Of a DNA stretch of 59,599 nucleotides, positions 1-59,599 are shown piece by piece. The stretch is from Thermodesulfobacteriota bacterium (lineage in GTDB: Bacteria > Desulfobacterota > Desulfobacteria > Desulfobacterales > B30-G6). Where the stretch lies: assembly GCA_039714495.1 (NCBI GenBank), contig JBDLJD010000004.1, positions 1-59,599 on the forward strand, given 5' to 3'. The position numbers and the translations under genes were made by a program. The notes below the pieces were generated by a model that was not told where the DNA came from, did no database searches, and saw only the letters and a program-made list of their open reading frames with translations. Each line of letters starts with the position of its first letter. The stretch's first letter is position 1.

Positions 1-224
1 CGGCAATAAAACTGTCTGTACGTAAAGAGGAAGGCGAGAACGATGAATTAGTTCATCAAAATTTTTGTAAAGCCCTAATACGCCATAGACTTCATCTGTA
101 ATTTTCACTACGGCGTCATTCCCATTAGAGGATGGATGGGCATATGATCGATATTCGAGCCTTTGGATTTACAAATCGAATCACCGCGCATCGACCGTTT
201 CAGCGATGTTTAGACTTCAGCTGA

Positions 225-320
225 ATTATGTCAACTCATTGAATTTTCATATTTTTTGAGCTCTGTTACACAATCACAACCTGAGGGGTGCCTCCAGAGA
301 TGATGTAATCACCGCTTTTC
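225..320. repeat. Copy 1 of a ~100 bp tripartite element flanking the hydrogenase pair
   Basis: ATTATGTCAAC (225-235), TCTGTTACA (262-270) and ATGATGTAATCACCGCTTTTC (300-320) recur at 3879/3917/3955 with near-identical spacing (+37/+75 vs +38/+76). Confidence 0.85.
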
Positions 321-420
321 AGCGGCAATTAATTTTAGAATACTTGTTTCGAAATTTTCCACAGGAAGCCTTTCCAAGTTGTGAGAGAAAGATATGATAA
401 ATATGCAACTATCTTATGAA

Positions 421-1722
421 TCAGTGTGTAGCACAGCTCAGACAGGGGTCCAGCAGTCGTACGCAGCGGCCGATAAGGTGCTCCCCCTCCGGAGAAATAG
501 TGTCGCCCTTCAGATATTTCTGGGACAAATCCCTGATCAGCAAATTGATATAGGCATTGTTGAACTGGGTGGCCACCAGGAGACGCAGGTTTTCAAGCAC
601 GCCCTTGCGGATAAGATAGCCGTGAACAAGGATGCCCCGAGGGGCTTCCAGCACACCGAGGCCGCGGCCATTGACCTCGAAGTCCGGTTGGATGCCGATT
701 TCTTGCGGGTCTACCAGATCCAACAGGGCAAGTATGCGTTTTGCCGCCCAGAATATTTCCAACAGCCTGCAGATATCCAAACTCTCCAAGCTCAGTGAAG
801 TTCGATCCTGAAGCTGTCTGCTCAATGAAAACTTCCGGACTTCCGGGTCTGCCAAAAATCCGTTATCAAGAAAGCTGCGGGAAAGCGGCCCGACCATCAT
901 GATTCCCTCGGGGAATCCAAGGTGGGTGAGATAGGGGATTTTGGACAGTGTCCAGTCCGTTTTCATTTCGGTGACCGATTCTTCAAAAGACTCCACATCG
1001 AAAGATTCCATCAGTGTCCCCTCGCGATTGAAAGCCCTGAAAGCACCTGTTTTGCCGTTGGGCTCAAAAGCCAGGTAATTGAGCTGGATATCCTTTGGAA
1101 AGGCGATGACAGCGGGATTGTGATAGGATTGGCCGACTGCGATGATCAGCTTTTTTGCTCGTTCCTTAATGTCGGCGGCCATTTGCCGGACGGCGGCCAA
1201 GTTCTTTTTTGTAGGAGGGTTTAAAAAATGACCGATACCCATGGAAACAGGATGGATAGCTCTCTTGCCCAGCAACGTATTGATATTAAGACCTGCTTCC
1301 CTGATACTAAAAGCATCTTTCGATATTTCCGGGTGCTTTGCAGCTATCTCAAATATCCCGCCCTGAGCACCGACAACATCTGGAAGGCTCAGGAAGAAAT
1401 AGCTCAATGAGTGGCTGCTGATCCATTCTCCTAGTACCATGATATCCCGAAGGTATTCAACGGAGAGGGGGACATCCAGGTTCATGGCACTTTCGATGGC
1501 CCTTAAGCTGGCCACTTGGTGGGAGCAGGAACACAATCCGCAAATTCGTGAAATAAGGTGAGGTACATGCTCCACCCGGCGGCCCTTGAGAAAACGTTCG
1601 AATCCCCTGAACTCCTGGATTAAAAACCTGGCCGCCCTTATACGACCATTGGATATCTCGATATCGATATTGGCGTTGCCTTCGATCCTGGTGGCTTTTT
1701 TGAACAGCAGCTTACGGCTCAT
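421..1722 (-). CDS. [NiFe]-hydrogenase large subunit, group 3-like, without C-terminal extension
   Basis: TRIEG, RGFE, L1 RICGLCSCSH, EAPRG, VATQFN, L2 DPCLSCATH followed directly by the stop; 4-nt ATGA overlap with the upstream gene. Confidence 0.95.
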   Translation of the reverse strand: MSRKLLFKKATRIEGNANIDIEISNGRIRAARFLIQEFRGFERFLKGRRVEHVPHLISRICGLCSCSHQVASLRAIESAMNLDVPLSVEYLRDIMVLGEWISSHSLSYFFLSLPDVVGAQGGIFEIAAKHPEISKDAFSIREAGLNINTLLGKRAIHPVSMGIGHFLNPPTKKNLAAVRQMAADIKERAKKLIIAVGQSYHNPAVIAFPKDIQLNYLAFEPNGKTGAFRAFNREGTLMESFDVESFEESVTEMKTDWTLSKIPYLTHLGFPEGIMMVGPLSRSFLDNGFLADPEVRKFSLSRQLQDRTSLSLESLDICRLLEIFWAAKRILALLDLVDPQEIGIQPDFEVNGRGLGVLEAPRGILVHGYLIRKGVLENLRLLVATQFNNAYINLLIRDLSQKYLKGDTISPEGEHLIGRCVRLLDPCLSCATH

Positions 1723-3584
1723 CTCAACCTCGATGTATTCTTGATAAAGCTGGGATCAAAGCTCAGGGAACTGCCGCCCTTCATGCGTAACATCCGGACA
1801 GTGGCCCTCAATGTATCCACCTGCAATCCGGAACGAAGCGCCATGCTGTCGATCACCAGATCTTCGTACATGGACCCGGCATTGATTTTGTTAACCGCTT
1901 TCCGCGTCGGCCCCCGGCAGCCCCAGCAGAGCAGACCGCCCTGAAGGCAAGCCGCCCCGCATCCCCCTTTCGTAATCAGGCCCAGGCACAACACCCCCTG
2001 TGAAACCAGACATATGTCTCTGTTGAGAGCATTGCCCGGAAAGAACTGCATGTCGGCAGGTGCCAGCTTTTTGGGTTTTCGGGAGCATTCAGCACAAACG
2101 ACAGATTTTATTTTCGCTGTGTTTTCACCTCCCTGCAGTTCATCAATCAGACCTTTTGCTAAAGATGCCTGGGGAGGACAGCCGGGAATAAAATAGTCTA
2201 CCCTGATGACATCATCCAGCTTTCTAGCCTTGCGGAGCAGTTCGCCTGACAGGTTCTGAGCGTTATCGTTGTCCATTTTTTTCCGGGTTGACAGATAGTA
2301 AGAAAACGGATCAATGGTCTGCCCATAACTTTCCTCGAGAAGCTCCTCCAACTCGAACTGGTTGGCCATGGCAGGTATGCCGCCAAAGGTCGCGCAGGTT
2401 CCCCATGCAGCCACAAATCGACTTTTTCTGCGTATCTCCAGAAGGAGCTGCTCATCCTCCCTGGTGCGAACGGCGCCGTCCACCATAGCGACATCCACGT
2501 CTTGAAAGGAGTCTGCATCCATCAACATGGGGCAATAGATGATATCCGCATTTTCCGTGAGAGCAGTTAGATCCGACTGGTTTTGAATCAGGCCAGCAGT
2601 GCAGCCGCCGCAGGTGCTCAGCGAGATCAGAGCAATACGGACTTTCCTTTCCTTTTTGAATATTGGTGTAATGATGTGGCGGGCAATCTCCAGGGAACGT
2701 TCCGGTGATTCAAGGGCCACAGTGGTGGCACGCAGCCGGGTAATAAGCACCTTAACGATAAAGAAGGCCAGTTCAGAATTTGCTGACAGGCTTTTTTTCA
2801 GTTGCTCGTTGCTGATGGCCAACAGTTGTGTATCGCTGGTTGCAACGGCTGTGGCCATACGTGCATTGCCGGTGACCAGGGCCATTTCACCGAAAAAATC
2901 ACCGGCTTCTAGTCTATTCAATAAGATTTCACGTCCAGAGGCTTCTGTATATATGTCGACATTACCTTTGACGACAATATACATTACTTCGCCCTCATCC
3001 CCTTCTTTGAAAATAAGCTCTTCCCTGTAATAGGTAACGACCGTTTGATCACTGGCCCACGGAAAATTGGCCGGTAGCCTCGGGTGGACTATTTCAGTGT
3101 CGGGCGAAGATGGTCTTTCGAAGGATTCAGTTCGGGTAAGGCTGTCACTGCATTTTTCTTTTTCTGGGAATGGCAAAGATTCTGATGAAACAATAGACGA
3201 ACGGAGATAATCGTCAGACATGACGAGAAATCGCAGCAAACCGTTTGTTCTTTCGATGCGCCGGCACAAAGAGTTGATCAACTGAAGGATGACAGTTGTA
3301 TCATATTTAGTCTGGCTAAAAAAAGAATCGCGGTGGACGGCCAACAGCCTTGTGCGACAAAGGGCTATTGCCGTGGCAGACCTGGTCCGGTTGTCAATAA
3401 GGGCCATTTCACCGAAAAAATCGCCCTGCTCCAGGAGTGTGATGACAACCTTTTCTTCACCGCGAAGACAGCTAATTTCGATGGCACCGGACTGGATTAT
3501 GAACATACTGTTCCCGTGGGAACCCTGTTCAAAGATCACATCACCATGGCTGAAAACGGAGCCAAACAGATCTATATCGCTCAT
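1719..3584 (-). CDS. Fusion of two cNMP-binding (CRP/CAP-type) domains with a group-3 [NiFe]-hydrogenase small subunit (MvhG/HydD-like)
   Basis: Two cNMP cassettes (IFEQG...FGEMALIDNRTRSAT; IFKEG...FGEMALVTGNARMAT), then CGGC, GTC, GCPP, CAEC, CL..QG.LCLG, GCG..C, CWGCRG Fe-S ligands. Confidence 0.92.
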   Translation of the reverse strand: MSDIDLFGSVFSHGDVIFEQGSHGNSMFIIQSGAIEISCLRGEEKVVITLLEQGDFFGEMALIDNRTRSATAIALCRTRLLAVHRDSFFSQTKYDTTVILQLINSLCRRIERTNGLLRFLVMSDDYLRSSIVSSESLPFPEKEKCSDSLTRTESFERPSSPDTEIVHPRLPANFPWASDQTVVTYYREELIFKEGDEGEVMYIVVKGNVDIYTEASGREILLNRLEAGDFFGEMALVTGNARMATAVATSDTQLLAISNEQLKKSLSANSELAFFIVKVLITRLRATTVALESPERSLEIARHIITPIFKKERKVRIALISLSTCGGCTAGLIQNQSDLTALTENADIIYCPMLMDADSFQDVDVAMVDGAVRTREDEQLLLEIRRKSRFVAAWGTCATFGGIPAMANQFELEELLEESYGQTIDPFSYYLSTRKKMDNDNAQNLSGELLRKARKLDDVIRVDYFIPGCPPQASLAKGLIDELQGGENTAKIKSVVCAECSRKPKKLAPADMQFFPGNALNRDICLVSQGVLCLGLITKGGCGAACLQGGLLCWGCRGPTRKAVNKINAGSMYEDLVIDSMALRSGLQVDTLRATVRMLRMKGGSSLSFDPSFIKNTSRLR

Positions 3585-3878
3585 ATCAGTATCTTTTCAA
3601 ATATCATTCCAGGCAGTATCGATAGCAAGCGAAAACATATTAAATAGGTCGAGGCCTATCGAATATCAAGTTGTGATAGAGAGATCCTGCAGATATCACC
3701 TTGCCCAGAAAGCTTTGTTTTCCGAGCATATCTACAATGAAATCCCTCCTGGTACCGTTACAAATACCAATTTTCTGACAAAAATGCAAAAAAGGGCAAA
3801 TCCCACAGAATTGAAGTTGAGCTTTTTAACAAAAAATCTTCAAAAAACAATTGTTACTGCAAACTATAAATTTCCTGT

Positions 3879-3975
3879 ATTATGTCAACCAACTGATATT
3901 TATTGAGATCCAACCTTCTGTTACAAAACCTCCAATTTGGGATAGCCGCCAAGAATGATGTAATCACCGCTTTTC
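3879..3975. promoter_or_regulatory. Copy 2 of the tripartite element, upstream of the hydrogenase operon; includes a TTGACA -35-like box on the minus strand
   Basis: Same three blocks as 225-320; the minus strand reads TTGACA-16nt-TAGTTT pointing at the 3584 start. Confidence 0.6.
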
Positions 3976-4154
3976 GGCCATGGTCGAATTAAAGAGATTT
4001 TTTTGCAAATTCTCGATTGAAACCATCGTGATCAGCCAAGGATTGATATCATGAAAATACAACTGAACAGCCATCTCTATCCGGTTTTTTTAATATGTAT
4101 GCTATCAGCAAGTTGCCTATAATAACGATTGGAGGCATATAGGATTGATCTCTA

Positions 4155-4529
4155 TTATTCTTCGCCAAACCATTGCATTGCTTTTTCCATTAAGTTGAAT
4201 ATTTCTATTTCCAGAGGAAAATCATTTATCAGCATTGATTTTTGTATCATTCTTAATAGTGTGGTCTCTAACTCAGAAAAGGCAAGGAGTGCTGTTTTCC
4301 CACCTTTGAGTTTTTCAGGTAAATATTTGACACCATAGACAATCTGCTGGAAGTCTTGATTGGATATCTGAGCAAGGTTAGCCATTCTAAAATCCCATAA
4401 GACTTTCAGTGTTGGGTTGTTTCTATAAAACCGTTGGTAGACTGCTAAACCTTCTTGGAGTGTTGGTTCTCCGGTAACTGTGAATATTGTCAATCGGTTA
4501 TTATGGTCAATTTCAAAAGTAACAGGCAT
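4155..4529 (-). CDS. Small STAS/SpoIIAA-like hypothetical protein
   Basis: 124 aa; 'VLWDFR', 'KTALLA', C-terminal 'IFN.MEKAMQW' pattern of SpoIIAA-like proteins. Confidence 0.6.
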   Translation of the reverse strand: MPVTFEIDHNNRLTIFTVTGEPTLQEGLAVYQRFYRNNPTLKVLWDFRMANLAQISNQDFQQIVYGVKYLPEKLKGGKTALLAFSELETTLLRMIQKSMLINDFPLEIEIFNLMEKAMQWFGEE

Positions 4530-4600
4530 CGATTACCCTGACTCAGCAACTAAAAAGATAGTTTATTTATGAATTGAGCAAGTTGTTCTTTTCTTATGTT

Positions 4601-4969
4601 CTAAATTATGTTCAATACGCTTTTCACTACCACTGAAGAACGACGGTAAACGCCATAACTGATTAGCCCTGGTATGGGAATCTCGCGAAAGCGCACACCG
4701 ACCGAGGAACCCGTTTGCATCACGAGGTCGTCCGCGTTGAGCGTCACTGCTTCTTCGTACTCGGTTGCATCATCCACACCGGCCATGACGATGATGCCCT
4801 CGATCCCATCCGGGTCTATCATGGGTATGGCCGAAGTCGCGATGCTGCATTCGCACGTGTAGGCGTTGATTTGGTCCAAATCCGATGGAATGGGTAACTC
4901 ATAACGCCCTCCAAGACACCCTAGAAAAACCAAAGAGGTACAGATGGCAATCAATAGTGCTTGCTTCAC
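4601..4969 (-). pseudogene. Probable 3'-truncated secreted lipoprotein
   Basis: AGGAGG RBS and GTG start, lipobox-like VFLG-C, a 'DDATE...DL...VGVRF..IPIP' extracellular-domain start, then an abrupt switch to AT-rich sequence near 4660. Confidence 0.5.
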
Positions 4970-5182
4970 GGGTTCCTCCTTTCTTTTTTGGTTTGTTGGT
5001 GTGAAAGGCCAATGGATGACGTACCGGCCTTTGGCCTTTATGGTGGTATTTTCCAGTCACTCCACCTTTTTCTGAAAAGCCCTGAGAGCAGTAAGGGCCA
5101 GGAGAAGGCCCCTGGAAAATGCAATCAATGGTATTGGTCACTCAAGGGTTTAGGTGGAACGCCGAATCGAATTGATGATGAA

Positions 5183-5216
5183 AATATAGCCCAGAAGATA
5201 TTACAGATAGGTTACA
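5183..5216 (-). promoter_or_regulatory. Candidate SARP/BTAD-type binding site: TGTAA direct repeat at 11-bp spacing upstream of a TATATT -10-like box
   Basis: TTACA at 5201-5205 and 5212-5216 (+ strand); TATATT at 5188-5183 (- strand). Confidence 0.4.
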
Positions 5217-5272
5217 TATTGGGAAAAGTTGAAATATTTGGGACTGGTATTCGAAGGGGCTTTATGGAGAAT

Positions 5273-8200
5273 TTACCGCCGATGCCATAGAGAGTGACGG
5301 ATTTGCTCTGTTTTGGCAGACGGTGGGAGTCCGAAAGCGGCATCGAGTGTTGTTCTGCAGCGTTCGTAAATCGATAGCGCATCGGCATGGCGCCCAAGTT
5401 TTTGCAGGCAGCGCATGAGGCGCTGATAGGTTACCTCTGACAAATCGTCGATTTCCAGGCTTCTCAAGTAACCGTACGAGGCCTGTTCCCATTGATCCAT
5501 CGATTCAAGATGGTTGCCGATAAAATAGACTGCTTGTAAATATTTGTTCCGAAATCGCTCACTTGGCGAAACAGCCCAGGTTTGAAGCGTGTCTCCGGCG
5601 AGAAACATGCCGTTATAATGGGCCAGCGCTTTTTCGATCAGGCTTATTTGTGTATCCAATGCCTGCGACTTGAAGGCATTCTCCGCCATTGACAGCAGGC
5701 TCTCGAAGGCCCAACAGTCCACCCAGCAGTAAGACGGGTTCAGGCCTAACTTGCCGTTCTGGACTTGCACCACCTGGTCGTTGTCCAAATAGCGCCTGAG
5801 CCTGTGAAGCGTTGTTGTCAATGCCCGGTCGGCTTTGTCCCCTTCAGCATCGGGCCACAGGCTGTCGCAGATCTGGGCTCTACCCACATTTCTGCCGCCC
5901 AGGGCGATGAGAACCTTTATCAGTTCCAAAGGCTTCTTCTGCGCCTTGGTGGCGTATCTTATGGGGTTGTCATCCCTTAAGATGGAAAAGCCGCCAAGTG
6001 TAAATATTTTCAACTGCCAGGGCCAATTTTCAAGTGCAATCGGTGGGGGATCCAGGGTTAAACAGCGTTTGCGAATATAGGTGGAAACATAGTTCGTTTC
6101 AATACCATGCTCCAAGGCGACCGCACAAAGCCGAGCAACGTTTGAACGAGAATCGATCATGTTGTGATAAAGGCCGATCTCTTTGCCCAGCGCTAAAGCC
6201 TCACGCAGCAACCGACGGCAGGCATCGAGATGTTCCTGTTCCAGAGCAAAACGGGCTTTAAACATGAGCGCATGAAAAATCAAATGTTTCGTTCCGGTTA
6301 ATTGGGAAAGGTGGAGGGCTTTGTCGAGATGATCTTGGGCTGCCTTTTGCTCTCCTGTATCGTGAAGGACTCTGGCGTTCAGCAAGTGGCAGAATATGGT
6401 ACTAAACTGTGACCCAACGTCAATGCTGGCTTTCAATGCAGATGTTGCATAAGCCTTTGTCTGGTTCAAATTTCCTGATTGAAGCGTTTCAAGAGACTTG
6501 ACATAATCTATCAGGCCCTGGTCCAGAGGCATGGCATTTTTCAGTGAAATCGCATTATCCTCAAAAAGGGTCCTGGCCGCCTCGTACTCTTCATGGATCA
6601 ATGCACTTTGGATGCCATGGCCGACCATGATATTGTTTAAAATAATGAAGCCTGTTTTTTTTGCAATCGCAAGGCCTTTATAAACAACATCGATGCACTT
6701 AGCATGCATGCCGACATAGCAATAATAAAATGAAGAGATGGTTGCATGAGCAACAACTGCTATCGCTTCTTTTGAATCCGGCAAATCATCCCATGAAGAA
6801 GGCCTGAGTAAATCTATTATTTGAGCGGCCCTGCCATAGTTGCCGGTCAGCAAAAAATAGTGGACAACGTTGTTGGTGATCGACACCTTGGTGCTCAAGT
6901 CCAGCGAACTGGAAATCAGGACCAGTGCCCGATCAACCCAGGATTCGATATGGGGATAGTCCATTTTGCGGTGCACCAAGGCGATGAGCATACCGGAAAC
7001 CACCTGCCCTTCGATGTCCCGGCTTGGAAATTGCCTGTATTTGTTCACTATTTTTTCAAGAACCTGAATCCAGAGATCAAAGCTTGAAAAGTCCGCCATT
7101 CTCAAGAATATGGCCCTGATAATAAAGGGCCAGCAGAGGAAAAGCCCAAACGTATCATCATGCTTGCGGAACGTGCCAAATGCCTTTTCGAGAAAAGACA
7201 GACTGCCCTTCGGATCAAACGGCAACCGAGCGATTCCCATCCAGGCTTCCAACCATGGCTTCTCAGCTACCACTGATTTGGGCAGCGTCTCCAACCATTG
7301 AAAGAGGGACTGATTTCTACCCTGCTGGATCATGGTAAGGGCGTGTTTCATGATGAGTTCGGTCAATGCACCCCATGCCTGAGCATCATGCAAGAGTTCG
7401 GCGGCAGCGTCTGCATCGCCTTCCTCGGTCAGCACCTTAGCCGCCTTGAGCCGCGAACCATTAAGCTTTGTATCAGATAGCCTACGTTTTGCCTGGGAAA
7501 TTAAAAACCCCCTGTACAGTGGATGGAACTGGTAATATAGTCGTTTGCGTAAACGACGCTCTGTGAAACGGTTCTCGCGGTGTAATTTCGCAAGAATTTT
7601 TCCAGCATTTGCGTTGCCGGTAAGGTTTTTGGCCATAACATTCGTCATGTAAGGCAAAAACGCAGATCTCAGCATAAAATCCTGGATTTCGGGAGGTTCA
7701 CGTTCAAAAACCTCTTTGGCAAAATAATCGAGTATTTCCTGGGGGGTAAAGCCCTGAATCCATTGCCAGTCCAGATCTTCCGGATCAGCTTGTGCCAGCA
7801 TCAACAGAAGCCCGACGGCCCACCCGCCAGTGGCCTGGTGCAGTTTTTGGATAATTGTTTTAGAGATCGAATTTCCGGTCTGTAAGTGCGCAATTCCAGC
7901 TGATTCCTCCAGAGTCAATTTAACCGCATCCCAACCGATTTGAAACATCTTCCGATTGGCTAAAATCCTGCTGAAGACTGCCGGTGGGCGCTCCCTGCTG
8001 ATAACGATCCCTGTGATTCCTTCAGGCAGAATCGATAACCCCTTGTTGACGATCTTATGGGTGATGGATTTTGGTTTAATTTGTTGGTAGTTGTCCATCA
8101 CGATGACAATCGGCTTTGGAAGGCGCTGGTAGACGGCTTCGAAGAAACGCAGTGAAAAGGCATCTATGCCTGGCATGAATTGAGGGTTAAAGGATGGTAT

Positions 8201-8488
8201 TGGTATGCGTTTTCGAGGACTGGCGCGGTTGACCGCCAGCCTCAAATAGTGGAAAAAAGTAGCAGGGTCGCTATCCCTGGGATCGATCTGATACCAGACG
8301 CAGTTGAGATTATGGGATTCTATATAGCTGGCTATAAGCGTTGTTTTGCCGGCTCCTGCAGGAGCAGAAGTCCATATGACAGGGTTGCGGCGGGCATCAT
8401 TGAGAAACTGAAAGGTCCGCTTTCGTTCAAAAACACTATACAGCATAGGTCGACTAATTTTGTTAATCGGCTCGATAGATGTGCTCAT
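5273..8488 (-). CDS. MalT-like STAND ATPase / TPR / winged-helix + BTAD (SARP-type) transcriptional regulator
   Basis: P-loop APAGAGKTT, MalT-like 'TGGW..GL' and 'HPLYR' segments, C-terminal 'LGGF..', 'LWPD', 'LHRLR', 'VDCWAFE' and BTAD helices. Confidence 0.9.
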   Translation of the reverse strand: MSTSIEPINKISRPMLYSVFERKRTFQFLNDARRNPVIWTSAPAGAGKTTLIASYIESHNLNCVWYQIDPRDSDPATFFHYLRLAVNRASPRKRIPIPSFNPQFMPGIDAFSLRFFEAVYQRLPKPIVIVMDNYQQIKPKSITHKIVNKGLSILPEGITGIVISRERPPAVFSRILANRKMFQIGWDAVKLTLEESAGIAHLQTGNSISKTIIQKLHQATGGWAVGLLLMLAQADPEDLDWQWIQGFTPQEILDYFAKEVFEREPPEIQDFMLRSAFLPYMTNVMAKNLTGNANAGKILAKLHRENRFTERRLRKRLYYQFHPLYRGFLISQAKRRLSDTKLNGSRLKAAKVLTEEGDADAAAELLHDAQAWGALTELIMKHALTMIQQGRNQSLFQWLETLPKSVVAEKPWLEAWMGIARLPFDPKGSLSFLEKAFGTFRKHDDTFGLFLCWPFIIRAIFLRMADFSSFDLWIQVLEKIVNKYRQFPSRDIEGQVVSGMLIALVHRKMDYPHIESWVDRALVLISSSLDLSTKVSITNNVVHYFLLTGNYGRAAQIIDLLRPSSWDDLPDSKEAIAVVAHATISSFYYCYVGMHAKCIDVVYKGLAIAKKTGFIILNNIMVGHGIQSALIHEEYEAARTLFEDNAISLKNAMPLDQGLIDYVKSLETLQSGNLNQTKAYATSALKASIDVGSQFSTIFCHLLNARVLHDTGEQKAAQDHLDKALHLSQLTGTKHLIFHALMFKARFALEQEHLDACRRLLREALALGKEIGLYHNMIDSRSNVARLCAVALEHGIETNYVSTYIRKRCLTLDPPPIALENWPWQLKIFTLGGFSILRDDNPIRYATKAQKKPLELIKVLIALGGRNVGRAQICDSLWPDAEGDKADRALTTTLHRLRRYLDNDQVVQVQNGKLGLNPSYCWVDCWAFESLLSMAENAFKSQALDTQISLIEKALAHYNGMFLAGDTLQTWAVSPSERFRNKYLQAVYFIGNHLESMDQWEQASYGYLRSLEIDDLSEVTYQRLMRCLQKLGRHADALSIYERCRTTLDAAFGLPPSAKTEQIRHSLWHRR

Positions 8489-8849
8489 AATAGTTTGAAG
8501 GGCATTTTAAAAGTAAGGATTTCCTTCTTATCTCAAGGCGCTGTCAGCATTTTTTAACCCTTATTGACTGCTTAACGCACAGCAGTATAATCCTTTTTTT
8601 TACACCATTCTAAGCTATATGGCAATATAATTAATCGCTTAGCTAATAATCTAACGTTTGTACACCACTCGCTAATTGCAGATTAATAAATCAATATTTC
8701 ACTTATTTAAGGCTCCAATTTTATAAGGATTTATTTTTTTAGGTTTGAATTATGGAGAGCTGAAAATTTGTTGCGTGTAATATCTTAAAATGTAATTTTG
8801 GAATACTGCGGACTGGGATTAAATAAACTAAATTTTTGTTAGAAAAAGA

Positions 8850-9136
8850 TTTGAGTTATCATGACGGAAAGGGGTATTCACTCTGAGCAACGAACCCTCA
8901 ATATAACCTAAAACGTGGCTCGCATGATTGTAAAAGCCTGGAAAAATTGTTGGTGTGCAATTGCGGTATATGATCTAAGGATTCATGCTGTCTCATACAT
9001 ATCTAAATCCGGGATGCCGATAGAAGTTGTGTTAAAAATATTATTACGACACGCTCATTCGCCGACCACCCAAAGGTATCTAGTAAGGGTAACTGATGTC
9101 GAAGCGATGAGATGGATGGAAAACTTATGCGGGTAG
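8850..9136 (+). pseudogene. Decayed tyrosine recombinase/integrase C-terminal fragment
   Basis: YDLRIH (HDLRRH-like), LLRH...TTQRY catalytic-Tyr box; the upstream part has an in-frame TAA and frameshifts; left boundary approximate. Confidence 0.75.
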
Positions 9137-9142
9137 TTAGAA

Positions 9143-9170
9143 CTGTGCCATGAATACTTTTATGGCACAG
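9143..9170. terminator. Hairpin after the integrase remnant
   Basis: CTGTGCCAT-N10-ATGGCACAG perfect 9-bp inverted repeat. Confidence 0.4.
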
Positions 9171-9505
9171 CCACACTTGCCGGCATCAATAATTCTGTAT
9201 CTTTATCAAAGGTTTCTTCAGGAAATAATAGCGCTTATCTTTTAAAAAGATCGTAGATTTGATCAGAATGACAAATTTGTAACTCGATTGATTGATTTAG
9301 CCTAATATCTTGATTCCATGGCACATAATGATCTAATCAACTGTCAGATCGTGCACTTCAGAGGTGTAGGTTTCCATATCATGTCAATAAGGATTGTATA
9401 TTTAGAGAAGCCTTGACCTTGGAGTAGGATGGCATCTCCAACGAAATCAAGAAAACGCAAACATTATAGCCTCCCGCCTATATGGAGTTAATTAGCTAGC
9501 CGCAA

Positions 9506-11077
9506 TTAGTCCGGCCGGTTCACGGGGACAGATGGAAAAATCGAAGGATCGGTGTGGGGCAGAAACTTAGCCGCGCTGAAGCGATTCATGAATTCCTGAT
9601 TCACGTTTAGCTCGAGGTAGGTGATCCTGTCCCTTATGCAATCGATCTCATCCGGGTTTCCGGGGCGGGTGAGCAGCTGTGCTGCCCCTTCCAGAGAACT
9701 GTTGCCCAGCACCTTGAAGGTGTCCAGAGAAAGATCGGGCAGCATACCGATGGAAATGGCCGATGCCGGATCGATGAAGGACCCGAACGTACCGGCCACG
9801 TAGAAGGTTGAGAGGTCCCGTGGCAGCATCCCTACGGAAGCCGTAATGGTTTCAAGGATGGTATACATGGCCGCCTTGGAGCGGATCAGGCTGTCGATGT
9901 CTGCCTGGCTGACAAAAAGATCCTGCCCGGTTGCCGATTGATCAGCAGGAACGGCCACAAGGTATGGCAGGCCGGCTTCCTGCTTCAGCCTGGCACCACA
10001 CGCTTCCGGGACGAACTTCCCGCGGATGTCCAACATACCGGACAAGAACAAATGCGCGGCAAGGTCGATCAGCCCGGAACCGCAGATGCCTTTTGGCCTT
10101 GCATTGCCAATAGTGGATAGTTCGAAGGTGCCCGTTCCGGGCTGAATGACCACCTTGTCGATCACCCCCGGGCCTGCCAGCATCCCCATACGGGTCACGC
10201 CTCCTTCCAGGGCCGGTCCGGCAGCCCCGGCGCAGGCTACCAGCCAGTTGCTGTTGCCCAGGACAACCTCTGCATTGGTGCCCACATCCACCAGGATGGC
10301 CGTCTCTTCTGTTTTGTGCATGCCGGAGTATAAAATACCCGCCATGAGGTCCCCGCCGAAATAGCTGCCGATATTGGGGTGGATGTAAATTCTGCCCGAG
10401 GGGTTGACGGCAATCCCAAGATCCGATGCCCGCATCATCCCAGGTCGGTTGACCACCGGAATATAGGGTTCCCTGATAAGCCACTGGGGATCCAATCCCA
10501 TGAACAGATGGGTCATGGCCGTGTTGCCGGCCATGGAAACCAGATATATGCCTGTAGGATCCCTTCCGCAGGAGCGGCTGAGGTTCTTTATGTTGTTGTT
10601 CAGGCCGTCAATGATCAGGCGGTTGAGCTCATCCAGGCCTTTAGTTTTTTCGGAAAAATGAATCCTCGCTAATATGTCCGGGCCGATGGGTATCTGGGGA
10701 TTGTCAAAGGCGTGTTCACCCAGGATATCCCCTGAAAGAAGACTGACGAGCCGAATGACCACCCGGGAGGTTCCCAGGTCCACGGCCACTCCCAGCGGAG
10801 GATCCTCCTGCTCCAAAGCAAAGAGACCGACCACCTGCCAGCACCCCTGCTCCTTTAGCACCACACAGCCTGCACGGTAGCCCCATTCCCTGAGTAGAAA
10901 GGGTAATTTTTTCAACAGCTGCAGGTCGATGGCCACCCTGTCGGTGTGGAGCTCCTTTTTCAGGCGTTCCACCAGTCGGTCCGCATCGGATGTGTTGTCA
11001 GACAGTGCCGGCGGCGTCAGGACGACACGTTTGACCCAACCGTCTTCGATGTATTGCCGCTCTTGCTGAGTTCCCAT
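9506..11077 (-). CDS. ASKHA-domain ATP-dependent corrinoid reductive activator (RACo/DUF4445 family) lacking the N-terminal [2Fe-2S] domain
   Basis: VDLGTS, GNTAM.H, VDVGTNAE, AAGPALEG, GICGSG, AGTFG, GNSSL; no N-terminal CxxxGxCxxC. Confidence 0.9.
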   Translation of the reverse strand: MGTQQERQYIEDGWVKRVVLTPPALSDNTSDADRLVERLKKELHTDRVAIDLQLLKKLPFLLREWGYRAGCVVLKEQGCWQVVGLFALEQEDPPLGVAVDLGTSRVVIRLVSLLSGDILGEHAFDNPQIPIGPDILARIHFSEKTKGLDELNRLIIDGLNNNIKNLSRSCGRDPTGIYLVSMAGNTAMTHLFMGLDPQWLIREPYIPVVNRPGMMRASDLGIAVNPSGRIYIHPNIGSYFGGDLMAGILYSGMHKTEETAILVDVGTNAEVVLGNSNWLVACAGAAGPALEGGVTRMGMLAGPGVIDKVVIQPGTGTFELSTIGNARPKGICGSGLIDLAAHLFLSGMLDIRGKFVPEACGARLKQEAGLPYLVAVPADQSATGQDLFVSQADIDSLIRSKAAMYTILETITASVGMLPRDLSTFYVAGTFGSFIDPASAISIGMLPDLSLDTFKVLGNSSLEGAAQLLTRPGNPDEIDCIRDRITYLELNVNQEFMNRFSAAKFLPHTDPSIFPSVPVNRPD

Positions 11078-11082
11078 TTAGG

Positions 11083-11922
11083 TTATAGTTTGAATGTCAT
11101 ATCACTGCCCACGGCGATACACGTAAGATCCTGTCCTTCCACGGCGATGCGCTTCCGGCACAAATCTACAATCTCGTCCATGGCATCGTCCGAGCGGTCC
11201 TGGTTCAGGTGGAACAGCCCCAGTTTCTTTACTTTGGCTCTGATAGCCAGGTCCAGTACGTCAGCGTAGCTTGAATGGCCCCATTCGATGTATTGCTCAT
11301 ACTCCTGGGGTGTGTATTCGGCGTCATGGATCAGAAAGTCGGCCCCGGCACAGAATTCGGCATAGTCTTCTTTTGCAAGGCCTTTGGGGTGGACATATCC
11401 CAGCTCGTTGTCGGTCAGAAATACAAAGGTTTTGCTATTCTCGATAAACTTGTACCCCCGTCCGCCGTTGGGATGGCTCAGGTGGATAGGCACCACCTGC
11501 ACAGAGCCTATTTCAAAGGGTTCAGGGCACCCTTCCTCATAGATGAATCCTGCACTCAGATCTGAATATTTTACAGGAAAATTGGGCGGCGTCAGGATGC
11601 GGGTGATCATCCGTTCCGCATAAGATCCGGAATAGGGGCAGCGGAACGTCTTGATTCTGGTTTCCTTTTCGTAAAGCGGCTTGAAAAAAGGCAGGCCCAT
11701 GAGATGGTCCCAATGGGCATGGGTGAAGAGAAAATTGAAGGTGTTGCGCGTTTCGTCGATCAGTTTGTTGCCCAGTCGCCGGATGCCGGTCCCTGCGTCA
11801 ACGATGATAATGTCGTCGCTTTGGGTCCGAATCTCGAGGCAGGTGGTGTCACCGCCGTATTTGTTGTATGCTTTGCCTGATACAGGTATCGATCCCCTGG
11901 AACCCCAGCACGTGATAACCAT
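11083..11922 (-). CDS. MBL-fold metallo-hydrolase
   Basis: WGSRGS, GGDTTC, DAGTG, THAHWDH, TDNE, HDA, GHS motifs. Confidence 0.9.
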   Translation of the reverse strand: MVITCWGSRGSIPVSGKAYNKYGGDTTCLEIRTQSDDIIIVDAGTGIRRLGNKLIDETRNTFNFLFTHAHWDHLMGLPFFKPLYEKETRIKTFRCPYSGSYAERMITRILTPPNFPVKYSDLSAGFIYEEGCPEPFEIGSVQVVPIHLSHPNGGRGYKFIENSKTFVFLTDNELGYVHPKGLAKEDYAEFCAGADFLIHDAEYTPQEYEQYIEWGHSSYADVLDLAIRAKVKKLGLFHLNQDRSDDAMDEIVDLCRKRIAVEGQDLTCIAVGSDMTFKL

Positions 11923-11963
11923 TCGTTCCCTTTCGGCCTTCCTGAACCCAAACCGTTACTTTG

Positions 11964-12818
11964 TCATGCTGCGTATCCGAGATAAGTCTGCCATACCCCG
12001 TCTGCTTCCCATTTTTTAATAATCTCAACAGGATGGCGTCTCAGTTTTCGTTCGATTTCCAGTGCCTGGCTGCGCAGAAGTCCGGACAGGATGAAAAACC
12101 TGCCCTTTAAAAACCCCCGGTTTTGGATGAGGCGATTCATGACATCGTAATGTATGTTTGATATCACAAGATCACTCGGAAAGTCTATAAAATTTTCAGC
12201 AGCCCCTTGCACCGCCAGCACCTGCTCCTCCATATGGTTCAAAAGCACGTTGTGCCGCGCGGTCCTGGCTGCCAATCGGTTCAAATCCAGTGCCAGCACC
12301 TTCTGGCTGCCCAACTTGGCTGCCGCTATGGCCAAAAGGCCGGTGCCTGTTCCGATATCCAGGACAACTTCCGGAACATCCATCCGGCTCACCAGGTCCA
12401 GGGCCTCCATGCAGGCGTGGGTCGTGGGGTGGGTGCCGGTACCGAAAACAACCCCCGGATCCAGGAGGATTCGACAATCTTCAGCTGATCTGCCGGAACC
12501 CTTAGAATTGGATGCGCCTTGGAGCCAGGGCGGCATCACTTGGATGCGGCCCACGGAAAAAGGCGCTATGGGTCCACCGTGCCAGTCATCATAGGTCATC
12601 TGGTACTGATCGAGAATGGTCAGGTGCGGTTCATCGGCAACCAGGTTTTCCACAATCGGATCTTGAGGTCGGGAGAAAAAAAGAAATGCGTGGCCGCCCT
12701 CTTCCCAATTGCCGATGAAGTGTTCGCCAAAATAGTCGTCTTGGGCTTGGACCTGCCCCTCGAGATAATATATGTGCAGATCGCCGTAAGGCTTTTGGCA
12801 GGGTTGGATGGGTTGCAT
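11964..12818 (-). CDS. prmA: PrmA-family (ribosomal protein L11-type) methyltransferase
   Basis: DPGVVFGTGTHPTT, LDIGTGTG SAM motif, SNI, ILSG. Confidence 0.75.
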   Translation of the reverse strand: MQPIQPCQKPYGDLHIYYLEGQVQAQDDYFGEHFIGNWEEGGHAFLFFSRPQDPIVENLVADEPHLTILDQYQMTYDDWHGGPIAPFSVGRIQVMPPWLQGASNSKGSGRSAEDCRILLDPGVVFGTGTHPTTHACMEALDLVSRMDVPEVVLDIGTGTGLLAIAAAKLGSQKVLALDLNRLAARTARHNVLLNHMEEQVLAVQGAAENFIDFPSDLVISNIHYDVMNRLIQNRGFLKGRFFILSGLLRSQALEIERKLRRHPVEIIKKWEADGVWQTYLGYAA

Positions 12819-12997
12819 AGGGCTACCTGGAACTGGCGGAAGGCGTCAGGTTTCGGGTGTTGGGTATCGGGAATTACTGAATACCGAAAGCTCAATTATC
12901 AATTAAGAATTAACAATTGAAATATTCCCAATATCTGGCACCCTACTTTTCTGGATGTTAGATCCTGGGGGCAATTGGTGTAATGCACCCAGCCCCA

Positions 12998-13066
12998 GCA
13001 GGGATAAATCCCTGCGCTACATGGTTGATTCGAGGAATGGGCATGTAGGCCAAGGCTTTAGCCTTG
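12998..13066. repeat. Inverted pair of GTAG-type REP-like palindromes
   Basis: GTAGCGCAGGGATTTATCCCTGC (- strand, 12998-13020) and GTAGGCCAAGGCTTTAGCCTTG (+ strand, 13045-13066). Confidence 0.55.
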
Positions 13067-13165
13067 TTTTCTCCCTACTGCTAACTCCATACTCCTTACT
13101 GACTCTGTCCTCTGTGGCTCTGGCTTCTGGCCCTCCGACCTCTGGTAGCTCTGAAGTTCCTGCCT

Positions 13166-13846
13166 CTAGGACTGGTGTTGGGGCAGCTGATCCAGATACC
13201 AGTCCATGGGATCCAACAGATGGTACCCCATATCCTTCAGTTTCTTTTTAACACGGCTAACATTCTGCGTCAGCAGATACGGAAAAACAGCCCGTTTGTC
13301 CTCTTCCCAGTAGCGGGCTACCAGAATGCTGCCAAAGGAGATGTTTTCCTCGGTGATGGCATCCACAATTTGCTTCAACTGCCCCACTTCTTCGGTCACC
13401 AGAATGCACAAAAGGGTGCCGGGTTCACCGATCCCCAGCACATTGGTAAACGCCCGCAGGAGGTCGCGAACCGAAATGATGCCTTTCAGCTTGCGGTTTT
13501 CATCCACGACCGGAAAGGCGCCCACGCGCTTCTCCTGGATCAGAAGCAGTGCGTCCTGAATGGTGTCCCCCGGTGAAATGGCCATCGGGTCTTTGGTCAT
13601 GATATCCCGTATCTTGAGCGTTTCCGCCTTCTCGCGCCCCGCATCGCAGTCAGAATCCTTGAAAAGACTGTAGGGGAGCGCGCTCCTGATGTCGCGGTCG
13701 GTGACCACCCCTACCAGGGTGTGATCCTCATCGATAACCGGGAGGTGGCGAATGGTGTGTTTGGCCATCTTTTCCTGGGCTTCGAAAATACTGGCACCAC
13801 CGGTTACAGTTATAACCTCACTTGTCATTGACCTGCTGACAAACAT
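13166..13846 (-). CDS. CBS-pair + ACT domain protein (AcuB-like)
   Basis: Start MFVSRSM after GGAGG; two CBS domains (IRHLPV..GVVTDRD; GAFPVV..GIISVRD) and an ACT-like tail. Confidence 0.88.
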   Translation of the reverse strand: MFVSRSMTSEVITVTGGASIFEAQEKMAKHTIRHLPVIDEDHTLVGVVTDRDIRSALPYSLFKDSDCDAGREKAETLKIRDIMTKDPMAISPGDTIQDALLLIQEKRVGAFPVVDENRKLKGIISVRDLLRAFTNVLGIGEPGTLLCILVTEEVGQLKQIVDAITEENISFGSILVARYWEEDKRAVFPYLLTQNVSRVKKKLKDMGYHLLDPMDWYLDQLPQHQS

Positions 13847-13962
13847 GGCGTCCTCCAATCTTGATATGTTGATTTTTAAATTCAGTTCTTTTTTTGGATC
13901 TTGCGCGGTTCTTGAAATTACCCCAGCCCATCGTTGCCGCCGAAAATGTTCTGGGGCCGGCC

Positions 13963-14913
13963 TCATGCATCGAGCAATGCCCTCACGTGGTTGGCCGCCA
14001 GTTCAGGGAGCCGCTTGAGGCTGTAACCGCCCTCGAGTACTGAAATCAGCCGGCCGCCGGCGTGTTCCTTGGCCAGGCTGAGGGCCGTCTCGATCAACCA
14101 GGTGAAGGCCTTTGTGGATAGTTTTACATCCGACATGTCATCGTCGATGTGCGCATCGAATCCGGCAGACACCAGAATGACCTCCGGTCTGAATCTTTCA
14201 AAAGCCGGCAGAAGGTCTCTTTTGATGTAATGGCCGTACTCCTCATCACCGTGTCCCGGAAGCACCGGGGTGTTCTTGGTATACCCCCGCCCTTCGGCAC
14301 TGCCCTGCTCGAATTCCCGTCCTGTACCCGGATAGGCAAAGGAGGGGTGCTGGTGAATGGAATAGTAGAAAACCGACGGATCTTTTTCGAAGATGTGCTG
14401 GGTGCCGTTGCCGTGGTGAACGTCAAAATCGATGATGCCCACTTTGCCCACACCCCACTGCTTCATGAGGTACCTCGCAGCGATGGCCACGTTGTTGAAG
14501 TAGCAGAACCCCATGGCCTCCCCTGTCTCGGCATGGTGCCCGGGCGGGCGGACTGCACAGAAAGCGTTGTCGATCTCGCCCTTCATGAGCATCTCCGCGG
14601 TCTTGATCACCCCGCCGGATGCCAGCAGTGCGGTTTCGAATGTGTCCGAGCACATGGAACAGTCAGGCGTGTCCATGCTTTTCTGCCCGGCGTAGCACAC
14701 CTCTTCAAAACGCCGGATGTATGTCACATCGTGCACGGTTTCAATCCAGCGAAGGTCCGCTCGCTCGCCCTGGATCTGCACAAGATTCTGTAAAAGCCCC
14801 GCCTCCTCTATCCCCTTGTGTATCGCCTCGAGCCTTTCGGGAACCTCCGGATGGTATGGGCCGGTGTCATGAAGAAGGTAACGCGGGTCATATAGAAAAC
14901 CTGTTTTTTTCAT
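13963..14913 (-). CDS. Zn-dependent histone-deacetylase-family protein (AcuC-like)
   Basis: HPE..ERL, RPPGHH, GFC, DFDVHHGNGT, SAGFD, LEGGY. Confidence 0.95.
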   Translation of the reverse strand: MKKTGFLYDPRYLLHDTGPYHPEVPERLEAIHKGIEEAGLLQNLVQIQGERADLRWIETVHDVTYIRRFEEVCYAGQKSMDTPDCSMCSDTFETALLASGGVIKTAEMLMKGEIDNAFCAVRPPGHHAETGEAMGFCYFNNVAIAARYLMKQWGVGKVGIIDFDVHHGNGTQHIFEKDPSVFYYSIHQHPSFAYPGTGREFEQGSAEGRGYTKNTPVLPGHGDEEYGHYIKRDLLPAFERFRPEVILVSAGFDAHIDDDMSDVKLSTKAFTWLIETALSLAKEHAGGRLISVLEGGYSLKRLPELAANHVRALLDA

Positions 14914-15022
14914 CGTTCACCCAACCAGTTATCGTTATACCGGTTGCCATAAAAATGTACCGATACAATCGATGTCATAAATAAGAACTATATTTTTTAA
15001 AATAAAATTATGGGCCACAATT

Positions 15023-15784
15023 TTATTTCAGGATGTCATCAAAAATGCTGAATGCTGTCTGTATGGCCGGGTTGTCATCCGGCAGTTCGACGGTGGGGCG
15101 CCCTTCCAGATCAAACTCATACACCATCTCATCTTCCGGTATTGACCCGGCAAGTTCCAGACCGTCCTTTTCGATAATGTCGAGAACTGCCTGAGACGGT
15201 TCAGCCTTGGTCTGATTCATTATGAGAAAGCTTTTCCCGACACCTATGTTCAGGTCTTTGGTCAGCTTGTCAATCCTGAGACCGGCCTGAAGTCCCCGCC
15301 GGGAGGTGTCGGACACGATCAGCAGGATATCCACATTGCTGGTGGTCAGGCGGCTGATGTGCTCCATGCCGGCTTCGTTGTCCATGACCACATAAGGGTA
15401 ATTGCCGGTCAGCCGTTCCAGAAAACCGGTCAACAGCGTGTTGGCGGCACAGTAGCACCCCGAGCCTTCGGGCTGGCCCATAACCACCAGATCATACCCC
15501 TCATCTTCCACCACGGCCTGTTCCAGCTTCATGGACATGAAAACATCCTTGGTCATCCCACCTGGGACGACACCTTTTTTCATCTCCTCACGGGCGTTGC
15601 CCAGGGTGTCTGCCACTTCGAGCCCCAGCACCTCGTTCAGATTCGAATTGCTGTCAGCATCCACGGCCAGTACCGGCACCTTGCCCTTTTTTACCAGATA
15701 TTTAATCAGCATCCCGGCAACCGTGGTTTTGCCGGTACCGCCTTTGCCGGCCAGCGCTATTGAATACGTCATCTTATTGTGCAT
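15023..15784 (-). CDS. cooC: CooC/AcsF-type Ni-insertion ATPase (CODH/ACS maturation)
   Basis: GKGGTGKTT, VDAD, GCYC, DNEAGMEH. Confidence 0.9.
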   Translation of the reverse strand: MHNKMTYSIALAGKGGTGKTTVAGMLIKYLVKKGKVPVLAVDADSNSNLNEVLGLEVADTLGNAREEMKKGVVPGGMTKDVFMSMKLEQAVVEDEGYDLVVMGQPEGSGCYCAANTLLTGFLERLTGNYPYVVMDNEAGMEHISRLTTSNVDILLIVSDTSRRGLQAGLRIDKLTKDLNIGVGKSFLIMNQTKAEPSQAVLDIIEKDGLELAGSIPEDEMVYEFDLEGRPTVELPDDNPAIQTAFSIFDDILK

Positions 15785-16078
15785 CCTTTCGGGTATGTTT
15801 TTTTGCTGCCCTTTAACCGGATATCTTGCCGGTTTTTTAAGGCAGGATTGTAGAATCTATGGCAGCAAAGGTGTTCAGTCAAGTCTCTTTTACCTAAGTC
15901 GGAAAATGTCCCTTGAATGTTCTATAACTATTCCCCGTTTTAAAATTTGAACCGCTCAGTTCAGGTGCAATTTTCTTGCATTGGCACCGGCCCTATGTTA
16001 ATCTTATTGTTTTCAATAAAGGTCAGATTTAAACTAATATAATCAAGCTTATTCAAATATTGAACAGGGAGAAAGCAC

Positions 16079-17233
16079 ATGGAATTTGAGTTGAACAGAA
16101 CACAGAAAGAGATCCAGAAAGCAGTCAGAGATTTTACCAAAGGCGAGTTTGACAAGGAACTGGCCCTGGAATTGGACAGAAAACACGAGTATCCTAAAAA
16201 GATATGGCAGAAAGCCGGCGACCTGGGATTGATCGGCGTCCATTTTCCTGAAGAATATTCAGGTCAGGGGCTGGGCAGCATGGAAGATATTATCGTCATC
16301 GAAGAACTGTGCCGGGGTGATTCCACCATCGGAAGCGCAGTGGCATTGGCCAGCTTTGCTTCAGAACTGGTCCTGCACTACGGCAGTGAGGAGCTCAAAA
16401 AGAAATACCTTCCCCTGGTGGCGGAGGGAAAAATGCTTTCCGGCGGGGCCTTTACGGAACCTGACCACGGCTCCGATATAACCGCCATGAACACCACCGC
16501 CGTCAAGGACGGAGACGAGTGGGTGGTCAATGGCGTAAAAACCTTCATCACCAACGGCGGAATGGCTGGATTCTACTCTGTGCTATGCCAGACAGACCCC
16601 GACGCCTCCCCGGCCTACAGGGGCTTGAGTGTCATATTTGTGGAAGCTGACCGCGAAGGTGTCTCCACATCGGATGTGGGTGAGAAAATGGGCATCAGCA
16701 TGATGGCAACCGCCGAAGTGGTCTTCAAAGACGTGCGCGTCCCGGCCGCCAATCTGATCGGTGAAGAAGGCAAAGGATTCTACCACGTGCTCCATTTCTT
16801 CGATGAAAGCCGGATCCAGATAGCTGCCCAGGCACTGGGAACCGCCCAGGGAGCCTATGACCGGGCGCTCGATTACGTTAAACAACGGGAGCAGTTCGGC
16901 AAGAAAATAGCCCAGTTCCAGGTCACCCAGCACAAACTGGCTGACATGGCCACCAAAATAGAGCTGGCCAGGTTGATTACCTACAAGGCCGCCTGGAATT
17001 TCGACCAGGGCAGAATCGATCCCAAGCTGACCTCCATGGCTAAGATGTTTGCCGCCAAAACCGCCGTGGAAGTAGCTGACGAAGCCATTCAGCTGCTGGG
17101 CGGCTACGGCTATATGAAAGAGTACGAAGTGGAGCGTTTCTACCGGGATGCCAAGATAACGGAAATCTATGAAGGCACCAAGGAGATCCAGAAAAATACC
17201 ATTGCCAGTTCAGTAATAGGCAAACTCAAATAA
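16079..17233 (+). CDS. Acyl-CoA dehydrogenase
   Basis: FTEPDHGSD, NGVKTFITNG, REQFGK, GGYGY, IYEGT. Confidence 0.95.
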   Translation: MEFELNRTQKEIQKAVRDFTKGEFDKELALELDRKHEYPKKIWQKAGDLGLIGVHFPEEYSGQGLGSMEDIIVIEELCRGDSTIGSAVALASFASELVLHYGSEELKKKYLPLVAEGKMLSGGAFTEPDHGSDITAMNTTAVKDGDEWVVNGVKTFITNGGMAGFYSVLCQTDPDASPAYRGLSVIFVEADREGVSTSDVGEKMGISMMATAEVVFKDVRVPAANLIGEEGKGFYHVLHFFDESRIQIAAQALGTAQGAYDRALDYVKQREQFGKKIAQFQVTQHKLADMATKIELARLITYKAAWNFDQGRIDPKLTSMAKMFAAKTAVEVADEAIQLLGGYGYMKEYEVERFYRDAKITEIYEGTKEIQKNTIASSVIGKLK

Positions 17234-17348
17234 AAAATGCTTTTTTGATCAATTGTCCATTATTTGCCCTGAAAATAGGGTATTACGCAATAACGTAAGC
17301 ATTTGTCCAACAACCGTAAAAAAAAAGCATTTTTAAGGAGGACACGTC

Positions 17349-17657
17349 ATGTTGGAGCTGTTCAAAAAAAGCATGCTCACCGGTATAGGCCTGGCGCTCA
17401 AAACCTGGGATGAGGTCGAAGCCCTGGGAAAAGAGTTGGAAGAAAAGGGCAAAATGCCCCGGGAAGAAGCCAAAAAATTCATCGAGGAACTTCAGGTGCG
17501 ATATGAAGAAACCCAGGTCAAGCTGGAAGAGCGGGTTGAAAAGAGCGTCAGGGATTTTCTGATACGGGCCGACATCGTCACCGGAGAAGATCTCAAGGGC
17601 CTTAAAAAAGAAATCCGGGAGCTGAAAAGCCTCATCAGCCAGAATCCGGAAGACTGA
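17349..17657 (+). CDS. Phasin-like / PHA-regulator-like coiled-coil protein
   Basis: AAGGAGG RBS; 'LTGIGLA...EEKGKM..EEAK' pattern; directly upstream of ubiB. Confidence 0.7.
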   Translation: MLELFKKSMLTGIGLALKTWDEVEALGKELEEKGKMPREEAKKFIEELQVRYEETQVKLEERVEKSVRDFLIRADIVTGEDLKGLKKEIRELKSLISQNPED

Positions 17658-17802
17658 TGACGGATTGCCGGAGGACGGAGCCCCAGAGGCCAGAGCCACA
17701 GAACTCCAGATGTCGGAGGGACAGAGGTCGGAGGCCCGAGTCATTAACAATTATCTATCTTTGATCTGAACGTACCCCTTAGTAGCCGAGTCTGGAGCCT
17801 GC

Positions 17803-19500
17803 ATGCTCAGCATTAGAAAAATAGGCGTCATTGGCCGGACCTATCGGAACCTGAACCGCTATTCCCAAATTCTGGGGATTCTGTTCAAATACGGTTTCGG
17901 GGACCTGGTCGAAACCCTCAAGATCGACCAATACTTGGAGATCGGCCTGCAGATGATCTCCAGGAAAAAAAGAGACCGGGTCGAAAAATCGACCCGGGCG
18001 GAACGCATCCGCATGGCCTTCGAGGAACTGGGCCCCACCTACATCAAGCTGGGGCAGATCCTCTCCACGCGTCCCGACCTCGTCCCCCCCGATTTCGTCG
18101 CCGAACTGGCCAAGCTGCAGGATGATGTCCCCCCCTTTCCCTTCCACCATGCCAGAAAGATTGTGGAGGCCGAGCTCGGCAAGCCCCTGGAAGACGTATT
18201 CGTTTCTTTCGACGAAAAACCCCTGGCCTCCGCCTCCATCGGTCAGGTGCATAGGGCTGAACTCCTGGATGGGGATACGGTAGCGGTCAAGGTGCAGCGG
18301 CCCGGGATCAAAAAGATCATTGAGGTGGATCTTGAAATCATGCTGCACCTGGCTACACTGGCGGAAAAACACATCGAGGAAATCTCCTTCCACCGCCCGG
18401 TGAAAATAGTCGAAGAATTTGCCAAAACACTGGAACGGGAGCTGGACTACGGCATCGAGTCATCCAGCATGGAGCGCGTGGCCGGCCAGTTCCTGGATGC
18501 CCCCCATGTCTATATCCCCAAGGTTTTCCAAGATACATCTTCAGCGCGGGTGCTCACCACTGAATTCATTGACGGCATCAAGATTTCCAGCGTGGAACAA
18601 CTCGAATCAGGCGACTATGACAAAAAGCTGATCACCCGGAGGGGAGCCGACATATGCCTCAGTCAGATATTCGACCACGGTTTTTTCCATGCCGATCCGC
18701 ATCCCGGAAACATTTTCGTTCTGCCCGACAATGTCATCTGCCTTCTAGACTTCGGCATGGTGGGCACCATTGAACGGAATACCAAGGAAAGCTTTGTGGA
18801 TCTGGTGGACAGCATTGTCCGGCGAGACGAGTCCCTGGCCGCGCATCAGATATTGAAGCTCACATCATGGGAAGAAGAACCCGACATTCGCTTGTTCGAA
18901 AAGGACGTGGCGGATTTCATGGGACGGCATCTTTACAATGCGCTCAAGGAAATCAATCTCGGTAAACTGCTGCAGGAGCTTCTGGAACTGGCCGCCCAGC
19001 ACCGTCTCAGAATATACCCGGACATCTTCCTGATGATGAAAGCCCTGGCCGCCGTGGAAGGCATCGCACGGTATCTGGATCCCGACTTTGACATGGTGAC
19101 CCAGTCGGCGCCCTTCATCGCCAAGGTGAAGCTCAACCGCTTTTCCCCCGAACGCCTCGAAAGCGACATTGTCAAACTGATCACCCAGTCTTATCAATTC
19201 ATCCACAAGTTCCCGAGAGACCTTTTAGAGATCACGCGCCTCATCCGGCAGCAGAAGCTATCCTTTAAACACGATCTGGAAGGTTTCGACCGGATGCTCT
19301 CCACCCATGACCAGATCAGCAACCGTATTTCGTTTTCCATCGTGATCGCCGCCCTGATCATCGGGTCGGCGCTTATCGTCATTTCCAACACCCCTCCGCT
19401 TTTCTACGGCATATCCCTCATCGGCATCATCGGGTTCCTGGCAGCCACGGTTTTGGGCGTCTGGCTGTTGGTGGCGATCCTGAAAAAGGGAAGCCTCTGA
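17803..19500 (+). CDS. ubiB: AarF/UbiB (ABC1) atypical kinase family protein
   Basis: KLGQILSTRPD, ASASIGQVH, VAVKVQ, HADPHPGN, LDFG, two C-terminal TM helices. Confidence 0.92.
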   Translation: MLSIRKIGVIGRTYRNLNRYSQILGILFKYGFGDLVETLKIDQYLEIGLQMISRKKRDRVEKSTRAERIRMAFEELGPTYIKLGQILSTRPDLVPPDFVAELAKLQDDVPPFPFHHARKIVEAELGKPLEDVFVSFDEKPLASASIGQVHRAELLDGDTVAVKVQRPGIKKIIEVDLEIMLHLATLAEKHIEEISFHRPVKIVEEFAKTLERELDYGIESSSMERVAGQFLDAPHVYIPKVFQDTSSARVLTTEFIDGIKISSVEQLESGDYDKKLITRRGADICLSQIFDHGFFHADPHPGNIFVLPDNVICLLDFGMVGTIERNTKESFVDLVDSIVRRDESLAAHQILKLTSWEEEPDIRLFEKDVADFMGRHLYNALKEINLGKLLQELLELAAQHRLRIYPDIFLMMKALAAVEGIARYLDPDFDMVTQSAPFIAKVKLNRFSPERLESDIVKLITQSYQFIHKFPRDLLEITRLIRQQKLSFKHDLEGFDRMLSTHDQISNRISFSIVIAALIIGSALIVISNTPPLFYGISLIGIIGFLAATVLGVWLLVAILKKGSL

Positions 19501-22500
19501 CCTAATTTTGATGTGCCGATAAAACAAGGGCCATATTCGTCAGCAGTCAAGGGAAGCAATCCCGATGACCCTGCGTCGGATGACAGGGGACCTACCACAA
19601 ATTCAGACATGTGATCCAACAGGACACCCATGGTAAAAGTAGTCAGGCCTGCTTCCGGCACGTTGTAGCGAGTGGCCAAAATGGTTCCCCCCACATGGAT
19701 GTCTTGGCCTCGCCAGGTGCCATTCACACCGGCCGGTTTCAGTTCACCGTTTGTTTCGACCTGGTAAAGCACCGGATGGTTAATTCGGTCTGGCAGTGTT
19801 GCATCCAGGGATACGAACATGACACCATTTTTCAATCTCAATTTCTTGCTCGAACCCATGCTGAACGGCACTACATCCGGACCTATCCCCTTGGACATAT
19901 AAGGTTCAGGGGCTATTGCCCTCGGCGGAAGGATGATGTCCGCATAGGGCATCCACCCTTCTATATTTTCAACCTCGAACATAGTTCCGGGTTCCAGCAC
20001 GACCTTTATTCCGGTAATTTTTTCCCTGGTCCCACCTGCCAGGCTGGAAGTATCGCTGTTGAGCGTGATGAAGGAAGGGACAAGGCCTTCGTTCAGGCGC
20101 ACGATTCCGGATGTGGAAATCGCCTCTGAAAAAGTATCCAGGTCGAGGAGGCGAAATATTTCAAGCCGGGCGATACTGAATTCGTTGAACTCATCCTCTG
20201 TGTTCACTACCTGTATCTGGTATCGCCCTTCTGCAAAGTCCCCGGCAATATCGACGACAGCGGTGGTAGTGGTGGAGTTGACCCAGGCGATGTCCACCAG
20301 CGCCGTGGCCACTCCCCTGGAATCGATAATATTGACGCCTTGGAGGGTGTCGTTGAAATAATTTCCAACGATAGTTAGGGCGGTCCGGGCCCCTGTCGGA
20401 ACGACTGACGGCGTAACGGTTCGAACTGTTGGAAGTGGGGGGGTGGCTTCGATGATATCGATCCTGTCTTCAGTGGACAGCGACATGCCGTGGGCGTTGA
20501 CGACCCTTGCACGGTAAGTGCCTGCGGGGGCGCCATGCGGTATGTTGCCTGACGTCAGCTGTCCGGTCCCCCGGTCGCTTGGGATATCGATAATCGTGCG
20601 TTTATCTTCCAGGAGGATGATATTGCTGCCGGCTGTCTCTAAAAAATTGCGGCCTTCGATAAGAAGCTCATTTGTTTGTGAACTCTCAAAACTGCGGCTC
20701 CCATGTTCAAGCGTCACCAGGTATACTTCCGGAACGGTGCTATCGGTATAAATTGACGGCACATTGCTTAATATCGACTCATTGCCGGCCATATCGGCAG
20801 CAGTAACGGCGAAATAGTACATTTTCCCCGGAGACAGCCCGTTTACAATGAACTTTTCCTTAAATCCTGCACCGCCGGGAATGATATCACAAAACACTTC
20901 CACGGCATTTCCCAGGTCTTCTTCAGTGATCGGACTCGTCGAATAAAATATGCGATAGTAAAGGATGGCTTCCGATGCCTGAGCCGACGACCAGGACCAG
21001 GCGAGTTGCACCGCTTTTGAATCGGCCAGCATATGTTCATCGGGATAACCCGGCTTCTTGTTCTCAACCGTCAACACTGCGGGATTTGCGGGGGTCAGAT
21101 CCACACGCCAGTGGTGGCATGTAGCGCTTTTTGTGGAGGAACGGCCATCTTCCGAATCGTCCTGCCAAGAGTTGTTGCCAAAAGCGTTGACACAGAGGGT
21201 GTGTTCACCTTCGCTCAGTCCGGCGATCTTTAGGGTCGAGCCCATATCCCCATGAAACCAGATGCGACCGTTATCGAGGGTATAGGTATATCTTTCAACC
21301 GGGATTGCACCTGCTGCTGAGGTGATGCCGATGTCGATCGACGCTTCGCCGGTGATCCTGGCCGGCAGGTTTGTCAATACTGCAGTCGGTATTCCCGAGT
21401 CCACTGTCCAGGCAATGACCGTGGCGTTTTCTTCTGCCTGCCAGTTGCTGACGCGGTCCGCTCCAACCACTTTGAGGGTGTGCGGTCCGTCCACTAGTTC
21501 AGGGAGCACGATCGGCTTAGACACCGGGGAAGCAGCACTCAACTCCCCATCATCCAGCGCGTAACGGAAAGCCGCCACATCCTTACCGCTGACGAAGATG
21601 TCGGCCCGGGCAGGGCCGATGACGCCACTGGGGTGATTCGAGAGTACAGCCACAGGTGGCGTGGTGTCGATAATCCAGGAGACAACTGTGGCCTCCTGTT
21701 CGGATTGCCAGGTTTCGGAGGCGTTTTTTCCAACCACCTCAAGCACATGCTCGACTTCGTCGAACACATCGAATTCAATCCAGCTTTCGATGCTTTGTTC
21801 TGAACTCCATGGGCTGTTGTTCAGGCGATAGCGGTAACTGATCACGCCGGCCCCTGTGACCTGCATACGGTAGCTGGTGGCCCTGTTTAGAGGGGCCGGT
21901 GCAGGGAAAACCACGGCACGGGGTACTAAGGATAGACCTGCGGTGACAAAAGTTTGCTCTTCCCCGTATACAGTACCCACGGTATTGGTGGCATAGGCAC
22001 GTACATAGTAACGGGTATCAGGAATCAGGTCGCTCATCTCACTGGCGAATGTTCCCGGGGTGCCTACGGCGCCAAGTCCCGTCCGGTTGTCCTCGATCCG
22101 TGGATTTCCGGTAGCATTCCAGCAGATACCATACTGGGACAGGGGCGGGTTACCGGGAAAGATGATTTCGCCACTCACCGTTGCACTTGTTTTGCCGATA
22201 CCGGTGACCAAAATTGTCGCCACCGAAGGGCTGTCAATGACCGTGATGGTAAAGGTCTGTGTGTCGACACCTTTGTTCCCGTCTGAAACCTTCAATTTCA
22301 GCTTTTCGGAAGTGATCATGCCAGTAGTGGGTGTCCAGGCAATAGCGCCCGTGTCAGGATCGATAGTCATATTGGGCGGTTTTGAGTCTAACGACCATGT
22401 CAGCGCGTCGTTTTCAGGATCCCGAGCGGATGGAAGATAGGCATAAAGTGTGTTGCTGTGGGCTTCGGTTCGGGGATCCGAGGTGATAACTGGCGGGTCG

Positions 22501-23438
22501 TTGACAGCAGTTACCCTGAACCTGGCAGAATCCCTGTCTGAAAGGCCGCCTGTATCGGTGGCCGTAAAGGTAATGGTCTCGGACCCGTTCCAGTCTGGTC
22601 CGGGTGCGGTAACCTTGACCACATGCGAAGTGCGGTCGATAGCAACCACGAGTTCGCGGTTACCACTGTAAGTCCAGGCGATGTCACGGTCAGCATCCTG
22701 ATCATCTTTGACAAAATTGTCCAGGTTGAAACTTGCAAACCCAGTGTCTTCGGCAATGGCTTGGTCGGAAATGTTCCCGACCACTGGCGGGTCGTTGACA
22801 GCGGTTACCCTGAACCTGGCAGAATCCCTGTCTGAAAGACCGCCTGTATCGGTGGCCGTAAAGGTAATGGTCTCGGACCCGTTCCAGTCTGGTCCGGGTG
22901 CGGTAACCTTAACCACGTGCGAAGTGGGGTCGATGACGACCACAAGTTCATTGTTTCCGCTGTAGGTCCAGGCAATGTCGCTGTCATTATCTTGGTCATC
23001 GGCGACAAAATTGTCCAGGTCGAAGCTGGCAAACCCAGTGTCTTCGGCAATGGTCTGGTCGGAAATGTCTCCGACCACCGGCGGATTATTTATACCATTG
23101 ACTGTGAATTTGGCCGCATCACTATCGGATTCGTCGTTCTTATCGGTAGCCGTAAAAATGATGGTTTCGGTTCCGGTCCAGCTTCGGTGCGGGGTTGTTA
23201 TCTTGGCGTCATTTTTTTTACTGATGGAAACGGACAGTTCGACATTACCAGTGAATGACCATGTAACTTTACCATCACCGTCGTCATCCAGGTATTTATT
23301 CAGCTTGATTTTGTCAAAAGAATCCCCCTCTTCAATCACCTGATCAGGGATGTCAGTGACCTCCGGGGCATCGGCACAAACGATTCCCGGGTAAACCGCC
23401 ATAAAGGCGTATAATATTATAACATATAGTGATTTCAA
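19404..23438 (-). CDS. Large secreted/surface protein with cadherin/Ig-like repeats, FN3 and IPT-like domains and a C-terminal CFI-type tail
   Basis: TTG start with signal peptide; VNDPP...ITFTATD repeats; 'YYVRAYATN' and 'YYFAVTA.D.AGNES' FN3; Ser/Gly linker then PCFIGT; start codon uncertain. Confidence 0.85.
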   Translation of the reverse strand: MKSLYVIILYAFMAVYPGIVCADAPEVTDIPDQVIEEGDSFDKIKLNKYLDDDGDGKVTWSFTGNVELSVSISKKNDAKITTPHRSWTGTETIIFTATDKNDESDSDAAKFTVNGINNPPVVGDISDQTIAEDTGFASFDLDNFVADDQDNDSDIAWTYSGNNELVVVIDPTSHVVKVTAPGPDWNGSETITFTATDTGGLSDRDSARFRVTAVNDPPVVGNISDQAIAEDTGFASFNLDNFVKDDQDADRDIAWTYSGNRELVVAIDRTSHVVKVTAPGPDWNGSETITFTATDTGGLSDRDSARFRVTAVNDPPVITSDPRTEAHSNTLYAYLPSARDPENDALTWSLDSKPPNMTIDPDTGAIAWTPTTGMITSEKLKLKVSDGNKGVDTQTFTITVIDSPSVATILVTGIGKTSATVSGEIIFPGNPPLSQYGICWNATGNPRIEDNRTGLGAVGTPGTFASEMSDLIPDTRYYVRAYATNTVGTVYGEEQTFVTAGLSLVPRAVVFPAPAPLNRATSYRMQVTGAGVISYRYRLNNSPWSSEQSIESWIEFDVFDEVEHVLEVVGKNASETWQSEQEATVVSWIIDTTPPVAVLSNHPSGVIGPARADIFVSGKDVAAFRYALDDGELSAASPVSKPIVLPELVDGPHTLKVVGADRVSNWQAEENATVIAWTVDSGIPTAVLTNLPARITGEASIDIGITSAAGAIPVERYTYTLDNGRIWFHGDMGSTLKIAGLSEGEHTLCVNAFGNNSWQDDSEDGRSSTKSATCHHWRVDLTPANPAVLTVENKKPGYPDEHMLADSKAVQLAWSWSSAQASEAILYYRIFYSTSPITEEDLGNAVEVFCDIIPGGAGFKEKFIVNGLSPGKMYYFAVTAADMAGNESILSNVPSIYTDSTVPEVYLVTLEHGSRSFESSQTNELLIEGRNFLETAGSNIILLEDKRTIIDIPSDRGTGQLTSGNIPHGAPAGTYRARVVNAHGMSLSTEDRIDIIEATPPLPTVRTVTPSVVPTGARTALTIVGNYFNDTLQGVNIIDSRGVATALVDIAWVNSTTTTAVVDIAGDFAEGRYQIQVVNTEDEFNEFSIARLEIFRLLDLDTFSEAISTSGIVRLNEGLVPSFITLNSDTSSLAGGTREKITGIKVVLEPGTMFEVENIEGWMPYADIILPPRAIAPEPYMSKGIGPDVVPFSMGSSKKLRLKNGVMFVSLDATLPDRINHPVLYQVETNGELKPAGVNGTWRGQDIHVGGTILATRYNVPEAGLTTFTMGVLLDHMSEFVVGPLSSDAGSSGLLPLTADEYGPCFIGTSKLGQRLPFFRIATNSQTPKTVAARNPMMPMRDMP
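22489..23084. repeat. 294-bp near-identical intragenic tandem duplication (two 98-aa cadherin-like units)
   Basis: TGGCGGGTCGTTGACAGC starts at 22491 and 22785; long identical stretches between the copies. Confidence 0.92.
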
Positions 23439-23653
23439 GGAATCTACCTGTTTCCCTGGATGCTGAGTTCTGCCGTTAATGTTTCGGGCGCTCAGTCTGT
23501 TTCAGAGATCAAGACCTGATGTTACCATCTCCTGTCACATGATCGTTTCTGGTAGGAAGAGTCGACACAGAAGGCATTTTTCCAGTAAATCGATTGCACT
23601 AATCATCTAATATACGCATTTATCCATGAAATTCAAACAATATGAAAAAATGC

Positions 23654-23833
23654 CTATATTGCTTCAATCGAAAGCCGCGCCAAAGAGTAGCTGATGCCCG
23701 GGCGCTCGTTGAATCCGATGTCAATGTCCGCCATTTCCTTCAAATCATTGAAATAGGATACAAAGGCAGATTTAAGTCCAGATGCATCTTCCTGCCAGTC
23801 GTTGATAAAGTTATCTACTGCCTGCTTCTGCAT
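23654..23833 (-). pseudogene. N-terminal fragment of a conserved hypothetical protein, apparently truncated
   Basis: ATG at 23833 after a GGAG-rich leader; 'FINDW...LKSAF...RPGISYSL' resembles the start of a longer deltaproteobacterial hypothetical family (from recall); stops after 59 aa. Confidence 0.5.
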
Positions 23834-24019
23834 GCTCTTCTCACTTTCTCCCCCAAGGTTGCATAAACGCCGTTTTTGATAATTACTCACCTGAATCTTG
23901 CACGGGTCGGAGGCTTTCATTGAAGGCAGCCTCGGCATACAGTTCCGATTCAGTTGCATTGTCAACTGACAAATGTTACCCATTTTTAGGACATTGAATT
24001 GATGATCAAAAATAAAAAA

Positions 24020-25981
24020 ATGAAGAATGCCTACATGGGAAAAATCCTCTGGGTCGATCTGGAATCAGGCCGGCTCCAGGAGGAAGAAATAGACGAAACC
24101 ATCTACCGGGAATCCCTTGCAGGAACAGGTATGGCAGCCCGCATTCTCCTGGACAGGATCCCGCCTCAAACCGACCCCCTGGGCCCTGACAACATCATCT
24201 GTTTTGTTTCCGGATTACTGACCGGCACTGGTTCGCTTTTTACCGGCCGCTGGATGGTAGCCGCCAAATCACCCCTCACCGGCACATGGGGGGATGCCAA
24301 CTGTGGCGGCAATTTCTCACCGGCCATCAAACGCTGCGGTTATGACGGTATTTTTTTCAAGGGTGTGAGCCCCCAGCCGGTTTATTTCTGTATCAACGAT
24401 GGAAAGGCGGAGCTCAGGGATGCCCGCGATGTCTGGGGAAAAGACACCAAGGAAACAGAGGCCTTCCTGAAAAAGGAATCAGGATGCCGCATGCCGCGCA
24501 TCGCCAGCATTGGTCAGGCCGGTGAAAACATATCGCTGATCGCGGGCATTGCCAACGACGGGGGGCGCATGGCAGCCCGGTCCGGCCTCGGGGCGGTCAT
24601 GGGCTCAAAAAAACTGAAAGCCGTGGTTCTGGATGGAACACACCGGATCAGGGTTCACGATCAGGCAGAAATCAGACGGTTGAGCCAGAAATGCAATGAA
24701 AACATTCAATTCATGCCGCCCTTCCCCCCGGCCTTTGTACTGGCCTACATGGGCGCCATCCTGCGGGCCCTGCCGGCCCAGCCTTCTACAGAAACCCTGA
24801 TGTTCAACACCGTCTATAAACGCATGCTGCAGAAATGGGGCACAGCCAGCCTGAACCAGATATTGATCGAACTCGGTGATTCCCCCATAAAAAACTGGAA
24901 GGGCAGCAATGAAGATTTCGGACCGGAACACTCTGAAAATCTGAACCCGAATGTGTTTTCGGACTGTGTCATCGTAAAATACCACTGCTATGCCTGCCCG
25001 TTGGGCTGCGGGGGGATATGCCATCGCCCAGGCCTTCCCGGCGAAACCCACAAGCCGGAATATGAAACCGTACTGGCCTTGGGCGGCTTGTGTCTGAACG
25101 ACGACGCGGACAGCATATTCCGTATGAACGAAACCCTCAACCGGGCCGGCATGGACTCCATCTCGGCCGGCGGCACCATTGCTTTTGCCATCGAGTGTTT
25201 TGAAAAAGGGATTTTGACGCTCATAGACACAGATGGCCTTGAACTCACCTGGGGCAACAGTAAGGCTATCGAAGCCCTGGTGGACCGCATGATTCACAGG
25301 CAGGGAATCGGTGATCTCCTGGCCGACGGCGTGAGAGCTGCATCGCTTAAGATCGGCAAGGGGTCGGCTGAATATGCCATTCATGCAGGGGGCCAGGAAC
25401 TGGCCATGCATGACGGCCGGTATGATCCTGGATTTGCTTTGCACAACTGTGTGGAGGCAACGCCGGGACGGCACACCATCGGTTCGCAGATGTATTATGA
25501 GCTGTTCCAGTTGTGGGAAAAGGTGCCCGACCTGCCGGAACCCGGCCTGATTTACATGAAGCGCAGCAAATATGTTCCCGACAGGGAGAAAGCGGTGGCT
25601 GCGGCTACGTGCAGCAAATACATGAATGTCATCAACGGCTCCGGGGCCTGCCTTTACGGCGCGCTTATGGGGACAAAGGATTTCCCCCTGTTCGAGTGGC
25701 TGAATGCCGCCACCGGCTGGCAAATGTCGCCCCATGACTACCTTGAGATCGGGGCAGACATTCAGAGCATGAAGCAGCAGTTCAATATCAAGCAGGGCAT
25801 CAAACCTAGGGACATAAAGGTGACAGACCGGGCCCTCGGCCGCCCCCCCCTGACTGCCGGGGCCAACCAAGGCAGATCCGTACCAGTGGATAAAATGGTT
25901 AAAGATTACTGGGAAGTACTGGGATGGGACCCTGAATCCGGCACCCCTCTTTCAATCGGAAAAATGGATTGGGAGCTATAA
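24020..25981 (+). CDS. aor: Aldehyde:ferredoxin oxidoreductase family (W/Mo bis-pterin)
   Basis: YMGKIL.VDL, KSPLTG, GAVMGSKKLKA, CYACPLGC, EYET, MDSISAG. Confidence 0.92.
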   Translation: MKNAYMGKILWVDLESGRLQEEEIDETIYRESLAGTGMAARILLDRIPPQTDPLGPDNIICFVSGLLTGTGSLFTGRWMVAAKSPLTGTWGDANCGGNFSPAIKRCGYDGIFFKGVSPQPVYFCINDGKAELRDARDVWGKDTKETEAFLKKESGCRMPRIASIGQAGENISLIAGIANDGGRMAARSGLGAVMGSKKLKAVVLDGTHRIRVHDQAEIRRLSQKCNENIQFMPPFPPAFVLAYMGAILRALPAQPSTETLMFNTVYKRMLQKWGTASLNQILIELGDSPIKNWKGSNEDFGPEHSENLNPNVFSDCVIVKYHCYACPLGCGGICHRPGLPGETHKPEYETVLALGGLCLNDDADSIFRMNETLNRAGMDSISAGGTIAFAIECFEKGILTLIDTDGLELTWGNSKAIEALVDRMIHRQGIGDLLADGVRAASLKIGKGSAEYAIHAGGQELAMHDGRYDPGFALHNCVEATPGRHTIGSQMYYELFQLWEKVPDLPEPGLIYMKRSKYVPDREKAVAAATCSKYMNVINGSGACLYGALMGTKDFPLFEWLNAATGWQMSPHDYLEIGADIQSMKQQFNIKQGIKPRDIKVTDRALGRPPLTAGANQGRSVPVDKMVKDYWEVLGWDPESGTPLSIGKMDWEL

Positions 25982-25985
25982 GGTG

Positions 25986-26411
25986 ATGCCGTTCACGATT
26001 ACCGACCGGTGCATCGGTTGCAGCGTCTGCAAGAAAATATGCCCGGCAGATGCCATTCAAGGCGAAAAGGGTAAGCTGCACAAGATAGACCCAAACGCCT
26101 GCTACGAATGCAGCGCCTGCGGCAGAATTTGTCCCCAGTCGGCCGTAAAAAATGCCCAAGGCAAGTTCATCGAGCGTATCCGTATTCGAAGAAACTGGCC
26201 CAAGCCCAGCATCGATACTGCAAAATGCATGTCGTGCAACATTTGCATCGATGCCTGCCCCCGGGCCTGTCTGACGCTTCAGTATACCATGGATACCACA
26301 GACAAAAAGGGCTTTCCTGTCCTTGCCCGGTCCCGGAATTGTATTGGCTGTGAATTCTGCGCAGCGGCCTGTCCGGTGGAGGCGATTGTCATGACGGTTA
26401 ACCCGGTATAA
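25986..26411 (+). CDS. Polyferredoxin with four [4Fe-4S] motifs
   Basis: Four CxxCxxCxxxCP motifs; directly follows aor. Confidence 0.92.
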   Translation: MPFTITDRCIGCSVCKKICPADAIQGEKGKLHKIDPNACYECSACGRICPQSAVKNAQGKFIERIRIRRNWPKPSIDTAKCMSCNICIDACPRACLTLQYTMDTTDKKGFPVLARSRNCIGCEFCAAACPVEAIVMTVNPV

Positions 26412-26634
26412 AGAAATTAATGGAGTGATGGAGCAATGGAACAAATAAAGATAAAAAGGTGTCAGGTTTCAGGTGTCGAGTGTCAGGTTGGCTATCAGCA
26501 AAACGTTCAATGTTCGATGTTCATTTTACCCATCCACTCGCTCCAGACCCAACATTCCAATACTCCATTACTGGGAATTGTCTTTGGCAGGAAAGCTTTC
26601 CACTCACCTTCGCAGGATGAGTAAATAAATTTAG

Positions 26635-26808
26635 CTATTGTTCGAAATACTCTGGAGTGGCTTCGGACTTAACCAGCGTGTTGCCGCAATGGGGGCAGAA
26701 AGGGGTGGCTATGTTCTGCTCATCCACACATGCTTCCTGTGGGATATTGAGTTCATAGGATCCCGTACCGCCGTATTCGCATTCTTTTTCCGGGCATGAA
26801 AACTTCAT
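26635..26808 (-). CDS. 57-aa Cys-rich zinc-ribbon-like protein (not in the ORF track)
   Basis: AAGGAG RBS 8 nt before ATG; MKFSCPEKECEY...PFCPHCGNTLV...EQ*, with CxxxxC and CPxC pairs. Confidence 0.75.
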   Translation of the reverse strand: MKFSCPEKECEYGGTGSYELNIPQEACVDEQNIATPFCPHCGNTLVKSEATPEYFEQ

Positions 26809-27197
26809 ATCTGTAACTCCTTTATTTCATTATAACGTTTGGTACTATCCCTTAAAAAATAGGATGCTAATCATAATTCCTATCAATTTGCAATATCCAA
26901 AATTTACATCAAACGCTATATATGATAGTCACTTATCCTTCGATGGCAAGGCCATATCGCCATAATTTCCATGCCCTGAAGGGGGCAACGGGCATGAAAC
27001 AAACAAAATATATGGAACCTAAATTGAATACCATTCTCAAATGTGATGGGCTGTTTCTAATGAATGAATCTGATTGAAGTTATTATTCGGCTATGCTATC
27101 GAGATCAATCGCAAGATTCTCATGGATAGCGCAAGCTTCACTGCGTGTCCCACATGAAAATCATTATCTCTAAGGTTCATTATTGCAGGGTAGGACA

Positions 27198-28160
27198 ATG
27201 GGGACTGTAGATAAATTTATACGATACGATGCTGTTCTGGTTGCCGGGGAGGGGGAAGACAGCCACAGTGTGCTACGGCAACACAAAGCCTTTTTGAAAA
27301 TCAAGGACAAATTCGTCATTCAGTACGTTATCGAAACCCTCCAGCAGGTTCCGGCCATCGGGGATATCTATGTTGCCGGCCCGGTAGCCAAACTGAAATC
27401 TGCATTTGAGGAGGCAGGCCTGGATCTGTCCACACCCAAAAAGATTCACCTGGTCCAGCAAAAATCAAATCTGTTTGAAAATGCCTGGCACGCTTTCTTG
27501 AGTTCTTTGCCGGGATACGATGAAGTTCCGGTCCCCGACCTGTTCGAACACAGGGAAAAAGCGGTCCTGGTCGTCGCCTGCGACGCACCGTTGATAACGC
27601 CCCGGGAGGTTATCCATTTCATCGATCACTGCGACCTCGAGCAGTACGATTTCCTGGTCGGGCTCACGCCCGAGGAGCGGATGACCCACTTTTATCCTAA
27701 AAACGGTCAGCCGGGCATGAAGATGGCCTACCTGCACATGAAAGAGAAAAATTTCCGCATCAACAACCTTCAAATGGTGCGGCCCATGAAAGTCATCCAG
27801 CGCCGGAACATCAACACCCTGTATGCGTTCCGCTATCAGAAAAATATCATCAATGCCATTCTCCTGGGCATTTACCTCATGGGCAAGGAGCAGCCCAAAA
27901 GCATCCAGTTTTTCTCCGGCCTTCAGTTTGCGATGATTTCCAACCGGCTCGGCTTTCCGAAACTGACCAGACTCTTCAGCAGCTGGACCCCCAAGAAGGA
28001 GTTGGAAAAAGCCATTTCAGGACTGATGAATACCCGCTTTGCAGGGCTCGAGGTTCCCTTTCCCGGTGCGGCCCTGGACATTGACAACGACACAGACTTT
28101 CGCACCATGGGCATCATGTTTGACCAATGGCGTGACTATCTGGCCAAGCTTACCCCTTAA
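27198..28160 (+). CDS. MobA-like NTP transferase domain protein
   Basis: AVLVAG, HKAFL, ACDAPL, C-terminal LDIDN; start could also be TTG 27183. Confidence 0.75.
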   Translation: MGTVDKFIRYDAVLVAGEGEDSHSVLRQHKAFLKIKDKFVIQYVIETLQQVPAIGDIYVAGPVAKLKSAFEEAGLDLSTPKKIHLVQQKSNLFENAWHAFLSSLPGYDEVPVPDLFEHREKAVLVVACDAPLITPREVIHFIDHCDLEQYDFLVGLTPEERMTHFYPKNGQPGMKMAYLHMKEKNFRINNLQMVRPMKVIQRRNINTLYAFRYQKNIINAILLGIYLMGKEQPKSIQFFSGLQFAMISNRLGFPKLTRLFSSWTPKKELEKAISGLMNTRFAGLEVPFPGAALDIDNDTDFRTMGIMFDQWRDYLAKLTP

Positions 28161-28200
28161 TTTGAATTCATCCCGCTGCATACAGCGGGATGAATTCAAA
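28161..28200. terminator. Bidirectional terminator-like hairpin between convergent genes
   Basis: Perfect 18-bp inverted repeat TTTGAATTCATCCCGCTG-CATA-CAGCGGGATGAATTCAAA. Confidence 0.8.
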
Positions 28201-28201
28201 T

Positions 28202-29590
28202 CTAAAAGTGATATTGCAAATAAATGCAGTTGTAGTTGCTTCCGCCTTTGATATTTCCAAAGACGGCAGATGATTCAAACATCCCTGACCGGTGATGAAT
28301 GTAGTATCCCAGCCACAGGTCCTCCAGTGATTTGGTGCGAAAGAGTTCGCCCAGATTCAGATCCAGGGATAAATCAAGATAGTTCATCAGATTGCTGGGG
28401 GTGTAGCCTTTTTCCTCCATGTCCTGCTCTTCGATGTAGCTGATTTCCGAAGAATATGAAAGGCCCTCGCCGCATCCGAAGCGCCAGGCGATCGGCCATG
28501 TGAAGGTGTAGTACAGCTTCATGGCCAGAACGTATTCTAAAAACGGGTCCTGGACATCCGACTGGTGATGCCTCACCAGCCCAGGGGTTAGATAGATGGA
28601 AAAGGGTATGCCGAAAAATTCGTCAGCCAGGGGGTGGCCGTAAAACAGGGATGTGAGCTGATTGTTCTCATCATCGGGCACCGTTTGAAAAGTGACAATC
28701 TCCTGGAGGCTGGACGATGTGGCCCACCCGTGAGCCAGTCTGATGTAGGCGTCGGTTGTCAATCTCGGCGGCGGCTTCTGCCCCGGGTCGCTGAAAAAGC
28801 CGATGCCGAAAAAGAACTCGCCCTGGTAACGGCTGTCGATGACATCGCTGTCGGCGGTGTTGTTGTCAAGCACGCCCACTGCAGCGCGACCGATCAGGTG
28901 CAGGTTCTGGTAAACGTGAAGCCGTATGTCCGTTCCGATTTTAAAATCAAAACCTTGGCCCGGCGTATCGATATCCAGTCCATAGTACAGGTTGTTGAAC
29001 TCGGCGCTTTTCCAGCGCACCCTGCCAAAAGGCAGGAAGGTCCAGCGTCCGGTTTCAAACCGGTAATTGGTGTAGGACGCAATGTGGTATTTGCCCCGCT
29101 GGTCAATCATGAACTCCAGGTCAACATCCACGTCGGGAATGGGGATGTATTTGAGTTGAATACCGTAATCCAGGGCATTGCCGTCGTATTCCTCCTGGAA
29201 CTCTTCCGGCATGTCAAGAAAACGAAACCGTGCCAAGGCATTTATTTCCCAATGTTTTTTGGGAAATAATACCAGCCAGGAAGACATGCCATGCAGATTG
29301 AAGCGCTCGCCGTGGTAGTACATCAGGGGCACGATGTCGTTCACATGGTCTTCTTCGGCTTTAAAAGGGACAGATGCCGTACGCACACCAAGGGCAAGGC
29401 CCCACTCCTCGGGCGAATTGCTTTCAGCCAGAACAGGCTGTGCCGCCAGCAAGCTGCAGACAAACACGATCATTGTTACCCTGCACAACCACCAACGGCA
29501 GCCTTCGAATACTGATGTTTGCTTAGCTATTTTTATGACCTTCAACACGCTTTGAAATACGAATATTTTAATATCGCGGATAAACTTCAC
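28202..29590 (-). CDS. MipA/OmpV-family outer-membrane protein with an additional C-terminal barrel-like region
   Basis: Signal-peptide-like segment, 'FNNLYYG' MipA motif, amphipathic strands, C-terminal Phe; the real start is probably downstream of 29590. Confidence 0.75.
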   Translation of the reverse strand: MKFIRDIKIFVFQSVLKVIKIAKQTSVFEGCRWWLCRVTMIVFVCSLLAAQPVLAESNSPEEWGLALGVRTASVPFKAEEDHVNDIVPLMYYHGERFNLHGMSSWLVLFPKKHWEINALARFRFLDMPEEFQEEYDGNALDYGIQLKYIPIPDVDVDLEFMIDQRGKYHIASYTNYRFETGRWTFLPFGRVRWKSAEFNNLYYGLDIDTPGQGFDFKIGTDIRLHVYQNLHLIGRAAVGVLDNNTADSDVIDSRYQGEFFFGIGFFSDPGQKPPPRLTTDAYIRLAHGWATSSSLQEIVTFQTVPDDENNQLTSLFYGHPLADEFFGIPFSIYLTPGLVRHHQSDVQDPFLEYVLAMKLYYTFTWPIAWRFGCGEGLSYSSEISYIEEQDMEEKGYTPSNLMNYLDLSLDLNLGELFRTKSLEDLWLGYYIHHRSGMFESSAVFGNIKGGSNYNCIYLQYHF

Positions 29591-29777
29591 AATGCATTCG
29601 TGCTATTTTGGCTACTCGACCCATTTGGGAAGAATTTGTTGGAAACCTCTTCCCTTCGGAAGAAACTACACAGCTAAAATTATTGTCCTTCCCGTTTCCA
29701 TCTCAAATTCCGACATGTGACATGACGAAGATCATAAACATATTCATTCCCGAGAGGGATAAAACCTACCTTATGCA

Positions 29778-30566
29778 TTAACCCGTTAGCGAATGTATAA
29801 ATTCACCAAAATACAGGATACGCTTGCTGTTTTCGCGTTGTAACAGCAAATGTTCGAAGTCTTTCTGTTTATGATGCAGATCTACTGTTTGTAGTGTTTT
29901 GTCAACAGCCGACTTCAACGCCGGTAAATCACCAATTCCGCAGCGCACCGTAAGGAATGAATAGTCCGGCTTAGTCTGAGACAGCAGAAACATGACGTCG
30001 TAAAAATCCCTGCCCTTGCCCCTATCCAACATGGCAGAAATTTTCATTGCACACAGTACCGTGTCGGATGGCACCGGAAATGAAAAAAAGAAACCGCATC
30101 CCTTAATGAACCCCATTGTCGGCTCATATGGAATGCCCTGATCCTGGACCTCCAGTTTCAGCATAAAGCGTTCGTTCCTATGCCCGGAGAGATCCAGGTT
30201 GAACAGCAATTCTGGAAAATGAATGCTGGTGCGGAAAGCCGTTAGCTTGGCTTTATCCCTGTTTCTGGATTCCACCCGGAAACCGTTACGCCGCAGAAAC
30301 TGAAGCACATCGTCTGACATGCTGATAAACTCATCCTCAGTAAGATGCTTGCAGTCGAAATCCAAATCCTCGGAGAACCGGCCAATACCCTTTATCAGGC
30401 GCAGACTCGTCCCCCCGATAAAAGTGATCTTCCTGGCATAGTGGGTCGTAGAAAGATAATCGAGCACCAGCAATTGGACATACTCTTTGAGGATATACTT
30501 CTGAAAAATCGCATTTCCACTTATGGCTGCCGGATAAAAATTGTTAATCTGATGCATAGATATCAT
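29778..30566 (-). CDS. abiEii: AbiEii-family nucleotidyltransferase toxin (type IV TA)
   Basis: FIGGTSL, RFSEDLDF, MKISA...R...RDFYD. Confidence 0.9.
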   Translation of the reverse strand: MISMHQINNFYPAAISGNAIFQKYILKEYVQLLVLDYLSTTHYARKITFIGGTSLRLIKGIGRFSEDLDFDCKHLTEDEFISMSDDVLQFLRRNGFRVESRNRDKAKLTAFRTSIHFPELLFNLDLSGHRNERFMLKLEVQDQGIPYEPTMGFIKGCGFFFSFPVPSDTVLCAMKISAMLDRGKGRDFYDVMFLLSQTKPDYSFLTVRCGIGDLPALKSAVDKTLQTVDLHHKQKDFEHLLLQRENSKRILYFGEFIHSLTG

Positions 30567-31180
30567 AAATCATATACCTTCAATAGCAGTTGCATACGCT
30601 TTTCGAGTGCTTTGATACGAAAACGCGCCATAAATGATTCCATTTTGGCAAGATTCAAATCCTCATGCAGAATATCCCTATCAAGCCGAAGTTCGGCAAT
30701 TTCATCTTCTGTTTTGTAAAATGGATATAGATAGAGTAGATCCAGCAATGCTTTTTCCCGAGTGGCATACGGTATAGTACGACCGCCCGCCAATGGGTGC
30801 GGGACATATCCGAACATTAGATCATCCCGGACGCTCTTATACGAATATTCACCAAAGTCGTTCCTGAATACAGCCGTCTTTAGAGATGTCACACTGGTAA
30901 TCTGGACAACGCCCTCTGGAATCAATTCGTAAAATGAAAGTGCCGAGTGCAGGCTGATATACGACGGATTATACATCCTGCCGGCAAAATATGCAGAACT
31001 GCCGGGCTTGCTTTTGTACTCAGGAAAGGCATAGAATCCCCGGCGCAAGCGTACCAGATACCCTTTGCGGGTCCAGCGCACGAAATTATTACGGTCAAAC
31101 CGCGGCTGCCAGGCATAAACCTGATGAATACTAAAACAGCCGAGATCAAACATCCTGTTTTTGAATTCTATCCAATGCAT
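30563..31180 (-). CDS. abiEi: AbiEi-family antitoxin
   Basis: N-terminal wHTH 'LVRLRRGFY', SYISLHSAL..Y.LIPE, EKALLD; ATGA overlap with the toxin. Confidence 0.88.
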   Translation of the reverse strand: MHWIEFKNRMFDLGCFSIHQVYAWQPRFDRNNFVRWTRKGYLVRLRRGFYAFPEYKSKPGSSAYFAGRMYNPSYISLHSALSFYELIPEGVVQITSVTSLKTAVFRNDFGEYSYKSVRDDLMFGYVPHPLAGGRTIPYATREKALLDLLYLYPFYKTEDEIAELRLDRDILHEDLNLAKMESFMARFRIKALEKRMQLLLKVYDL

Positions 31181-31181
31181 A

Positions 31182-31231
31182 ATTTATTTCCGAAATGCAT
31201 CAAATATACTGCGTTTCGGAAATAAATACAA
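31182..31231 (-). promoter_or_regulatory. abiE promoter with overlapping inverted-repeat operator
   Basis: TTGTAT-17nt-TATATT (31231-31203); 18-bp arms at 31182-31199 and 31210-31227 (17/18 match) surround the -10. Confidence 0.75.
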
Positions 31232-31306
31232 CACGATTCTGCCGGAAAACTGCTTAATCAAGACAGATATGATGTCGCCGTCCTATATATAATGGGGGGT
31301 TAACGG

Positions 31307-31692
31307 CTATAGGCTGCTGGAAACTGCCCAAAACCGCGGCATTCCTACACTGATGTTAACAGCCCATTCACTTAGCTCTGATGCTTTACGCAAATCCATT
31401 CGAGCTGCTACCACCAATTTGTTGTTTTTTTCGTTATTCCATTGGGTGTCGTTCCATGCGGCACCTGCTGAATAATCGGTCGAAAACATCATATCTTCTG
31501 TAGCGTAACCACCCCAGTAGCATGAACACCGGTTTTTTTTGCGAATAGGCGCGCTGTCTTGGGATCAACCTGATCAATGACATGGACTTTACCTGTTACC
31601 ACGGCGGTTGTCCGCGCGGATACATCTTTGAATGATAAATATGTTTCCGCGCATACACATTCCACCTGATCTCTTTTACAAGCCATCAGCAT
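31307..31692 (-). pseudogene. Remnant of a family-5 ABC substrate-binding protein with internal deletions
   Basis: Fragments 'D..ARTTAV.TG.VH.ID.VDPKTA' and 'MFST.Y..GAAWNDT.W.N...KL...AR' in two short ORFs. Confidence 0.65.
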
Positions 31693-31831
31693 AGATCAAT
31701 AGTACTACAAGATATTAACGATACGAGGCTTGCATTTTCAGCAAGCATGCGATAAGTTTTAGTAACAATATGTGTACGTTGACATATGCTAGCATAAACT
31801 GAATCAACCCATCTTGGATATCGATGATAAT

Positions 31832-32221
31832 ATGACTGATAATAGTTTCACTATCAATACCAATGAAAGCGAGTATAATATTAGTGCGTGTGTAAGACTG
31901 ATTGGCGAAGATGTTCTAGTATCCATCTGGGGAGGAGAGAAACCTCATATTGGGGCCGTGGCTATGGCACAACCGCGTAAAAGCTTAAAAGATGATAGCT
32001 TAACGAGTTCAACTGCCTCGGTATTCACCTATGTGGGACACAAAGAAGACGAACTTGCAAAGGCCGTCTCTGAAATCATGGCAGCAGTTTTGAAAACCAA
32101 AGTAGTGGTTACCGCTGGCATCCATTGGGACAATTTGTCTTCCGGAGGTATCCAAAAAGTGATTCAAAACAGCAAAATACTGGTTGATTTGATATTGGAA
32201 AGGCTGACATCAATTATATGA
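31832..32221 (+). CDS. lpdD: LpdD-like prenylated-FMN chaperone
   Basis: GGEKPHIGAV, GHKED, VVTAGIH motifs; adjacent to ubiX. Confidence 0.75.
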   Translation: MTDNSFTINTNESEYNISACVRLIGEDVLVSIWGGEKPHIGAVAMAQPRKSLKDDSLTSSTASVFTYVGHKEDELAKAVSEIMAAVLKTKVVVTAGIHWDNLSSGGIQKVIQNSKILVDLILERLTSII

Positions 32222-32269
32222 ATAACCAGATTGATGTCAGCAGGATCTGATTAAAAATGAGAGGTATGC

Positions 32270-32836
32270 ATGACCAAACGAATCGTTATCGGCATATCCG
32301 GTGCCAGCGGAGTGATCTATGGGGTGCGGATGCTCAGTGTATTGAAAGATACGGGCTGTGAAACACACCTCATTTTGTCCGAAGCAGGAAAATTGAATAT
32401 CGAAATAGAGACAAGCTTCAAAGTGGCTGAAGTCGAAGCCATGGCAGACAAAGTATACAGCCAGGAAAATATGGGCGCCAATATTGCATCTGGTTCTTTT
32501 TTAACTCAAGGTATGATTGTGGTACCCTGTACGATCAAGACATTATCCGGTATCGCCAATTCATACAACGATAATCTCCTGGTAAGGGCGGCAGACGTGA
32601 CCCTGAAGGAAAAACGCAAACTAATTTTGGTTGTCAGGGAAACGCCGCTTCATAAAGGACACCTCCGTCTGATGACCATGGCGGCTGACATGGGCGCACA
32701 CATTCTACCTCCAGTCCCCGCTTTTTATCACCAGCCCAAAACAATTCAAGACATCATCGATCAAACCATCGGTAAAATATTTGACTACATGGGCATCGAA
32801 CACGATCTTTTCATGCGCTGGGGCGAAGGCAAGTAA
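32270..32836 (+). CDS. ubiX: Flavin prenyltransferase UbiX
   Basis: GISGASG, IASGS, RAADVTLKE, RETP, PAFY. Confidence 0.95.
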   Translation: MTKRIVIGISGASGVIYGVRMLSVLKDTGCETHLILSEAGKLNIEIETSFKVAEVEAMADKVYSQENMGANIASGSFLTQGMIVVPCTIKTLSGIANSYNDNLLVRAADVTLKEKRKLILVVRETPLHKGHLRLMTMAADMGAHILPPVPAFYHQPKTIQDIIDQTIGKIFDYMGIEHDLFMRWGEGK

Positions 32837-32960
32837 CACGCAATTTCTGATTGACCGTCCAACTCTGTTTAAGCCCTAATTGTTTTGATTGTGTTCATAG
32901 AGCCTTGCTTGATTTTTTTATCCTTGGCAAAGTAAAACCACCGCCTAAGGCCAGGTATAA

Positions 32961-33081
32961 CTAGTAGAAACTGAGATAGGTAAATGCGTTTTTATTCTCA
33001 GGCGAATTGATGGTGACCCAAACGATACCGGTGGCGTCCTCCTTTTGGTAGCGTATCTTTTTTAAATTTTTCCGGGTTCAT
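32961..33081 (-). pseudogene. Frameshifted N-terminal remnant of an enoyl-CoA hydratase/isomerase
   Basis: GGAG RBS and ATG at 33081; removing one A from an A6 run gives MNPEKFKKIRYQKEDATGIVWVTINSPENKNAFTYLSFY*, a crotonase-like N-terminus. Confidence 0.65.
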
Positions 33082-33152
33082 ATTTATCGCTCCCTGATCT
33101 GGTTTGGGCGTTTATTTGTGCTTTAAGCTTTTAACTCCCCCGAGATGGATGG

Positions 33153-34529
33153 TCAATGTAATGTCAGAGTTTGAAACAATTCACGAGCACTGTCGGCTGC
33201 CAGTTCTGCCCCAATTCCATGTCCGCCTGCCTCGGCACTGGCGAAGAACAGGCCTTCCAATGGCGATGTTACTGATGGTCGACGTTCATGGATTTGGTTC
33301 ACAGATTGGGCTACACCAATGACATTTCCGTCCTCCCCGGCATATGTGTTAACGAGGTCGGGGGTGTCAACCTTGTGCCAAAGGACTTTTCCTCTGGCCT
33401 GCGGATAAACCGTATAAAATGAACGAAGCAACGCCTCCTCCCATTTTTTCCAGTCTGCCTTTCGTGGACAACCAGTACCAAAAAATATGAGCTGCCTGCC
33501 CTCAGGAGCCAATGATGTGTCATAGTTGGTCGGAGAGGTGATCATCCCCCGCATCAGTTCCGGTATTTTTCCATCCATCTTGTCCGATTCGATCTGCCGA
33601 GACTTTTCAAAATCATACGGCATATACATCATCAGTTGATCGTCGGTGATTTTTTCCTGCAAGGCTACCTTCAATCCAATCACGTGGTAGGCATAGCTCA
33701 AATTCCGAATAGCTTCCAGATAGTCCGATGAAAAGTGCTCCTCACCGACTAAATCCAAAACTGAGGCCTTAATATCGGCATTGCTGATAATGACGGGAGC
33801 CTTGACCTTTGATCCGTCTTTCAGCTTAACGCCGACGGCTTTGTGGTTTTCAACAATGATTTTTTCTACCCTCGTTCTAAGCTTAACCTCGCCGCCTAGC
33901 TTTTTCACCGCCGTTAGATATGCTCTGGGAATGGAAATACACCCCCCAACAGGGTATGCACTACTCCGGGCCTGCAGCACCTCCCTAAAACATTTAACAA
34001 ATTCTGCGGTACTGCTGGCGTTGTCCCGTACGCAAAAATACTGCGAACTGATGCGCTCAATAAAGGCATGTACCAAGGGATGGTCGGTAAATTGAGAAAG
34101 CCACGCATGAAGCGGGATGTACCACAGCGTGCTGATTTCTTCCTGAGGCATGGTTACTACAGCCTTGAAAAAGCGTTCCATATTCTGTTTTTCTTTGTCT
34201 GGAAGCTCGGCCGTTAGGTTTTTTCGAGAATACTTCATAACTCGGTCTTTCAGTCTCAGGATCGCTGAATTGATGGTAACCCACTGAATAGCATCCGGTC
34301 TGCCGATCCGGCGGCAGATGTCGCCAAGGGCGCCACGATTGCCGACCCCGAAAAGGTGAATCCCCAGATCCACAGTAAATCCATCTTTCGCGTAGGAAGT
34401 GCAGCGTCCCCCAACAATTTTATTCTTTTCTATAATCAGTATCTTCCAGCCTGCATGGGCTAGTAATGCCCCTACGGCAGATCCGCCAATTCCGCTACCG
34501 ATAATGATCGCATCAAAATCATGGTTCAT
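33153..34529 (-). CDS. Phytoene-desaturase-family (CrtI-like) FAD oxidoreductase, copy B
   Basis: GSGIGG, EK...VGGR, DLGIH, YPVGG, SLAPEGRQL, GG.G.ELAA.S. Confidence 0.88.
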   Translation of the reverse strand: MNHDFDAIIIGSGIGGSAVGALLAHAGWKILIIEKNKIVGGRCTSYAKDGFTVDLGIHLFGVGNRGALGDICRRIGRPDAIQWVTINSAILRLKDRVMKYSRKNLTAELPDKEKQNMERFFKAVVTMPQEEISTLWYIPLHAWLSQFTDHPLVHAFIERISSQYFCVRDNASSTAEFVKCFREVLQARSSAYPVGGCISIPRAYLTAVKKLGGEVKLRTRVEKIIVENHKAVGVKLKDGSKVKAPVIISNADIKASVLDLVGEEHFSSDYLEAIRNLSYAYHVIGLKVALQEKITDDQLMMYMPYDFEKSRQIESDKMDGKIPELMRGMITSPTNYDTSLAPEGRQLIFFGTGCPRKADWKKWEEALLRSFYTVYPQARGKVLWHKVDTPDLVNTYAGEDGNVIGVAQSVNQIHERRPSVTSPLEGLFFASAEAGGHGIGAELAADSARELFQTLTLH

Positions 34530-34562
34530 TTTTATTCCTTAGCAATAGCCAACCGCCAGGTA

Positions 34563-36122
34563 TCAATGCGTGTTGACGGTCTTATATTGTTCTCTGAGTT
34601 TGAACTTCAAAACTTTTCCTGTTGCATTTTTAGGCAAGGAATCTACGAATACGACCGACTTCGGTTTCTTGTAACTTGCCAGGTTTTGCCGGCAGTGCTC
34701 AATGATTTCAGGCTCCGTCGCCTGATACCCTTCTTTAAGCACAACAATAGCCTTGACCGCCTCTTCCCACTTGGGATCAGGAACGCCGATGACGGCGGCT
34801 TCGAGCACTGCAGGGTGGCTGTATAGTGTTTCCTCAACTTCCACGGCATAGATATTTTCCCCACCGCTAATAATAATATCCTTCAGGCGATCCACAACAT
34901 AGATAAAGCCCTCTTCATCCGCTTTTACAAGGTCGCCGCTGTGAAACCAGCCATTTCGCATTGCTTCGGTAGTGGCTTGCGGATTTTTGTAGTATTCCTT
35001 CATCACAGTCGGTCCCCTGTAAATAATTTCTCCAACCTGCCCCTGGGGTACGTCGTTGTCATGCGTGTCGACGATTCTGGTCTCAACTGTGATGCAGGGT
35101 CTGCCAACCGAACCTTTTTTTCTGAGGACATCTTCCGGTTTCAAGGTCGTTGCCACCGGCCCCATCTCTGTTTGACCAAACGAATCTGATAAGCGGGCAT
35201 TTGGGAAGTACTCCAGTATCTTCGATTTGACACTAACAGGCATGATGGAAGCCGCTGTCAAAGCCCGCTTCAATGATGATGTATCATAATCAACTATTTC
35301 GGGTGTTTCCAGGAGCTGAATCCACATGGCCGGGACCAATAAAAGGTAGCTTACTTGTTCCCTTTCAATCAGGTCCAGTGTTTCTACCGGATCAAATTGA
35401 TCCGTTATTATAAATGTGCCACCAACCAGTAATATCTTTAAAAACGTACTTAGCCCTCCTGCATGAAACAGCGGTACTGAGCATAGGCACCGTTCATAAG
35501 GCGTACCGGGTATCTCCAAGGTGGTGATCAAGGCATTCAAGAGCAAATTCTTGTGCGTCATGACAGCGCCTTTGGGCTTTCCGGTTGTACCGGAGGTATA
35601 CAAGATAAAAGCCGGATCGTCATCTTCGATAGGAACCAAAGGTTCGGAACTTTCGAAAGAACTCAGAAAGTCCTCATAGTTTCTCGTTTTCTCGTCTTCA
35701 CTGCCACCGACACAAATTTGGGCCTCGATGTTCGCAAACTGATCGCTGACGGAGTGAACCAAATCCAGAAACGACTGTCCGAATATTAGGAGACAGGCAT
35801 CAGAATTATCAATCTGATAAGCGATCTCCGGCCCTGCCAATCGGAAGTTTAAAGGTACTGCAACAGCCCCCAGTTTGCAGATGGCACAATAGCATTCGAT
35901 CATCTGGTTACAGTTTGTCATCAATAGTGCCACTTTGTCAGACCTGCCGATACCAAGCGATTTCAAACCGTTCGCCAGACGGTTGACCCGTTCATTCAGA
36001 TCCCGGTATGTGTAGCGTTGTTCCTTGTACACCAGGGCCTCTCGCGCCGGTTCTTTCCTGGACCAGCGGGCCAAAAACTCGCCGATCACCAGCTGTTTTG
36101 ACAGCATTAACTGAGTTTCCAT
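34563..36122 (-). CDS. Long-chain acyl-CoA ligase (AMP-binding)
   Basis: YTSGTTGKPKG, FGQTE, WFHSGD, DRLKD...GGEN, PKNATGK. Confidence 0.93.
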   Translation of the reverse strand: METQLMLSKQLVIGEFLARWSRKEPAREALVYKEQRYTYRDLNERVNRLANGLKSLGIGRSDKVALLMTNCNQMIECYCAICKLGAVAVPLNFRLAGPEIAYQIDNSDACLLIFGQSFLDLVHSVSDQFANIEAQICVGGSEDEKTRNYEDFLSSFESSEPLVPIEDDDPAFILYTSGTTGKPKGAVMTHKNLLLNALITTLEIPGTPYERCLCSVPLFHAGGLSTFLKILLVGGTFIITDQFDPVETLDLIEREQVSYLLLVPAMWIQLLETPEIVDYDTSSLKRALTAASIMPVSVKSKILEYFPNARLSDSFGQTEMGPVATTLKPEDVLRKKGSVGRPCITVETRIVDTHDNDVPQGQVGEIIYRGPTVMKEYYKNPQATTEAMRNGWFHSGDLVKADEEGFIYVVDRLKDIIISGGENIYAVEVEETLYSHPAVLEAAVIGVPDPKWEEAVKAIVVLKEGYQATEPEIIEHCRQNLASYKKPKSVVFVDSLPKNATGKVLKFKLREQYKTVNTH

Positions 36123-36135
36123 ATGATCTCTCATT

Positions 36136-38076
36136 TTAATTCGTGGATTGAAATAGACGCTTGGTGGCGAAATGCGACATTGCCCCTGCAAGGACAAGTC
36201 CCAGACCGATGTAATCCGTTATGCTTCTAGGATGGAAGATGAGGACACCAGCGGCGATGAAGATAAGGCGCACCGGCCATGATATTCTTTTTAGAAAAAA
36301 AACATATCCTTCAAAGCCGGCGCTTAAAAGAATAATACCGATGGCCGCCGTGCCCATGGCCTGGAGTATTTCCAGGCCGGTTCCGTGCCCTACCAGAGCC
36401 GGGTTGTACACAAAGAAAAACGGTACCAGCAAAGATACAAAGCCGAGCTTCACCGCCTGGTTGGCTGTTTTCACAGGATTGGCCCCCGCGATGCTCGCAG
36501 CTGCATAGGCGGCCAGGGCCACAGGAGGGGTTATATAGGACACCGAGCCCCAGTAAACAAGAAAAAGATGGGCGGACATTTCGTGAATGCCCACATCCAC
36601 AAGCGTAGGCGCCAGGAGCATGGCCAGAAAAATATAGCACGCCGATATAGTCAGCCCGATACCCAGTAAAAAACTGGTGACAGCGCCGAGAATCAGGAGC
36701 AAAAACATATTTTCCCCGCCCAGTTGGGTCAGGGTCCCGGACAACCCGTGGGCTGTGCCGGTCAGTGAAAGGGCCCCGATGATCATACCCACGCCCACCA
36801 GTATCCCCATAAGCTCCGATAATATTCTTCCGGTTCCATCCACAAGCTGTGTTACGGTCGCCAGTTTGAACCTGGTTTCCTTGCGGAAGTTTCCCAGAAC
36901 CAGAAGGGCAGCTGTGGCGTAATAGGGTGCCAAGGCCTCCATTCGGTGAAAAAAGATAATATAAACCAGGAGGGCCAGCGCGGCAATGTAGAACCAGCCC
37001 TCCTTAAGAGTTTGTGCAAGAGAGGGCAGCTCCTCCTTGGGGAGTCCCTTAAGATCCATCTTGGCGGCATAAAAGTCAGTCTGGGCAAAAAGGGAGAGCC
37101 AGTAAAGGAAAATCGGCAATGCGGCAGCGATACAGACCTGGGCGTAGGATACACCAATGAATTCCGCCATGATAAAGGCCGTAACACCCATTACGGGCGG
37201 AGTGAGCACCCCGCCTTTGGAGGCGCAGGCTTCAATGGCGGCAGCGTAATAAGGTGGATAGCCCAAACGCTTCATGGTGGGTATGGTAACTGCGCCGGTG
37301 GTGACAACGTTGGCAATGGCGCTGCCGGACATGGTGGCGAAGAAGGCACTTGACAGGATTGAGACCTTGGCAGCCCCACCCCTGACCCCGCCCAGAATGG
37401 AAAGACAGAAATTGATGAAAAAATTTGCTGCTCCGGTTACCTGAAGGGCTACGGCAAAGATCATGTATCCTATGAGTAATCTGCAAAAAACCCTGGTTGG
37501 AAGTCCGAATATGCTCTCTGAGCCCATCATATGGAAACCCAGAATACGGGCGAGGCTGTATTTCTTAGCCAAGAGTATTCCAGGGCAGAGATGAGCAAAC
37601 AAAGGATATACGGACATCAGCAGTATGATAGAAGCCAGCAGAGCCCCCCCGGTTCTTCTGACGACTTCGATCACCAATACCCATGTGATGGCAGCAAGGA
37701 TCATCCCGACCAGAGGTGGAGCGACATCCCATCCCTTCAGGATGATATTCATATTATTGATGATAACGTAAGCGGGCCCGAAAAGACTGGCAATGGAGAG
37801 CAGCATATCATACCATGGGACTCGATCTCGGGGAGACTTTTCAGTCGCGGGAAAAATCAGGAATGTTAACGAGATAAAAGCCGCAATCATAACTGCAAAA
37901 TAGGACAGCTCCGGCATTACAAAGTTGAATAGCGCGATTTTAAAGATAAAGACAAAAGAGAGAAGAATGGCAAATGCTGATACAAATAGAAAATAGACCC
38001 TAAAAATGCCTTTAAGTGTTCTATATCTGCCTGTTTGTTTACTGATAGATGTCTTCTTGTCCGGATCTTTACCCAT
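36136..38076 (-). CDS. TRAP transporter fused 4TM/12TM permease
   Basis: Polytopic membrane protein; SGSAIANV.TTG, PPVMG, ITPPVAL. Confidence 0.93.
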   Translation of the reverse strand: MGKDPDKKTSISKQTGRYRTLKGIFRVYFLFVSAFAILLSFVFIFKIALFNFVMPELSYFAVMIAAFISLTFLIFPATEKSPRDRVPWYDMLLSIASLFGPAYVIINNMNIILKGWDVAPPLVGMILAAITWVLVIEVVRRTGGALLASIILLMSVYPLFAHLCPGILLAKKYSLARILGFHMMGSESIFGLPTRVFCRLLIGYMIFAVALQVTGAANFFINFCLSILGGVRGGAAKVSILSSAFFATMSGSAIANVVTTGAVTIPTMKRLGYPPYYAAAIEACASKGGVLTPPVMGVTAFIMAEFIGVSYAQVCIAAALPIFLYWLSLFAQTDFYAAKMDLKGLPKEELPSLAQTLKEGWFYIAALALLVYIIFFHRMEALAPYYATAALLVLGNFRKETRFKLATVTQLVDGTGRILSELMGILVGVGMIIGALSLTGTAHGLSGTLTQLGGENMFLLLILGAVTSFLLGIGLTISACYIFLAMLLAPTLVDVGIHEMSAHLFLVYWGSVSYITPPVALAAYAAASIAGANPVKTANQAVKLGFVSLLVPFFFVYNPALVGHGTGLEILQAMGTAAIGIILLSAGFEGYVFFLKRISWPVRLIFIAAGVLIFHPRSITDYIGLGLVLAGAMSHFATKRLFQSTN

Positions 38077-38151
38077 AGCATTGATTTCTCATTCGCAATC
38101 TGGCCTGATGGAAGCAAAGTAAAAACTCCATCAGCCTAGCGGTGATCGCAA

Positions 38152-38185
38152 CAAGGGGTTGGAAGTGAGTTCGACCAACCCCTTG
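38152..38185 (-). terminator. Stem-loop after the TAXI gene (terminator or mRNA stabiliser)
   Basis: CAAGGGGTTGG-N12-CCAACCCCTTG. Confidence 0.5.
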
Positions 38186-38211
38186 CCGTTCCGTTTAAAC
38201 CCAACGGTTTA

Positions 38212-39267
38212 CTATTTAAAAGCCGCTGCTCTGGCTGAATAGTCCTTTAGCTGTTTTTCCTGCCATTTATCCATGTCCGCAGACCAGACACCGGCCTCTT
38301 TGAAATACCGGATGGCGCCAGCATGATATGGCACCGGGCTGGGATCTTTAGCAGCCTGTTTGATATTCCAGGCTGCCATGGCCCGATGCATTCCTTTGTA
38401 AATATCGAAACCTTCATGTATGGCCTTAACCGCAGCATATATAATGTCCGGATCGGTGTGCTCATAAGCCCATAGGGAATAGGGGTAAGCCAGGATTTCC
38501 ATGGTCTGGCCCTCTGGCAGCCCCGGGGCCCTTTTGGCTACTGTCGGTTTCATCCATGGGGCAAACTTTTGCAGTCTGGCCCAGGCGTCTTTCTCACTAT
38601 GAGGCAATAGGACCCATCCGGCCTTGTGTGGCCCGGCTTGAATCTCTTTGACGGTGGGGGTAACGGTTGCAGCCAGGGCGGCGTCAACGCGTCCCTCTAT
38701 GATTCCTTTTAAGGTGTCAATATATCCGGAGCAGACAACCTTGGTAACGTCATCCCAGGTAAGATTGCCAAAGGCCAGAATACCCTCTGTTCCCAGGGAG
38801 ACTGCAGGCGATCCGGGTATAAAGGCGACTCTCTTCCCTTTCAGGTCCTTGGGATGTTTAATACCGGAATCTCCCCGGGTCACCAAAGCCATCCGTACGC
38901 TCATCCCTCGCCATACCTGCCTTAATGGCTGGGGCCCCCACTCCTTGGTAGCGAACTCGGCAATTCCATGGCTGACACATGTGCCTGTGGCCCCGGTTGC
39001 CAGGGTTATCTCGCTCTCCTTATTTTTGAGGGGAAGAATTCTTGAGACATCCGTACCATAAGGTTCGACACGGACTTTCATGGGTGTCTTTTTTTCAATG
39101 GCCTCCCTGAATCCGCTGGTGATAGTGTAACCAAGGGACCCCACTTTAAAAGAGGTAAAGGTGATTAATTTGGGAAGATCTTCTGCTGACGCTTGCGGAA
39201 TACTTTGCATAAGCAATGTGCCGCAAAAGAAACAAACAGCCAATAAGATGAAAGCGGTTCTTTTCAT
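38212..39267 (-). CDS. TAXI-family TRAP solute-binding protein
   Basis: Signal peptide, DLKGKRV, PYHAGA.RYFKE; adjacent fused permease. Confidence 0.92.
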   Translation of the reverse strand: MKRTAFILLAVCFFCGTLLMQSIPQASAEDLPKLITFTSFKVGSLGYTITSGFREAIEKKTPMKVRVEPYGTDVSRILPLKNKESEITLATGATGTCVSHGIAEFATKEWGPQPLRQVWRGMSVRMALVTRGDSGIKHPKDLKGKRVAFIPGSPAVSLGTEGILAFGNLTWDDVTKVVCSGYIDTLKGIIEGRVDAALAATVTPTVKEIQAGPHKAGWVLLPHSEKDAWARLQKFAPWMKPTVAKRAPGLPEGQTMEILAYPYSLWAYEHTDPDIIYAAVKAIHEGFDIYKGMHRAMAAWNIKQAAKDPSPVPYHAGAIRYFKEAGVWSADMDKWQEKQLKDYSARAAAFK

Positions 39268-39340
39268 TTTTTTCTCCTTTTTAAATGGGGGGTGAAAGAG
39301 CTCCCCCCGCGTTTAAATATGTTGTCGCGCCTCCTTTTTC

Positions 39341-39748
39341 TCATGATTTTTTAATCACTTCGACAAATCCCTGATCAGCATCCACAATAACATAGTCCCC
39401 TGTTTCTATAACATCCAAGGGATTTTTCTCCAGTTGGTCCATGGCAGGTATATCAGCTGTCAAGATGGCTGCTGCCAGAATCGGCTCGATCTCGCCAATG
39501 ATCATGGCTTTAGGTAAATTATTGTTCAGCTTTGCTACATAGCCAACTCCGGGCCCGGCACTGGATCCTTTTCCCGTGGGACACACAAATATTTTATCAA
39601 CCAAACTCTGGCCGTAAAGTTCGTGGTTAGGCGAAGGAACCTTTCCGGTTGCCGGATCTATCTCACCTAAAAAAGAAAAAGGCGTTCTGGTGACTATCGC
39701 TTCCCCTTCGGCCTTTCCGGGGTTTACTGTCCTGCCTTTTAATTTCAT
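39341..39748 (-). CDS. Aconitase X swivel (small) subunit, DUF126
   Basis: G.AEGEA, SFLGEIDP.TG, GKGSS, AIL.DIP. Confidence 0.9.
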   Translation of the reverse strand: MKLKGRTVNPGKAEGEAIVTRTPFSFLGEIDPATGKVPSPNHELYGQSLVDKIFVCPTGKGSSAGPGVGYVAKLNNNLPKAMIIGEIEPILAAAILTADIPAMDQLEKNPLDVIETGDYVIVDADQGFVEVIKKS

Positions 39749-39749
39749 G

Positions 39750-41012
39750 CTACTCCTCCCACTTCCTTGTAATGGCGGCACGTACACATTTTTTCATATC
39801 CCCATATAAGGTCTTGGTATTCCCGCCACTCATTCTTTGTATATAATGGGCCGCTCGGACCGAATTTGTAGCTGCGGCAATCCTTGACTCATTTTCCAGA
39901 AAACAGAAAGGGTTTACGGCGCCTATGCAACAGTCTAAAATTTTAGCCCCTGCCTTCTCAATAATCTCGGTATATCCTGATTGTTTTGCCAGGGTATAAG
40001 TTGGTTTTGAAATCCCAACCGCCAAGACAATATCCGCACTCACTTTTTTCCCATTGAGCATTGAGGCCAATTTGCCTACCTCCCTTATTGTAAGATGGGG
40101 GCAACCGATCACGACCATGTCCAAGTCACTGCGCCTGGCGTCATTTAGTATCCCATAGCTTTCTCTCATCTCTTTATTGGTAATCAGCAAGGTTTCCGGT
40201 TTGTTGTCACCAACGGCCTGCTCCAAAGTATTGGCCTCGGGCGTTACACCGATTACATGGCACATAACGCATGCCCCGGAAACGGGAAGAGGGGAAACAA
40301 GAGCCCGCGCATTTTCCAAGGATACATATTGAGGGAGACCCTCTATGGCCACATTTTTCTGACCAACCAAACCACCGATAGCATAGGCCAGAGCCCCGTA
40401 GTCTGCCTCGGTAAAGCCAGCTGGGTTTAAGCTTTTATCCACTTTTATAACAACTTCTGCATACCGCTCCTCTTTCCTTAATAGACCCATTAGTGGCGTT
40501 CGACCTGTTATAGCGGCCGCAAAACTTGTGCTGACAGACTCTCGTCCCGCTCTAGCGCCAAAGAAAGAGTTGGACAACGCCTGCCCGGATGTGCCCGTCA
40601 GGCACAACACATCGCCCGGCTTGGGTATAAACCCAATCGTATAAGGGCTACAGGTTGAAGTGGGCAGGACATCTAATTGCCTTAAAAGTTTTAGCCTTTG
40701 TTCAACTATTTCCTCGTCAACTTCACTGTATCCGCCCAATCTGCGTTTAATGACCACACCGTGCTTTTCTCTCCAATACCGCGGATTGTAGGTTGCATGC
40801 AGCGTCGTTGTCGCCCGCATCTTAGGCGTACCTTCCGAGAATTCATTTACCGCTTCGGACGGGTAGCTGATGCTTAAATGAGCCTGGTCTACTCTGACCA
40901 TTCTTTCTGCATCGAAAAGTCTTCCCCATTGAACCAGAAGCTTCATGGATTTCCGAGTTCCCGGCCCATAATGCCCGTCAAGCATTTTTTTCTCTTCATC
41001 AGTCAGCTTCAC
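39750..41012 (-). CDS. Aconitase X catalytic (large) subunit, DUF521
   Basis: GTG start after GGAG; LT.EE..ML.G..G, TC.PY, NS..GAR, H..GVTPE, GCPH, DCC, TNS...AHY. Confidence 0.9.
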   Translation of the reverse strand: MKLTDEEKKMLDGHYGPGTRKSMKLLVQWGRLFDAERMVRVDQAHLSISYPSEAVNEFSEGTPKMRATTTLHATYNPRYWREKHGVVIKRRLGGYSEVDEEIVEQRLKLLRQLDVLPTSTCSPYTIGFIPKPGDVLCLTGTSGQALSNSFFGARAGRESVSTSFAAAITGRTPLMGLLRKEERYAEVVIKVDKSLNPAGFTEADYGALAYAIGGLVGQKNVAIEGLPQYVSLENARALVSPLPVSGACVMCHVIGVTPEANTLEQAVGDNKPETLLITNKEMRESYGILNDARRSDLDMVVIGCPHLTIREVGKLASMLNGKKVSADIVLAVGISKPTYTLAKQSGYTEIIEKAGAKILDCCIGAVNPFCFLENESRIAAATNSVRAAHYIQRMSGGNTKTLYGDMKKCVRAAITRKWEE

Positions 41013-41020
41013 AGTATCTC

Positions 41021-42391
41021 CTACGGTAGTATCGCATTCAGTTCCAAAGCACTCATGGCTGCCAGTTCGGTGCCAATTCCCCATCCGCCTGCCTCAGCAC
41101 CGACAATGAACAGATTTTCGATGGGTGTTCTCTGGTTTAGTCGCTTGCTGCCGACCTGATCAATCGACTGTGCCATGCCAATCACGGCGCCGTTTTCGCC
41201 CATGAGCTTATCAACCGTCTCCGGGCTGGTATCTTCGACGAACAGAATCTCATCCTCGATATCCGGGAAAATATCCTTTACGGATAACATCACAGACCGG
41301 TGCCAGGCCTCCCAATTCGGTTTTATAGCTGGAAAAGAGCCGGCGATGATCAGTTGGCACCCGTCCGGCGCAGTCCCCGGAGCGAAATTGGAGATAACCG
41401 GTATCATAAGATTGACCCGCTCGGGCACCTTGCCGTCTTCGATCATTTCCAGATATTCGGTGGCGTTCGGATGCCCGATATGCATGATGAATTTTTCATC
41501 GGTGATCTTGCGTTTTAGGGCTATTTTCAGCAGATAGGCCCCTGCCGTGAACTCGATATCTTTAATTTTCTCGATATACTCTTCCGGAAAATGGTGATCG
41601 TCCGCCAACTGTAGTACCGTTATTTGGGGATCAGCATTACTAATAACGACATCAGCCTTGATAATTTCATTGGAATCAAGAACGACACCTGTAGCTTTTC
41701 CGTTTTTGAAAATAATTTTATTTACCTTTGTCCTGGTACACACTTCACCGCCATTATCGACGACGATCTTAAGATAATTTTCCGGTATAACCATGCAACC
41801 TCCGACCGGATATCCCGATGCCCTGTTTTTGGCCTGGGCCTGCATGGAACGTATGAACTCTCCGGCCGATGCACGCCAGTAAGGAATGATGAAATAGAGT
41901 TCGGCAATATAGGCAAAGATGTTGTGGATCATCTGGTTCGATGTATGAAGGCTCAACCACTCTTTTAGACCGAAATGGTTCATTTCCAGGGCCTGAGATT
42001 CCGACATTGTGACAATCGTCCGAATAATTTGTCGATAGTTCTCCAGATCCGCACCAAGACGGTCGATCCGATGTGGGAAATCCACCATAGACCCCATGTA
42101 GCTCAATTTCTGGGTGGGATTACGCGTATAGGACCATTCGATGAGTTGCGTGTCGTCTCTGCCACACTGTCGAATCACCTCTCCGAGCGGGCCCTTACCG
42201 GCCTGTGAGAAGGTATGCACTCCAAGATCCAGTGTAAACCCTTCTCTTTTCCGGCTGCAGCATCTACCCCCGACATATCCAAGCTTTTCCAGTACCGTGA
42301 CTCGGTATCCCCGGCTTGATAGCATGGCTGCAATGGCAGCACCGCCGATGCCGGAACCGATCACGACCACTTTTTTATCTGTAGTTGTCAT
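41021..42391 (-). CDS. Phytoene-desaturase-family (CrtI-like) FAD oxidoreductase, copy A
   Basis: GSGIGG, EK...VGGR, DLGVH, YPVGG, APDGCQL, GG.G.GTELAA.S. Confidence 0.88.
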   Translation of the reverse strand: MTTTDKKVVVIGSGIGGAAIAAMLSSRGYRVTVLEKLGYVGGRCCSRKREGFTLDLGVHTFSQAGKGPLGEVIRQCGRDDTQLIEWSYTRNPTQKLSYMGSMVDFPHRIDRLGADLENYRQIIRTIVTMSESQALEMNHFGLKEWLSLHTSNQMIHNIFAYIAELYFIIPYWRASAGEFIRSMQAQAKNRASGYPVGGCMVIPENYLKIVVDNGGEVCTRTKVNKIIFKNGKATGVVLDSNEIIKADVVISNADPQITVLQLADDHHFPEEYIEKIKDIEFTAGAYLLKIALKRKITDEKFIMHIGHPNATEYLEMIEDGKVPERVNLMIPVISNFAPGTAPDGCQLIIAGSFPAIKPNWEAWHRSVMLSVKDIFPDIEDEILFVEDTSPETVDKLMGENGAVIGMAQSIDQVGSKRLNQRTPIENLFIVGAEAGGWGIGTELAAMSALELNAILP

Positions 42392-42426
42392 AGTCTTATC
42401 ATTCAAGAAGAGTCTTTACTGATCTA

Positions 42427-43932
42427 TTATGGTTTTCCAAGCCCGTCGCTTTCCCAGTTCTCCAACACCCGTTTCATGATATCGTCATCCATCACAACCA
42501 GCCCGGGGCGTTCACGGGTGTAGTTTTCCTCCTTCCATTTACGTGTTGCATCAATACCGAGCCTAGCACCCTCACCCCGGGGCGACATAGCCGGATGTTC
42601 CAGATCCTGTTCCACCTTATCCGAGATCAACAGATCCTGGTTTGCCCGGGTGTGCATGGAGAAGGCCCACATCACTTCCGAGAGGTTATGCACATCGATA
42701 TCTTCATCCACGACAATGACATTTGAAATAAATTTGGACTGGCCGCGTGCCTTCCAGATACGCTTGATCATTTCCTGTCCCTGATAGGGCCGCTCCTTTT
42801 TGATGGAAATTGTCATCAGGTAAAGTGATGCTCCTTCCGTCGCGAAGCTCATATCGACGATATCCGAATCAAGGGCGTTTTGGATGGCCATAGTGACCCT
42901 TTCTGCAGCTTTGGACATATAATGGATTTCCGTGACCGGTTTTCCGGTGGTTGCCATATGCCACAGGGGATTTTTGCGGGTAGTGATGCGCTGAATCTCA
43001 AAGACAGGCGTTTGTTTCGGAGGGGAATAGTACCCGTGGAATTCGCCAAACGGCCCTTCTTTGGCACGAATGCCCGGCTTGATTACGCCTTCCATAACGA
43101 TTTCGGCACTGGCGGGTACCGGTAGATCGGAAAGATCTGCCTTGACGACATCTATTCCCCTGCCTTTCAGCAGACTTGTGAAAAGAAATTCATCCAGCGG
43201 CGGCCGGAGCATGAAACAACCGGAAGCAGCCAGTCCCGGGTCGCAACCCACCACTACGACTACCGGCAGTTCGATACCCAGCTTTTCAGCCGTCTGCCAG
43301 TGGTTGTGGCCATGTTTGTGGGGCAGCCAATGCATGCAGGTTTTGTTTTTGTCCAGGTACATCATGCGGTAGGTCCCCGCATTCAATTCCCCGGACTCTG
43401 GATCGCGGGTGATGATCAGCGGCATGGTCACAAACCGGTCCCCATCCTCTGGCCAAAGCTTGGTCAGGGGAAATTTTCCAATATCGATTTGATCACCCGC
43501 GTACACAACCTCCTTGCAGGGGGCCCCTTTCACCTCCACCGGATAATACGGTATAAATCCTCTATATTTCTTCAGCCGGTCCTTAAGCGGTGCATACATA
43601 AAAGACTGTTCAAGCTGTGCTTCCTGGGAAGTGTCCAGCGTTTTTCCCATGTCGGTAAACCCGTTTTTCAACTTTTCACAAGCATGGGGGAAAAAATTGT
43701 CTGCCCCAAAGCTCCACGCAACCCGCTGGTGGCTGCCGTACAGGTTGCCGAGAACCGGCATGTCGGATCCTTTCACGTTTTCAAAAATTACCACCGGTCC
43801 TTCCACACGGGCCAACTTATCGACAATTGCATTAATTTCAAGTACCGGGTCCACCTTGCGACGGATCCGCACCAACTGTCCCTGCGAATCCAGAAAATCG
43901 ATATACTCCCTAAGATCTTTAAAATTTTTCAT
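42427..43932 (-). CDS. ubiD: UbiD-family prFMN-dependent (de)carboxylase
   Basis: DLREY...L...GQL, N.GTYR, EGPFGEFHGYY, VVDEDIDV, GIDAT; substrate unknown. Confidence 0.93.
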   Translation of the reverse strand: MKNFKDLREYIDFLDSQGQLVRIRRKVDPVLEINAIVDKLARVEGPVVIFENVKGSDMPVLGNLYGSHQRVAWSFGADNFFPHACEKLKNGFTDMGKTLDTSQEAQLEQSFMYAPLKDRLKKYRGFIPYYPVEVKGAPCKEVVYAGDQIDIGKFPLTKLWPEDGDRFVTMPLIITRDPESGELNAGTYRMMYLDKNKTCMHWLPHKHGHNHWQTAEKLGIELPVVVVVGCDPGLAASGCFMLRPPLDEFLFTSLLKGRGIDVVKADLSDLPVPASAEIVMEGVIKPGIRAKEGPFGEFHGYYSPPKQTPVFEIQRITTRKNPLWHMATTGKPVTEIHYMSKAAERVTMAIQNALDSDIVDMSFATEGASLYLMTISIKKERPYQGQEMIKRIWKARGQSKFISNVIVVDEDIDVHNLSEVMWAFSMHTRANQDLLISDKVEQDLEHPAMSPRGEGARLGIDATRKWKEENYTRERPGLVVMDDDIMKRVLENWESDGLGKP

Positions 43933-44094
43933 CTTGTATCCATAAAAGACATGATGGTTCAGTGCAGCCGAGGTTAGTTCCCATGACACCCGTAAAATGC
44001 CTGGAGATAATCCATCTCCGGGTGATCAAATATTTTATGGTTTGCAGCTTTCTCTCGCTGTAACAATCATTTCCGTAGTGTCCACCCTGTTGAT

Positions 44095-44110
44095 TGCACA
44101 TTTTGTACCA
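44095..44110 (-). promoter_or_regulatory. Sigma-54 (-24/-12) promoter of the ubiD operon
   Basis: TGGTACAAAATGTGCA with exactly 10 nt between GG and GC; divergent from a sigma-54 activator gene. Confidence 0.8.
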
Positions 44111-44163
44111 AATTTTATATTTAATAATTTCAATAAGATATATTGACGAACGCCTCCCTGCGC

Positions 44164-44194
44164 GAAATGTCGCATAAAATTATTGCGACATTTC
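44164..44194. promoter_or_regulatory. Candidate enhancer (UAS) palindrome for the sigma-54 activator
   Basis: GAAATGTCGCA-N9-TGCGACATTTC perfect 11-bp arms; related GCGATATATCGC near 44215. Confidence 0.65.
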
Positions 44195-44316
44195 AAACAT
44201 TGGGCTAACATAAAGCGATATATCGCAATTCAGCAGCTGAGGGCTGCCCCACATTTTGTTTCCTGGCCGGATTTTTACGCTCCGATTGACTGCAAAAAAA
44301 AACGAACGGGTGAATC

Positions 44317-45897
44317 ATGAAAAAGATCGACAAGAACGACTTCTTTCGACGGGCAGCCATGCAGCTTTGCGGAAACCTCGATATCGACCAGGCAATGTTT
44401 CATTGCCTAAAAATCATCAAGGAGTATATTCCCGTTGATTTAATGGTTCTGTCTATGACGGAAGTCGGACTCAGGGCCATCAGGCGCATAGCGGTAGCCA
44501 CACAAACCGAAGCCCATGCATTGAACGACCTGCTGCCGATGAAAGCCGAGGGTGTCATGGCCATACTGGAAGATGCATTGCCGGATTTCAGAATTATCAA
44601 CGACCTGGGAAAAGATCCGGTTACCTATGCTACATTTGCCATGCTTGAGCAGGAATCTTCGATCCATCACTATACACCCTACAAAGACATGTGGGATTCA
44701 TCTATGATGGTCATGGTCCTGTCAAACCAGCAAAAAAAACTCGGTGCCGTAACACTGCGCGCCAAGGGAACTGGACGATATCGCTCGGAGCACCTCGAAC
44801 TTTTCTCCCTGCTTCATGAACCTTTCACAATCGCCCTGTCGAACACCCTTCGCCACCGGGAACTGCAGCAGCTAAAAGAAGTACTGAAAGAGGAAAACCA
44901 ATATCTGTATCAGGAGATGTTGAACCTGTCCAATACGGAAATTATTGGCTCATACCTTGGCCTGAAGGGAACCATCGACATGGTGAAAAAAATCGCGCCC
45001 TTCAGCGGCCCCGTCATTTTGTTAGGAGAAACCGGGGTTGGAAAAGAGCTGATAGCGAACCTGCTGCATCATTCATCTAATCGGAACGATCGCCCATTTA
45101 TCAAAATGAACTGCGGTGCGATTCCAGAGAACCTGATTGACAGCGATTTATTCGGGCATGAGAAAGGAGCTTTTACAGGGGCAACCTCCCAGAGACGGGG
45201 ACGATTCGAGCGGGCCCATGGCGGATCCATTTTTCTTGACGAAATAGGAGAATTGCCGCTGCAGGCTCAGGTCCGGCTTCTAAGAGCCATCCAGTATGGA
45301 GAGTTTGAGCGTGTGGGCGGAACCAGAACCATCTCTGTTGATACCCGTATTATTGCTGCGTCCAACCGCAACCTGTCGAAAATGGTCAAAAAAGACCAAT
45401 TCAGGGAAGATCTATGGTATCGATTGAACGTGTTTCCGATTACCATACCACCCTTGAGAAACAGAAAAGAAGACATTTCCCTGCTATTGAATCACTTTGT
45501 CAAAGTCAAATCCAGATCGATAGGGATTTACCCGATACCCGAAATTGACTACTATGCGATTGACCGGCTCAAGGCTTACAACTGGCCCGGTAATGTCAGG
45601 GAACTCGAAAACGTCGTTGAGCGGGAGCTGGTATTGTCCAGGGGAGGAACCTTGAAATTCGACCGCAGTTTTCTACCTGAAGTCGATACACTGGACCATA
45701 CTGATGTGCCGCCTGAACGAGAATCAATGCGATTGGACGACGTTGTCGCACACCATATCAGGCACATCCTCAAGTTGGCTGGTGGTCGTGTCAACGGACC
45801 GGGAGGTGCCGCCGACCGCTTGGGTATGAAATCGGGCACCTTGCGGTCCCGAATGGACAAACTGGGCATCCAATACAAAAAAAAGGAACATAGATAA
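44317..45897 (+). CDS. Sigma-54-dependent transcriptional activator (GAF-like sensor, AAA+, HTH)
   Basis: GETGVGKE, GAFTGA, FLDEIGE, FREDLWYRL, WPGNVRELEN, C-terminal HTH. Confidence 0.95.
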   Translation: MKKIDKNDFFRRAAMQLCGNLDIDQAMFHCLKIIKEYIPVDLMVLSMTEVGLRAIRRIAVATQTEAHALNDLLPMKAEGVMAILEDALPDFRIINDLGKDPVTYATFAMLEQESSIHHYTPYKDMWDSSMMVMVLSNQQKKLGAVTLRAKGTGRYRSEHLELFSLLHEPFTIALSNTLRHRELQQLKEVLKEENQYLYQEMLNLSNTEIIGSYLGLKGTIDMVKKIAPFSGPVILLGETGVGKELIANLLHHSSNRNDRPFIKMNCGAIPENLIDSDLFGHEKGAFTGATSQRRGRFERAHGGSIFLDEIGELPLQAQVRLLRAIQYGEFERVGGTRTISVDTRIIAASNRNLSKMVKKDQFREDLWYRLNVFPITIPPLRNRKEDISLLLNHFVKVKSRSIGIYPIPEIDYYAIDRLKAYNWPGNVRELENVVERELVLSRGGTLKFDRSFLPEVDTLDHTDVPPERESMRLDDVVAHHIRHILKLAGGRVNGPGGAADRLGMKSGTLRSRMDKLGIQYKKKEHR

Positions 45898-46045
45898 AGA
45901 TTGCATCAAATTCGTGGAATGCCTCCCGGTTAGGACTTTATAGTTATGTCTTTTTCTCATAAAGAGCTAAAACTCATCATTAACCACTTACACAACAGAA
46001 TCTTCAAGTCATGATTTCGTTGCCTTATCACTTAAGCTACCCAAC

Positions 46046-48454
46046 CTAGCCTTGACCTATTTTCCAGAATGTATTCAACACCCTTTCCATATCCCTTTTT
46101 CGGTTTATGAACACAGGCCGCCACTCGGCAGGCAACATGGTTCGATACCGCGCATTACCGTACCGCCTGTCAATCAACAACACCGCACCGCGGTCTTTTT
46201 CCGTGCGGATCACCCGGCCGGAGGCTTGCAGCACGCGGTTGAACCCCGGGAATACGTAAGCAAATTCCCAGCCGGCATTGCGGTTCTCCGCAAAATATTC
46301 CCGGATAAGTTCCCTTTCGGGGGTTGGCGGCGGCATACCCACACTGACCACCACTGCGCCCGCCAAGCGGTCGCCCACCAGGTCGATCCCTTCCCCGAAG
46401 ACGCCGCCCAGGACGGCAAACCCCACTCGCGTGCTCTGATTTTCCTTGGAAAACTGCTCGATGAACGTTTCCCTTTCACGTTCGCCCATGCCGGGGCTCT
46501 GCAGGACCACATCCATTTCCGGTTCATTTTGGGGAAAAACAGCGTGAATTTTCATCAGGTATTCATAGGATGGGAAGAAAATAAGGTAGTTGCCTGTCTT
46601 GCCGCTAACAAAGGTGAATATCGCTTGGGCAAGCCGCTCCTTTGTCTCTTCACGTTCTTTAAAAAAGGTGGAGATGCTGTTGGCAATGGTGAGCGAAAAA
46701 TTATGCCTTGGAAAGGGCGACGGCAGGATGAGCTCACGAGCCGATGCATCACAACCGAAAATTTCTCTGAAGTAGTCCATGGGCGTGAGGGTAGCTGAAA
46801 AAAACACAGCCGACCTGACCTTCTGCAGCCGTTCCTGCAACTGCCGGGAAGGATCGATACAGAACAGGTTGACCACAAGGTCCTGGTCCGGTGCGGCGCC
46901 TGATTGGGAAAAATCATAGCAGACCGCATACTGTTCATTGAACAGTTCAGCCACCTTTAGAAACCTGGAACAGGTAAAGTAAAGATCCAGGATTGCTTCT
47001 CGAAAAGGCGCCCCCGTATTGAGGGAAAGCCAGGCATCGCTCTCCCTGACGATCTGCTGCAGGGACGGAAGAAGATCACCCGGCAATTCAGTGGATGAAT
47101 AAAATGCTTCCCGGGCATGCGCTTCCCTTTTTGCATCCATCCAGGCCAGCAGGTTTTCCAATAACTGCGACAGCTGCGGCAGCTTGCCCGCCAACTCCCT
47201 GTATATTTCTGCGAACTGGTCCCTATTGATGCGGGCGGAAAACATGTCCCGGGCCCGGTCCACCAGATTGTGCGCCTCATCCACCAGAAACAGATACTCT
47301 TCTTCCACGATCTGAAAAAACCGTCGTAAATACGCCTGGGGATCGAAGGCGTAATTGTAGTCGCAGATAATACAGTCGGCACTCAAGGAGAGGTCCAGCG
47401 ACAGCTCGAACGGGCACACCCGGTGCTGCCAGGCCATGCTCTCCACAAAGTGCCGGTTCAACAGGTCGCTCTTCAACGCATACGTCAGCGTCTCATTGAT
47501 GCGATCGTAATACCCCCTGGCAAACTCGCATTCGTCGCCATTGCAGGCTGCACCCGGGTTGAAACAGATCTTCTCCTTAGCTGTCAGGACCAGGCACCTG
47601 AACCGCAGACCCTGGCGCTGCAGGGCGGCCATTGCTTCTTCAGCCACTTTTTTTCCGGTCGAACGTGCCGCCAGGTAGAACATTCTGTCAACCAGACTGT
47701 CGCCAAACGCCTTGATTGCAGGAAAAACAGCTGCCATGGTTTTGCCGATGCCGGTGGGGGCCTGCGTCAGCAGCTGGTGCTTTTCCCTTACGGCCCGGAA
47801 GACCCGGACCGCCATTTCTCTTTGCCCCTGGCGGTATTCGGAAAAAGGAAAAGCCAGGTCGCGGATGGATCGGTCACGCGTCTCCTGCCAATCTTTTCGC
47901 TCATCCGCATGATCGGCGAAACGCCCCATAAGTTCATTGAAAAACAGCTCCAGTGCCTTAAAATCGAACGTTTTACGGATCTCGAGAATAGCGTTGGTTT
48001 CAAGCTGCACGTAGGTCAGGCAGGTCCCGATTTTCTCCAGGCCGTGATGCTCGGCATGCATGTAGGCATATATTTTCAGCTGGGCCCAGTGGTGATCGTT
48101 CTGGCGTGTTTCAAGGCTGCTGAGATCACGGGTGGTACTCTTGATCTCTTCGAGAACATCCCCTCCCTTGTTGTGAAAAATACCATCGATCCGGCCGCTG
48201 ATCTGGATGGAATAGTTCCGGGTGGAGACCGTGTGCGACACCGTAACTTCCGGTTCGTATGATGCAGGACGGGACTTCTGGACATGTTGGTGGGCGCGGG
48301 TTCCGGCCACTGAGCGCTGCGGGCTGAAAAACCCGCCGGAAAGGTCGCCCGTGGGAAGGAGAAATGCCACCAGGTCGCGCACGGAGATGTTGTAACTCGT
48401 TACAGAGGAGTTGTTTGATCCTGTTAAAGCATCCATGTTATTTTTGGCACGCAT
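46046..48454 (-). CDS. DinG/Rad3 (XPD-family) Fe-S helicase with N-terminal PD-(D/E)XK nuclease domain
   Basis: GRIDG...EIK...QL..Y nuclease; APTGIGKT, four Fe-S Cys, DEAH, SATL, Q.SGR.IR. Confidence 0.92.
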   Translation of the reverse strand: MRAKNNMDALTGSNNSSVTSYNISVRDLVAFLLPTGDLSGGFFSPQRSVAGTRAHQHVQKSRPASYEPEVTVSHTVSTRNYSIQISGRIDGIFHNKGGDVLEEIKSTTRDLSSLETRQNDHHWAQLKIYAYMHAEHHGLEKIGTCLTYVQLETNAILEIRKTFDFKALELFFNELMGRFADHADERKDWQETRDRSIRDLAFPFSEYRQGQREMAVRVFRAVREKHQLLTQAPTGIGKTMAAVFPAIKAFGDSLVDRMFYLAARSTGKKVAEEAMAALQRQGLRFRCLVLTAKEKICFNPGAACNGDECEFARGYYDRINETLTYALKSDLLNRHFVESMAWQHRVCPFELSLDLSLSADCIICDYNYAFDPQAYLRRFFQIVEEEYLFLVDEAHNLVDRARDMFSARINRDQFAEIYRELAGKLPQLSQLLENLLAWMDAKREAHAREAFYSSTELPGDLLPSLQQIVRESDAWLSLNTGAPFREAILDLYFTCSRFLKVAELFNEQYAVCYDFSQSGAAPDQDLVVNLFCIDPSRQLQERLQKVRSAVFFSATLTPMDYFREIFGCDASARELILPSPFPRHNFSLTIANSISTFFKEREETKERLAQAIFTFVSGKTGNYLIFFPSYEYLMKIHAVFPQNEPEMDVVLQSPGMGERERETFIEQFSKENQSTRVGFAVLGGVFGEGIDLVGDRLAGAVVVSVGMPPPTPERELIREYFAENRNAGWEFAYVFPGFNRVLQASGRVIRTEKDRGAVLLIDRRYGNARYRTMLPAEWRPVFINRKRDMERVLNTFWKIGQG

Positions 48455-48470
48455 TTTATACAGATATTGT

Positions 48471-48557
48471 AATTACGCTCCGCTGTCATTTGCTTCGCGT
48501 CATTAGGGCTTCGCCCGACATTAGCGCTGACGCGCGGTATTACGCTTCGCTGATATT
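48471..48557 (-). repeat. Array of GNA-loop mini-hairpin units (reverse orientation)
   Basis: The minus strand reads as AAT.(A/T/C)C-stem-GAA/GGA/GTCA-stem units, e.g. AATGTCGGGCGAAGCCCT. Confidence 0.75.
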
Positions 48558-48598
48558 TATTGTTGCAGATAGCTTGAGGCCGATAGTGACAATAAATT

Positions 48599-48670
48599 AA
48601 TTACGCCCGAAGGGCAAATGACGTGCGAAGCACAAATAACGGCCGAAGGCCTAATAACGCGCGAAGCGCT
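48599..48670 (+). repeat. Four 18-bp tandem units AATNAC-[4-bp stem]-GAA-[stem]-W
   Basis: AATTACGCCCGAAGGGCA / AATGACGTGCGAAGCACA / AATAACGGCCGAAGGCCT / AATAACGCGCGAAGCGCT. Confidence 0.9.
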
Positions 48671-48729
48671 AATTGAATCTGTGCAATCCGTGTTATCCGT
48701 GTCAAATAATCCTTATTCGATGTTCATTT

Positions 48730-51726
48730 TCAAAGCGGTTTGACGCGATCCACCGTCAGCGTTACGGCCCCCCAGTCTTCTTCCACTTTTCCGTAAAGCA
48801 GATACGGCCGGTTGCGATCCACCATGTGGCAAAAACGTTTGTACACCGCCGGAAAAAAAGTGGTTTCCACAATGCCGCCTTCATCTTCAAAGGTCAAGAA
48901 CTCCATGGTGTCGCCGTGTTTGGTCTGGACTTTTTTGCCGGTGATCAGCCACCCGGCAAAACAGATGCGCCTGTTCACAAATTGGCGCAGATGAATGGCT
49001 TTCACCGTGCGGACCCCTTTAAGGGCTTTTTTAAAAAGAGTCATGGGGTGGCAATCGCACAGAAATCCGAGGGTTGCGTATTCCCGCCGCAGGCGTTCGC
49101 GGTCGTCCGGGGTTGGCAAAGCCGGCAAGGGCAGGCTTTTTTCGTCACTGTCGAAAAGCGTCCTCTCCTGCATTCTTTTTGAACGGTCCTTGAACCATTG
49201 GGCCAGTTCCCACATGAGGGTTGCCCGGTTGCCGTTGCTGCAGAACGCATCCAGGGCCCCGCAGTTAATCAGGGCCCGCGCTTCCGTTTCGTCCGGGCGC
49301 ACCCGCATTAAAAAGTCGGGCAGGCTCTTAAACAATTTTTCCCGGCGTTGGGCAATGATGCGTTCCCGGCATTTTACGGAAAGCGCCTTGATTGCCAAAA
49401 AACCCACCCGCATGGACCGGCTGTTCCCCTTCCAGGCGATGCCACTGTGGTTGACATGGGGCGGTTCGATGCCGACCCCCATGCGCCGCGCCTCGGACAC
49501 ATAGGCAAAGGTGCTGTAAAAACCGCCCTGGTTGCTGATCACCGCGGCCATGAATTCAGCCGGGAAGTGCACCTTGAGATAGGCGGCCTGAAAAGAAACG
49601 CGTGCGTAGGACGCGCTGTGGGGCTTGCAAAAGGAATAGCCGCTGAAGCTCATCATCATGGCCCAGATCTCCTGGATTTTCTCTTCGGAAACTCCGCGCT
49701 TTCTAGCCCCCTCGTGGAATCGTTCGCAAAAATCCTTAAGCGCGCGCTCGCGGTCCTTCTTGGACATCACCTTCCGCAATCCATCGGCCTCGGCATGCGA
49801 AAAACCGGCTGTTGACACAGCGGCCCGGGAAACGTCCTCCTGGTAAACCATGATGCCGAAGGTCTCGTCCAGCACGTCGGCCAGAAGGGGATGGATCGGG
49901 TCCCAGGCGCCGCCGTGCAGGCGCCGGACATATTCCTGGATGAACTCGTTGGCTGCCGGGCGGATGATGCTGCTGTGAATGACCAGGTGGTCGAAATCCC
50001 CCACGGCCGCCTTTTTCTGCAAGAGCCGCATAGCCGGGCTTTCAATATAAAAGCACCCCATGGTATGGCCGTGCGCCAGGGCCTCCTGGGTGGCAAAATC
50101 ATCCTCCGGTTCCCAGGCAGCTTCATCAAAAGCAATGCTGTTCTGGCGCACATTCCCGACAGTGTCCCGGATGACGCCCAGACTGCGGTTGCCCAGAAGG
50201 TCAATTTTCACCAGGCCGGCATCTTCCGCACTGTCCTTTTCCCACTGAATGATCGGTACCCCCTTGGGCGCCCGCTCCAGGGGGACATACGCGTCGATAC
50301 GGCCGGGGGTGATAACCACCCCGCCGGGATGGACGGACAAATAGCGGGGAATGCCCATGATGCGCTGGGCAAGCGTTATCACCGCGGGCCACGGCTCAGG
50401 ATAGTCCAGGTGCCTGGATTCCGGCCTGTTTTCGAGGCTGGCCATCAGATCGGCGCCCACGGCCCTGGCACGGAAATGGTAGGGCAGGCCTTTGGCAATG
50501 CTTCCGATCTCATTGCCGGTCAGGCCGTACACCTTAGCCGTTTCCCGCAGGGCCATGCGCGGCTGAAAAGAAACATGATTGGCCACCATGGCCGCATGGC
50601 CCTTGTATTCGGTCAGCACATTCTCCAATATGGCGTCACGCTCATCCCAGGCAAAATCGATGTCCAGGTCGGGCGGGTCCTGCCGGCCGGGATTCAAAAA
50701 CCGTTCAAAGTAGAGGTTGTGTTTGAGGGGGCAGACATTGGTGATCCCCAGGCAAAAGGAAACAATGGAAGCCGCGCCCGATCCCCGTCCGCAGGTGCGC
50801 GGGGTGCTGCCCACAATGCTTTTCACCACCAGAAAATAGGCGGCAAACCCCATGCCGGCAATGATGCGCAGCTCGTGCTCGACCCTTTCCACGACAGGTT
50901 CGGGCAGTTCGCCCCCGTAGCGTAAGGCCGCCCCGGCATAGACCGCCTCCCGGAGGCACGCATCGGCACCCTGTCCGTTCCCGTTGTCTCCTTCCCAGGG
51001 AGGCATCACCACACCGAAATCGGGCCCCTTAAAAACAATCCTTTCCGCTATTTCCCGGGAGGCCCGCACCGCATCCGGGCAGATGGCAAACCGCCGGGCA
51101 TAGGTGCCCGGGTCGGCCAGCCAGGCATCGGCCGGGGCGACGTCATCGGCCGACAGACCGGACAGGACGGCATTGCGGTCAATGGCCCGCAGCAGCCGGT
51201 GGACAGGCCTTTCCCCGGGTTCGATAAAAAAGCTCCCCGGTGTGGCTACCATGGGGACCCCCAGATGACGGGCCGTACAGCAGAGGGGGTGGCTGAAGGG
51301 AAGCGGCTTGCGGGGCATGTCTGCGGCAACCCGCACCCCGGCACCGTGCCATGTCTCCAGCAGGCCGGCATCCCGGGCCAGCACCGTCATGCCGGAGGCC
51401 CTTAAGGGCAGCTCCTTTTCCAGGTCAAATGCGTCTGCCATGTGCCGGCGTGTCAGCAAACGGCAGAGATTGCCATAGCCGCTGTCGTTTTCCACCAGGC
51501 ACACGGCCCGGGACCCGGAGGCGGGGTCGCTCACCTCCGCTCCGATAATGGGGCGCAGCCCTTCCCGGCGGCACGCGGCAATGAAATTCCACATACCGTA
51601 AAGGTTGTCGACGTCGGTCAGGGCCAGACGATCGTAGCCCATACGGGCGGCAGCCCGGCACAACTGTTTTATGGAGTTGACGCCCTGCATCAGGGAGTAG
51701 TGGGATTTGACGTTTAAAGGAACCAT
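48730..51726 (-). CDS. dnaE2: Error-prone DNA polymerase III alpha subunit DnaE2 (ImuC)
   Basis: PHP domain, GRGSGA, PDLDIDF, KIDLLG, FCKPH; 998 aa ending at the OB fold; sits in a lexA cassette. Confidence 0.9.
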   Translation of the reverse strand: MVPLNVKSHYSLMQGVNSIKQLCRAAARMGYDRLALTDVDNLYGMWNFIAACRREGLRPIIGAEVSDPASGSRAVCLVENDSGYGNLCRLLTRRHMADAFDLEKELPLRASGMTVLARDAGLLETWHGAGVRVAADMPRKPLPFSHPLCCTARHLGVPMVATPGSFFIEPGERPVHRLLRAIDRNAVLSGLSADDVAPADAWLADPGTYARRFAICPDAVRASREIAERIVFKGPDFGVVMPPWEGDNGNGQGADACLREAVYAGAALRYGGELPEPVVERVEHELRIIAGMGFAAYFLVVKSIVGSTPRTCGRGSGAASIVSFCLGITNVCPLKHNLYFERFLNPGRQDPPDLDIDFAWDERDAILENVLTEYKGHAAMVANHVSFQPRMALRETAKVYGLTGNEIGSIAKGLPYHFRARAVGADLMASLENRPESRHLDYPEPWPAVITLAQRIMGIPRYLSVHPGGVVITPGRIDAYVPLERAPKGVPIIQWEKDSAEDAGLVKIDLLGNRSLGVIRDTVGNVRQNSIAFDEAAWEPEDDFATQEALAHGHTMGCFYIESPAMRLLQKKAAVGDFDHLVIHSSIIRPAANEFIQEYVRRLHGGAWDPIHPLLADVLDETFGIMVYQEDVSRAAVSTAGFSHAEADGLRKVMSKKDRERALKDFCERFHEGARKRGVSEEKIQEIWAMMMSFSGYSFCKPHSASYARVSFQAAYLKVHFPAEFMAAVISNQGGFYSTFAYVSEARRMGVGIEPPHVNHSGIAWKGNSRSMRVGFLAIKALSVKCRERIIAQRREKLFKSLPDFLMRVRPDETEARALINCGALDAFCSNGNRATLMWELAQWFKDRSKRMQERTLFDSDEKSLPLPALPTPDDRERLRREYATLGFLCDCHPMTLFKKALKGVRTVKAIHLRQFVNRRICFAGWLITGKKVQTKHGDTMEFLTFEDEGGIVETTFFPAVYKRFCHMVDRNRPYLLYGKVEEDWGAVTLTVDRVKPL

Positions 51727-51872
51727 AGAGCCGTTTTAGGTTTTACGTTTTGAGTTTTAGGTGTACTTCCTACGGAAGTAAGCTGTTAGCTCTTGGCCGA
51801 TGGCTCTTGATGATACCGGCTAACAGCTATGGCCGACATCCATCGGTTTGGTTTTTCGCCTAATAATTTGAA

Positions 51873-51950
51873 TCACGAAAACACGAAATCCAAAAAGCAC
51901 GAAATGTTCAGGATAATTTTCGTGTTTTCATTCTTTCGTGATTTCGTGAT
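51873..51950. repeat. CACGAAA-type inverted-repeat element
   Basis: TCACGAAAACACGAAA...CACGAAA facing TTTCGTG...TTTCGTGATTTCGTGA. Confidence 0.6.
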
Positions 51951-51955
51951 GAAAA

Positions 51956-52050
51956 AATTACGCCCGAAGGGCAAATTACGTGCGAAGCACAAATGTCGGC
52001 CGCAGGCCTAATAACGCACGTCAGCGCAAATGACAGCCGAAGGCGTAATT
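51956..52050 (+). repeat. Second array of 18-19-bp GNA mini-hairpin units, same orientation as 48599-48670
   Basis: AATTACGCCCGAAGGGCA / AATTACGTGCGAAGCACA / AATGTCGGCCGCAGGCCT / AATAACGCACGTCAGCGCA / AATGACAGCCGAAGGCGT. Confidence 0.88.
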
Positions 52051-52055
52051 GTGTT

Positions 52056-53228
52056 TCACGCCGCTAATGTTCGCCCAACATGGATCATATCCCGGCCGAA
52101 ACGGCTGCGCACGCAATCGATGGCGGCAACAATGCGGTCCTGCTTTTCCCTGGTTTGCCGGTCTTCCGGAAAAAGCGCCATCTGGGCCGGGGGAAAAACC
52201 AGACGGTCGCAGGTAAGGCGCATGTGGCGGATGCGCAGCCGGCGCACCCGGGCCAGGTTCAAGGCCTGCCGGGCCGCCTTGAACAGTGTCAGGTCGTTGG
52301 CGGTTGCCGGCTTTGCCGCTGCCTGGCGGACACACCGGATCCCGTCTGAATAATCCAGGGCGATGCTGACGTGCCGTGCTGCCCGCCGTTGCCGGCGCAG
52401 CCTGCGGCCGGCATGTTCCACCATGCCGTAAAGGGCGCCCTCCAGGATCGTGCGTTCGTTGGTGTCCTCGTCGAAATCATGGTCGCTGATGACCGCCGGC
52501 CGCTGTTGGCCTGCCGGCAGCACCGGGGAGACGTCGATGCCCCGCACGGTCTCGTACAGAAAACGGGCGCGGTTTCCAAAAGGCACCTGCAAATGTTCCA
52601 GGCTCAACGCCATGACCTGGGATACCCGGGTGAAGTTGAACTCCTTCAGCCGGCTGAGGTCGTCCCGTTCGATGCCGGGCACCAGCCACACAGGGAGAGG
52701 CGCCAAAAAAACCGCCTCCTCGCCGGCGCCCACCACATACTCCCCTGTGGGCTTCACTAGGCGTGTGGCCACCTTGGCCACCAGCTTGTTGGGTGCCACC
52801 GACCATATGGGGTCCAGGCCGAGGTCCGTTTTCACCTGCCGGCGCAGCCGCCAGGCAATATCCACGGGCGGCCCGAAAAGCCTGCTTGTTCCGGAGGTGT
52901 CCACAAAAAGATGACCGTCCACATCGCCGGCCTCCACCAGCGGTGAATACGGCAACGCCTGCTTGAACAGCGCCCGCATGGCCCGTTCGTAGCGGTCCGG
53001 GTGGGGGGGGAGGACAGACGCGTCACGGCACAGGCGCCGGGCCGTACGCAAAAGCATATGTTTCTGGACACCGCTCTGGTACGCCTCTTCGCTCATGTCG
53101 TACACCATTGCCCGGGCCGACCCCAAGGGAGCGACAATCACCGGCCGGTCCTGCAGCCCGCGGTCCACGACCCGCTCGACAGCCACGGCAAAATCGGCAA
53201 CGTTTAGATGAATGATGGAACGTTCCAT
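52056..53228 (-). CDS. imuB: ImuB-like catalytically degenerate Y-family polymerase
   Basis: DinB fold but HLNVADF replaces HxDxDxF and DVDGHLFVD replaces SIDEAYLD; clamp-binding-like QMALF near the C-terminus. Confidence 0.82.
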   Translation of the reverse strand: MERSIIHLNVADFAVAVERVVDRGLQDRPVIVAPLGSARAMVYDMSEEAYQSGVQKHMLLRTARRLCRDASVLPPHPDRYERAMRALFKQALPYSPLVEAGDVDGHLFVDTSGTSRLFGPPVDIAWRLRRQVKTDLGLDPIWSVAPNKLVAKVATRLVKPTGEYVVGAGEEAVFLAPLPVWLVPGIERDDLSRLKEFNFTRVSQVMALSLEHLQVPFGNRARFLYETVRGIDVSPVLPAGQQRPAVISDHDFDEDTNERTILEGALYGMVEHAGRRLRRQRRAARHVSIALDYSDGIRCVRQAAAKPATANDLTLFKAARQALNLARVRRLRIRHMRLTCDRLVFPPAQMALFPEDRQTREKQDRIVAAIDCVRSRFGRDMIHVGRTLAA

Positions 53229-53293
53229 AATAAAAAATAAGTTTAAATAAAAATTATTCGACACGTATTCACTTAGCGCTTCACACGCAAAGG

Positions 53294-54109
53294 TTAGTGC
53301 ATGAGCCCTTGATCTACCAGCAGGCGAATCATAGCCAGGGCGTTTTGGGGTGCCTGGGCCCGGACGTGGTTGTTGAAAAAGAGCAATCCGCTGCAGGTCT
53401 GCCCGGCCATGCGTTCGATCTTTTCTTCGGTCCATTCGTGCAGTTCAGCCTCTGTGTAGTCATAATTGAACTGTTTCTGCATATTGCCGGATCGCCACCC
53501 CCGGGCATTGCGGCCGTGAAAGCGGATGTAGAAAAGGTCCGGACTGGTGACAATGTCAAGCCGCGGGAAAAGCTCTTTAAGACCGGGCGCATCCACCGAC
53601 ACCAGGGCGGTTTGGCGCCGTTCCAGCTCCACATACACCCGTTCGGTTGCCCAGGAGACGTGCCGGAACTCCACGGCCGCCCGCAGCCCGTGGAGCTCAT
53701 CCAGCAGCGCGGCCAGATAGTGCCGGTTTTGGGGTGTCCGCTGGAATGAAGGCGGAAACTGCACCAGCACGGCCGCAAGCTGCCCGGACTGTATGAGGGG
53801 GGCGATGCCGTCCCGGTATTGGGCGGCATGTGTCCGCCACTGGTCCGCGTCGATCTCGTGGGTCAGGTAGCGCGTCAGCTTGGCGGCAAATTGAAAATCC
53901 GATGGGACCTGTTGGCGCATCCGCTCGATGGCCGGCGCCTTGGGCATCTGGTACCAGGTATAGTTCAGTTCGGTAACAGAGAACCGGCGGGTGTATTGCT
54001 GCAGCATCGCCCCCGGCTTCGTGTCCGGGGGGTAAAATCCGGCATCCAGCCATTCCGCATACGAATACCCGCTCGTGCCCACGCGGATGGTGCAGGGGTA
54101 TTTTGACAT
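53294..54109 (-). CDS. DUF72 (YecE-like) TIM-barrel protein
   Basis: GTSGYSY..W, ELN.T.Y, QFPPSF, VEFRH.SW, YIRFHGRN, Y.Y...EL, FFNN. Confidence 0.92.
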   Translation of the reverse strand: MSKYPCTIRVGTSGYSYAEWLDAGFYPPDTKPGAMLQQYTRRFSVTELNYTWYQMPKAPAIERMRQQVPSDFQFAAKLTRYLTHEIDADQWRTHAAQYRDGIAPLIQSGQLAAVLVQFPPSFQRTPQNRHYLAALLDELHGLRAAVEFRHVSWATERVYVELERRQTALVSVDAPGLKELFPRLDIVTSPDLFYIRFHGRNARGWRSGNMQKQFNYDYTEAELHEWTEEKIERMAGQTCSGLLFFNNHVRAQAPQNALAMIRLLVDQGLMH

Positions 54110-54452
54110 TTGATATTTCCTCCCCTTGTCCGAGTTGATCCAAGTAAATGCTTCCTGGTGTCGGGTGTCAGGTTAGCTTCTGGCGGCCAGTAAAAAGTTC
54201 AAAATTCGATGTTCTCATAAATTTGGTCAGATCCGGGTCAAGTCCTGATTAAAAATTGTCACTTTATATGTTGCGTTGCAGTGTTTTGATACTTGATTAT
54301 TGGACATTGAATATTGGTTATTGGATATTCAAAAAGGCAAAGGGCGAATGTCCAATTTCCAATAGCGAATAGCCAATTTCCAAGTGCTTTTTGAGGTACC
54401 GTTTCCTGACCTCTGATCTCCGACCTCCGAAAATCTCCCTACTCCTTACTGC

Positions 54453-55082
54453 TTACTCCCTACTTAAGCAGCGCTGGAGGCCCACGACCTTGCCCTGGAC
54501 CAGCACTTCGTCGAAGCCGTAGCAAACAGGTTTGTAGCGCGGATTTTCCGGCCGCAGTTCGATGCTGTCGCGGTGCAGGAAAAACCGTTTGACGGTTGCC
54601 TCTTCACCATGGATCAACACAACCACGATCTCTCCGTTTTGAGCATACTGGCGCGGCTCGCAGATGGCCAGGTCGCCGTCCAGAATCCCCGCCCCCTGCA
54701 TCGAATCCCCGCGGATGCGCAGGGCAAAAAGATTTTGCCCGTGGTAGAGGCCGGCATCCAGTACAACACTCCCGGCCCATTCTTCCTGGGCATACATGGG
54801 CAAACCGGCCGTCACCTGCCCCACAATTGGAATCTCGCGCCAGCGCTGGTGACCGGCGGTTTCACGCGCACGGTTCAGGATGTGAATCGTCCGGCTGTAG
54901 CGCCCCTCCCGCTTGACATACCCCTTGTCCTCCAGGATCCGCAGGCTCTGGGCGACGGCTGCATGGCTCACCCCCAGGTCGGACGCCGCCTGCCGGAGGC
55001 TCGGCACCTGCCCTTCCCGGTCGATGGCCTGCCGCAGGTGAGCCAGCAGATGCGCCTGTTTGTCGGTCAGTTTGCGTCGCAT
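54453..55082 (-). CDS. lexA: LexA repressor
   Basis: N-terminal wHTH (LTDKQ, PSLRQ, LEDKGY), Ala-Gly cleavage site VTAGLP, catalytic GDSM and TVKR. Confidence 0.93.
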   Translation of the reverse strand: MRRKLTDKQAHLLAHLRQAIDREGQVPSLRQAASDLGVSHAAVAQSLRILEDKGYVKREGRYSRTIHILNRARETAGHQRWREIPIVGQVTAGLPMYAQEEWAGSVVLDAGLYHGQNLFALRIRGDSMQGAGILDGDLAICEPRQYAQNGEIVVVLIHGEEATVKRFFLHRDSIELRPENPRYKPVCYGFDEVLVQGKVVGLQRCLSRE

Positions 55083-55214
55083 GGTCTCCTCCCAAAACAA
55101 ATACACTGGAACGCTGGAGTATTGGGTTCGGTGGCATGCGTTCCATCACTCCAATACGCCATTGATCCCTTTGTGCCTTCGCGTCTTTGTGGCTAAATCA
55201 TTCAACCGGATACA

Positions 55215-55262
55215 ATCATACACCTTCAAAAATGTAAACGTCAATGTAAATATTAATGTAAA
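55215..55262 (-). promoter_or_regulatory. lexA-cassette promoter overlapped by three TTTACATT direct repeats (12-bp period)
   Basis: TTGACG-18nt-TATGAT on the minus strand; AATGTAAA at 55231, 55243 and 55255 (+ strand). Confidence 0.6.
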
Positions 55263-55340
55263 TGAAATTGTGTTCCACGATTTTATAAAACGCGACACGG
55301 ATGCATTGAAAACAGGACGCAATCATGCCATACAATAAAA

Positions 55341-56945
55341 ATGGCTGCCTCATCGACACATCAGGCGCACAAAAAAAATCCGGCGAGGCGCCGTGATTCG
55401 CTGTTCATCGCACTATATCTCCGCAACTTCGGGGCCAACCTGTTCAGTTTTGCGGCCATCATTCTCCTGAATACGTTCACACCGCTCGACTTTTTCAAGT
55501 TGCGGAAAGGATTCTTTTTTATGCAGGGGGGCTGGATGGTGTTCCTGCTCTTTTTCATACTGACGAACCTGCTGGTGCTGGCCCTTCAGTATTATTTCCA
55601 ACGCCCGATCGCCAGGTATTCAAGCGCCCTGCATCGAGATCTGGAGATAGACGTACCGCTGGAAAACAAGGCGCGGAAACGCTTGCTGAACCTGCCTTTC
55701 ATCATTGCACTGGTCGATTTGACCATGTTTATCATTGTTCCTGTCACCCTCATGTCAACGCTCAACTTCTTCAAGGGCATTCCCATGGGGATGAGCCTGT
55801 TCATACTTTTCAGGACCTTCATGCTCGGGCTGATCGCCGCCTGGCTGTCCTTTTTCCTCATCGAAGACTATGCACGCAACAAACTGGTACCCCTCTTTTT
55901 TCCCAAGGGACGGCTCACATCTACCCCAGGCGTCATACGGCTCTCCATTCTGCGAAGGATCCGGCTGCTCAACATGGCCGGGACGCTGAACCCTTTGGTT
56001 CTTCTGGTCGTGACCGTCGGGTTCATCGCGTGGGAGGTCGAGGGGACGGGCATATCGGCAGCACTTTTGAGCCGAGAGATACTGGTCTTTACCCTGCTGC
56101 TGAGTGCCGTATTCCTGGCTATCGTCATCAAACTGAATTACCTGGTGAGCAACTCGATCATCCAGCCCATCAACAACATGCTCGAGGTCATCGAACAGGT
56201 GAAGGGCAGCGATTTCAATCAGCGGGTGAGGGTTATCTCCAACGACGAAATCGGCATTCTAGGCGACACCGGCAACAATATGATCCGGGGCCTGGCCGAC
56301 CGGAAACACATCCGGGACACCTTTGGGAGATATACCACCCCTGAAATCAGGGACCATATATTGAGCGGTAACGTTCCCGTGGACGGCGAGCTGCGAACCG
56401 CCACCCTGCTCTTTTCAGATCTGCGCGGTTTTACTGCTTACGTGGAGGATAACCCGCCGGCAGAGGTAATCAGAAGCATGCGTGCCTATTTTACGGCCAT
56501 GCAGCGAGCAATCCGGCAGCACAACGGGTTGGTGCTGCAGTATGTGGGGGATGAAATTGAAGCGGTGTTCGGGGTGCCCATCAAGCAGCCCGGGCATGCG
56601 GACAAGGCCGTGCAGGCCGCCCTGGAGATGCGTAAAAGCCTGGACCGGTTGAACGTTCAAAGGACCGACCGGCGGAAACCGCCGTTTGCGCACGGCATCG
56701 GCATCTGCACCGGCCAGGTGTTGGCCGGCATCACGGGAAGTGAAAACCGGCAGTCCTACACCCTGATCGGCAGTACCGTTAATCTGGCATCGAGAATAGA
56801 GGAATTGACCAAGAAGGTGGGCTGCGACATCCTGATCAGTGAAGAAACAGTGGCAGACCTGTCCCAAGTATACCAGCTAAAAGAGGAATATCCACAACCT
56901 GTCAAAGGATATTCGAAGCCGGTTAAGGTGTATCGGCTTTTATGA
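55341..56945 (+). CDS. Membrane-bound class III adenylate/guanylate cyclase with HAMP domain
   Basis: Several TM helices, HAMP (DEIG.L), LFSDLRGF, YVGD, G.G...G, VNLASR. Confidence 0.92.
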   Translation: MAASSTHQAHKKNPARRRDSLFIALYLRNFGANLFSFAAIILLNTFTPLDFFKLRKGFFFMQGGWMVFLLFFILTNLLVLALQYYFQRPIARYSSALHRDLEIDVPLENKARKRLLNLPFIIALVDLTMFIIVPVTLMSTLNFFKGIPMGMSLFILFRTFMLGLIAAWLSFFLIEDYARNKLVPLFFPKGRLTSTPGVIRLSILRRIRLLNMAGTLNPLVLLVVTVGFIAWEVEGTGISAALLSREILVFTLLLSAVFLAIVIKLNYLVSNSIIQPINNMLEVIEQVKGSDFNQRVRVISNDEIGILGDTGNNMIRGLADRKHIRDTFGRYTTPEIRDHILSGNVPVDGELRTATLLFSDLRGFTAYVEDNPPAEVIRSMRAYFTAMQRAIRQHNGLVLQYVGDEIEAVFGVPIKQPGHADKAVQAALEMRKSLDRLNVQRTDRRKPPFAHGIGICTGQVLAGITGSENRQSYTLIGSTVNLASRIEELTKKVGCDILISEETVADLSQVYQLKEEYPQPVKGYSKPVKVYRLL

Positions 56946-56996
56946 AGCTGTCAGTTCCCTCAGGAGTGTAGCGGGGAATTGATTATCGGTAAATAT

Positions 56997-57090
56997 AAAA
57001 AGCCGTCTGTAATTTCCAATGGGAAATTACAGACGGCTTTTTTATCAAAAAACAAATTCGTTCGCTCCCTTCAGCGAACGAATTTGTTTT
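56997..57090. terminator. Two tandem long hairpins between the convergent cyclase and HU genes
   Basis: 21-bp inverted repeat 56997-57042 with A/T tails and 18-bp inverted repeat 57049-57090. Confidence 0.8.
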
Positions 57091-57361
57091 ATACGGAGTC
57101 CAGCAGTTTTTTCCCGGCGGTAAACTTAACGACATTCTTGCCTTTGATCTTGATGACTTCGCCGGTCTGAGGATTGCGGCCTTTACGGGTCTTGCGGTAG
57201 ACTTTCTTGAAAGTTCCGAAGCCCACCAGGGTTACCTTGCCGTTTCTTTTCTTGAGGGCCTTGGTAACACCCGTCATAAAAGATGCCAGCGAAGCAGCAG
57301 CGGCAGTTTTGGAAATACCGGCATCCTTGGCCATCTGTTCAATCAGTTCTGCTTTTGTCAT
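57089..57361 (-). CDS. hup: HU-family DNA-binding protein
   Basis: MTKAELI, GFGTF, GRNPQTG. Confidence 0.95.
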   Translation of the reverse strand: MTKAELIEQMAKDAGISKTAAAASLASFMTGVTKALKKRNGKVTLVGFGTFKKVYRKTRKGRNPQTGEVIKIKGKNVVKFTAGKKLLDSV

Positions 57362-57763
57362 GTTCTCCTCCTGATAAAAAAAGTGAAATTGAAAAAAATG
57401 AATTTTCGGGCAGGCGATGCAGCCGCTGCCCTTCCTAATGTGTAAGGGGTCTTTATTTGATACGGACCGGCCTCATGGGTGCAATGCGAAATATAGCAAT
57501 TTTTTTAACTTGTCAAGAAGTAAAACCGCATTCGATACCGTTTTAGAGGGACGCGCCCCTTAAATGCCCTATTACTGCTGGTATTGTTGCCCAAGTGCAA
57601 ACAACATTTTTCTACCCCTTTTCCTGTTGACAGTCCAAATAACTCTTCTTAACTTGAGTCATCGTCAAAGTTGCCGCCCCAGTGGAACCCCTTGTTTTTT
57701 TCACGAGACCGGCAAATACAAGGAATTTAAAACGTTTACTTCAGGTTTTGAAAGTAGAACCCT

Positions 57764-59398
57764 ATGAATACAAACAAGTGCAAAATCACCATCCAATCGG
57801 AAGACCGTACGATTTCAGTTGAACCGGGCCAGACCCTCCTCGAAGCCTTGGTGGGAGCGGGTGTGCTGCTACGGGCAGACTGCGGCGGCCGTGGTCGTTG
57901 CGGTAAATGCAAAATCCGGATCATTGCGCCCGAAAATGTGAACAGCGGAGACGACCTTCCCGAATCCGGTGTCCTAACCCAACAGGAGATAGAGAATGGA
58001 TACCGTTTGGGATGCCGCGTGGACGTCTTGGGAGACATGATTGTCGATATTCCCGAATCTTCGATGCTGACGCCCGAAGTGGCCCAGAAAGGCCCCACCA
58101 CCCTGCCGGATACAATCCCGGTTTCCCGGGCGCCATCCGCTCCCTACGGCATTGCTGTGGACCTGGGTACCACCACCATCGCACTTTACCTTTGCGACCT
58201 GAATGAAGGCAGGGTTGCCGCCTCAATATCCTTGAGGAACCCGCAGGTATTGCTGGGCGACGATGTCATGAGTCGGATTACGGCCGTGTCTCAAACCCCG
58301 GGCACCTTGAAACGCCTGCAGAAAATGGCTGTCAAAGCCATGGAGTGGGGCGTCGGCTCACTTTGCCGATCATCAGATGTCGATCCCCACACCATTGCGA
58401 CCATGGTCATCGTGGGCAACAGCACCATGATCCACATGTTTCTGGGCGAAGACCCCTCCTCCATTGGTGTGTTCCCTTATGAACCGCTGTTCAAGGAGGA
58501 AAGGTGCGTAGCAGCAGGCAGCCTTGGGCTGACGTTCAACCCTGTTGCGGAAGTTCGTACGCTGCCGCTTATTTCCGGATTTCTTGGGGCCGATATCGTC
58601 AGCGCAACACTGGCGGTCAACCTGGGCCAAAAGGCTGAAGGAACCCTGTTGGCGGATGTGGGCACCAACGGCGAAATCATTTTCCTCGGCAAGCACGGGT
58701 TTTCAGCTACTTCGTGTGCCACAGGGCCGGCCTTTGAAGGCGCCTCCATCCGCCACGGCATGCATGCTGTCTCAGGGGCCATCGACGCGATCAAAGTGGA
58801 TGCACAGACCGGAAAGGCGGTCTGCTCCGTTATTCAGAAAAATCCCAAACAACCCAAGAAAGTGTCCGGATTGTGCGGGTCAGGGGTGGTGAGTGCTGTG
58901 GCTGAACTCTGTCGGGCCGGCCTGATATTGAACGACGGGCGCTTCAACACGGAGGCAGCTCCGGATCTATTTCAGTATGAAGATGAATTGCCTGAATATA
59001 TTCTCGCGCCAGGCGAGGAAACCCTGTCAGGAAATGCTGTCACCCTGGCGCAGAGGGATATCCGTGCCATTCAGCTGGCCAAGGGAGCCCTCTACGCAGG
59101 CATACAGATGCTCTGCACTGAAAAAGGCTATGAAGGTCCTTCCCGTTTATTGATTGCCGGCGCCTTTGGCAGTTACATCGAAAAGGAAGACGCGCTGACC
59201 ATCGGCATGTTCCCTGCCCTGGCTTCAGAAGAGATCGAAATCGTAGGCAACGCTGCCGGCGCAGGAGCGGTGCTGACCCTGTTCGACGACAACTACCGTA
59301 AAAAGGCCCGGGAGCTGGTGCAGGAAACAGAAGTCCTTGAGCTGGCGCTGCACCCCGATTTTCAGGATATCTTCATCAAGTCGTTAGCGTTCCCATAA
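57764..59398 (+). CDS. Full-length RACo/RamA-like ASKHA corrinoid activator with N-terminal [2Fe-2S] ferredoxin
   Basis: CGGRGRCGKC...RLGC; VDLGTT, DVGTNGE, ATGPAFEG, GLCGSG, AGAFG, GNAAG. Confidence 0.92.
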   Translation: MNTNKCKITIQSEDRTISVEPGQTLLEALVGAGVLLRADCGGRGRCGKCKIRIIAPENVNSGDDLPESGVLTQQEIENGYRLGCRVDVLGDMIVDIPESSMLTPEVAQKGPTTLPDTIPVSRAPSAPYGIAVDLGTTTIALYLCDLNEGRVAASISLRNPQVLLGDDVMSRITAVSQTPGTLKRLQKMAVKAMEWGVGSLCRSSDVDPHTIATMVIVGNSTMIHMFLGEDPSSIGVFPYEPLFKEERCVAAGSLGLTFNPVAEVRTLPLISGFLGADIVSATLAVNLGQKAEGTLLADVGTNGEIIFLGKHGFSATSCATGPAFEGASIRHGMHAVSGAIDAIKVDAQTGKAVCSVIQKNPKQPKKVSGLCGSGVVSAVAELCRAGLILNDGRFNTEAAPDLFQYEDELPEYILAPGEETLSGNAVTLAQRDIRAIQLAKGALYAGIQMLCTEKGYEGPSRLLIAGAFGSYIEKEDALTIGMFPALASEEIEIVGNAAGAGAVLTLFDDNYRKKARELVQETEVLELALHPDFQDIFIKSLAFP

Positions 59399-59599
59399 AC
59401 TTCCATGGTAATTTATTATCTGTATTCTTGATAAGTAGCTGAAGGAAGTTTTTCTATACTTATCAAGGATTCAAGGGGTCCAGGGGCCGAGGGGCCAAGT
59501 GAAAACAACCTACTGTTCGTTGTTAGCTGTTGGCCGACAATCATCTATGAGCCACCAGCTACCAACGAAAATCAACCCTTGAAACCTCGGCCCCTTGAC

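What the first reader, a model, noticed from the sequence alone, without database searches (positions are those of the whole stretch)
421..3584. Orphan [NiFe]-hydrogenase whose small subunit carries two tandem cNMP-binding domains: candidate cyclic-nucleotide-gated or sensory hydrogenase
Seen: one 621-aa ORF joins two complete CRP-type cNMP domains (both with the G-E...R phosphate-binding cassette) to an MvhG/HydD-like small subunit with its Fe-S Cys set. It is coupled by an ATGA overlap to a large subunit with intact L1/L2 cysteines. No diaphorase, HdrA/MvhD, hyp or protease gene is adjacent within the window, but the pair sits at the window edge. Known: group 3 hydrogenases normally have a cognate electron-transfer partner, and some group 3b operons carry a stand-alone cNMP-domain gene. 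I do not know a characterised double-cNMP fusion. Inference: H2 turnover is under second-messenger control (a PKA-regulatory-subunit-like tandem), or the enzyme reports H2/redox into cNMP signalling.
Basis: partly seen in the sequence, partly recalled or inferred. Interest (0 to 1): 0.9.

Follow-up and report, generated by a model that had tools for sequence, protein, structure and literature searches.

The report
Hydrogenase with built-in cyclic-nucleotide receptors
A two-gene nickel-iron hydrogenase whose small subunit always carries two cyclic-nucleotide-binding domains forms a rare, conserved and apparently undescribed family, most likely an enzyme switched directly by cAMP or cGMP.

Summary
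Window 1719-3584(-) encodes a 621-aa protein with two canonical cNMP-binding (CNB) domains joined to an MvhG-like [NiFe]-hydrogenase small subunit. All 12 Fe-S cysteines are present. It overlaps by ATGA a 433-aa large subunit (421-1722, -) with intact Ni-Fe motifs and no C-terminal extension.

The fusion is not an assembly chimera. 119 of 120 listed homolog clusters carry it. 43 of 57 related loci show it; the other 14 are cut, frame-broken or mis-called, and none is clearly unfused. Contigs from two other studies bridge the junction.

The large subunits form one well-separated clade within group 3. It is nearest Mvh/3c-like enzymes at about 30% identity, but 0 of 173 neighbouring ORFs is an MvhD homologue or carries a ferredoxin-type motif. 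Neighbourhoods are instead roughly tenfold enriched in class III cyclases and other CNB proteins, with PP2C phosphatases also recurring.

The family is rare: 2 of 40 relatives and 0 of 400 sampled genomes of the phylum. It spans at least three phyla. Six literature searches found no description.

Best reading (0.55): a soluble hydrogenase gated allosterically by cAMP/cGMP. Rivals: an H2/redox sensor feeding cNMP networks, or a HoxI-like site for another nucleotide. Nothing is tested biochemically.

The parts
1719..3584 (-). Small-subunit gene: 621 aa, CNB-A, linker, CNB-B, then an MvhG-like Fe-S small subunit
   Evidence: ORF; Pfam PF00027 x2 plus PF01058; 119 of 120 listed homolog clusters have the same domain pair.
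3315..3554 (-). CNB domain A (PF00027 match; protein residues about 11-90; beta-roll 9-84 and long C-helix 96-136 in the model)
   Evidence: 79.3 bits. Cassette FFGEMAL...RSA: FFGE and R68 are 89/89. It aligns with cassettes of PKG. pLDDT about 90.
3060..3209 (-). Variable linker between the two CNB domains, predicted disordered (residues about 126-175)
   Evidence: pLDDT below 50 for residues 134-166. Length is 30-84 residues, median 59, in 89 members.
2784..3038 (-). CNB domain B (PF00027 match; residues about 183-267); its C-helix 270-304 leads into the small subunit
   Evidence: 88.3 bits, best in the genome. GE 89/89 and R242 85/89. This window's protein has Met at 243, where most members have Thr or Ser.
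1722..2651 (-). Hydrogenase small-subunit module (residues 312-621) with 12 conserved cysteines for three Fe-S clusters and a conserved C-terminal tail
   Evidence: phmmer against MvhG 5odc_E gives 174 bits and all cysteines align. NCBIfam VhuG scores 180 bits, below its cut-off of 450. Cysteines are 88-89 of 89.
421..1722 (-). Large-subunit gene, 433 aa, [NiFe] catalytic subunit
   Evidence: PF00374. Best solved relatives are 7t2r_D at 200 bits and MvhA 5odc_F at 198 bits. The length is 431-435 aa in nearly all family loci.
1519..1548 (-). L1 nickel-binding motif RICGLCSCSH (large-subunit residues 59-68)
   Evidence: R[IV]CGLCSxxH in 33 of 33 complete family large subunits.
424..450 (-). L2 motif DPCLSCATH, the last residues of the protein (no C-terminal extension)
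   Evidence: DPCL[ST]CATH followed directly by the stop codon in 33 of 33.
3585..4154 (.). AT-rich 570-nt region upstream of the operon, the presumed promoter region; it holds copies of a dispersed repeat
   Evidence: GC 0.37-0.43. Repeat copies found elsewhere in the genome. The promoter scan was not above shuffled controls.
200..330 (.). Dispersed short repeat just downstream of the operon, at the contig break
   Evidence: Matches on 9 other contigs. Many loose ends at 254-320 in public contigs. 74% similar over 62 nt to 3917-3978, in direct orientation.

Best explanation
This is a self-contained, two-subunit cytoplasmic [NiFe]-hydrogenase of a distinct group 3 lineage, nearest to Mvh/3c-type enzymes. 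Its small subunit has acquired two CRP/PKG-type cyclic-nucleotide receptor domains at its N-terminus.

The CNB domains are the input and the hydrogenase is the output. cAMP and/or cGMP, made by class III cyclases that are often encoded next door, binds both cassettes. Binding moves the C-helix of CNB-B, which runs into the first strand of the small subunit about 20 residues before the CxxC pair of the proximal Fe-S cluster. This switches H2 turnover, or electron exit from the Fe-S chain, on or off. By analogy with other CNB-regulated enzymes, the ligand-free module most likely inhibits and cNMP relieves the inhibition.

The enzyme needs the Hyp maturation proteins encoded elsewhere, but no endopeptidase. 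It exchanges electrons with a partner that is not genetically linked: a soluble carrier, or one of the MvhD-domain proteins.

Shown: the architecture, its conservation, intact catalytic, Fe-S and cNMP-binding residues, the lack of a linked partner, and the cNMP-rich gene neighbourhood. Inferred: ligand binding, the direction of control, the sign of regulation and the electron partner.
For: 1. Both CNB domains are canonical. Pfam scores 159 bits. Their closest solved relatives are cNMP-binding domains of PKG and PKA-R at E 1e-20 to 1e-22, with matching cassettes. The Glu and Arg that, from textbook knowledge, contact the ribose and the cyclic phosphate are 89/89 and 89/89 in domain A, and 89/89 and 85/89 in domain B.
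2. The fusion is obligate in the clade. 119 of 120 listed clusters carry it. 43 of 57 loci are fused and none is clearly unfused. The large-subunit tree puts all 31 fused-operon rows on one branch with SH-aLRT 100.
3. The catalytic machinery is under constraint: L1 and L2 motifs are 33/33 and the 12 Fe-S cysteines are 88-89 of 89.
4. No output domain (kinase, cyclase, GGDEF or HTH) is fused; FHA in one variant (P0118) is the only additional identified domain (PF25562 in P0082 was not looked up).
5. Neighbours. Cyclases lie directly downstream on the same strand in L101, L107, L135 and L142. Among 19 non-redundant loci with at least 4 kb of flank (about 225 kb, summed by hand) there are 7 cyclase genes and 8 CNB-protein genes, and 10 of 19 loci have at least one. 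The own genome has 13 cyclase and 19 CNB domain matches in 4.6 Mb, so enrichment is roughly tenfold. The Pfam tally of 130 neighbour ORFs puts cNMP_binding first with 8.
6. The adjacent cyclases carry their own sensor modules (REC, zinc ribbon, AAA-TPR). That fits cNMP being made in response to other signals and read by the hydrogenase.
7. The genome holds hypD and a second hydrogenase, so maturation is available.
Against: There are no biochemical data of any kind.

The window's own locus has no cyclase or CNB gene within 16.8 kb. The ortholog of the cyclase that is adjacent in relative G412 sits on another contig here.

Nine of the 19 long loci have neither a cyclase nor a CNB gene. The enrichment estimate uses home-built profiles, one genome as background, and loci that are not phylogenetically independent.

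This window's CNB-B has Met where most members have Thr or Ser next to the cassette Arg.

The AF2 model gives no confident inter-domain geometry (pTM 0.50), so the proposed coupling path is inference.

CNB folds in other proteins bind other ligands. [quoted passage not shown]

Several features fit a sensor reading instead: recurring PP2C and Ser/Thr-kinase neighbours, a large subunit without C-terminal extension, and the family-specific EGH-to-EGN change beside the conserved glutamate.

Without a known electron acceptor the physiological direction of the reaction is unknown.
Confidence: 0.55

Rival explanations
1. H2 or redox sensor. The hydrogenase core is the input. H2-dependent reduction of the Fe-S chain changes the conformation or the cNMP affinity of the CNB module. 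The module then acts as a transducer, sequestering or releasing cNMP, or binding a cyclase, a PP2C phosphatase or a CNB-kinase. H2 availability is thereby reported into the cNMP and Ser/Thr-phosphorylation network, in analogy to group 2b/2c [NiFe] sensors and PAS-bearing [FeFe] sensors.
For: The large subunit lacks a C-terminal extension in 33 of 33 members; from recall, this is a hallmark of H2-sensing HoxC/HupV. A family-specific EGN replaces the EGH motif in 38 of 38 readable family large subunits, against EGH in 19 of 21 outgroups. CGLC is invariant in L1. No electron-transfer partner is linked (0 of 173 neighbour ORFs). Signalling neighbours recur: PP2C/SpoIIE, GAF, REC, a CNB-Ser/Thr kinase and MMPL-CNB-GGDEF. 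One variant carries an N-terminal FHA domain (P0118). The family is rare and accessory, as regulators often are. HydDB already lists a putative second-messenger-linked sensor class, 2c (table read).
Against: CNB domains are, in every characterised case I recall, ligand-input modules, and no output domain is fused. No single signalling partner is conserved across loci. Some unfused outgroup large subunits also end at the His, so this feature is not specific to sensors. The full three-cluster Fe-S chain of a working Mvh-type enzyme is retained. By sequence the core belongs to group 3, not to group 2 where the known sensors lie.
Confidence: 0.22
2. The CNB-fold domains bind a ligand other than cAMP/cGMP, such as NAD(P)H or another nucleotide or metabolite. 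This would parallel HoxI, the CNB-domain subunit of a soluble hydrogenase. The domains would then serve for reductive activation or as a cofactor or substrate site, not for second-messenger control.
For: [quoted passage not shown] It cites Burgdorf 2005, which I did not read. The absence of any diaphorase gene leaves room for a built-in nucleotide site.
Against: Both domains keep the complete cyclic-phosphate cassette, nearly invariant over sequences only 40% identical. Their best solved matches are true cNMP binders. A CNB fold has no flavin or other redox group, so it could not itself pass electrons to NAD(P). The enrichment of cyclases next door is not explained by this reading.
Confidence: 0.08
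3. An otherwise conventional Mvh-type (3c) hydrogenase that docks in trans onto one of the genome's MvhD/Hdr-type complexes. The CNB domains would give only minor or occasional modulation. This overlaps with the best explanation and differs in the partner and in the weight given to regulation.
For: The closest solved relatives are MvhA and MvhG. The own genome has 8 MvhD (FlpD) domain genes and no other group 3 hydrogenase.
Against: No MvhD or Hdr gene is linked in any surveyed locus. The clade is separated by a long stem from the VhuA-like sequences (labels). The family is present in only 2 of 40 relatives; whether the relatives without it carry MvhD genes was not searched. The strict retention of both CNB domains argues that they are central to function.
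Confidence: 0.12

Closest known systems
MvhAG, the F420-non-reducing (group 3c) [NiFe]-hydrogenase of methanogens (PDB 5odc)
   Same: It is the best or near-best solved relative of both subunits: MvhG 172-174 bits with all 12 Fe-S cysteines aligned, and MvhA 198 bits. Foldseek matches the small-subunit part to 5odc_E with TMt 0.56 and 32% identity.
   Different: Identity is only about 30%. The NCBIfam VhuA and VhuG models score far below their cut-offs (165 against 800, and 180 against 450). The family forms a separate clade. No MvhD or HdrABC genes are linked. There is a 310-residue CNB-CNB extension, no C-terminal extension on the large subunit, and EGN in place of EGH.
HoxI, the CNB-domain subunit encoded in soluble hydrogenase clusters
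   Same: A CNB-fold domain physically associated with a cytoplasmic group 3 [NiFe]-hydrogenase (passage of PMC12319191).
   Different: HoxI is a separate protein and, from recall, has a single CNB domain. [quoted passage not shown] Here two CNB domains with complete cNMP cassettes are fused to the small subunit of a lineage without a diaphorase.
Regulatory and putative sensory [NiFe]-hydrogenases: group 2b (histidine-kinase-linked) and group 2c (diguanylate-cyclase-linked, putative)
   Same: A hydrogenase wired to signal transduction, and in 2c to a nucleotide second messenger (HydDB table). The large subunit lacks a C-terminal extension, as in 2b sensors (recall).
   Different: Those are group 2 enzymes linked to output enzymes (a kinase or a GGDEF protein) encoded as separate genes. 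This is a group 3 core covalently fused to second-messenger receptor domains.
CNB-regulated enzymes: PKA regulatory subunit and PKG, and the cAMP-binding EAL enzyme Bd1971
   Same: The CNB domains are most similar to these. The logic is the same: a CNB domain fused to, or paired with, an enzyme that it controls.
   Different: The effector is a metalloenzyme with an Fe-S wire, which as far as my searches go is unprecedented. The two CNB domains are separated by a variable linker and are not packed as in PKA-R (rmsd 12-20 A).
PAS-domain sensory [FeFe]-hydrogenases
   Same: A hydrogenase fused to a small signalling domain and, as I recall, encoded near PP2C-type phosphatases and kinases.
   Different: A different metal-site superfamily, a different signalling domain, and a C-terminal fusion.

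Membership tests
[NiFe]-hydrogenase (large plus small subunit heterodimer) | Large subunit with N-terminal RxCGxCxxxH and C-terminal DPCxxCxxH nickel-binding motifs | tested here: met
   RICGLCSCSH at residue 59 and DPCLSCATH at residues 425-433; 33 of 33 in the family. PF00374 is above its cut-off.
[NiFe]-hydrogenase (large plus small subunit heterodimer) | Small subunit with cysteine ligands for proximal, medial and distal Fe-S clusters | tested here: met
   12 cysteines align with those of MvhG 5odc_E and are 88-89 of 89 conserved. PF01058 is above its cut-off. That they bind three [4Fe-4S] clusters is inferred from my recall of the MvhG structure.
Group 3c (Mvh-type, heterodisulfide-reductase-linked) | Falls inside the MvhA/VhuA clade | tested here: not met
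   In the quick tree, all 31 fused-family rows sit on one branch (SH-aLRT 100, stem 1.74), apart from the rows that NCBIfam labels VhuA-like at 340-901 bits. The family itself scores 165 bits. The tree has no curated HydDB references and is midpoint-rooted, so a deep 3c-sister position is not excluded.
Group 3c (Mvh-type, heterodisulfide-reductase-linked) | Operon or neighbourhood with mvhD and hdrABC | tested here: not met
   0 of 173 neighbour ORFs (within 5 genes) match the genome's FlpD/MvhD domains or carry a ferredoxin-type motif. Neither appears among the 25 families shown in the Pfam tally.
Group 3b / 3d (NAD(P)-linked) | Diaphorase or sulfhydrogenase beta/gamma partner subunits; sequence nearest to HydA/ShyA or HoxH | tested here: not met
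   ShyA scores 174 bits against a cut-off of 700 and HydA 115 bits. HoxH 5xf9_D scores 173 bits, below MvhA. No partner genes are present.
Group 2b / 2c sensory [NiFe]-hydrogenases | Group 2 sequence affinity; linked histidine kinase or diguanylate cyclase | tested here: not met
   The best hits are all group 3. One locus of 44 has a GGDEF protein next door (L008). One relative has a hybrid kinase two genes away (L102). Neither is conserved.
Group 2b / 2c sensory [NiFe]-hydrogenases | Large subunit without C-terminal extension (no proteolytic maturation) | tested here: met
   33 of 33 end at the His of DPCxxCxxH. Some unfused group 3 outgroups do the same, so the feature is shared but not diagnostic.
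Cyclic-nucleotide-binding domain (PF00027) with a functional cNMP pocket | Beta-roll with phosphate-binding cassette G-E-x-A-L ... R-[STA]-A | tested here: met
   Actual binding is not testable with these tools.
PKA regulatory-subunit-type tandem CNB | CNB-A and CNB-B contiguous, with the B/C helix of A packing on B | tested here: not met
   A variable 30-84-residue linker separates them, with pLDDT below 50. Foldseek aligns PKA-R over both domains only at rmsd 12-20 A and TM 0.13-0.19.
HoxI-type hydrogenase subunit | [quoted passage not shown] | not tested
   Known only from a passage of PMC12319191. No HoxI sequence was compared here.

The most novel reading that the evidence does not exclude
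This would be the first [NiFe]-hydrogenase whose catalysis is switched directly by a nucleotide second messenger. Two cNMP receptors, hard-wired to the Fe-S subunit, would act as a cooperative or two-ligand (cAMP AND cGMP) gate on cytoplasmic H2 production or consumption. Anaerobes of sediments could then open or close an H2 'redox valve' within seconds, without changing gene expression. In the reverse and even less conventional version, the same protein is an H2-dependent cNMP buffer, coupling ambient H2 to the cell's cAMP/cGMP pool.
Probability: 0.5. Interest if true: 0.85.

Novelty: new variant of a known kind. Interest (0 to 1): 0.72.

Why it matters
As far as I know, hydrogenases are regulated by transcription, by maturation and by redox or O2 inactivation. 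Direct allosteric control of a [NiFe] enzyme by a second messenger has not been described, and six full-text searches found nothing.

A conserved, minimal two-gene unit with a ligand-operated switch would do three things:
- open a new layer of control over H2 metabolism in sulfate reducers, Chloroflexota and Nitrospirota of anoxic sediments;
- give bacterial cAMP/cGMP signalling, whose targets in such organisms are mostly unknown, a concrete metabolic output;
- offer a compact, chemically switchable hydrogenase that needs no endopeptidase and no partner subunits, for synthetic biology and spectroscopy.

It also marks a group 3 lineage that current annotation hides. JGI names it 'F420-non-reducing hydrogenase small subunit' and NCBI names it 'cyclic nucleotide-binding domain-containing protein'.

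Tried and rejected
Assembly chimera: rejected. The fusion is seen in 119 of 120 listed clusters and in 43 loci. A 7325-nt public contig spans window 258-4200. Contigs from two other studies bridge the CNB/small-subunit junction at about 2651: X6 covers 1709-2714 and X3 covers 2509-2765.

Partner operon left of the window: not found. The window is the whole contig. The last 99 bases of contig C131 are identical to window 1-99. C131 encodes a metallophosphoesterase, Ham1, PEPCK, MFS, DUF6178, a carboxyltransferase, an SLT-domain protein and a 168-aa ORF without a family. The join is uncertain because a dispersed repeat lies at 200-330.

Searches that gave little:
- The genome-contig scan was swamped by the generic CNB pattern and gave only 2 full loci.
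- The phylum search with the whole fusion scored only 3 candidates per genome, so I do not use it. The repeat with the large subunit replaces it.
- The careful tree did not finish within 300 s, so the quick tree is reported.
- AF2 of the whole fusion gave no confident inter-domain arrangement (pTM 0.50), so no docking surface is claimed.
- Rfam found no match in the window. Promoter and terminator scans were not above shuffled controls.
- No RNA holder was listed among the sequencing runs.
- No DNA similarity was found between the region downstream of the operon here and in relative G412.

Not done:
- Complex prediction was not used. The only firm binding pair (large and small subunit) is textbook. 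CNB-to-core or MvhD docking would have needed cut constructs, and neither outcome would have moved the odds much.
It was not called.
- Supplementary files of papers were not consulted.
- The literature claim 'not described' rests on searches only, in the held library.

Full report
WHAT IS THERE

The window is a whole contig (G000:C4). At its left end, on the minus strand, lie two overlapping genes. 1719..3584 encodes 621 aa and 421..1722 encodes 433 aa, sharing ATGA.

Pfam finds two cNMP_binding stretches (159 bits, cut-off 27.5) and Oxidored_q6 in the first gene, and NiFeSe_Hases in the second. In the genome-wide scan the two CNB domains (3315-3554 and 2784-3038) are the third- and first-best PF00027 matches of the organism.

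The large subunit has RICGLCSCSH at residue 59 and ends with DPCLSCATH and then the stop codon. The small-subunit part (residues 312-621) aligns with MvhG of PDB 5odc at 174 bits, and all twelve cysteines are in register.

IS THE FUSION REAL AND CONSERVED?

Yes.
- Of the 120 best homolog clusters (90% identity level), 119 carry PF00027 plus PF01058. They are about 600-640 aa long and 40-94% identical. Source names point to Desulfobacterales, Nitrospirota and Chloroflexi. The exception, P0012, is a 343-aa piece on a 1.2-kb contig.
- A metagenome scan with the hydrogenase part alone, followed by ORF calling and BLAST, gave 57 family loci. In 43 the N-terminus lies inside the contig and carries the tandem CNB. 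Eleven are cut by the contig end, two are split by a frame break with the CNB piece just upstream (L120, L134), and one was mis-called (L153). None is clearly unfused.
- There is a sharp gap. Small subunits at 38% identity or more are fused. Those at 35% or less are unfused, 252-329 aa long, and have large subunits only 21-31% identical.
- At the 50% clustering level there are about 19-20 full-length fused representatives among 1.84 billion proteins.
- Public contigs support the assembly. One of 7325 nt spans window 258-4200 in the probable source run. Contigs from two other studies bridge the CNB/small-subunit junction.
- Variants exist: FHA-CNB-CNB-small subunit (P0118), two single-CNB hybrids (P0154, P0159), and one unfused-looking 313-aa protein at 42% identity (P0135). 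Their contexts could not be inspected.

WHAT KIND OF HYDROGENASE IS IT?

NCBIfam places both subunits in group 3, but far below every equivalog cut-off. For the small subunit, VhuG scores 180 of 450 and ShyD 97. For the large subunit, ShyA scores 174 of 700 and VhuA 165 of 800. The best solved relatives are the large subunit of 7t2r (200 bits), MvhA (198), HoxH (173), and MvhG for the small subunit.

I built a quick maximum-likelihood tree of 57 large subunits; the careful search did not finish. All 31 fused-operon rows fall on one branch with SH-aLRT 100 and a stem of 1.74 changes per site. They are apart from the VhuA-like sequences of related genomes and from the 3b-like ones; these labels come from NCBIfam scores. 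The weakly supported sister (85, flagged as long branches meeting) is an unfused metagenomic group whose large subunits also end at the His.

The family has its own signatures:
- a large subunit of 431-435 aa in nearly all loci;
- CGLC in L1, and DPCL[ST]CATH as the last residues, in 33 of 33;
- ATR[IV]EGN where other hydrogenases have RxEGH, in 38 of 38 readable family sequences, against EGH in 19 of 21 outgroups.

From recall, the lack of a C-terminal extension means that no maturation endopeptidase is needed, as in H2 sensors and some group 4 enzymes.

THE CNB MODULE

Both domains resemble true cNMP binders most closely: PKG, PKA-R and the cAMP-binding EAL enzyme Bd1971, at E 1e-15 to 1e-22, with cassettes aligned.

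Across 89 members that are mostly about 40% identical to the window's protein:
- Domain A keeps FFGE (89/89), R68 (89/89), S/T/A at 69 (87/89) and A70 (88/89).
- Domain B keeps GE (89/89), R242 (85/89) and A244 (83/89).
- This window's protein has Met at 243, as do 6 of the 89.

AF2 with this alignment models CNB-A at pLDDT about 90 and CNB-B at about 85. Each is a beta-roll followed by a long C-helix, as in CRP. Between them is a linker with pLDDT below 50 that varies from 30 to 84 residues. Overall pTM is 0.50, so the relative placement of the domains is unknown. Foldseek finds PKA-R and PKG tandems only at rmsd 12-20 A, and MvhG at TMt 0.56. The 'PKA-R-like tandem' is thus a loose analogy. 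The C-helix of CNB-B ends about 20 residues before the CxxC pair of the proximal cluster, which is a plausible but inferred coupling path.

SURROUNDINGS

In this genome the operon has a 570-nt AT-rich upstream region. Next come two small ORFs without family matches, and then a 1071-aa AAA-TPR-BTAD regulator. Contig C131, which may adjoin on the left, has no redox gene.

Across relatives no gene is conserved next to the pair. Among 173 neighbour ORFs (within 5 genes) none has a ferredoxin-type motif and none matches the genome's MvhD domains. The Pfam tally of 130 de-duplicated neighbours (within 4 genes, 44 loci) is headed by cNMP_binding (8), SpoIIE (4), Guanylate_cyc (4), then PP2C, Response_reg, GAF and ETF (3 each). 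Only the top 25 of 143 families are shown.

Examples of signalling neighbours:
- a REC-cyclase directly downstream in the closest relative with context (L101, 81% identical large subunit);
- three cyclase genes around L107, and a zinc-ribbon-cyclase-AAA-TPR gene downstream in L135;
- a CNB-Ser/Thr kinase (L123/L126), two SulP-STAS-CNB transporters (L146) and a PP2C (L144);
- MMPL-CNB-GGDEF with hypD and hypE (L008), and CNB-PilZ with a PAS hybrid kinase (L102).

In 19 non-redundant loci with at least 4 kb of flank (about 225 kb, summed by hand) there are 7 cyclase genes in 5 loci and 8 CNB genes in 7 loci. Ten of the 19 loci have at least one. The own genome has 13 cyclase and 19 CNB domain matches in 4.6 Mb. 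Enrichment is therefore roughly tenfold. The caveats are home-made profiles, a single background genome and related loci. The window's own locus is among the nine without such a neighbour. The ortholog (64% identity) of the cyclase adjacent in L101 sits mid-contig on C27.

DISTRIBUTION

Orthologs (78-81% identity) occur in 2 of 40 related genomes. These are 0 of 3 in the same genus, 1 of 11 other genomes in the family, and 1 of 26 others in the order. None was found in 400 genomes sampled across the phylum. Members nevertheless occur in at least three phyla. The gene pair is thus a rare accessory unit.

Both flanks of the operon here hold copies of a dispersed short repeat. The genome also encodes a [NiFeSe] hydrogenase with hypD nearby, and eight MvhD-domain genes.

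HOW IT MOST LIKELY WORKS

CNB domains are, in every case I know, ligand-input modules that control an attached or bound effector. No output domain is fused here. The catalytic and Fe-S residues are strictly kept. Cyclases that carry their own sensor domains are frequent neighbours.

I therefore favour (0.55) a cNMP-gated soluble hydrogenase. cAMP and/or cGMP binds the two cassettes and, through the CNB-B C-helix, changes activity or electron exit. The electron partner is unlinked.

The main rival (0.22) is a sensor that passes H2 or redox information into cNMP and Ser/Thr-phosphorylation signalling. It is favoured by the extension-less large subunit, the EGN substitution, the missing partner and the PP2C, kinase and FHA associations. 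Lesser rivals are a HoxI-like non-cNMP nucleotide site (0.08) and a conventional Mvh that docks on MvhD in trans (0.12, overlapping with the main reading). None of these has been tested biochemically.

COMPARISON AND NOVELTY

The closest known systems are:
- MvhAG (same core; different clade, no MvhD/Hdr);
- the putative diguanylate-cyclase-linked group 2c sensors (HydDB table).

Six full-text searches found no description of a CNB-fused hydrogenase subunit. Databases hold many members under generic names.

Noticed in passing
window 200-330 and 3875-4130 (also 3675-3860): Copies of a dispersed short intergenic repeat lie on both flanks of the hydrogenase operon. The stretches 262-323 and 3917-3978 are 74% alike in direct orientation. 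Further copies lie on at least 9 other contigs (C3 twice, C86, C140, C189, C192, C248, C23, C26). The left copy coincides with the contig break and with many loose ends in public contigs. Whether it marks a mobile cassette is unknown.
   Followed up: partly
window 1680-1694 (large-subunit residues about 10-14): There is a family-specific ATR[IV]EGN where other [NiFe] large subunits have RxEGH: 38 of 38 family sequences, against EGH in 19 of 21 outgroups. Leu is also invariant in the CGLC of L1. The functional meaning is unknown. Both lie next to residues that, from recall, matter for proton transfer and gas access.
   Followed up: partly
window 5273-8488 (-): A 1071-aa STAND-like regulator (AAA, MalT-type TPR, Trans_reg_C/BTAD) lies upstream on the same strand. 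Two ORFs of 124 and 122 aa without family matches (4155-4529, 4601-4969) lie between it and the operon. None of these is conserved next to the hydrogenase in other loci.
   Followed up: partly
G000:C44:7382-8869 and C44:2984-4024: The genome's only other hydrogenase is a group 1-like large subunit with one in-frame TGA, presumably a [NiFeSe] enzyme, with hypD close by. Four of the eight MvhD/FlpD-domain genes of the genome also carry one in-frame TGA, so they may be selenoproteins.
   Followed up: no
proteins P0118, P0154, P0159, P0135, P0340: Architectural variants: FHA-CNB-CNB-small subunit (726 aa); two single-CNB forms that look like a deletion between the two FGE motifs; one unfused-looking small subunit (313 aa, 42% identity) on a 13-kb contig; and an outgroup small subunit with a different 288-residue N-terminal extension.
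   Followed up: partly
proteins P0257, P0260, P0266, P0268-P0271, P0280, P0286, P0290, P0295, P0315: These are tandem-CNB proteins of about 270-330 aa that match residues 5 to about 290 of the fusion at 34-40% identity. They are either truncated family members or free-standing tandem-CNB paralogs, possibly a split form.
   Followed up: no
window 56397-56939 (+): A class III adenylate/guanylate cyclase domain in a 559-aa open frame, 53 kb from the hydrogenase. It is one of 13 such domains in the genome.
   Followed up: no
L008:11448-14596 and L114:2812-5988: In two related loci the pair is followed on the same strand by ApbE, EtfB and EtfA genes. This is the only flavin or electron-carrier neighbours that recur, seen in 2 of 44 loci.
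   Followed up: no

Follow-up and report, generated by a model that had tools for sequence, protein, structure and literature searches.

The lower part of the modified mevalonate route of archaea, in which a phosphomevalonate dehydratase is followed by an anhydromevalonate-phosphate decarboxylase, is among the closest described parallels to the locus presented here. According to PMC10040528, archaeal mevalonate operons use AcnX large and small subunits, UbiD, UbiX and an LpdD-like gene, families that also lie side by side at our locus. The two may plausibly follow one reaction logic, in which a 3-hydroxy acid is converted to a 2-enoic acid, which then undergoes prFMN-dependent decarboxylation. 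Other systems resemble the locus in part. LhpI-type systems likewise encode a two-subunit AcnX beside a solute importer and a dedicated regulator, and AcnX enzymes of known function are described in PMC8184944 as acting on aliphatic 3-hydroxy acids. UbiD, UbiX and LpdD are encoded together in systems of the LpdBCD gallate decarboxylase, E. coli UbiD and MqnL group, with a conserved UbiD motif; LpdD itself is presented in PMC10865409 in connection with gallate decarboxylase and as rare beside UbiD. Finally, limonene dehydrogenase CtmAB and sterol delta-24 desaturase are heterodimeric flavoproteins related to phytoene desaturases that act on allylic positions when isoprenoids are degraded anaerobically.

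The window (the whole stretch of DNA analysed, 59,599 nucleotides) belongs to a marine sulfate-reducing anaerobe whose genome is 94.7% complete and gives a dsrA match of 610 bits, above its cut-off, in a profile search. Open reading frames and family scans show all 11 genes of the sequence-only reading to be present and intact in the order it gave (ubiD, crtIA, acnXL, acnXS, TAXI, TRAP, ligase and crtIB, with a divergent activator and a convergent lpdD–ubiX unit), the eight operon genes and three accessory genes all being full length in comparison with their homologues (Table 1). The frames of crtIA and acnXL, acnXL and acnXS, and TRAP and ligase overlap, and this close packing behind a single promoter region suggests selection for co-expression. 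The 'dead hydratase' of that reading is real but tiny, a crotonase stub of about 40 N-terminal codons with one frameshift; contig C10 of this genome carries a gene to which it is 58% identical over 31 amino acids. The label 'self-contained' is not supported: the operon encodes no dehydrogenase, thiolase or lyase and its sole hydratase is the stub. The label 'undescribed' is supported by literature searches, which returned no published account of this gene combination.

Table 1 Features of the locus (positions in the window)
Feature	Position	Strand	Basis or remark
Strain-specific island, ~16.4 kb	29575..45936	.	blastn vs congener
AbiEii/AbiEi-like toxin-antitoxin pair	29778..31180	-	left edge of island; Pfam PF08843 67.5 bits
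Pseudogene debris	31181..31813	.	receiver-domain-like fragment (+), SBP_bac_5-like fragments (-)
LpdD-like prFMNH2 chaperone candidate	31814..32221	+	PF21758 122.9 bits
UbiX flavin prenyltransferase	32270..32836	+	NF004685 268 bits vs cut-off 188
Crotonase-like stub, frameshifted and truncated	32964..33111 (about)	-	operon 3' end
CrtI-superfamily flavoprotein B, 458 aa	33153..34529	-	PF01593 67.6 bits
AMP-forming acyl-CoA ligase	34563..36197	-	PF00501 + PF13193; PRK06187 546 bits vs cut-off 476
Fused TRAP permease	36136..38076	-	TIGR02123 579 bits vs cut-off 321
TAXI solute-binding protein	38212..39267	-	TIGR02122 181 bits vs cut-off 84
AcnX small (swivel) subunit	39341..39787	-	PF01989 92 bits
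AcnX large subunit, Gly/Arg active-site sub-clade	39750..41084	-	PF04412 305 bits
CrtI-superfamily flavoprotein A, 456-461 aa	41021..42406	-	PF01593 66.5 bits
UbiD-family prFMN decarboxylase	42427..43989	-	TIGR00148 371 bits vs cut-off 245
Sigma-54-type promoter candidate, GG-N10-GC, TGGTACAAAATGTGCA	44095..44110	- (operon strand)	pattern search
Candidate activator binding sites	44164..44229	.	11-nt perfect inverted repeat + palindrome GCGATATATCGC
Sigma-54 enhancer-binding protein	44317..45897	+	PF00158 227 bits

The proposed sigma-54 control is supported by a promoter candidate and palindromes in the divergent intergenic gap. The GG-N10-GC pattern occurs twice in the window where 0.5 occurrences would be expected, so the weight of the promoter candidate lies in its position rather than its rarity; for the perfect inverted repeat, at 44164-44194, none is expected by chance. 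The N-terminal sensor of the activator has no Pfam match, and its structural model (pLDDT 78) matches GAF domains, including those of the sigma-54 regulators 4g3v and 3k2n, so that a GAF fold is predicted. At a metagenomic locus, L018, an activator 67% identical to that of the window lies upstream of a UbiD that is 86% identical; a like promoter site (GGCACGATAACTGC) is present, and the UbiD gene there is again preceded by the 15-mer GCGATATATCGCAAT and a CGCA-N9-TGCG core, implying that UbiD, UbiX and the activator travel together.

We consider the locus to be, with somewhat better than even probability, an inducible module for the catabolism of a hydroxy or enoic acid that is imported and may be methyl-branched, and which would be dehydrated, decarboxylated, adjusted in its double bond and made into a CoA ester. 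The sequence data establish which genes are present and that they are intact, how the operon is built, the candidate promoter and operators, the dedicated cofactor genes, the island and its mosaic origin; the reactions, their order, their direction and the substrate are what we infer from them. The divergently encoded GAF-domain activator would switch on a single sigma-54-dependent operon. The acid would be taken up by the TAXI-TRAP system, after which the Fe–S AcnX (de)hydratase would interconvert 3-hydroxy and 2-enoic acid on the free carboxylate and UbiD would remove the conjugated carboxyl group. The two CrtI-superfamily flavoproteins may then shift a C=C bond, introduce one or take one away, and the FadD-type ligase would form a CoA ester to enter beta-oxidation-type steps whose genes lie elsewhere; of the crotonase in the operon itself just a stub is left. 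The substrate would most likely be a di-acid, hydroxylated or unsaturated, or an acid of isoprenoid type with methyl branches. The earlier proposal of inducible anaerobic acid catabolism is partly supported: an operon under sigma-54 control that brings along an importer and the genes for prFMN supply, in a host that is dsrA-positive and hence anaerobic, fits such a route.

The AcnX large subunit retains all three invariant cluster Cys residues. Compared with TkAcnX, the phosphomevalonate dehydratase of known structure, it has Gly164 in place of Glu129, an Arg in place of Lys361 and a Ser at Asn53(L), and Gly48(L) of the phosphate loop is deleted. Its score against TkAcnX (148 bits) is about the same as that against hydroxyproline dehydratase (129 bits), and it falls well under the LhpI family cut-off (NF051439, 179 bits vs 700). 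Both solved AcnX types share Glu-Ser-Ser and Lys residues, whereas the small, separate Gly/Arg sub-clade to which the window protein belongs lacks them. The near relatives appear, from their gene neighbourhoods, to sit in catabolic clusters: two of four annotated loci have a TRAP system and one an ABC binding protein. Locus L003, like the window, pairs an AcnX of the same sub-clade with a TRAP system (DctP/DctM) and a related ligase (39% identical), together with a MaoC hydratase.

UbiD, whose start is probably at 43932 because the database record has 501 amino acids, keeps the EGPFGE motif. The motif is invariant across its clade, which comprises some 22 metagenomic proteins (59-86% identity), none of them characterised. 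UbiD, UbiX and LpdD are each single-copy in the genome and all three lie at this locus, so that the lpdD–ubiX unit, here separate and convergent, is best explained as serving the genome's only UbiD with prenylated flavin. The LpdD-like protein matches the LpdD structures 8po5, 8pzh and 8p4w with E values of about 1e-5 (8po5, 1.1e-5).

The designation 'CrtI-like' holds at the superfamily level only (TIGR02734, 111.5 and 99.3 bits vs a cut-off of 238). As with CtmAB and sterol delta-24 desaturase, two diverged paralogues (36% identical) of the same broad superfamily occur in a catabolic operon of an anaerobe. The window proteins differ in being some 100 amino acids shorter, in being encoded by non-adjacent genes and in having G-F-x-x-D-x-G-x-H in place of the flavinylation motif G-F-[LR]-x-[NS]-[TL]-H-A. 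Orthologues of protein B adjoin DUF1329 or DUF3187 genes, the products of which we take to be outer-membrane proteins tied to hydrophobic substrates, and this hints at such substrates here. TAXI-TRAP systems import carboxylates and amino acids; the TAXI protein is only weakly like solved members (49 bits).

A further clue to the substrate comes from the activator's only paralogue with the same sensor domain (37% over 194 amino acids, E 2e-38), encoded elsewhere in the genome and divergent to genes for two carboxyltransferases, a biotin carboxylase, an enoyl-CoA hydratase, AtuA (547 bits) and an acyl-CoA dehydrogenase. This atu/liu-type (acyclic terpene utilisation) cluster, on contig C77, has its own sigma-54-type site, has no enzyme in common with the window operon and gave no Atu or Liu equivalog in an NCBIfam scan of its genes. 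The link, through regulatory paralogy only, may hint at branched or isoprenoid acids; it is a weak one, because sensors that are 37% identical need not bind one and the same ligand and the operator motifs of the two regulators differ.

Could the substrate instead be aromatic? UbiD might act as decarboxylase on an aromatic or hydroxyaromatic acid, on an aromatic dicarboxylic acid or on the corresponding CoA ester, as in anaerobic pathways of the phenolic-acid or phthalate type, with the ligase acting before or after and the other enzymes trimming a side chain. The nearest match of UbiD is indeed the 3-octaprenyl-4-hydroxybenzoate decarboxylase of E. coli (292.7 bits), followed by MqnL-type proteins (TIGR03701, 349 bits); LpdD has the gallate connection mentioned above; the second-nearest solved ligase is feruloyl-CoA synthetase (8wev, 332 bits); and UbiD, UbiX, CoA ligase and TRAP transporter co-occur in papers on anaerobic phthalate degradation. 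UbiD nevertheless scores below both the MqnL and UbiD equivalog cut-offs (349.3 vs 495.9 and 316.2 vs 788) as well as that of VdcC, and passes that of the general UbiD family only. Moreover, ring-reduction or ring-cleavage genes were not found within the operon, the known AcnX substrates are aliphatic, and the best family and structure matches of the ligase are fatty-acyl types (FadD5, 8r2q, 376 bits). We regard an aromatic or prenyl-aromatic route as unlikely.

That there is no joint pathway, the genes being a recently assembled or decaying accessory mosaic co-transcribed by accident of rearrangement, also seems to us unlikely, though distribution speaks for it. UbiD and both flavoproteins have orthologues of 56-67% identity in another family of the same phylum, f78 (A, 62% and 61%; B, 67%, 56% and 56%), always in other contexts; AcnX reaches no more than 35% identity in that family, where no TAXI orthologue was found. 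These identities indicate that the parts stem from different gene pools and that the cluster is a mosaic. No UbiD or CrtI-like homologue was found near any of seven other AcnX loci, no AcnX, CrtI, ligase or TAXI gene near any of six UbiD orthologues in f78 genomes, and no other operon gene near any of ten CrtI-like loci. Of the best 16 metagenome loci of the UbiD clade, L018 alone has other cluster genes in common, in part, and it is visibly decayed, with a truncated CrtI-like gene, a frameshifted hydrolase-like stretch and an IS-related zinc-ribbon ORF at its end. The combination was found intact nowhere else in everything sampled, and since it is not conserved, co-selection of its parts as one pathway is without comparative support.

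The setting points the same way. Comparison of window positions 26-50 kb with contig C94 of congener G001 (blastn) shows synteny at 28203-29574 and 45937-49822 with no match in between; a different 5.3-kb segment occupies the site in G001, and the island DNA has no match in any of three congeners. The region is best explained as a horizontally assembled, strain-specific island of an uncultured marine Desulfobacterales sulfate reducer, and it carries pseudogene debris as well as the dead crotonase. The prospect of a unique and decaying combination, named in advance as fatal to the pathway, is partly borne out: unique in all that was sampled, with decay around it and in L018, but with its eight operon genes intact. 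Full-length genes, close packing and retention of the genome's only UbiX and LpdD beside its only UbiD count against a mosaic without joint function.

The catabolic module might also run in reverse, UbiD carboxylating an alkene or other unactivated carbon, AcnX hydrating the enoic acid and the ligase activating the product, which would feed beta-oxidation directly. UbiD-type carboxylases of anaerobes come with extra carboxylase subunits or ATP-dependent helpers, and the operon has neither; the TAXI-TRAP importer in mid-operon points to an anionic substrate, not a hydrocarbon. We thus hold this direction to be improbable, even for an anaerobic host and with UbiD enzymes described as reversible (PMC8379154, PMC7976604). 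Least probable, and largely refuted, is the idea that a bacterium has here a version of the lower mevalonate pathway of archaea, making isoprenoid precursors. The likeness is confined to reaction logic: AcnX lacks two of the substrate-contacting residues, UbiD is nearer the E. coli enzyme, a search of the 94.7% complete genome gave no HMG-CoA reductase (control genomes gave matches) whereas the MEP-route enzyme IspH is encoded, the window has no mevalonate kinase, and the operon is inducible, lies on an island and includes an importer, two flavoproteins and a CoA ligase.

At the left edge of the island, the AbiEi-like antitoxin call is weak (PF13338, 22.3 bits vs a cut-off of 25). Six-frame pieces of the adjoining debris match genes elsewhere in the same genome (36-69% identity over 35-53 amino acids), and one such match, on contig C86, falls inside an SBP_bac_5 gene. 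The DNA was seen in two runs of a single study, and one of the two may be where it came from.

All eleven genes of the sequence-only reading—the eight-gene operon, the divergent sigma-54 activator and the convergent lpdD–ubiX pair—are present and intact in the order that it gave, as judged by ORF calling and family scans. Curated cut-offs are exceeded for the UbiD family, UbiX, the TAXI binding protein (TIGR02122, 181.3 bits against a cut-off of 84.35), the fused TRAP permease (TIGR02123, 579.3 bits against 320.65), the fatty-acyl-type subfamily of the ligase, both AcnX domains and the LpdD-type Pfam family. The dead hydratase reported behind CrtI-like B was also found, as ~40 codons of a crotonase-like N-terminus with one frameshift. 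The kinds of enzyme are known and their combination is new; a search of the literature found no description of this gene cluster.

Coordinates of the operon, its surroundings and the comparison loci (window positions unless a locus is named)
Feature	Position	Strand	Remarks
Operon	43989 (or 43932) to 33153	-	UbiD, CrtI-like A, AcnX large, AcnX small, TAXI binding protein, fused TRAP permease, AMP-forming ligase, CrtI-like B
Sigma-54 activator	44317-45897	+	divergent from operon
LpdD-like gene and ubiX	31814-32836	+	convergent with operon, adjacent to each other
GG-N10-GC site	44095-44110	-	in divergent gap, operon strand
Island	29575-45936
AbiEii-like nucleotidyltransferase toxin gene and weak AbiEi-like partner	29778-31180		left edge of island
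Dispersed repeat	48440-48700		partial second copy at 51956-52031
DnaE-like polymerase gene and two ORFs	48730-54109
Broken hydrolase-like stretch	L018:2700-3230		between sigma-54 site and UbiD
Paralogs of 470-630 aa	L028:7435-8847 and 11791-13545		also in L116 and L117
Cluster on host contig C77	L109:1-11979
AcnX pairs on host contig C86	L108:3101-19075

The UbiD protein exceeds the general family cut-off only (TIGR00148, 370.6 bits against 244.85), with PF20695, PF01977 and PF20696 all found. It falls below the equivalog cut-offs for MqnL (TIGR03701, 349.3 against 495.9 bits) and for the E. coli-type enzyme (NF008175, 316.2 against 788 bits), and no model for the archaeal anhydromevalonate-phosphate decarboxylase appeared in the curated-model scan. 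E. coli UbiD is nearest at 292.7 bits, and PDB entry 9gqr ('decarboxylase') gave 134 bits. The motif E292-G-P-F-G-E297, which aligns with EGPYGD of E. coli UbiD and which we take to be part of the catalytic Glu-Arg-Glu network, is invariant in all 22 members of the clade to which the protein belongs; such a network is named in PMC5818171. The LpdD-like protein scores 122.9 bits against PF21758 (cut-off 27) and matches the solved LpdD 8po5 (E 1.1e-5), and by family and context its gene is a candidate for the chaperone of the reduced prenylated flavin, prFMNH2. UbiD, UbiX and LpdD are each encoded once in the 94.7% complete host genome, all in the island, which argues that the cofactor unit serves the island UbiD.

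Both AcnX subunits exceed their Pfam cut-offs (large, PF04412, 304.9 bits; small, PF01989, 92 bits) and, at 179.4 and 55.6 bits, lie below the equivalog cut-off of 700 of the LhpI model NF051439. All 10 aligned sequences keep the cluster cysteines C145, C328 and C386. Through an alignment to the Thermococcus phosphomevalonate dehydratase of known structure (TkAcnX; 7cnr), we compared the large subunit with the residue list of PMC8184944, which gives Glu129, Ser130, Lys361, Asn53 and the 48–50 loop as binding mevalonate 5-phosphate. In the window protein Glu129 is replaced by Gly164, Ser130 by Thr, Lys361 by Arg and Asn53 by Ser, and the phosphate loop lacks Gly48(L). Since the cluster cysteines are kept and these residues altered, the window AcnX is probably active on a substrate different from that of either characterised AcnX. 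The glycine and arginine recur in three other aligned large subunits (loci L001, L002 and L003; four of ten with the window), which form with it a separate sub-clade, and the remaining six (L004–L007 and two paralogs on host contig C86) have Glu-Ser-Ser-Ala and Lys, as in both solved enzymes.

The closest AcnX relative, 56% identical, is found in an uncultured Desulfobacterales genome. Several relatives lie in importer clusters of catabolic appearance, with TRAP genes in L003 and L005 and an ABC binding protein gene in L001; L003, like the window, combines genes for TRAP, AcnX and a ligase (39% identical to that of the window), and it adds a MaoC hydratase. UbiD or CrtI genes were found at none of seven AcnX loci. 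On C86 the host carries two more canonical AcnX pairs of the Glu-Ser-Ser/Lys type, back to back and surrounded by genes for two LarA-like proteins, an aminotransferase, an amidohydrolase, an SBP5 protein, a urocanase-like protein, an MFS transporter, an FAD-linked oxidase and an amidase.

The CrtI-like label of the two flavoproteins holds at the level of the broad amine-oxidase superfamily (PF01593) but not of the TIGR02734 subfamily, to which A scores 111.5 and B 99.3 bits against a cut-off of 238.1. According to PMC4109377 and PMC11061730, two enzymes of anaerobic isoprenoid degradation, the limonene dehydrogenase CtmAB and the sterol delta-24 desaturase, each consist of a heterodimer of diverged flavoproteins from this wider family and work on allylic positions, with an N-terminal covalent-flavin motif (G-F-[LR]-x-[NS]-[TL]-H-A; PMC11061730). 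The window proteins lack this motif, reading instead GFTLDLGVHT and GFTVDLGIHL; they are also ~100 aa shorter, and their genes are not adjacent. By the features tested, then, their sequences place them outside this subgroup. The pattern GFxxDxGxH is common to both and to 8 of 10 related loci, with Cys at the Phe position in L104 and DF for GF in L107. Prediction of a complex between A and B scored 0.00, evidence neither way, and the protein atlas placed A in generic 'phytoene desaturase-like' clusters only. Orthologs of A (62% and 61% identical) and B (67%, 56% and 56%) all occur in another family of the phylum, f78, on other contigs and in other contexts, and other operon genes are near none of the 10 CrtI-like loci. 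The genes adjoining the B orthologs encode DUF1329 or DUF3187 proteins, a weak pointer to hydrophobic substrates. A link through Fer4 proteins between an A ortholog (L098) and the f78 UbiD orthologs was discarded: the 422-aa protein beside the A ortholog is 27–28% identical to the one beside the UbiD orthologs, and the family has many paralogs.

The activator has the features of a sigma-54 enhancer-binding protein, namely a PF00158 domain (226.9 bits), a GAF-fold sensor and a GG-N10-GC target site. Two palindromes are found upstream of this site, one of them a perfect 11-nt inverted repeat. The GAF assignment covers the N-terminal 200 residues and comes from a structure model and fold search; the sensor has no Pfam match, and the search returned generic GAF folds only, with no clue to the ligand. 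Activator homologs gave 33 HSPs in the host genome, by which rpoN is implied. Only one of these other activators has a similar sensor (37% over 194 aa, E 2e-38), and it stands on contig C77, divergent to a cluster that is preceded by a sigma-54-type site of its own (TGGCAT-N5-GTGCT) and by TACC-N6-GGTA repeats. That cluster encodes two carboxyltransferases, a biotin carboxylase, an enoyl-CoA hydratase (crotonase), an AtuA-family protein (547 bits) and an acyl-CoA dehydrogenase, a composition that resembles acyclic-terpene or leucine (atu/liu) catabolism. 'Atu/Liu-like' denotes here the Pfam AtuA match together with gene composition, and none of these genes matched an Atu or Liu equivalog in NCBIfam. 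The sensor-sharing paralog is a weak pointer to methyl-branched acids. An MDMPI/DinB-like protein is encoded in the same cluster. With regard to expression, a sequencing-run search listed no RNA run with island DNA; two marine-metagenome DNA runs of one study contain it, one of them perhaps its source.

The genes of the sequence-only reading are confirmed and its interpretation is supported in part; the operon is a mosaic whose neighbourhood is not conserved, and the combination has no intact match amongst the genomes and loci sampled. In a large protein collection the UbiD clade comprises 22 full-length proteins (59–86% identity), followed by a 44–52% group and then by proteins named MqnL or UbiD at ~40%, and no relative above 37% was found in 40 genomes of the same order. 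Metagenome neighbourhoods were inspected for the best 16 of 80 UbiD loci, and amongst these L018 alone carries other operon genes: the activator (67%), UbiX (69%) and a C-terminal 166-aa piece of CrtI-like A (70%), together with an unrelated ligase (31%); L032 has UbiX only. L018 is itself decayed: its CrtI-like gene is cut down to the C-terminal 260 aa, an IS-related zinc-ribbon ORF lies downstream, and the stretch ahead of UbiD looks by eye like an alpha/beta-hydrolase gene interrupted by frameshifts. Ahead of its UbiD, L018 retains the activator and a similar sigma-54 site, as well as a CGCA-N9-TGCG core and the 15-mer GCGATATATCGCAAT, identical to that of the window, from which we infer that regulator, UbiD and UbiX form a core that moves as a unit.

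More distant UbiD loci (L024, 48% identical; L031, 45%) have unrelated contexts. Amongst 400 genomes of the phylum, UbiD orthologs of 62–66% occur in six, all of f78, and no homologs of the window's AcnX, CrtI-like, ligase or TAXI genes are found at these six loci or at the similar metagenome locus L028; f78 AcnX proteins reach at most 35% identity, and no TAXI ortholog was found in f78 genomes. One set of genes is collinear between L028 and L116 and is found in part in L117 and L118; it encodes a TonB receptor, a TAXI protein other than that of the window, TetR, ferredoxins, an Fe-S protein, a QRPTase-like protein and two paralogs of 470–630 aa. This is a conserved uncharacterised UbiD cluster. 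The paralogs, 56% identical to each other, flank the f78 UbiD orthologs and have no Pfam match and no PDB sequence match. What speaks most against a single pathway is that the window operon has no conserved neighbourhood, and that its genes form an incoherent mosaic is a possibility to which we give a small weight.

The island has no counterpart by blastn in the congener G001, where the flanking MipA-like and helicase genes are 81% identical to those of the window and are split by a different 5.3-kb segment. A DNA search of three congeners detected nothing of the operon except conserved AAA+ and ligase regions, which matched weakly; protein searches for UbiD found a best match of 28% in G001 and no match in G002 or G003, which are 81% and 95% complete. 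The left end of the island holds an AbiE-type toxin–antitoxin pair, as well as fragments of a receiver domain and an SBP5 gene. The dsrA of the host scores over its cut-off, identifying a sulfate or sulfite reducer.

As the most economical account we lean, with moderate confidence, towards the operon being an inducible catabolic module for an imported acid, whose reactions and substrate we infer throughout. The TAXI–TRAP system would import the acid, AcnX would interconvert its 3-hydroxy and 2-enoic forms, UbiD would decarboxylate the conjugated acid, the two flavoproteins would adjust the double bond and the ligase would make the CoA ester. TAXI systems are known for di-acids. Given that UbiD removes one carboxyl, that the ligase activates one and that di-acids suit TAXI systems, a hydroxy or enoic di-acid or a branched acid would be the likeliest class of substrate; a route for an aromatic acid is unlikely. 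It is quite improbable that the operon serves an HMG-CoA-reductase-independent, so far undescribed catabolism of free, unphosphorylated mevalonate or a similar 3-hydroxy-3-methyl acid. Such a route would apply the archaeal sequence of dehydration and then decarboxylation to a substrate that carries no phosphate. Here AcnX, without the archaeal phosphate and hydroxyl contacts, would yield a 3-methyl-2-enoic acid from which UbiD would remove CO2, the two flavoproteins would re-oxidise or isomerise the allylic product, and the Atu/Liu-like carboxylase cluster on C77 would receive a 3-methyl-branched acyl-CoA from the ligase. Operation in reverse, as a carboxylation, is very improbable. Mevalonate biosynthesis can be put aside almost entirely: AcnX was rejected as the archaeal (type II) phosphomevalonate dehydratase on its unmatched substrate residues and on the HMG-CoA reductase (PF00368), not found in the host genome by a search that gave matches in five control genomes, and the genome has IspH of the MEP route.

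To our knowledge, AcnX-plus-UbiD chemistry has so far been tied to archaeal lipid-precursor synthesis. Should the genes work as a single pathway, this would be the first case of the pair in bacterial catabolism, and would give functions to a UbiD clade of ~22 metagenomic proteins, to an AcnX sub-clade with a changed active site and to short CrtI-like flavoproteins expanded in one sulfate-reducer family, within a compact, regulator-equipped gene set for anoxic prFMN-based decarboxylation. A mosaic would still show the shuffling of modules on islands. The chief interest lies in the bacterial AcnX–UbiD pairing and the altered AcnX active site, tempered by a single, island-borne occurrence.

Two further features lie to the right of the island. 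A dispersed repeat of ~180–200 bp, holding short GC-rich palindromic units, gave 38 blastn HSPs in the host genome and matched the three congeners dozens of times. Beyond it lies a gene for a DnaE-like polymerase of 998 aa with PHP, pol III alpha and OB domains, and two ORFs of 459 and 271 aa come after it; the arrangement looks like an imuA-imuB-dnaE2-type mutagenesis cassette, the polymerase being the one member scanned.
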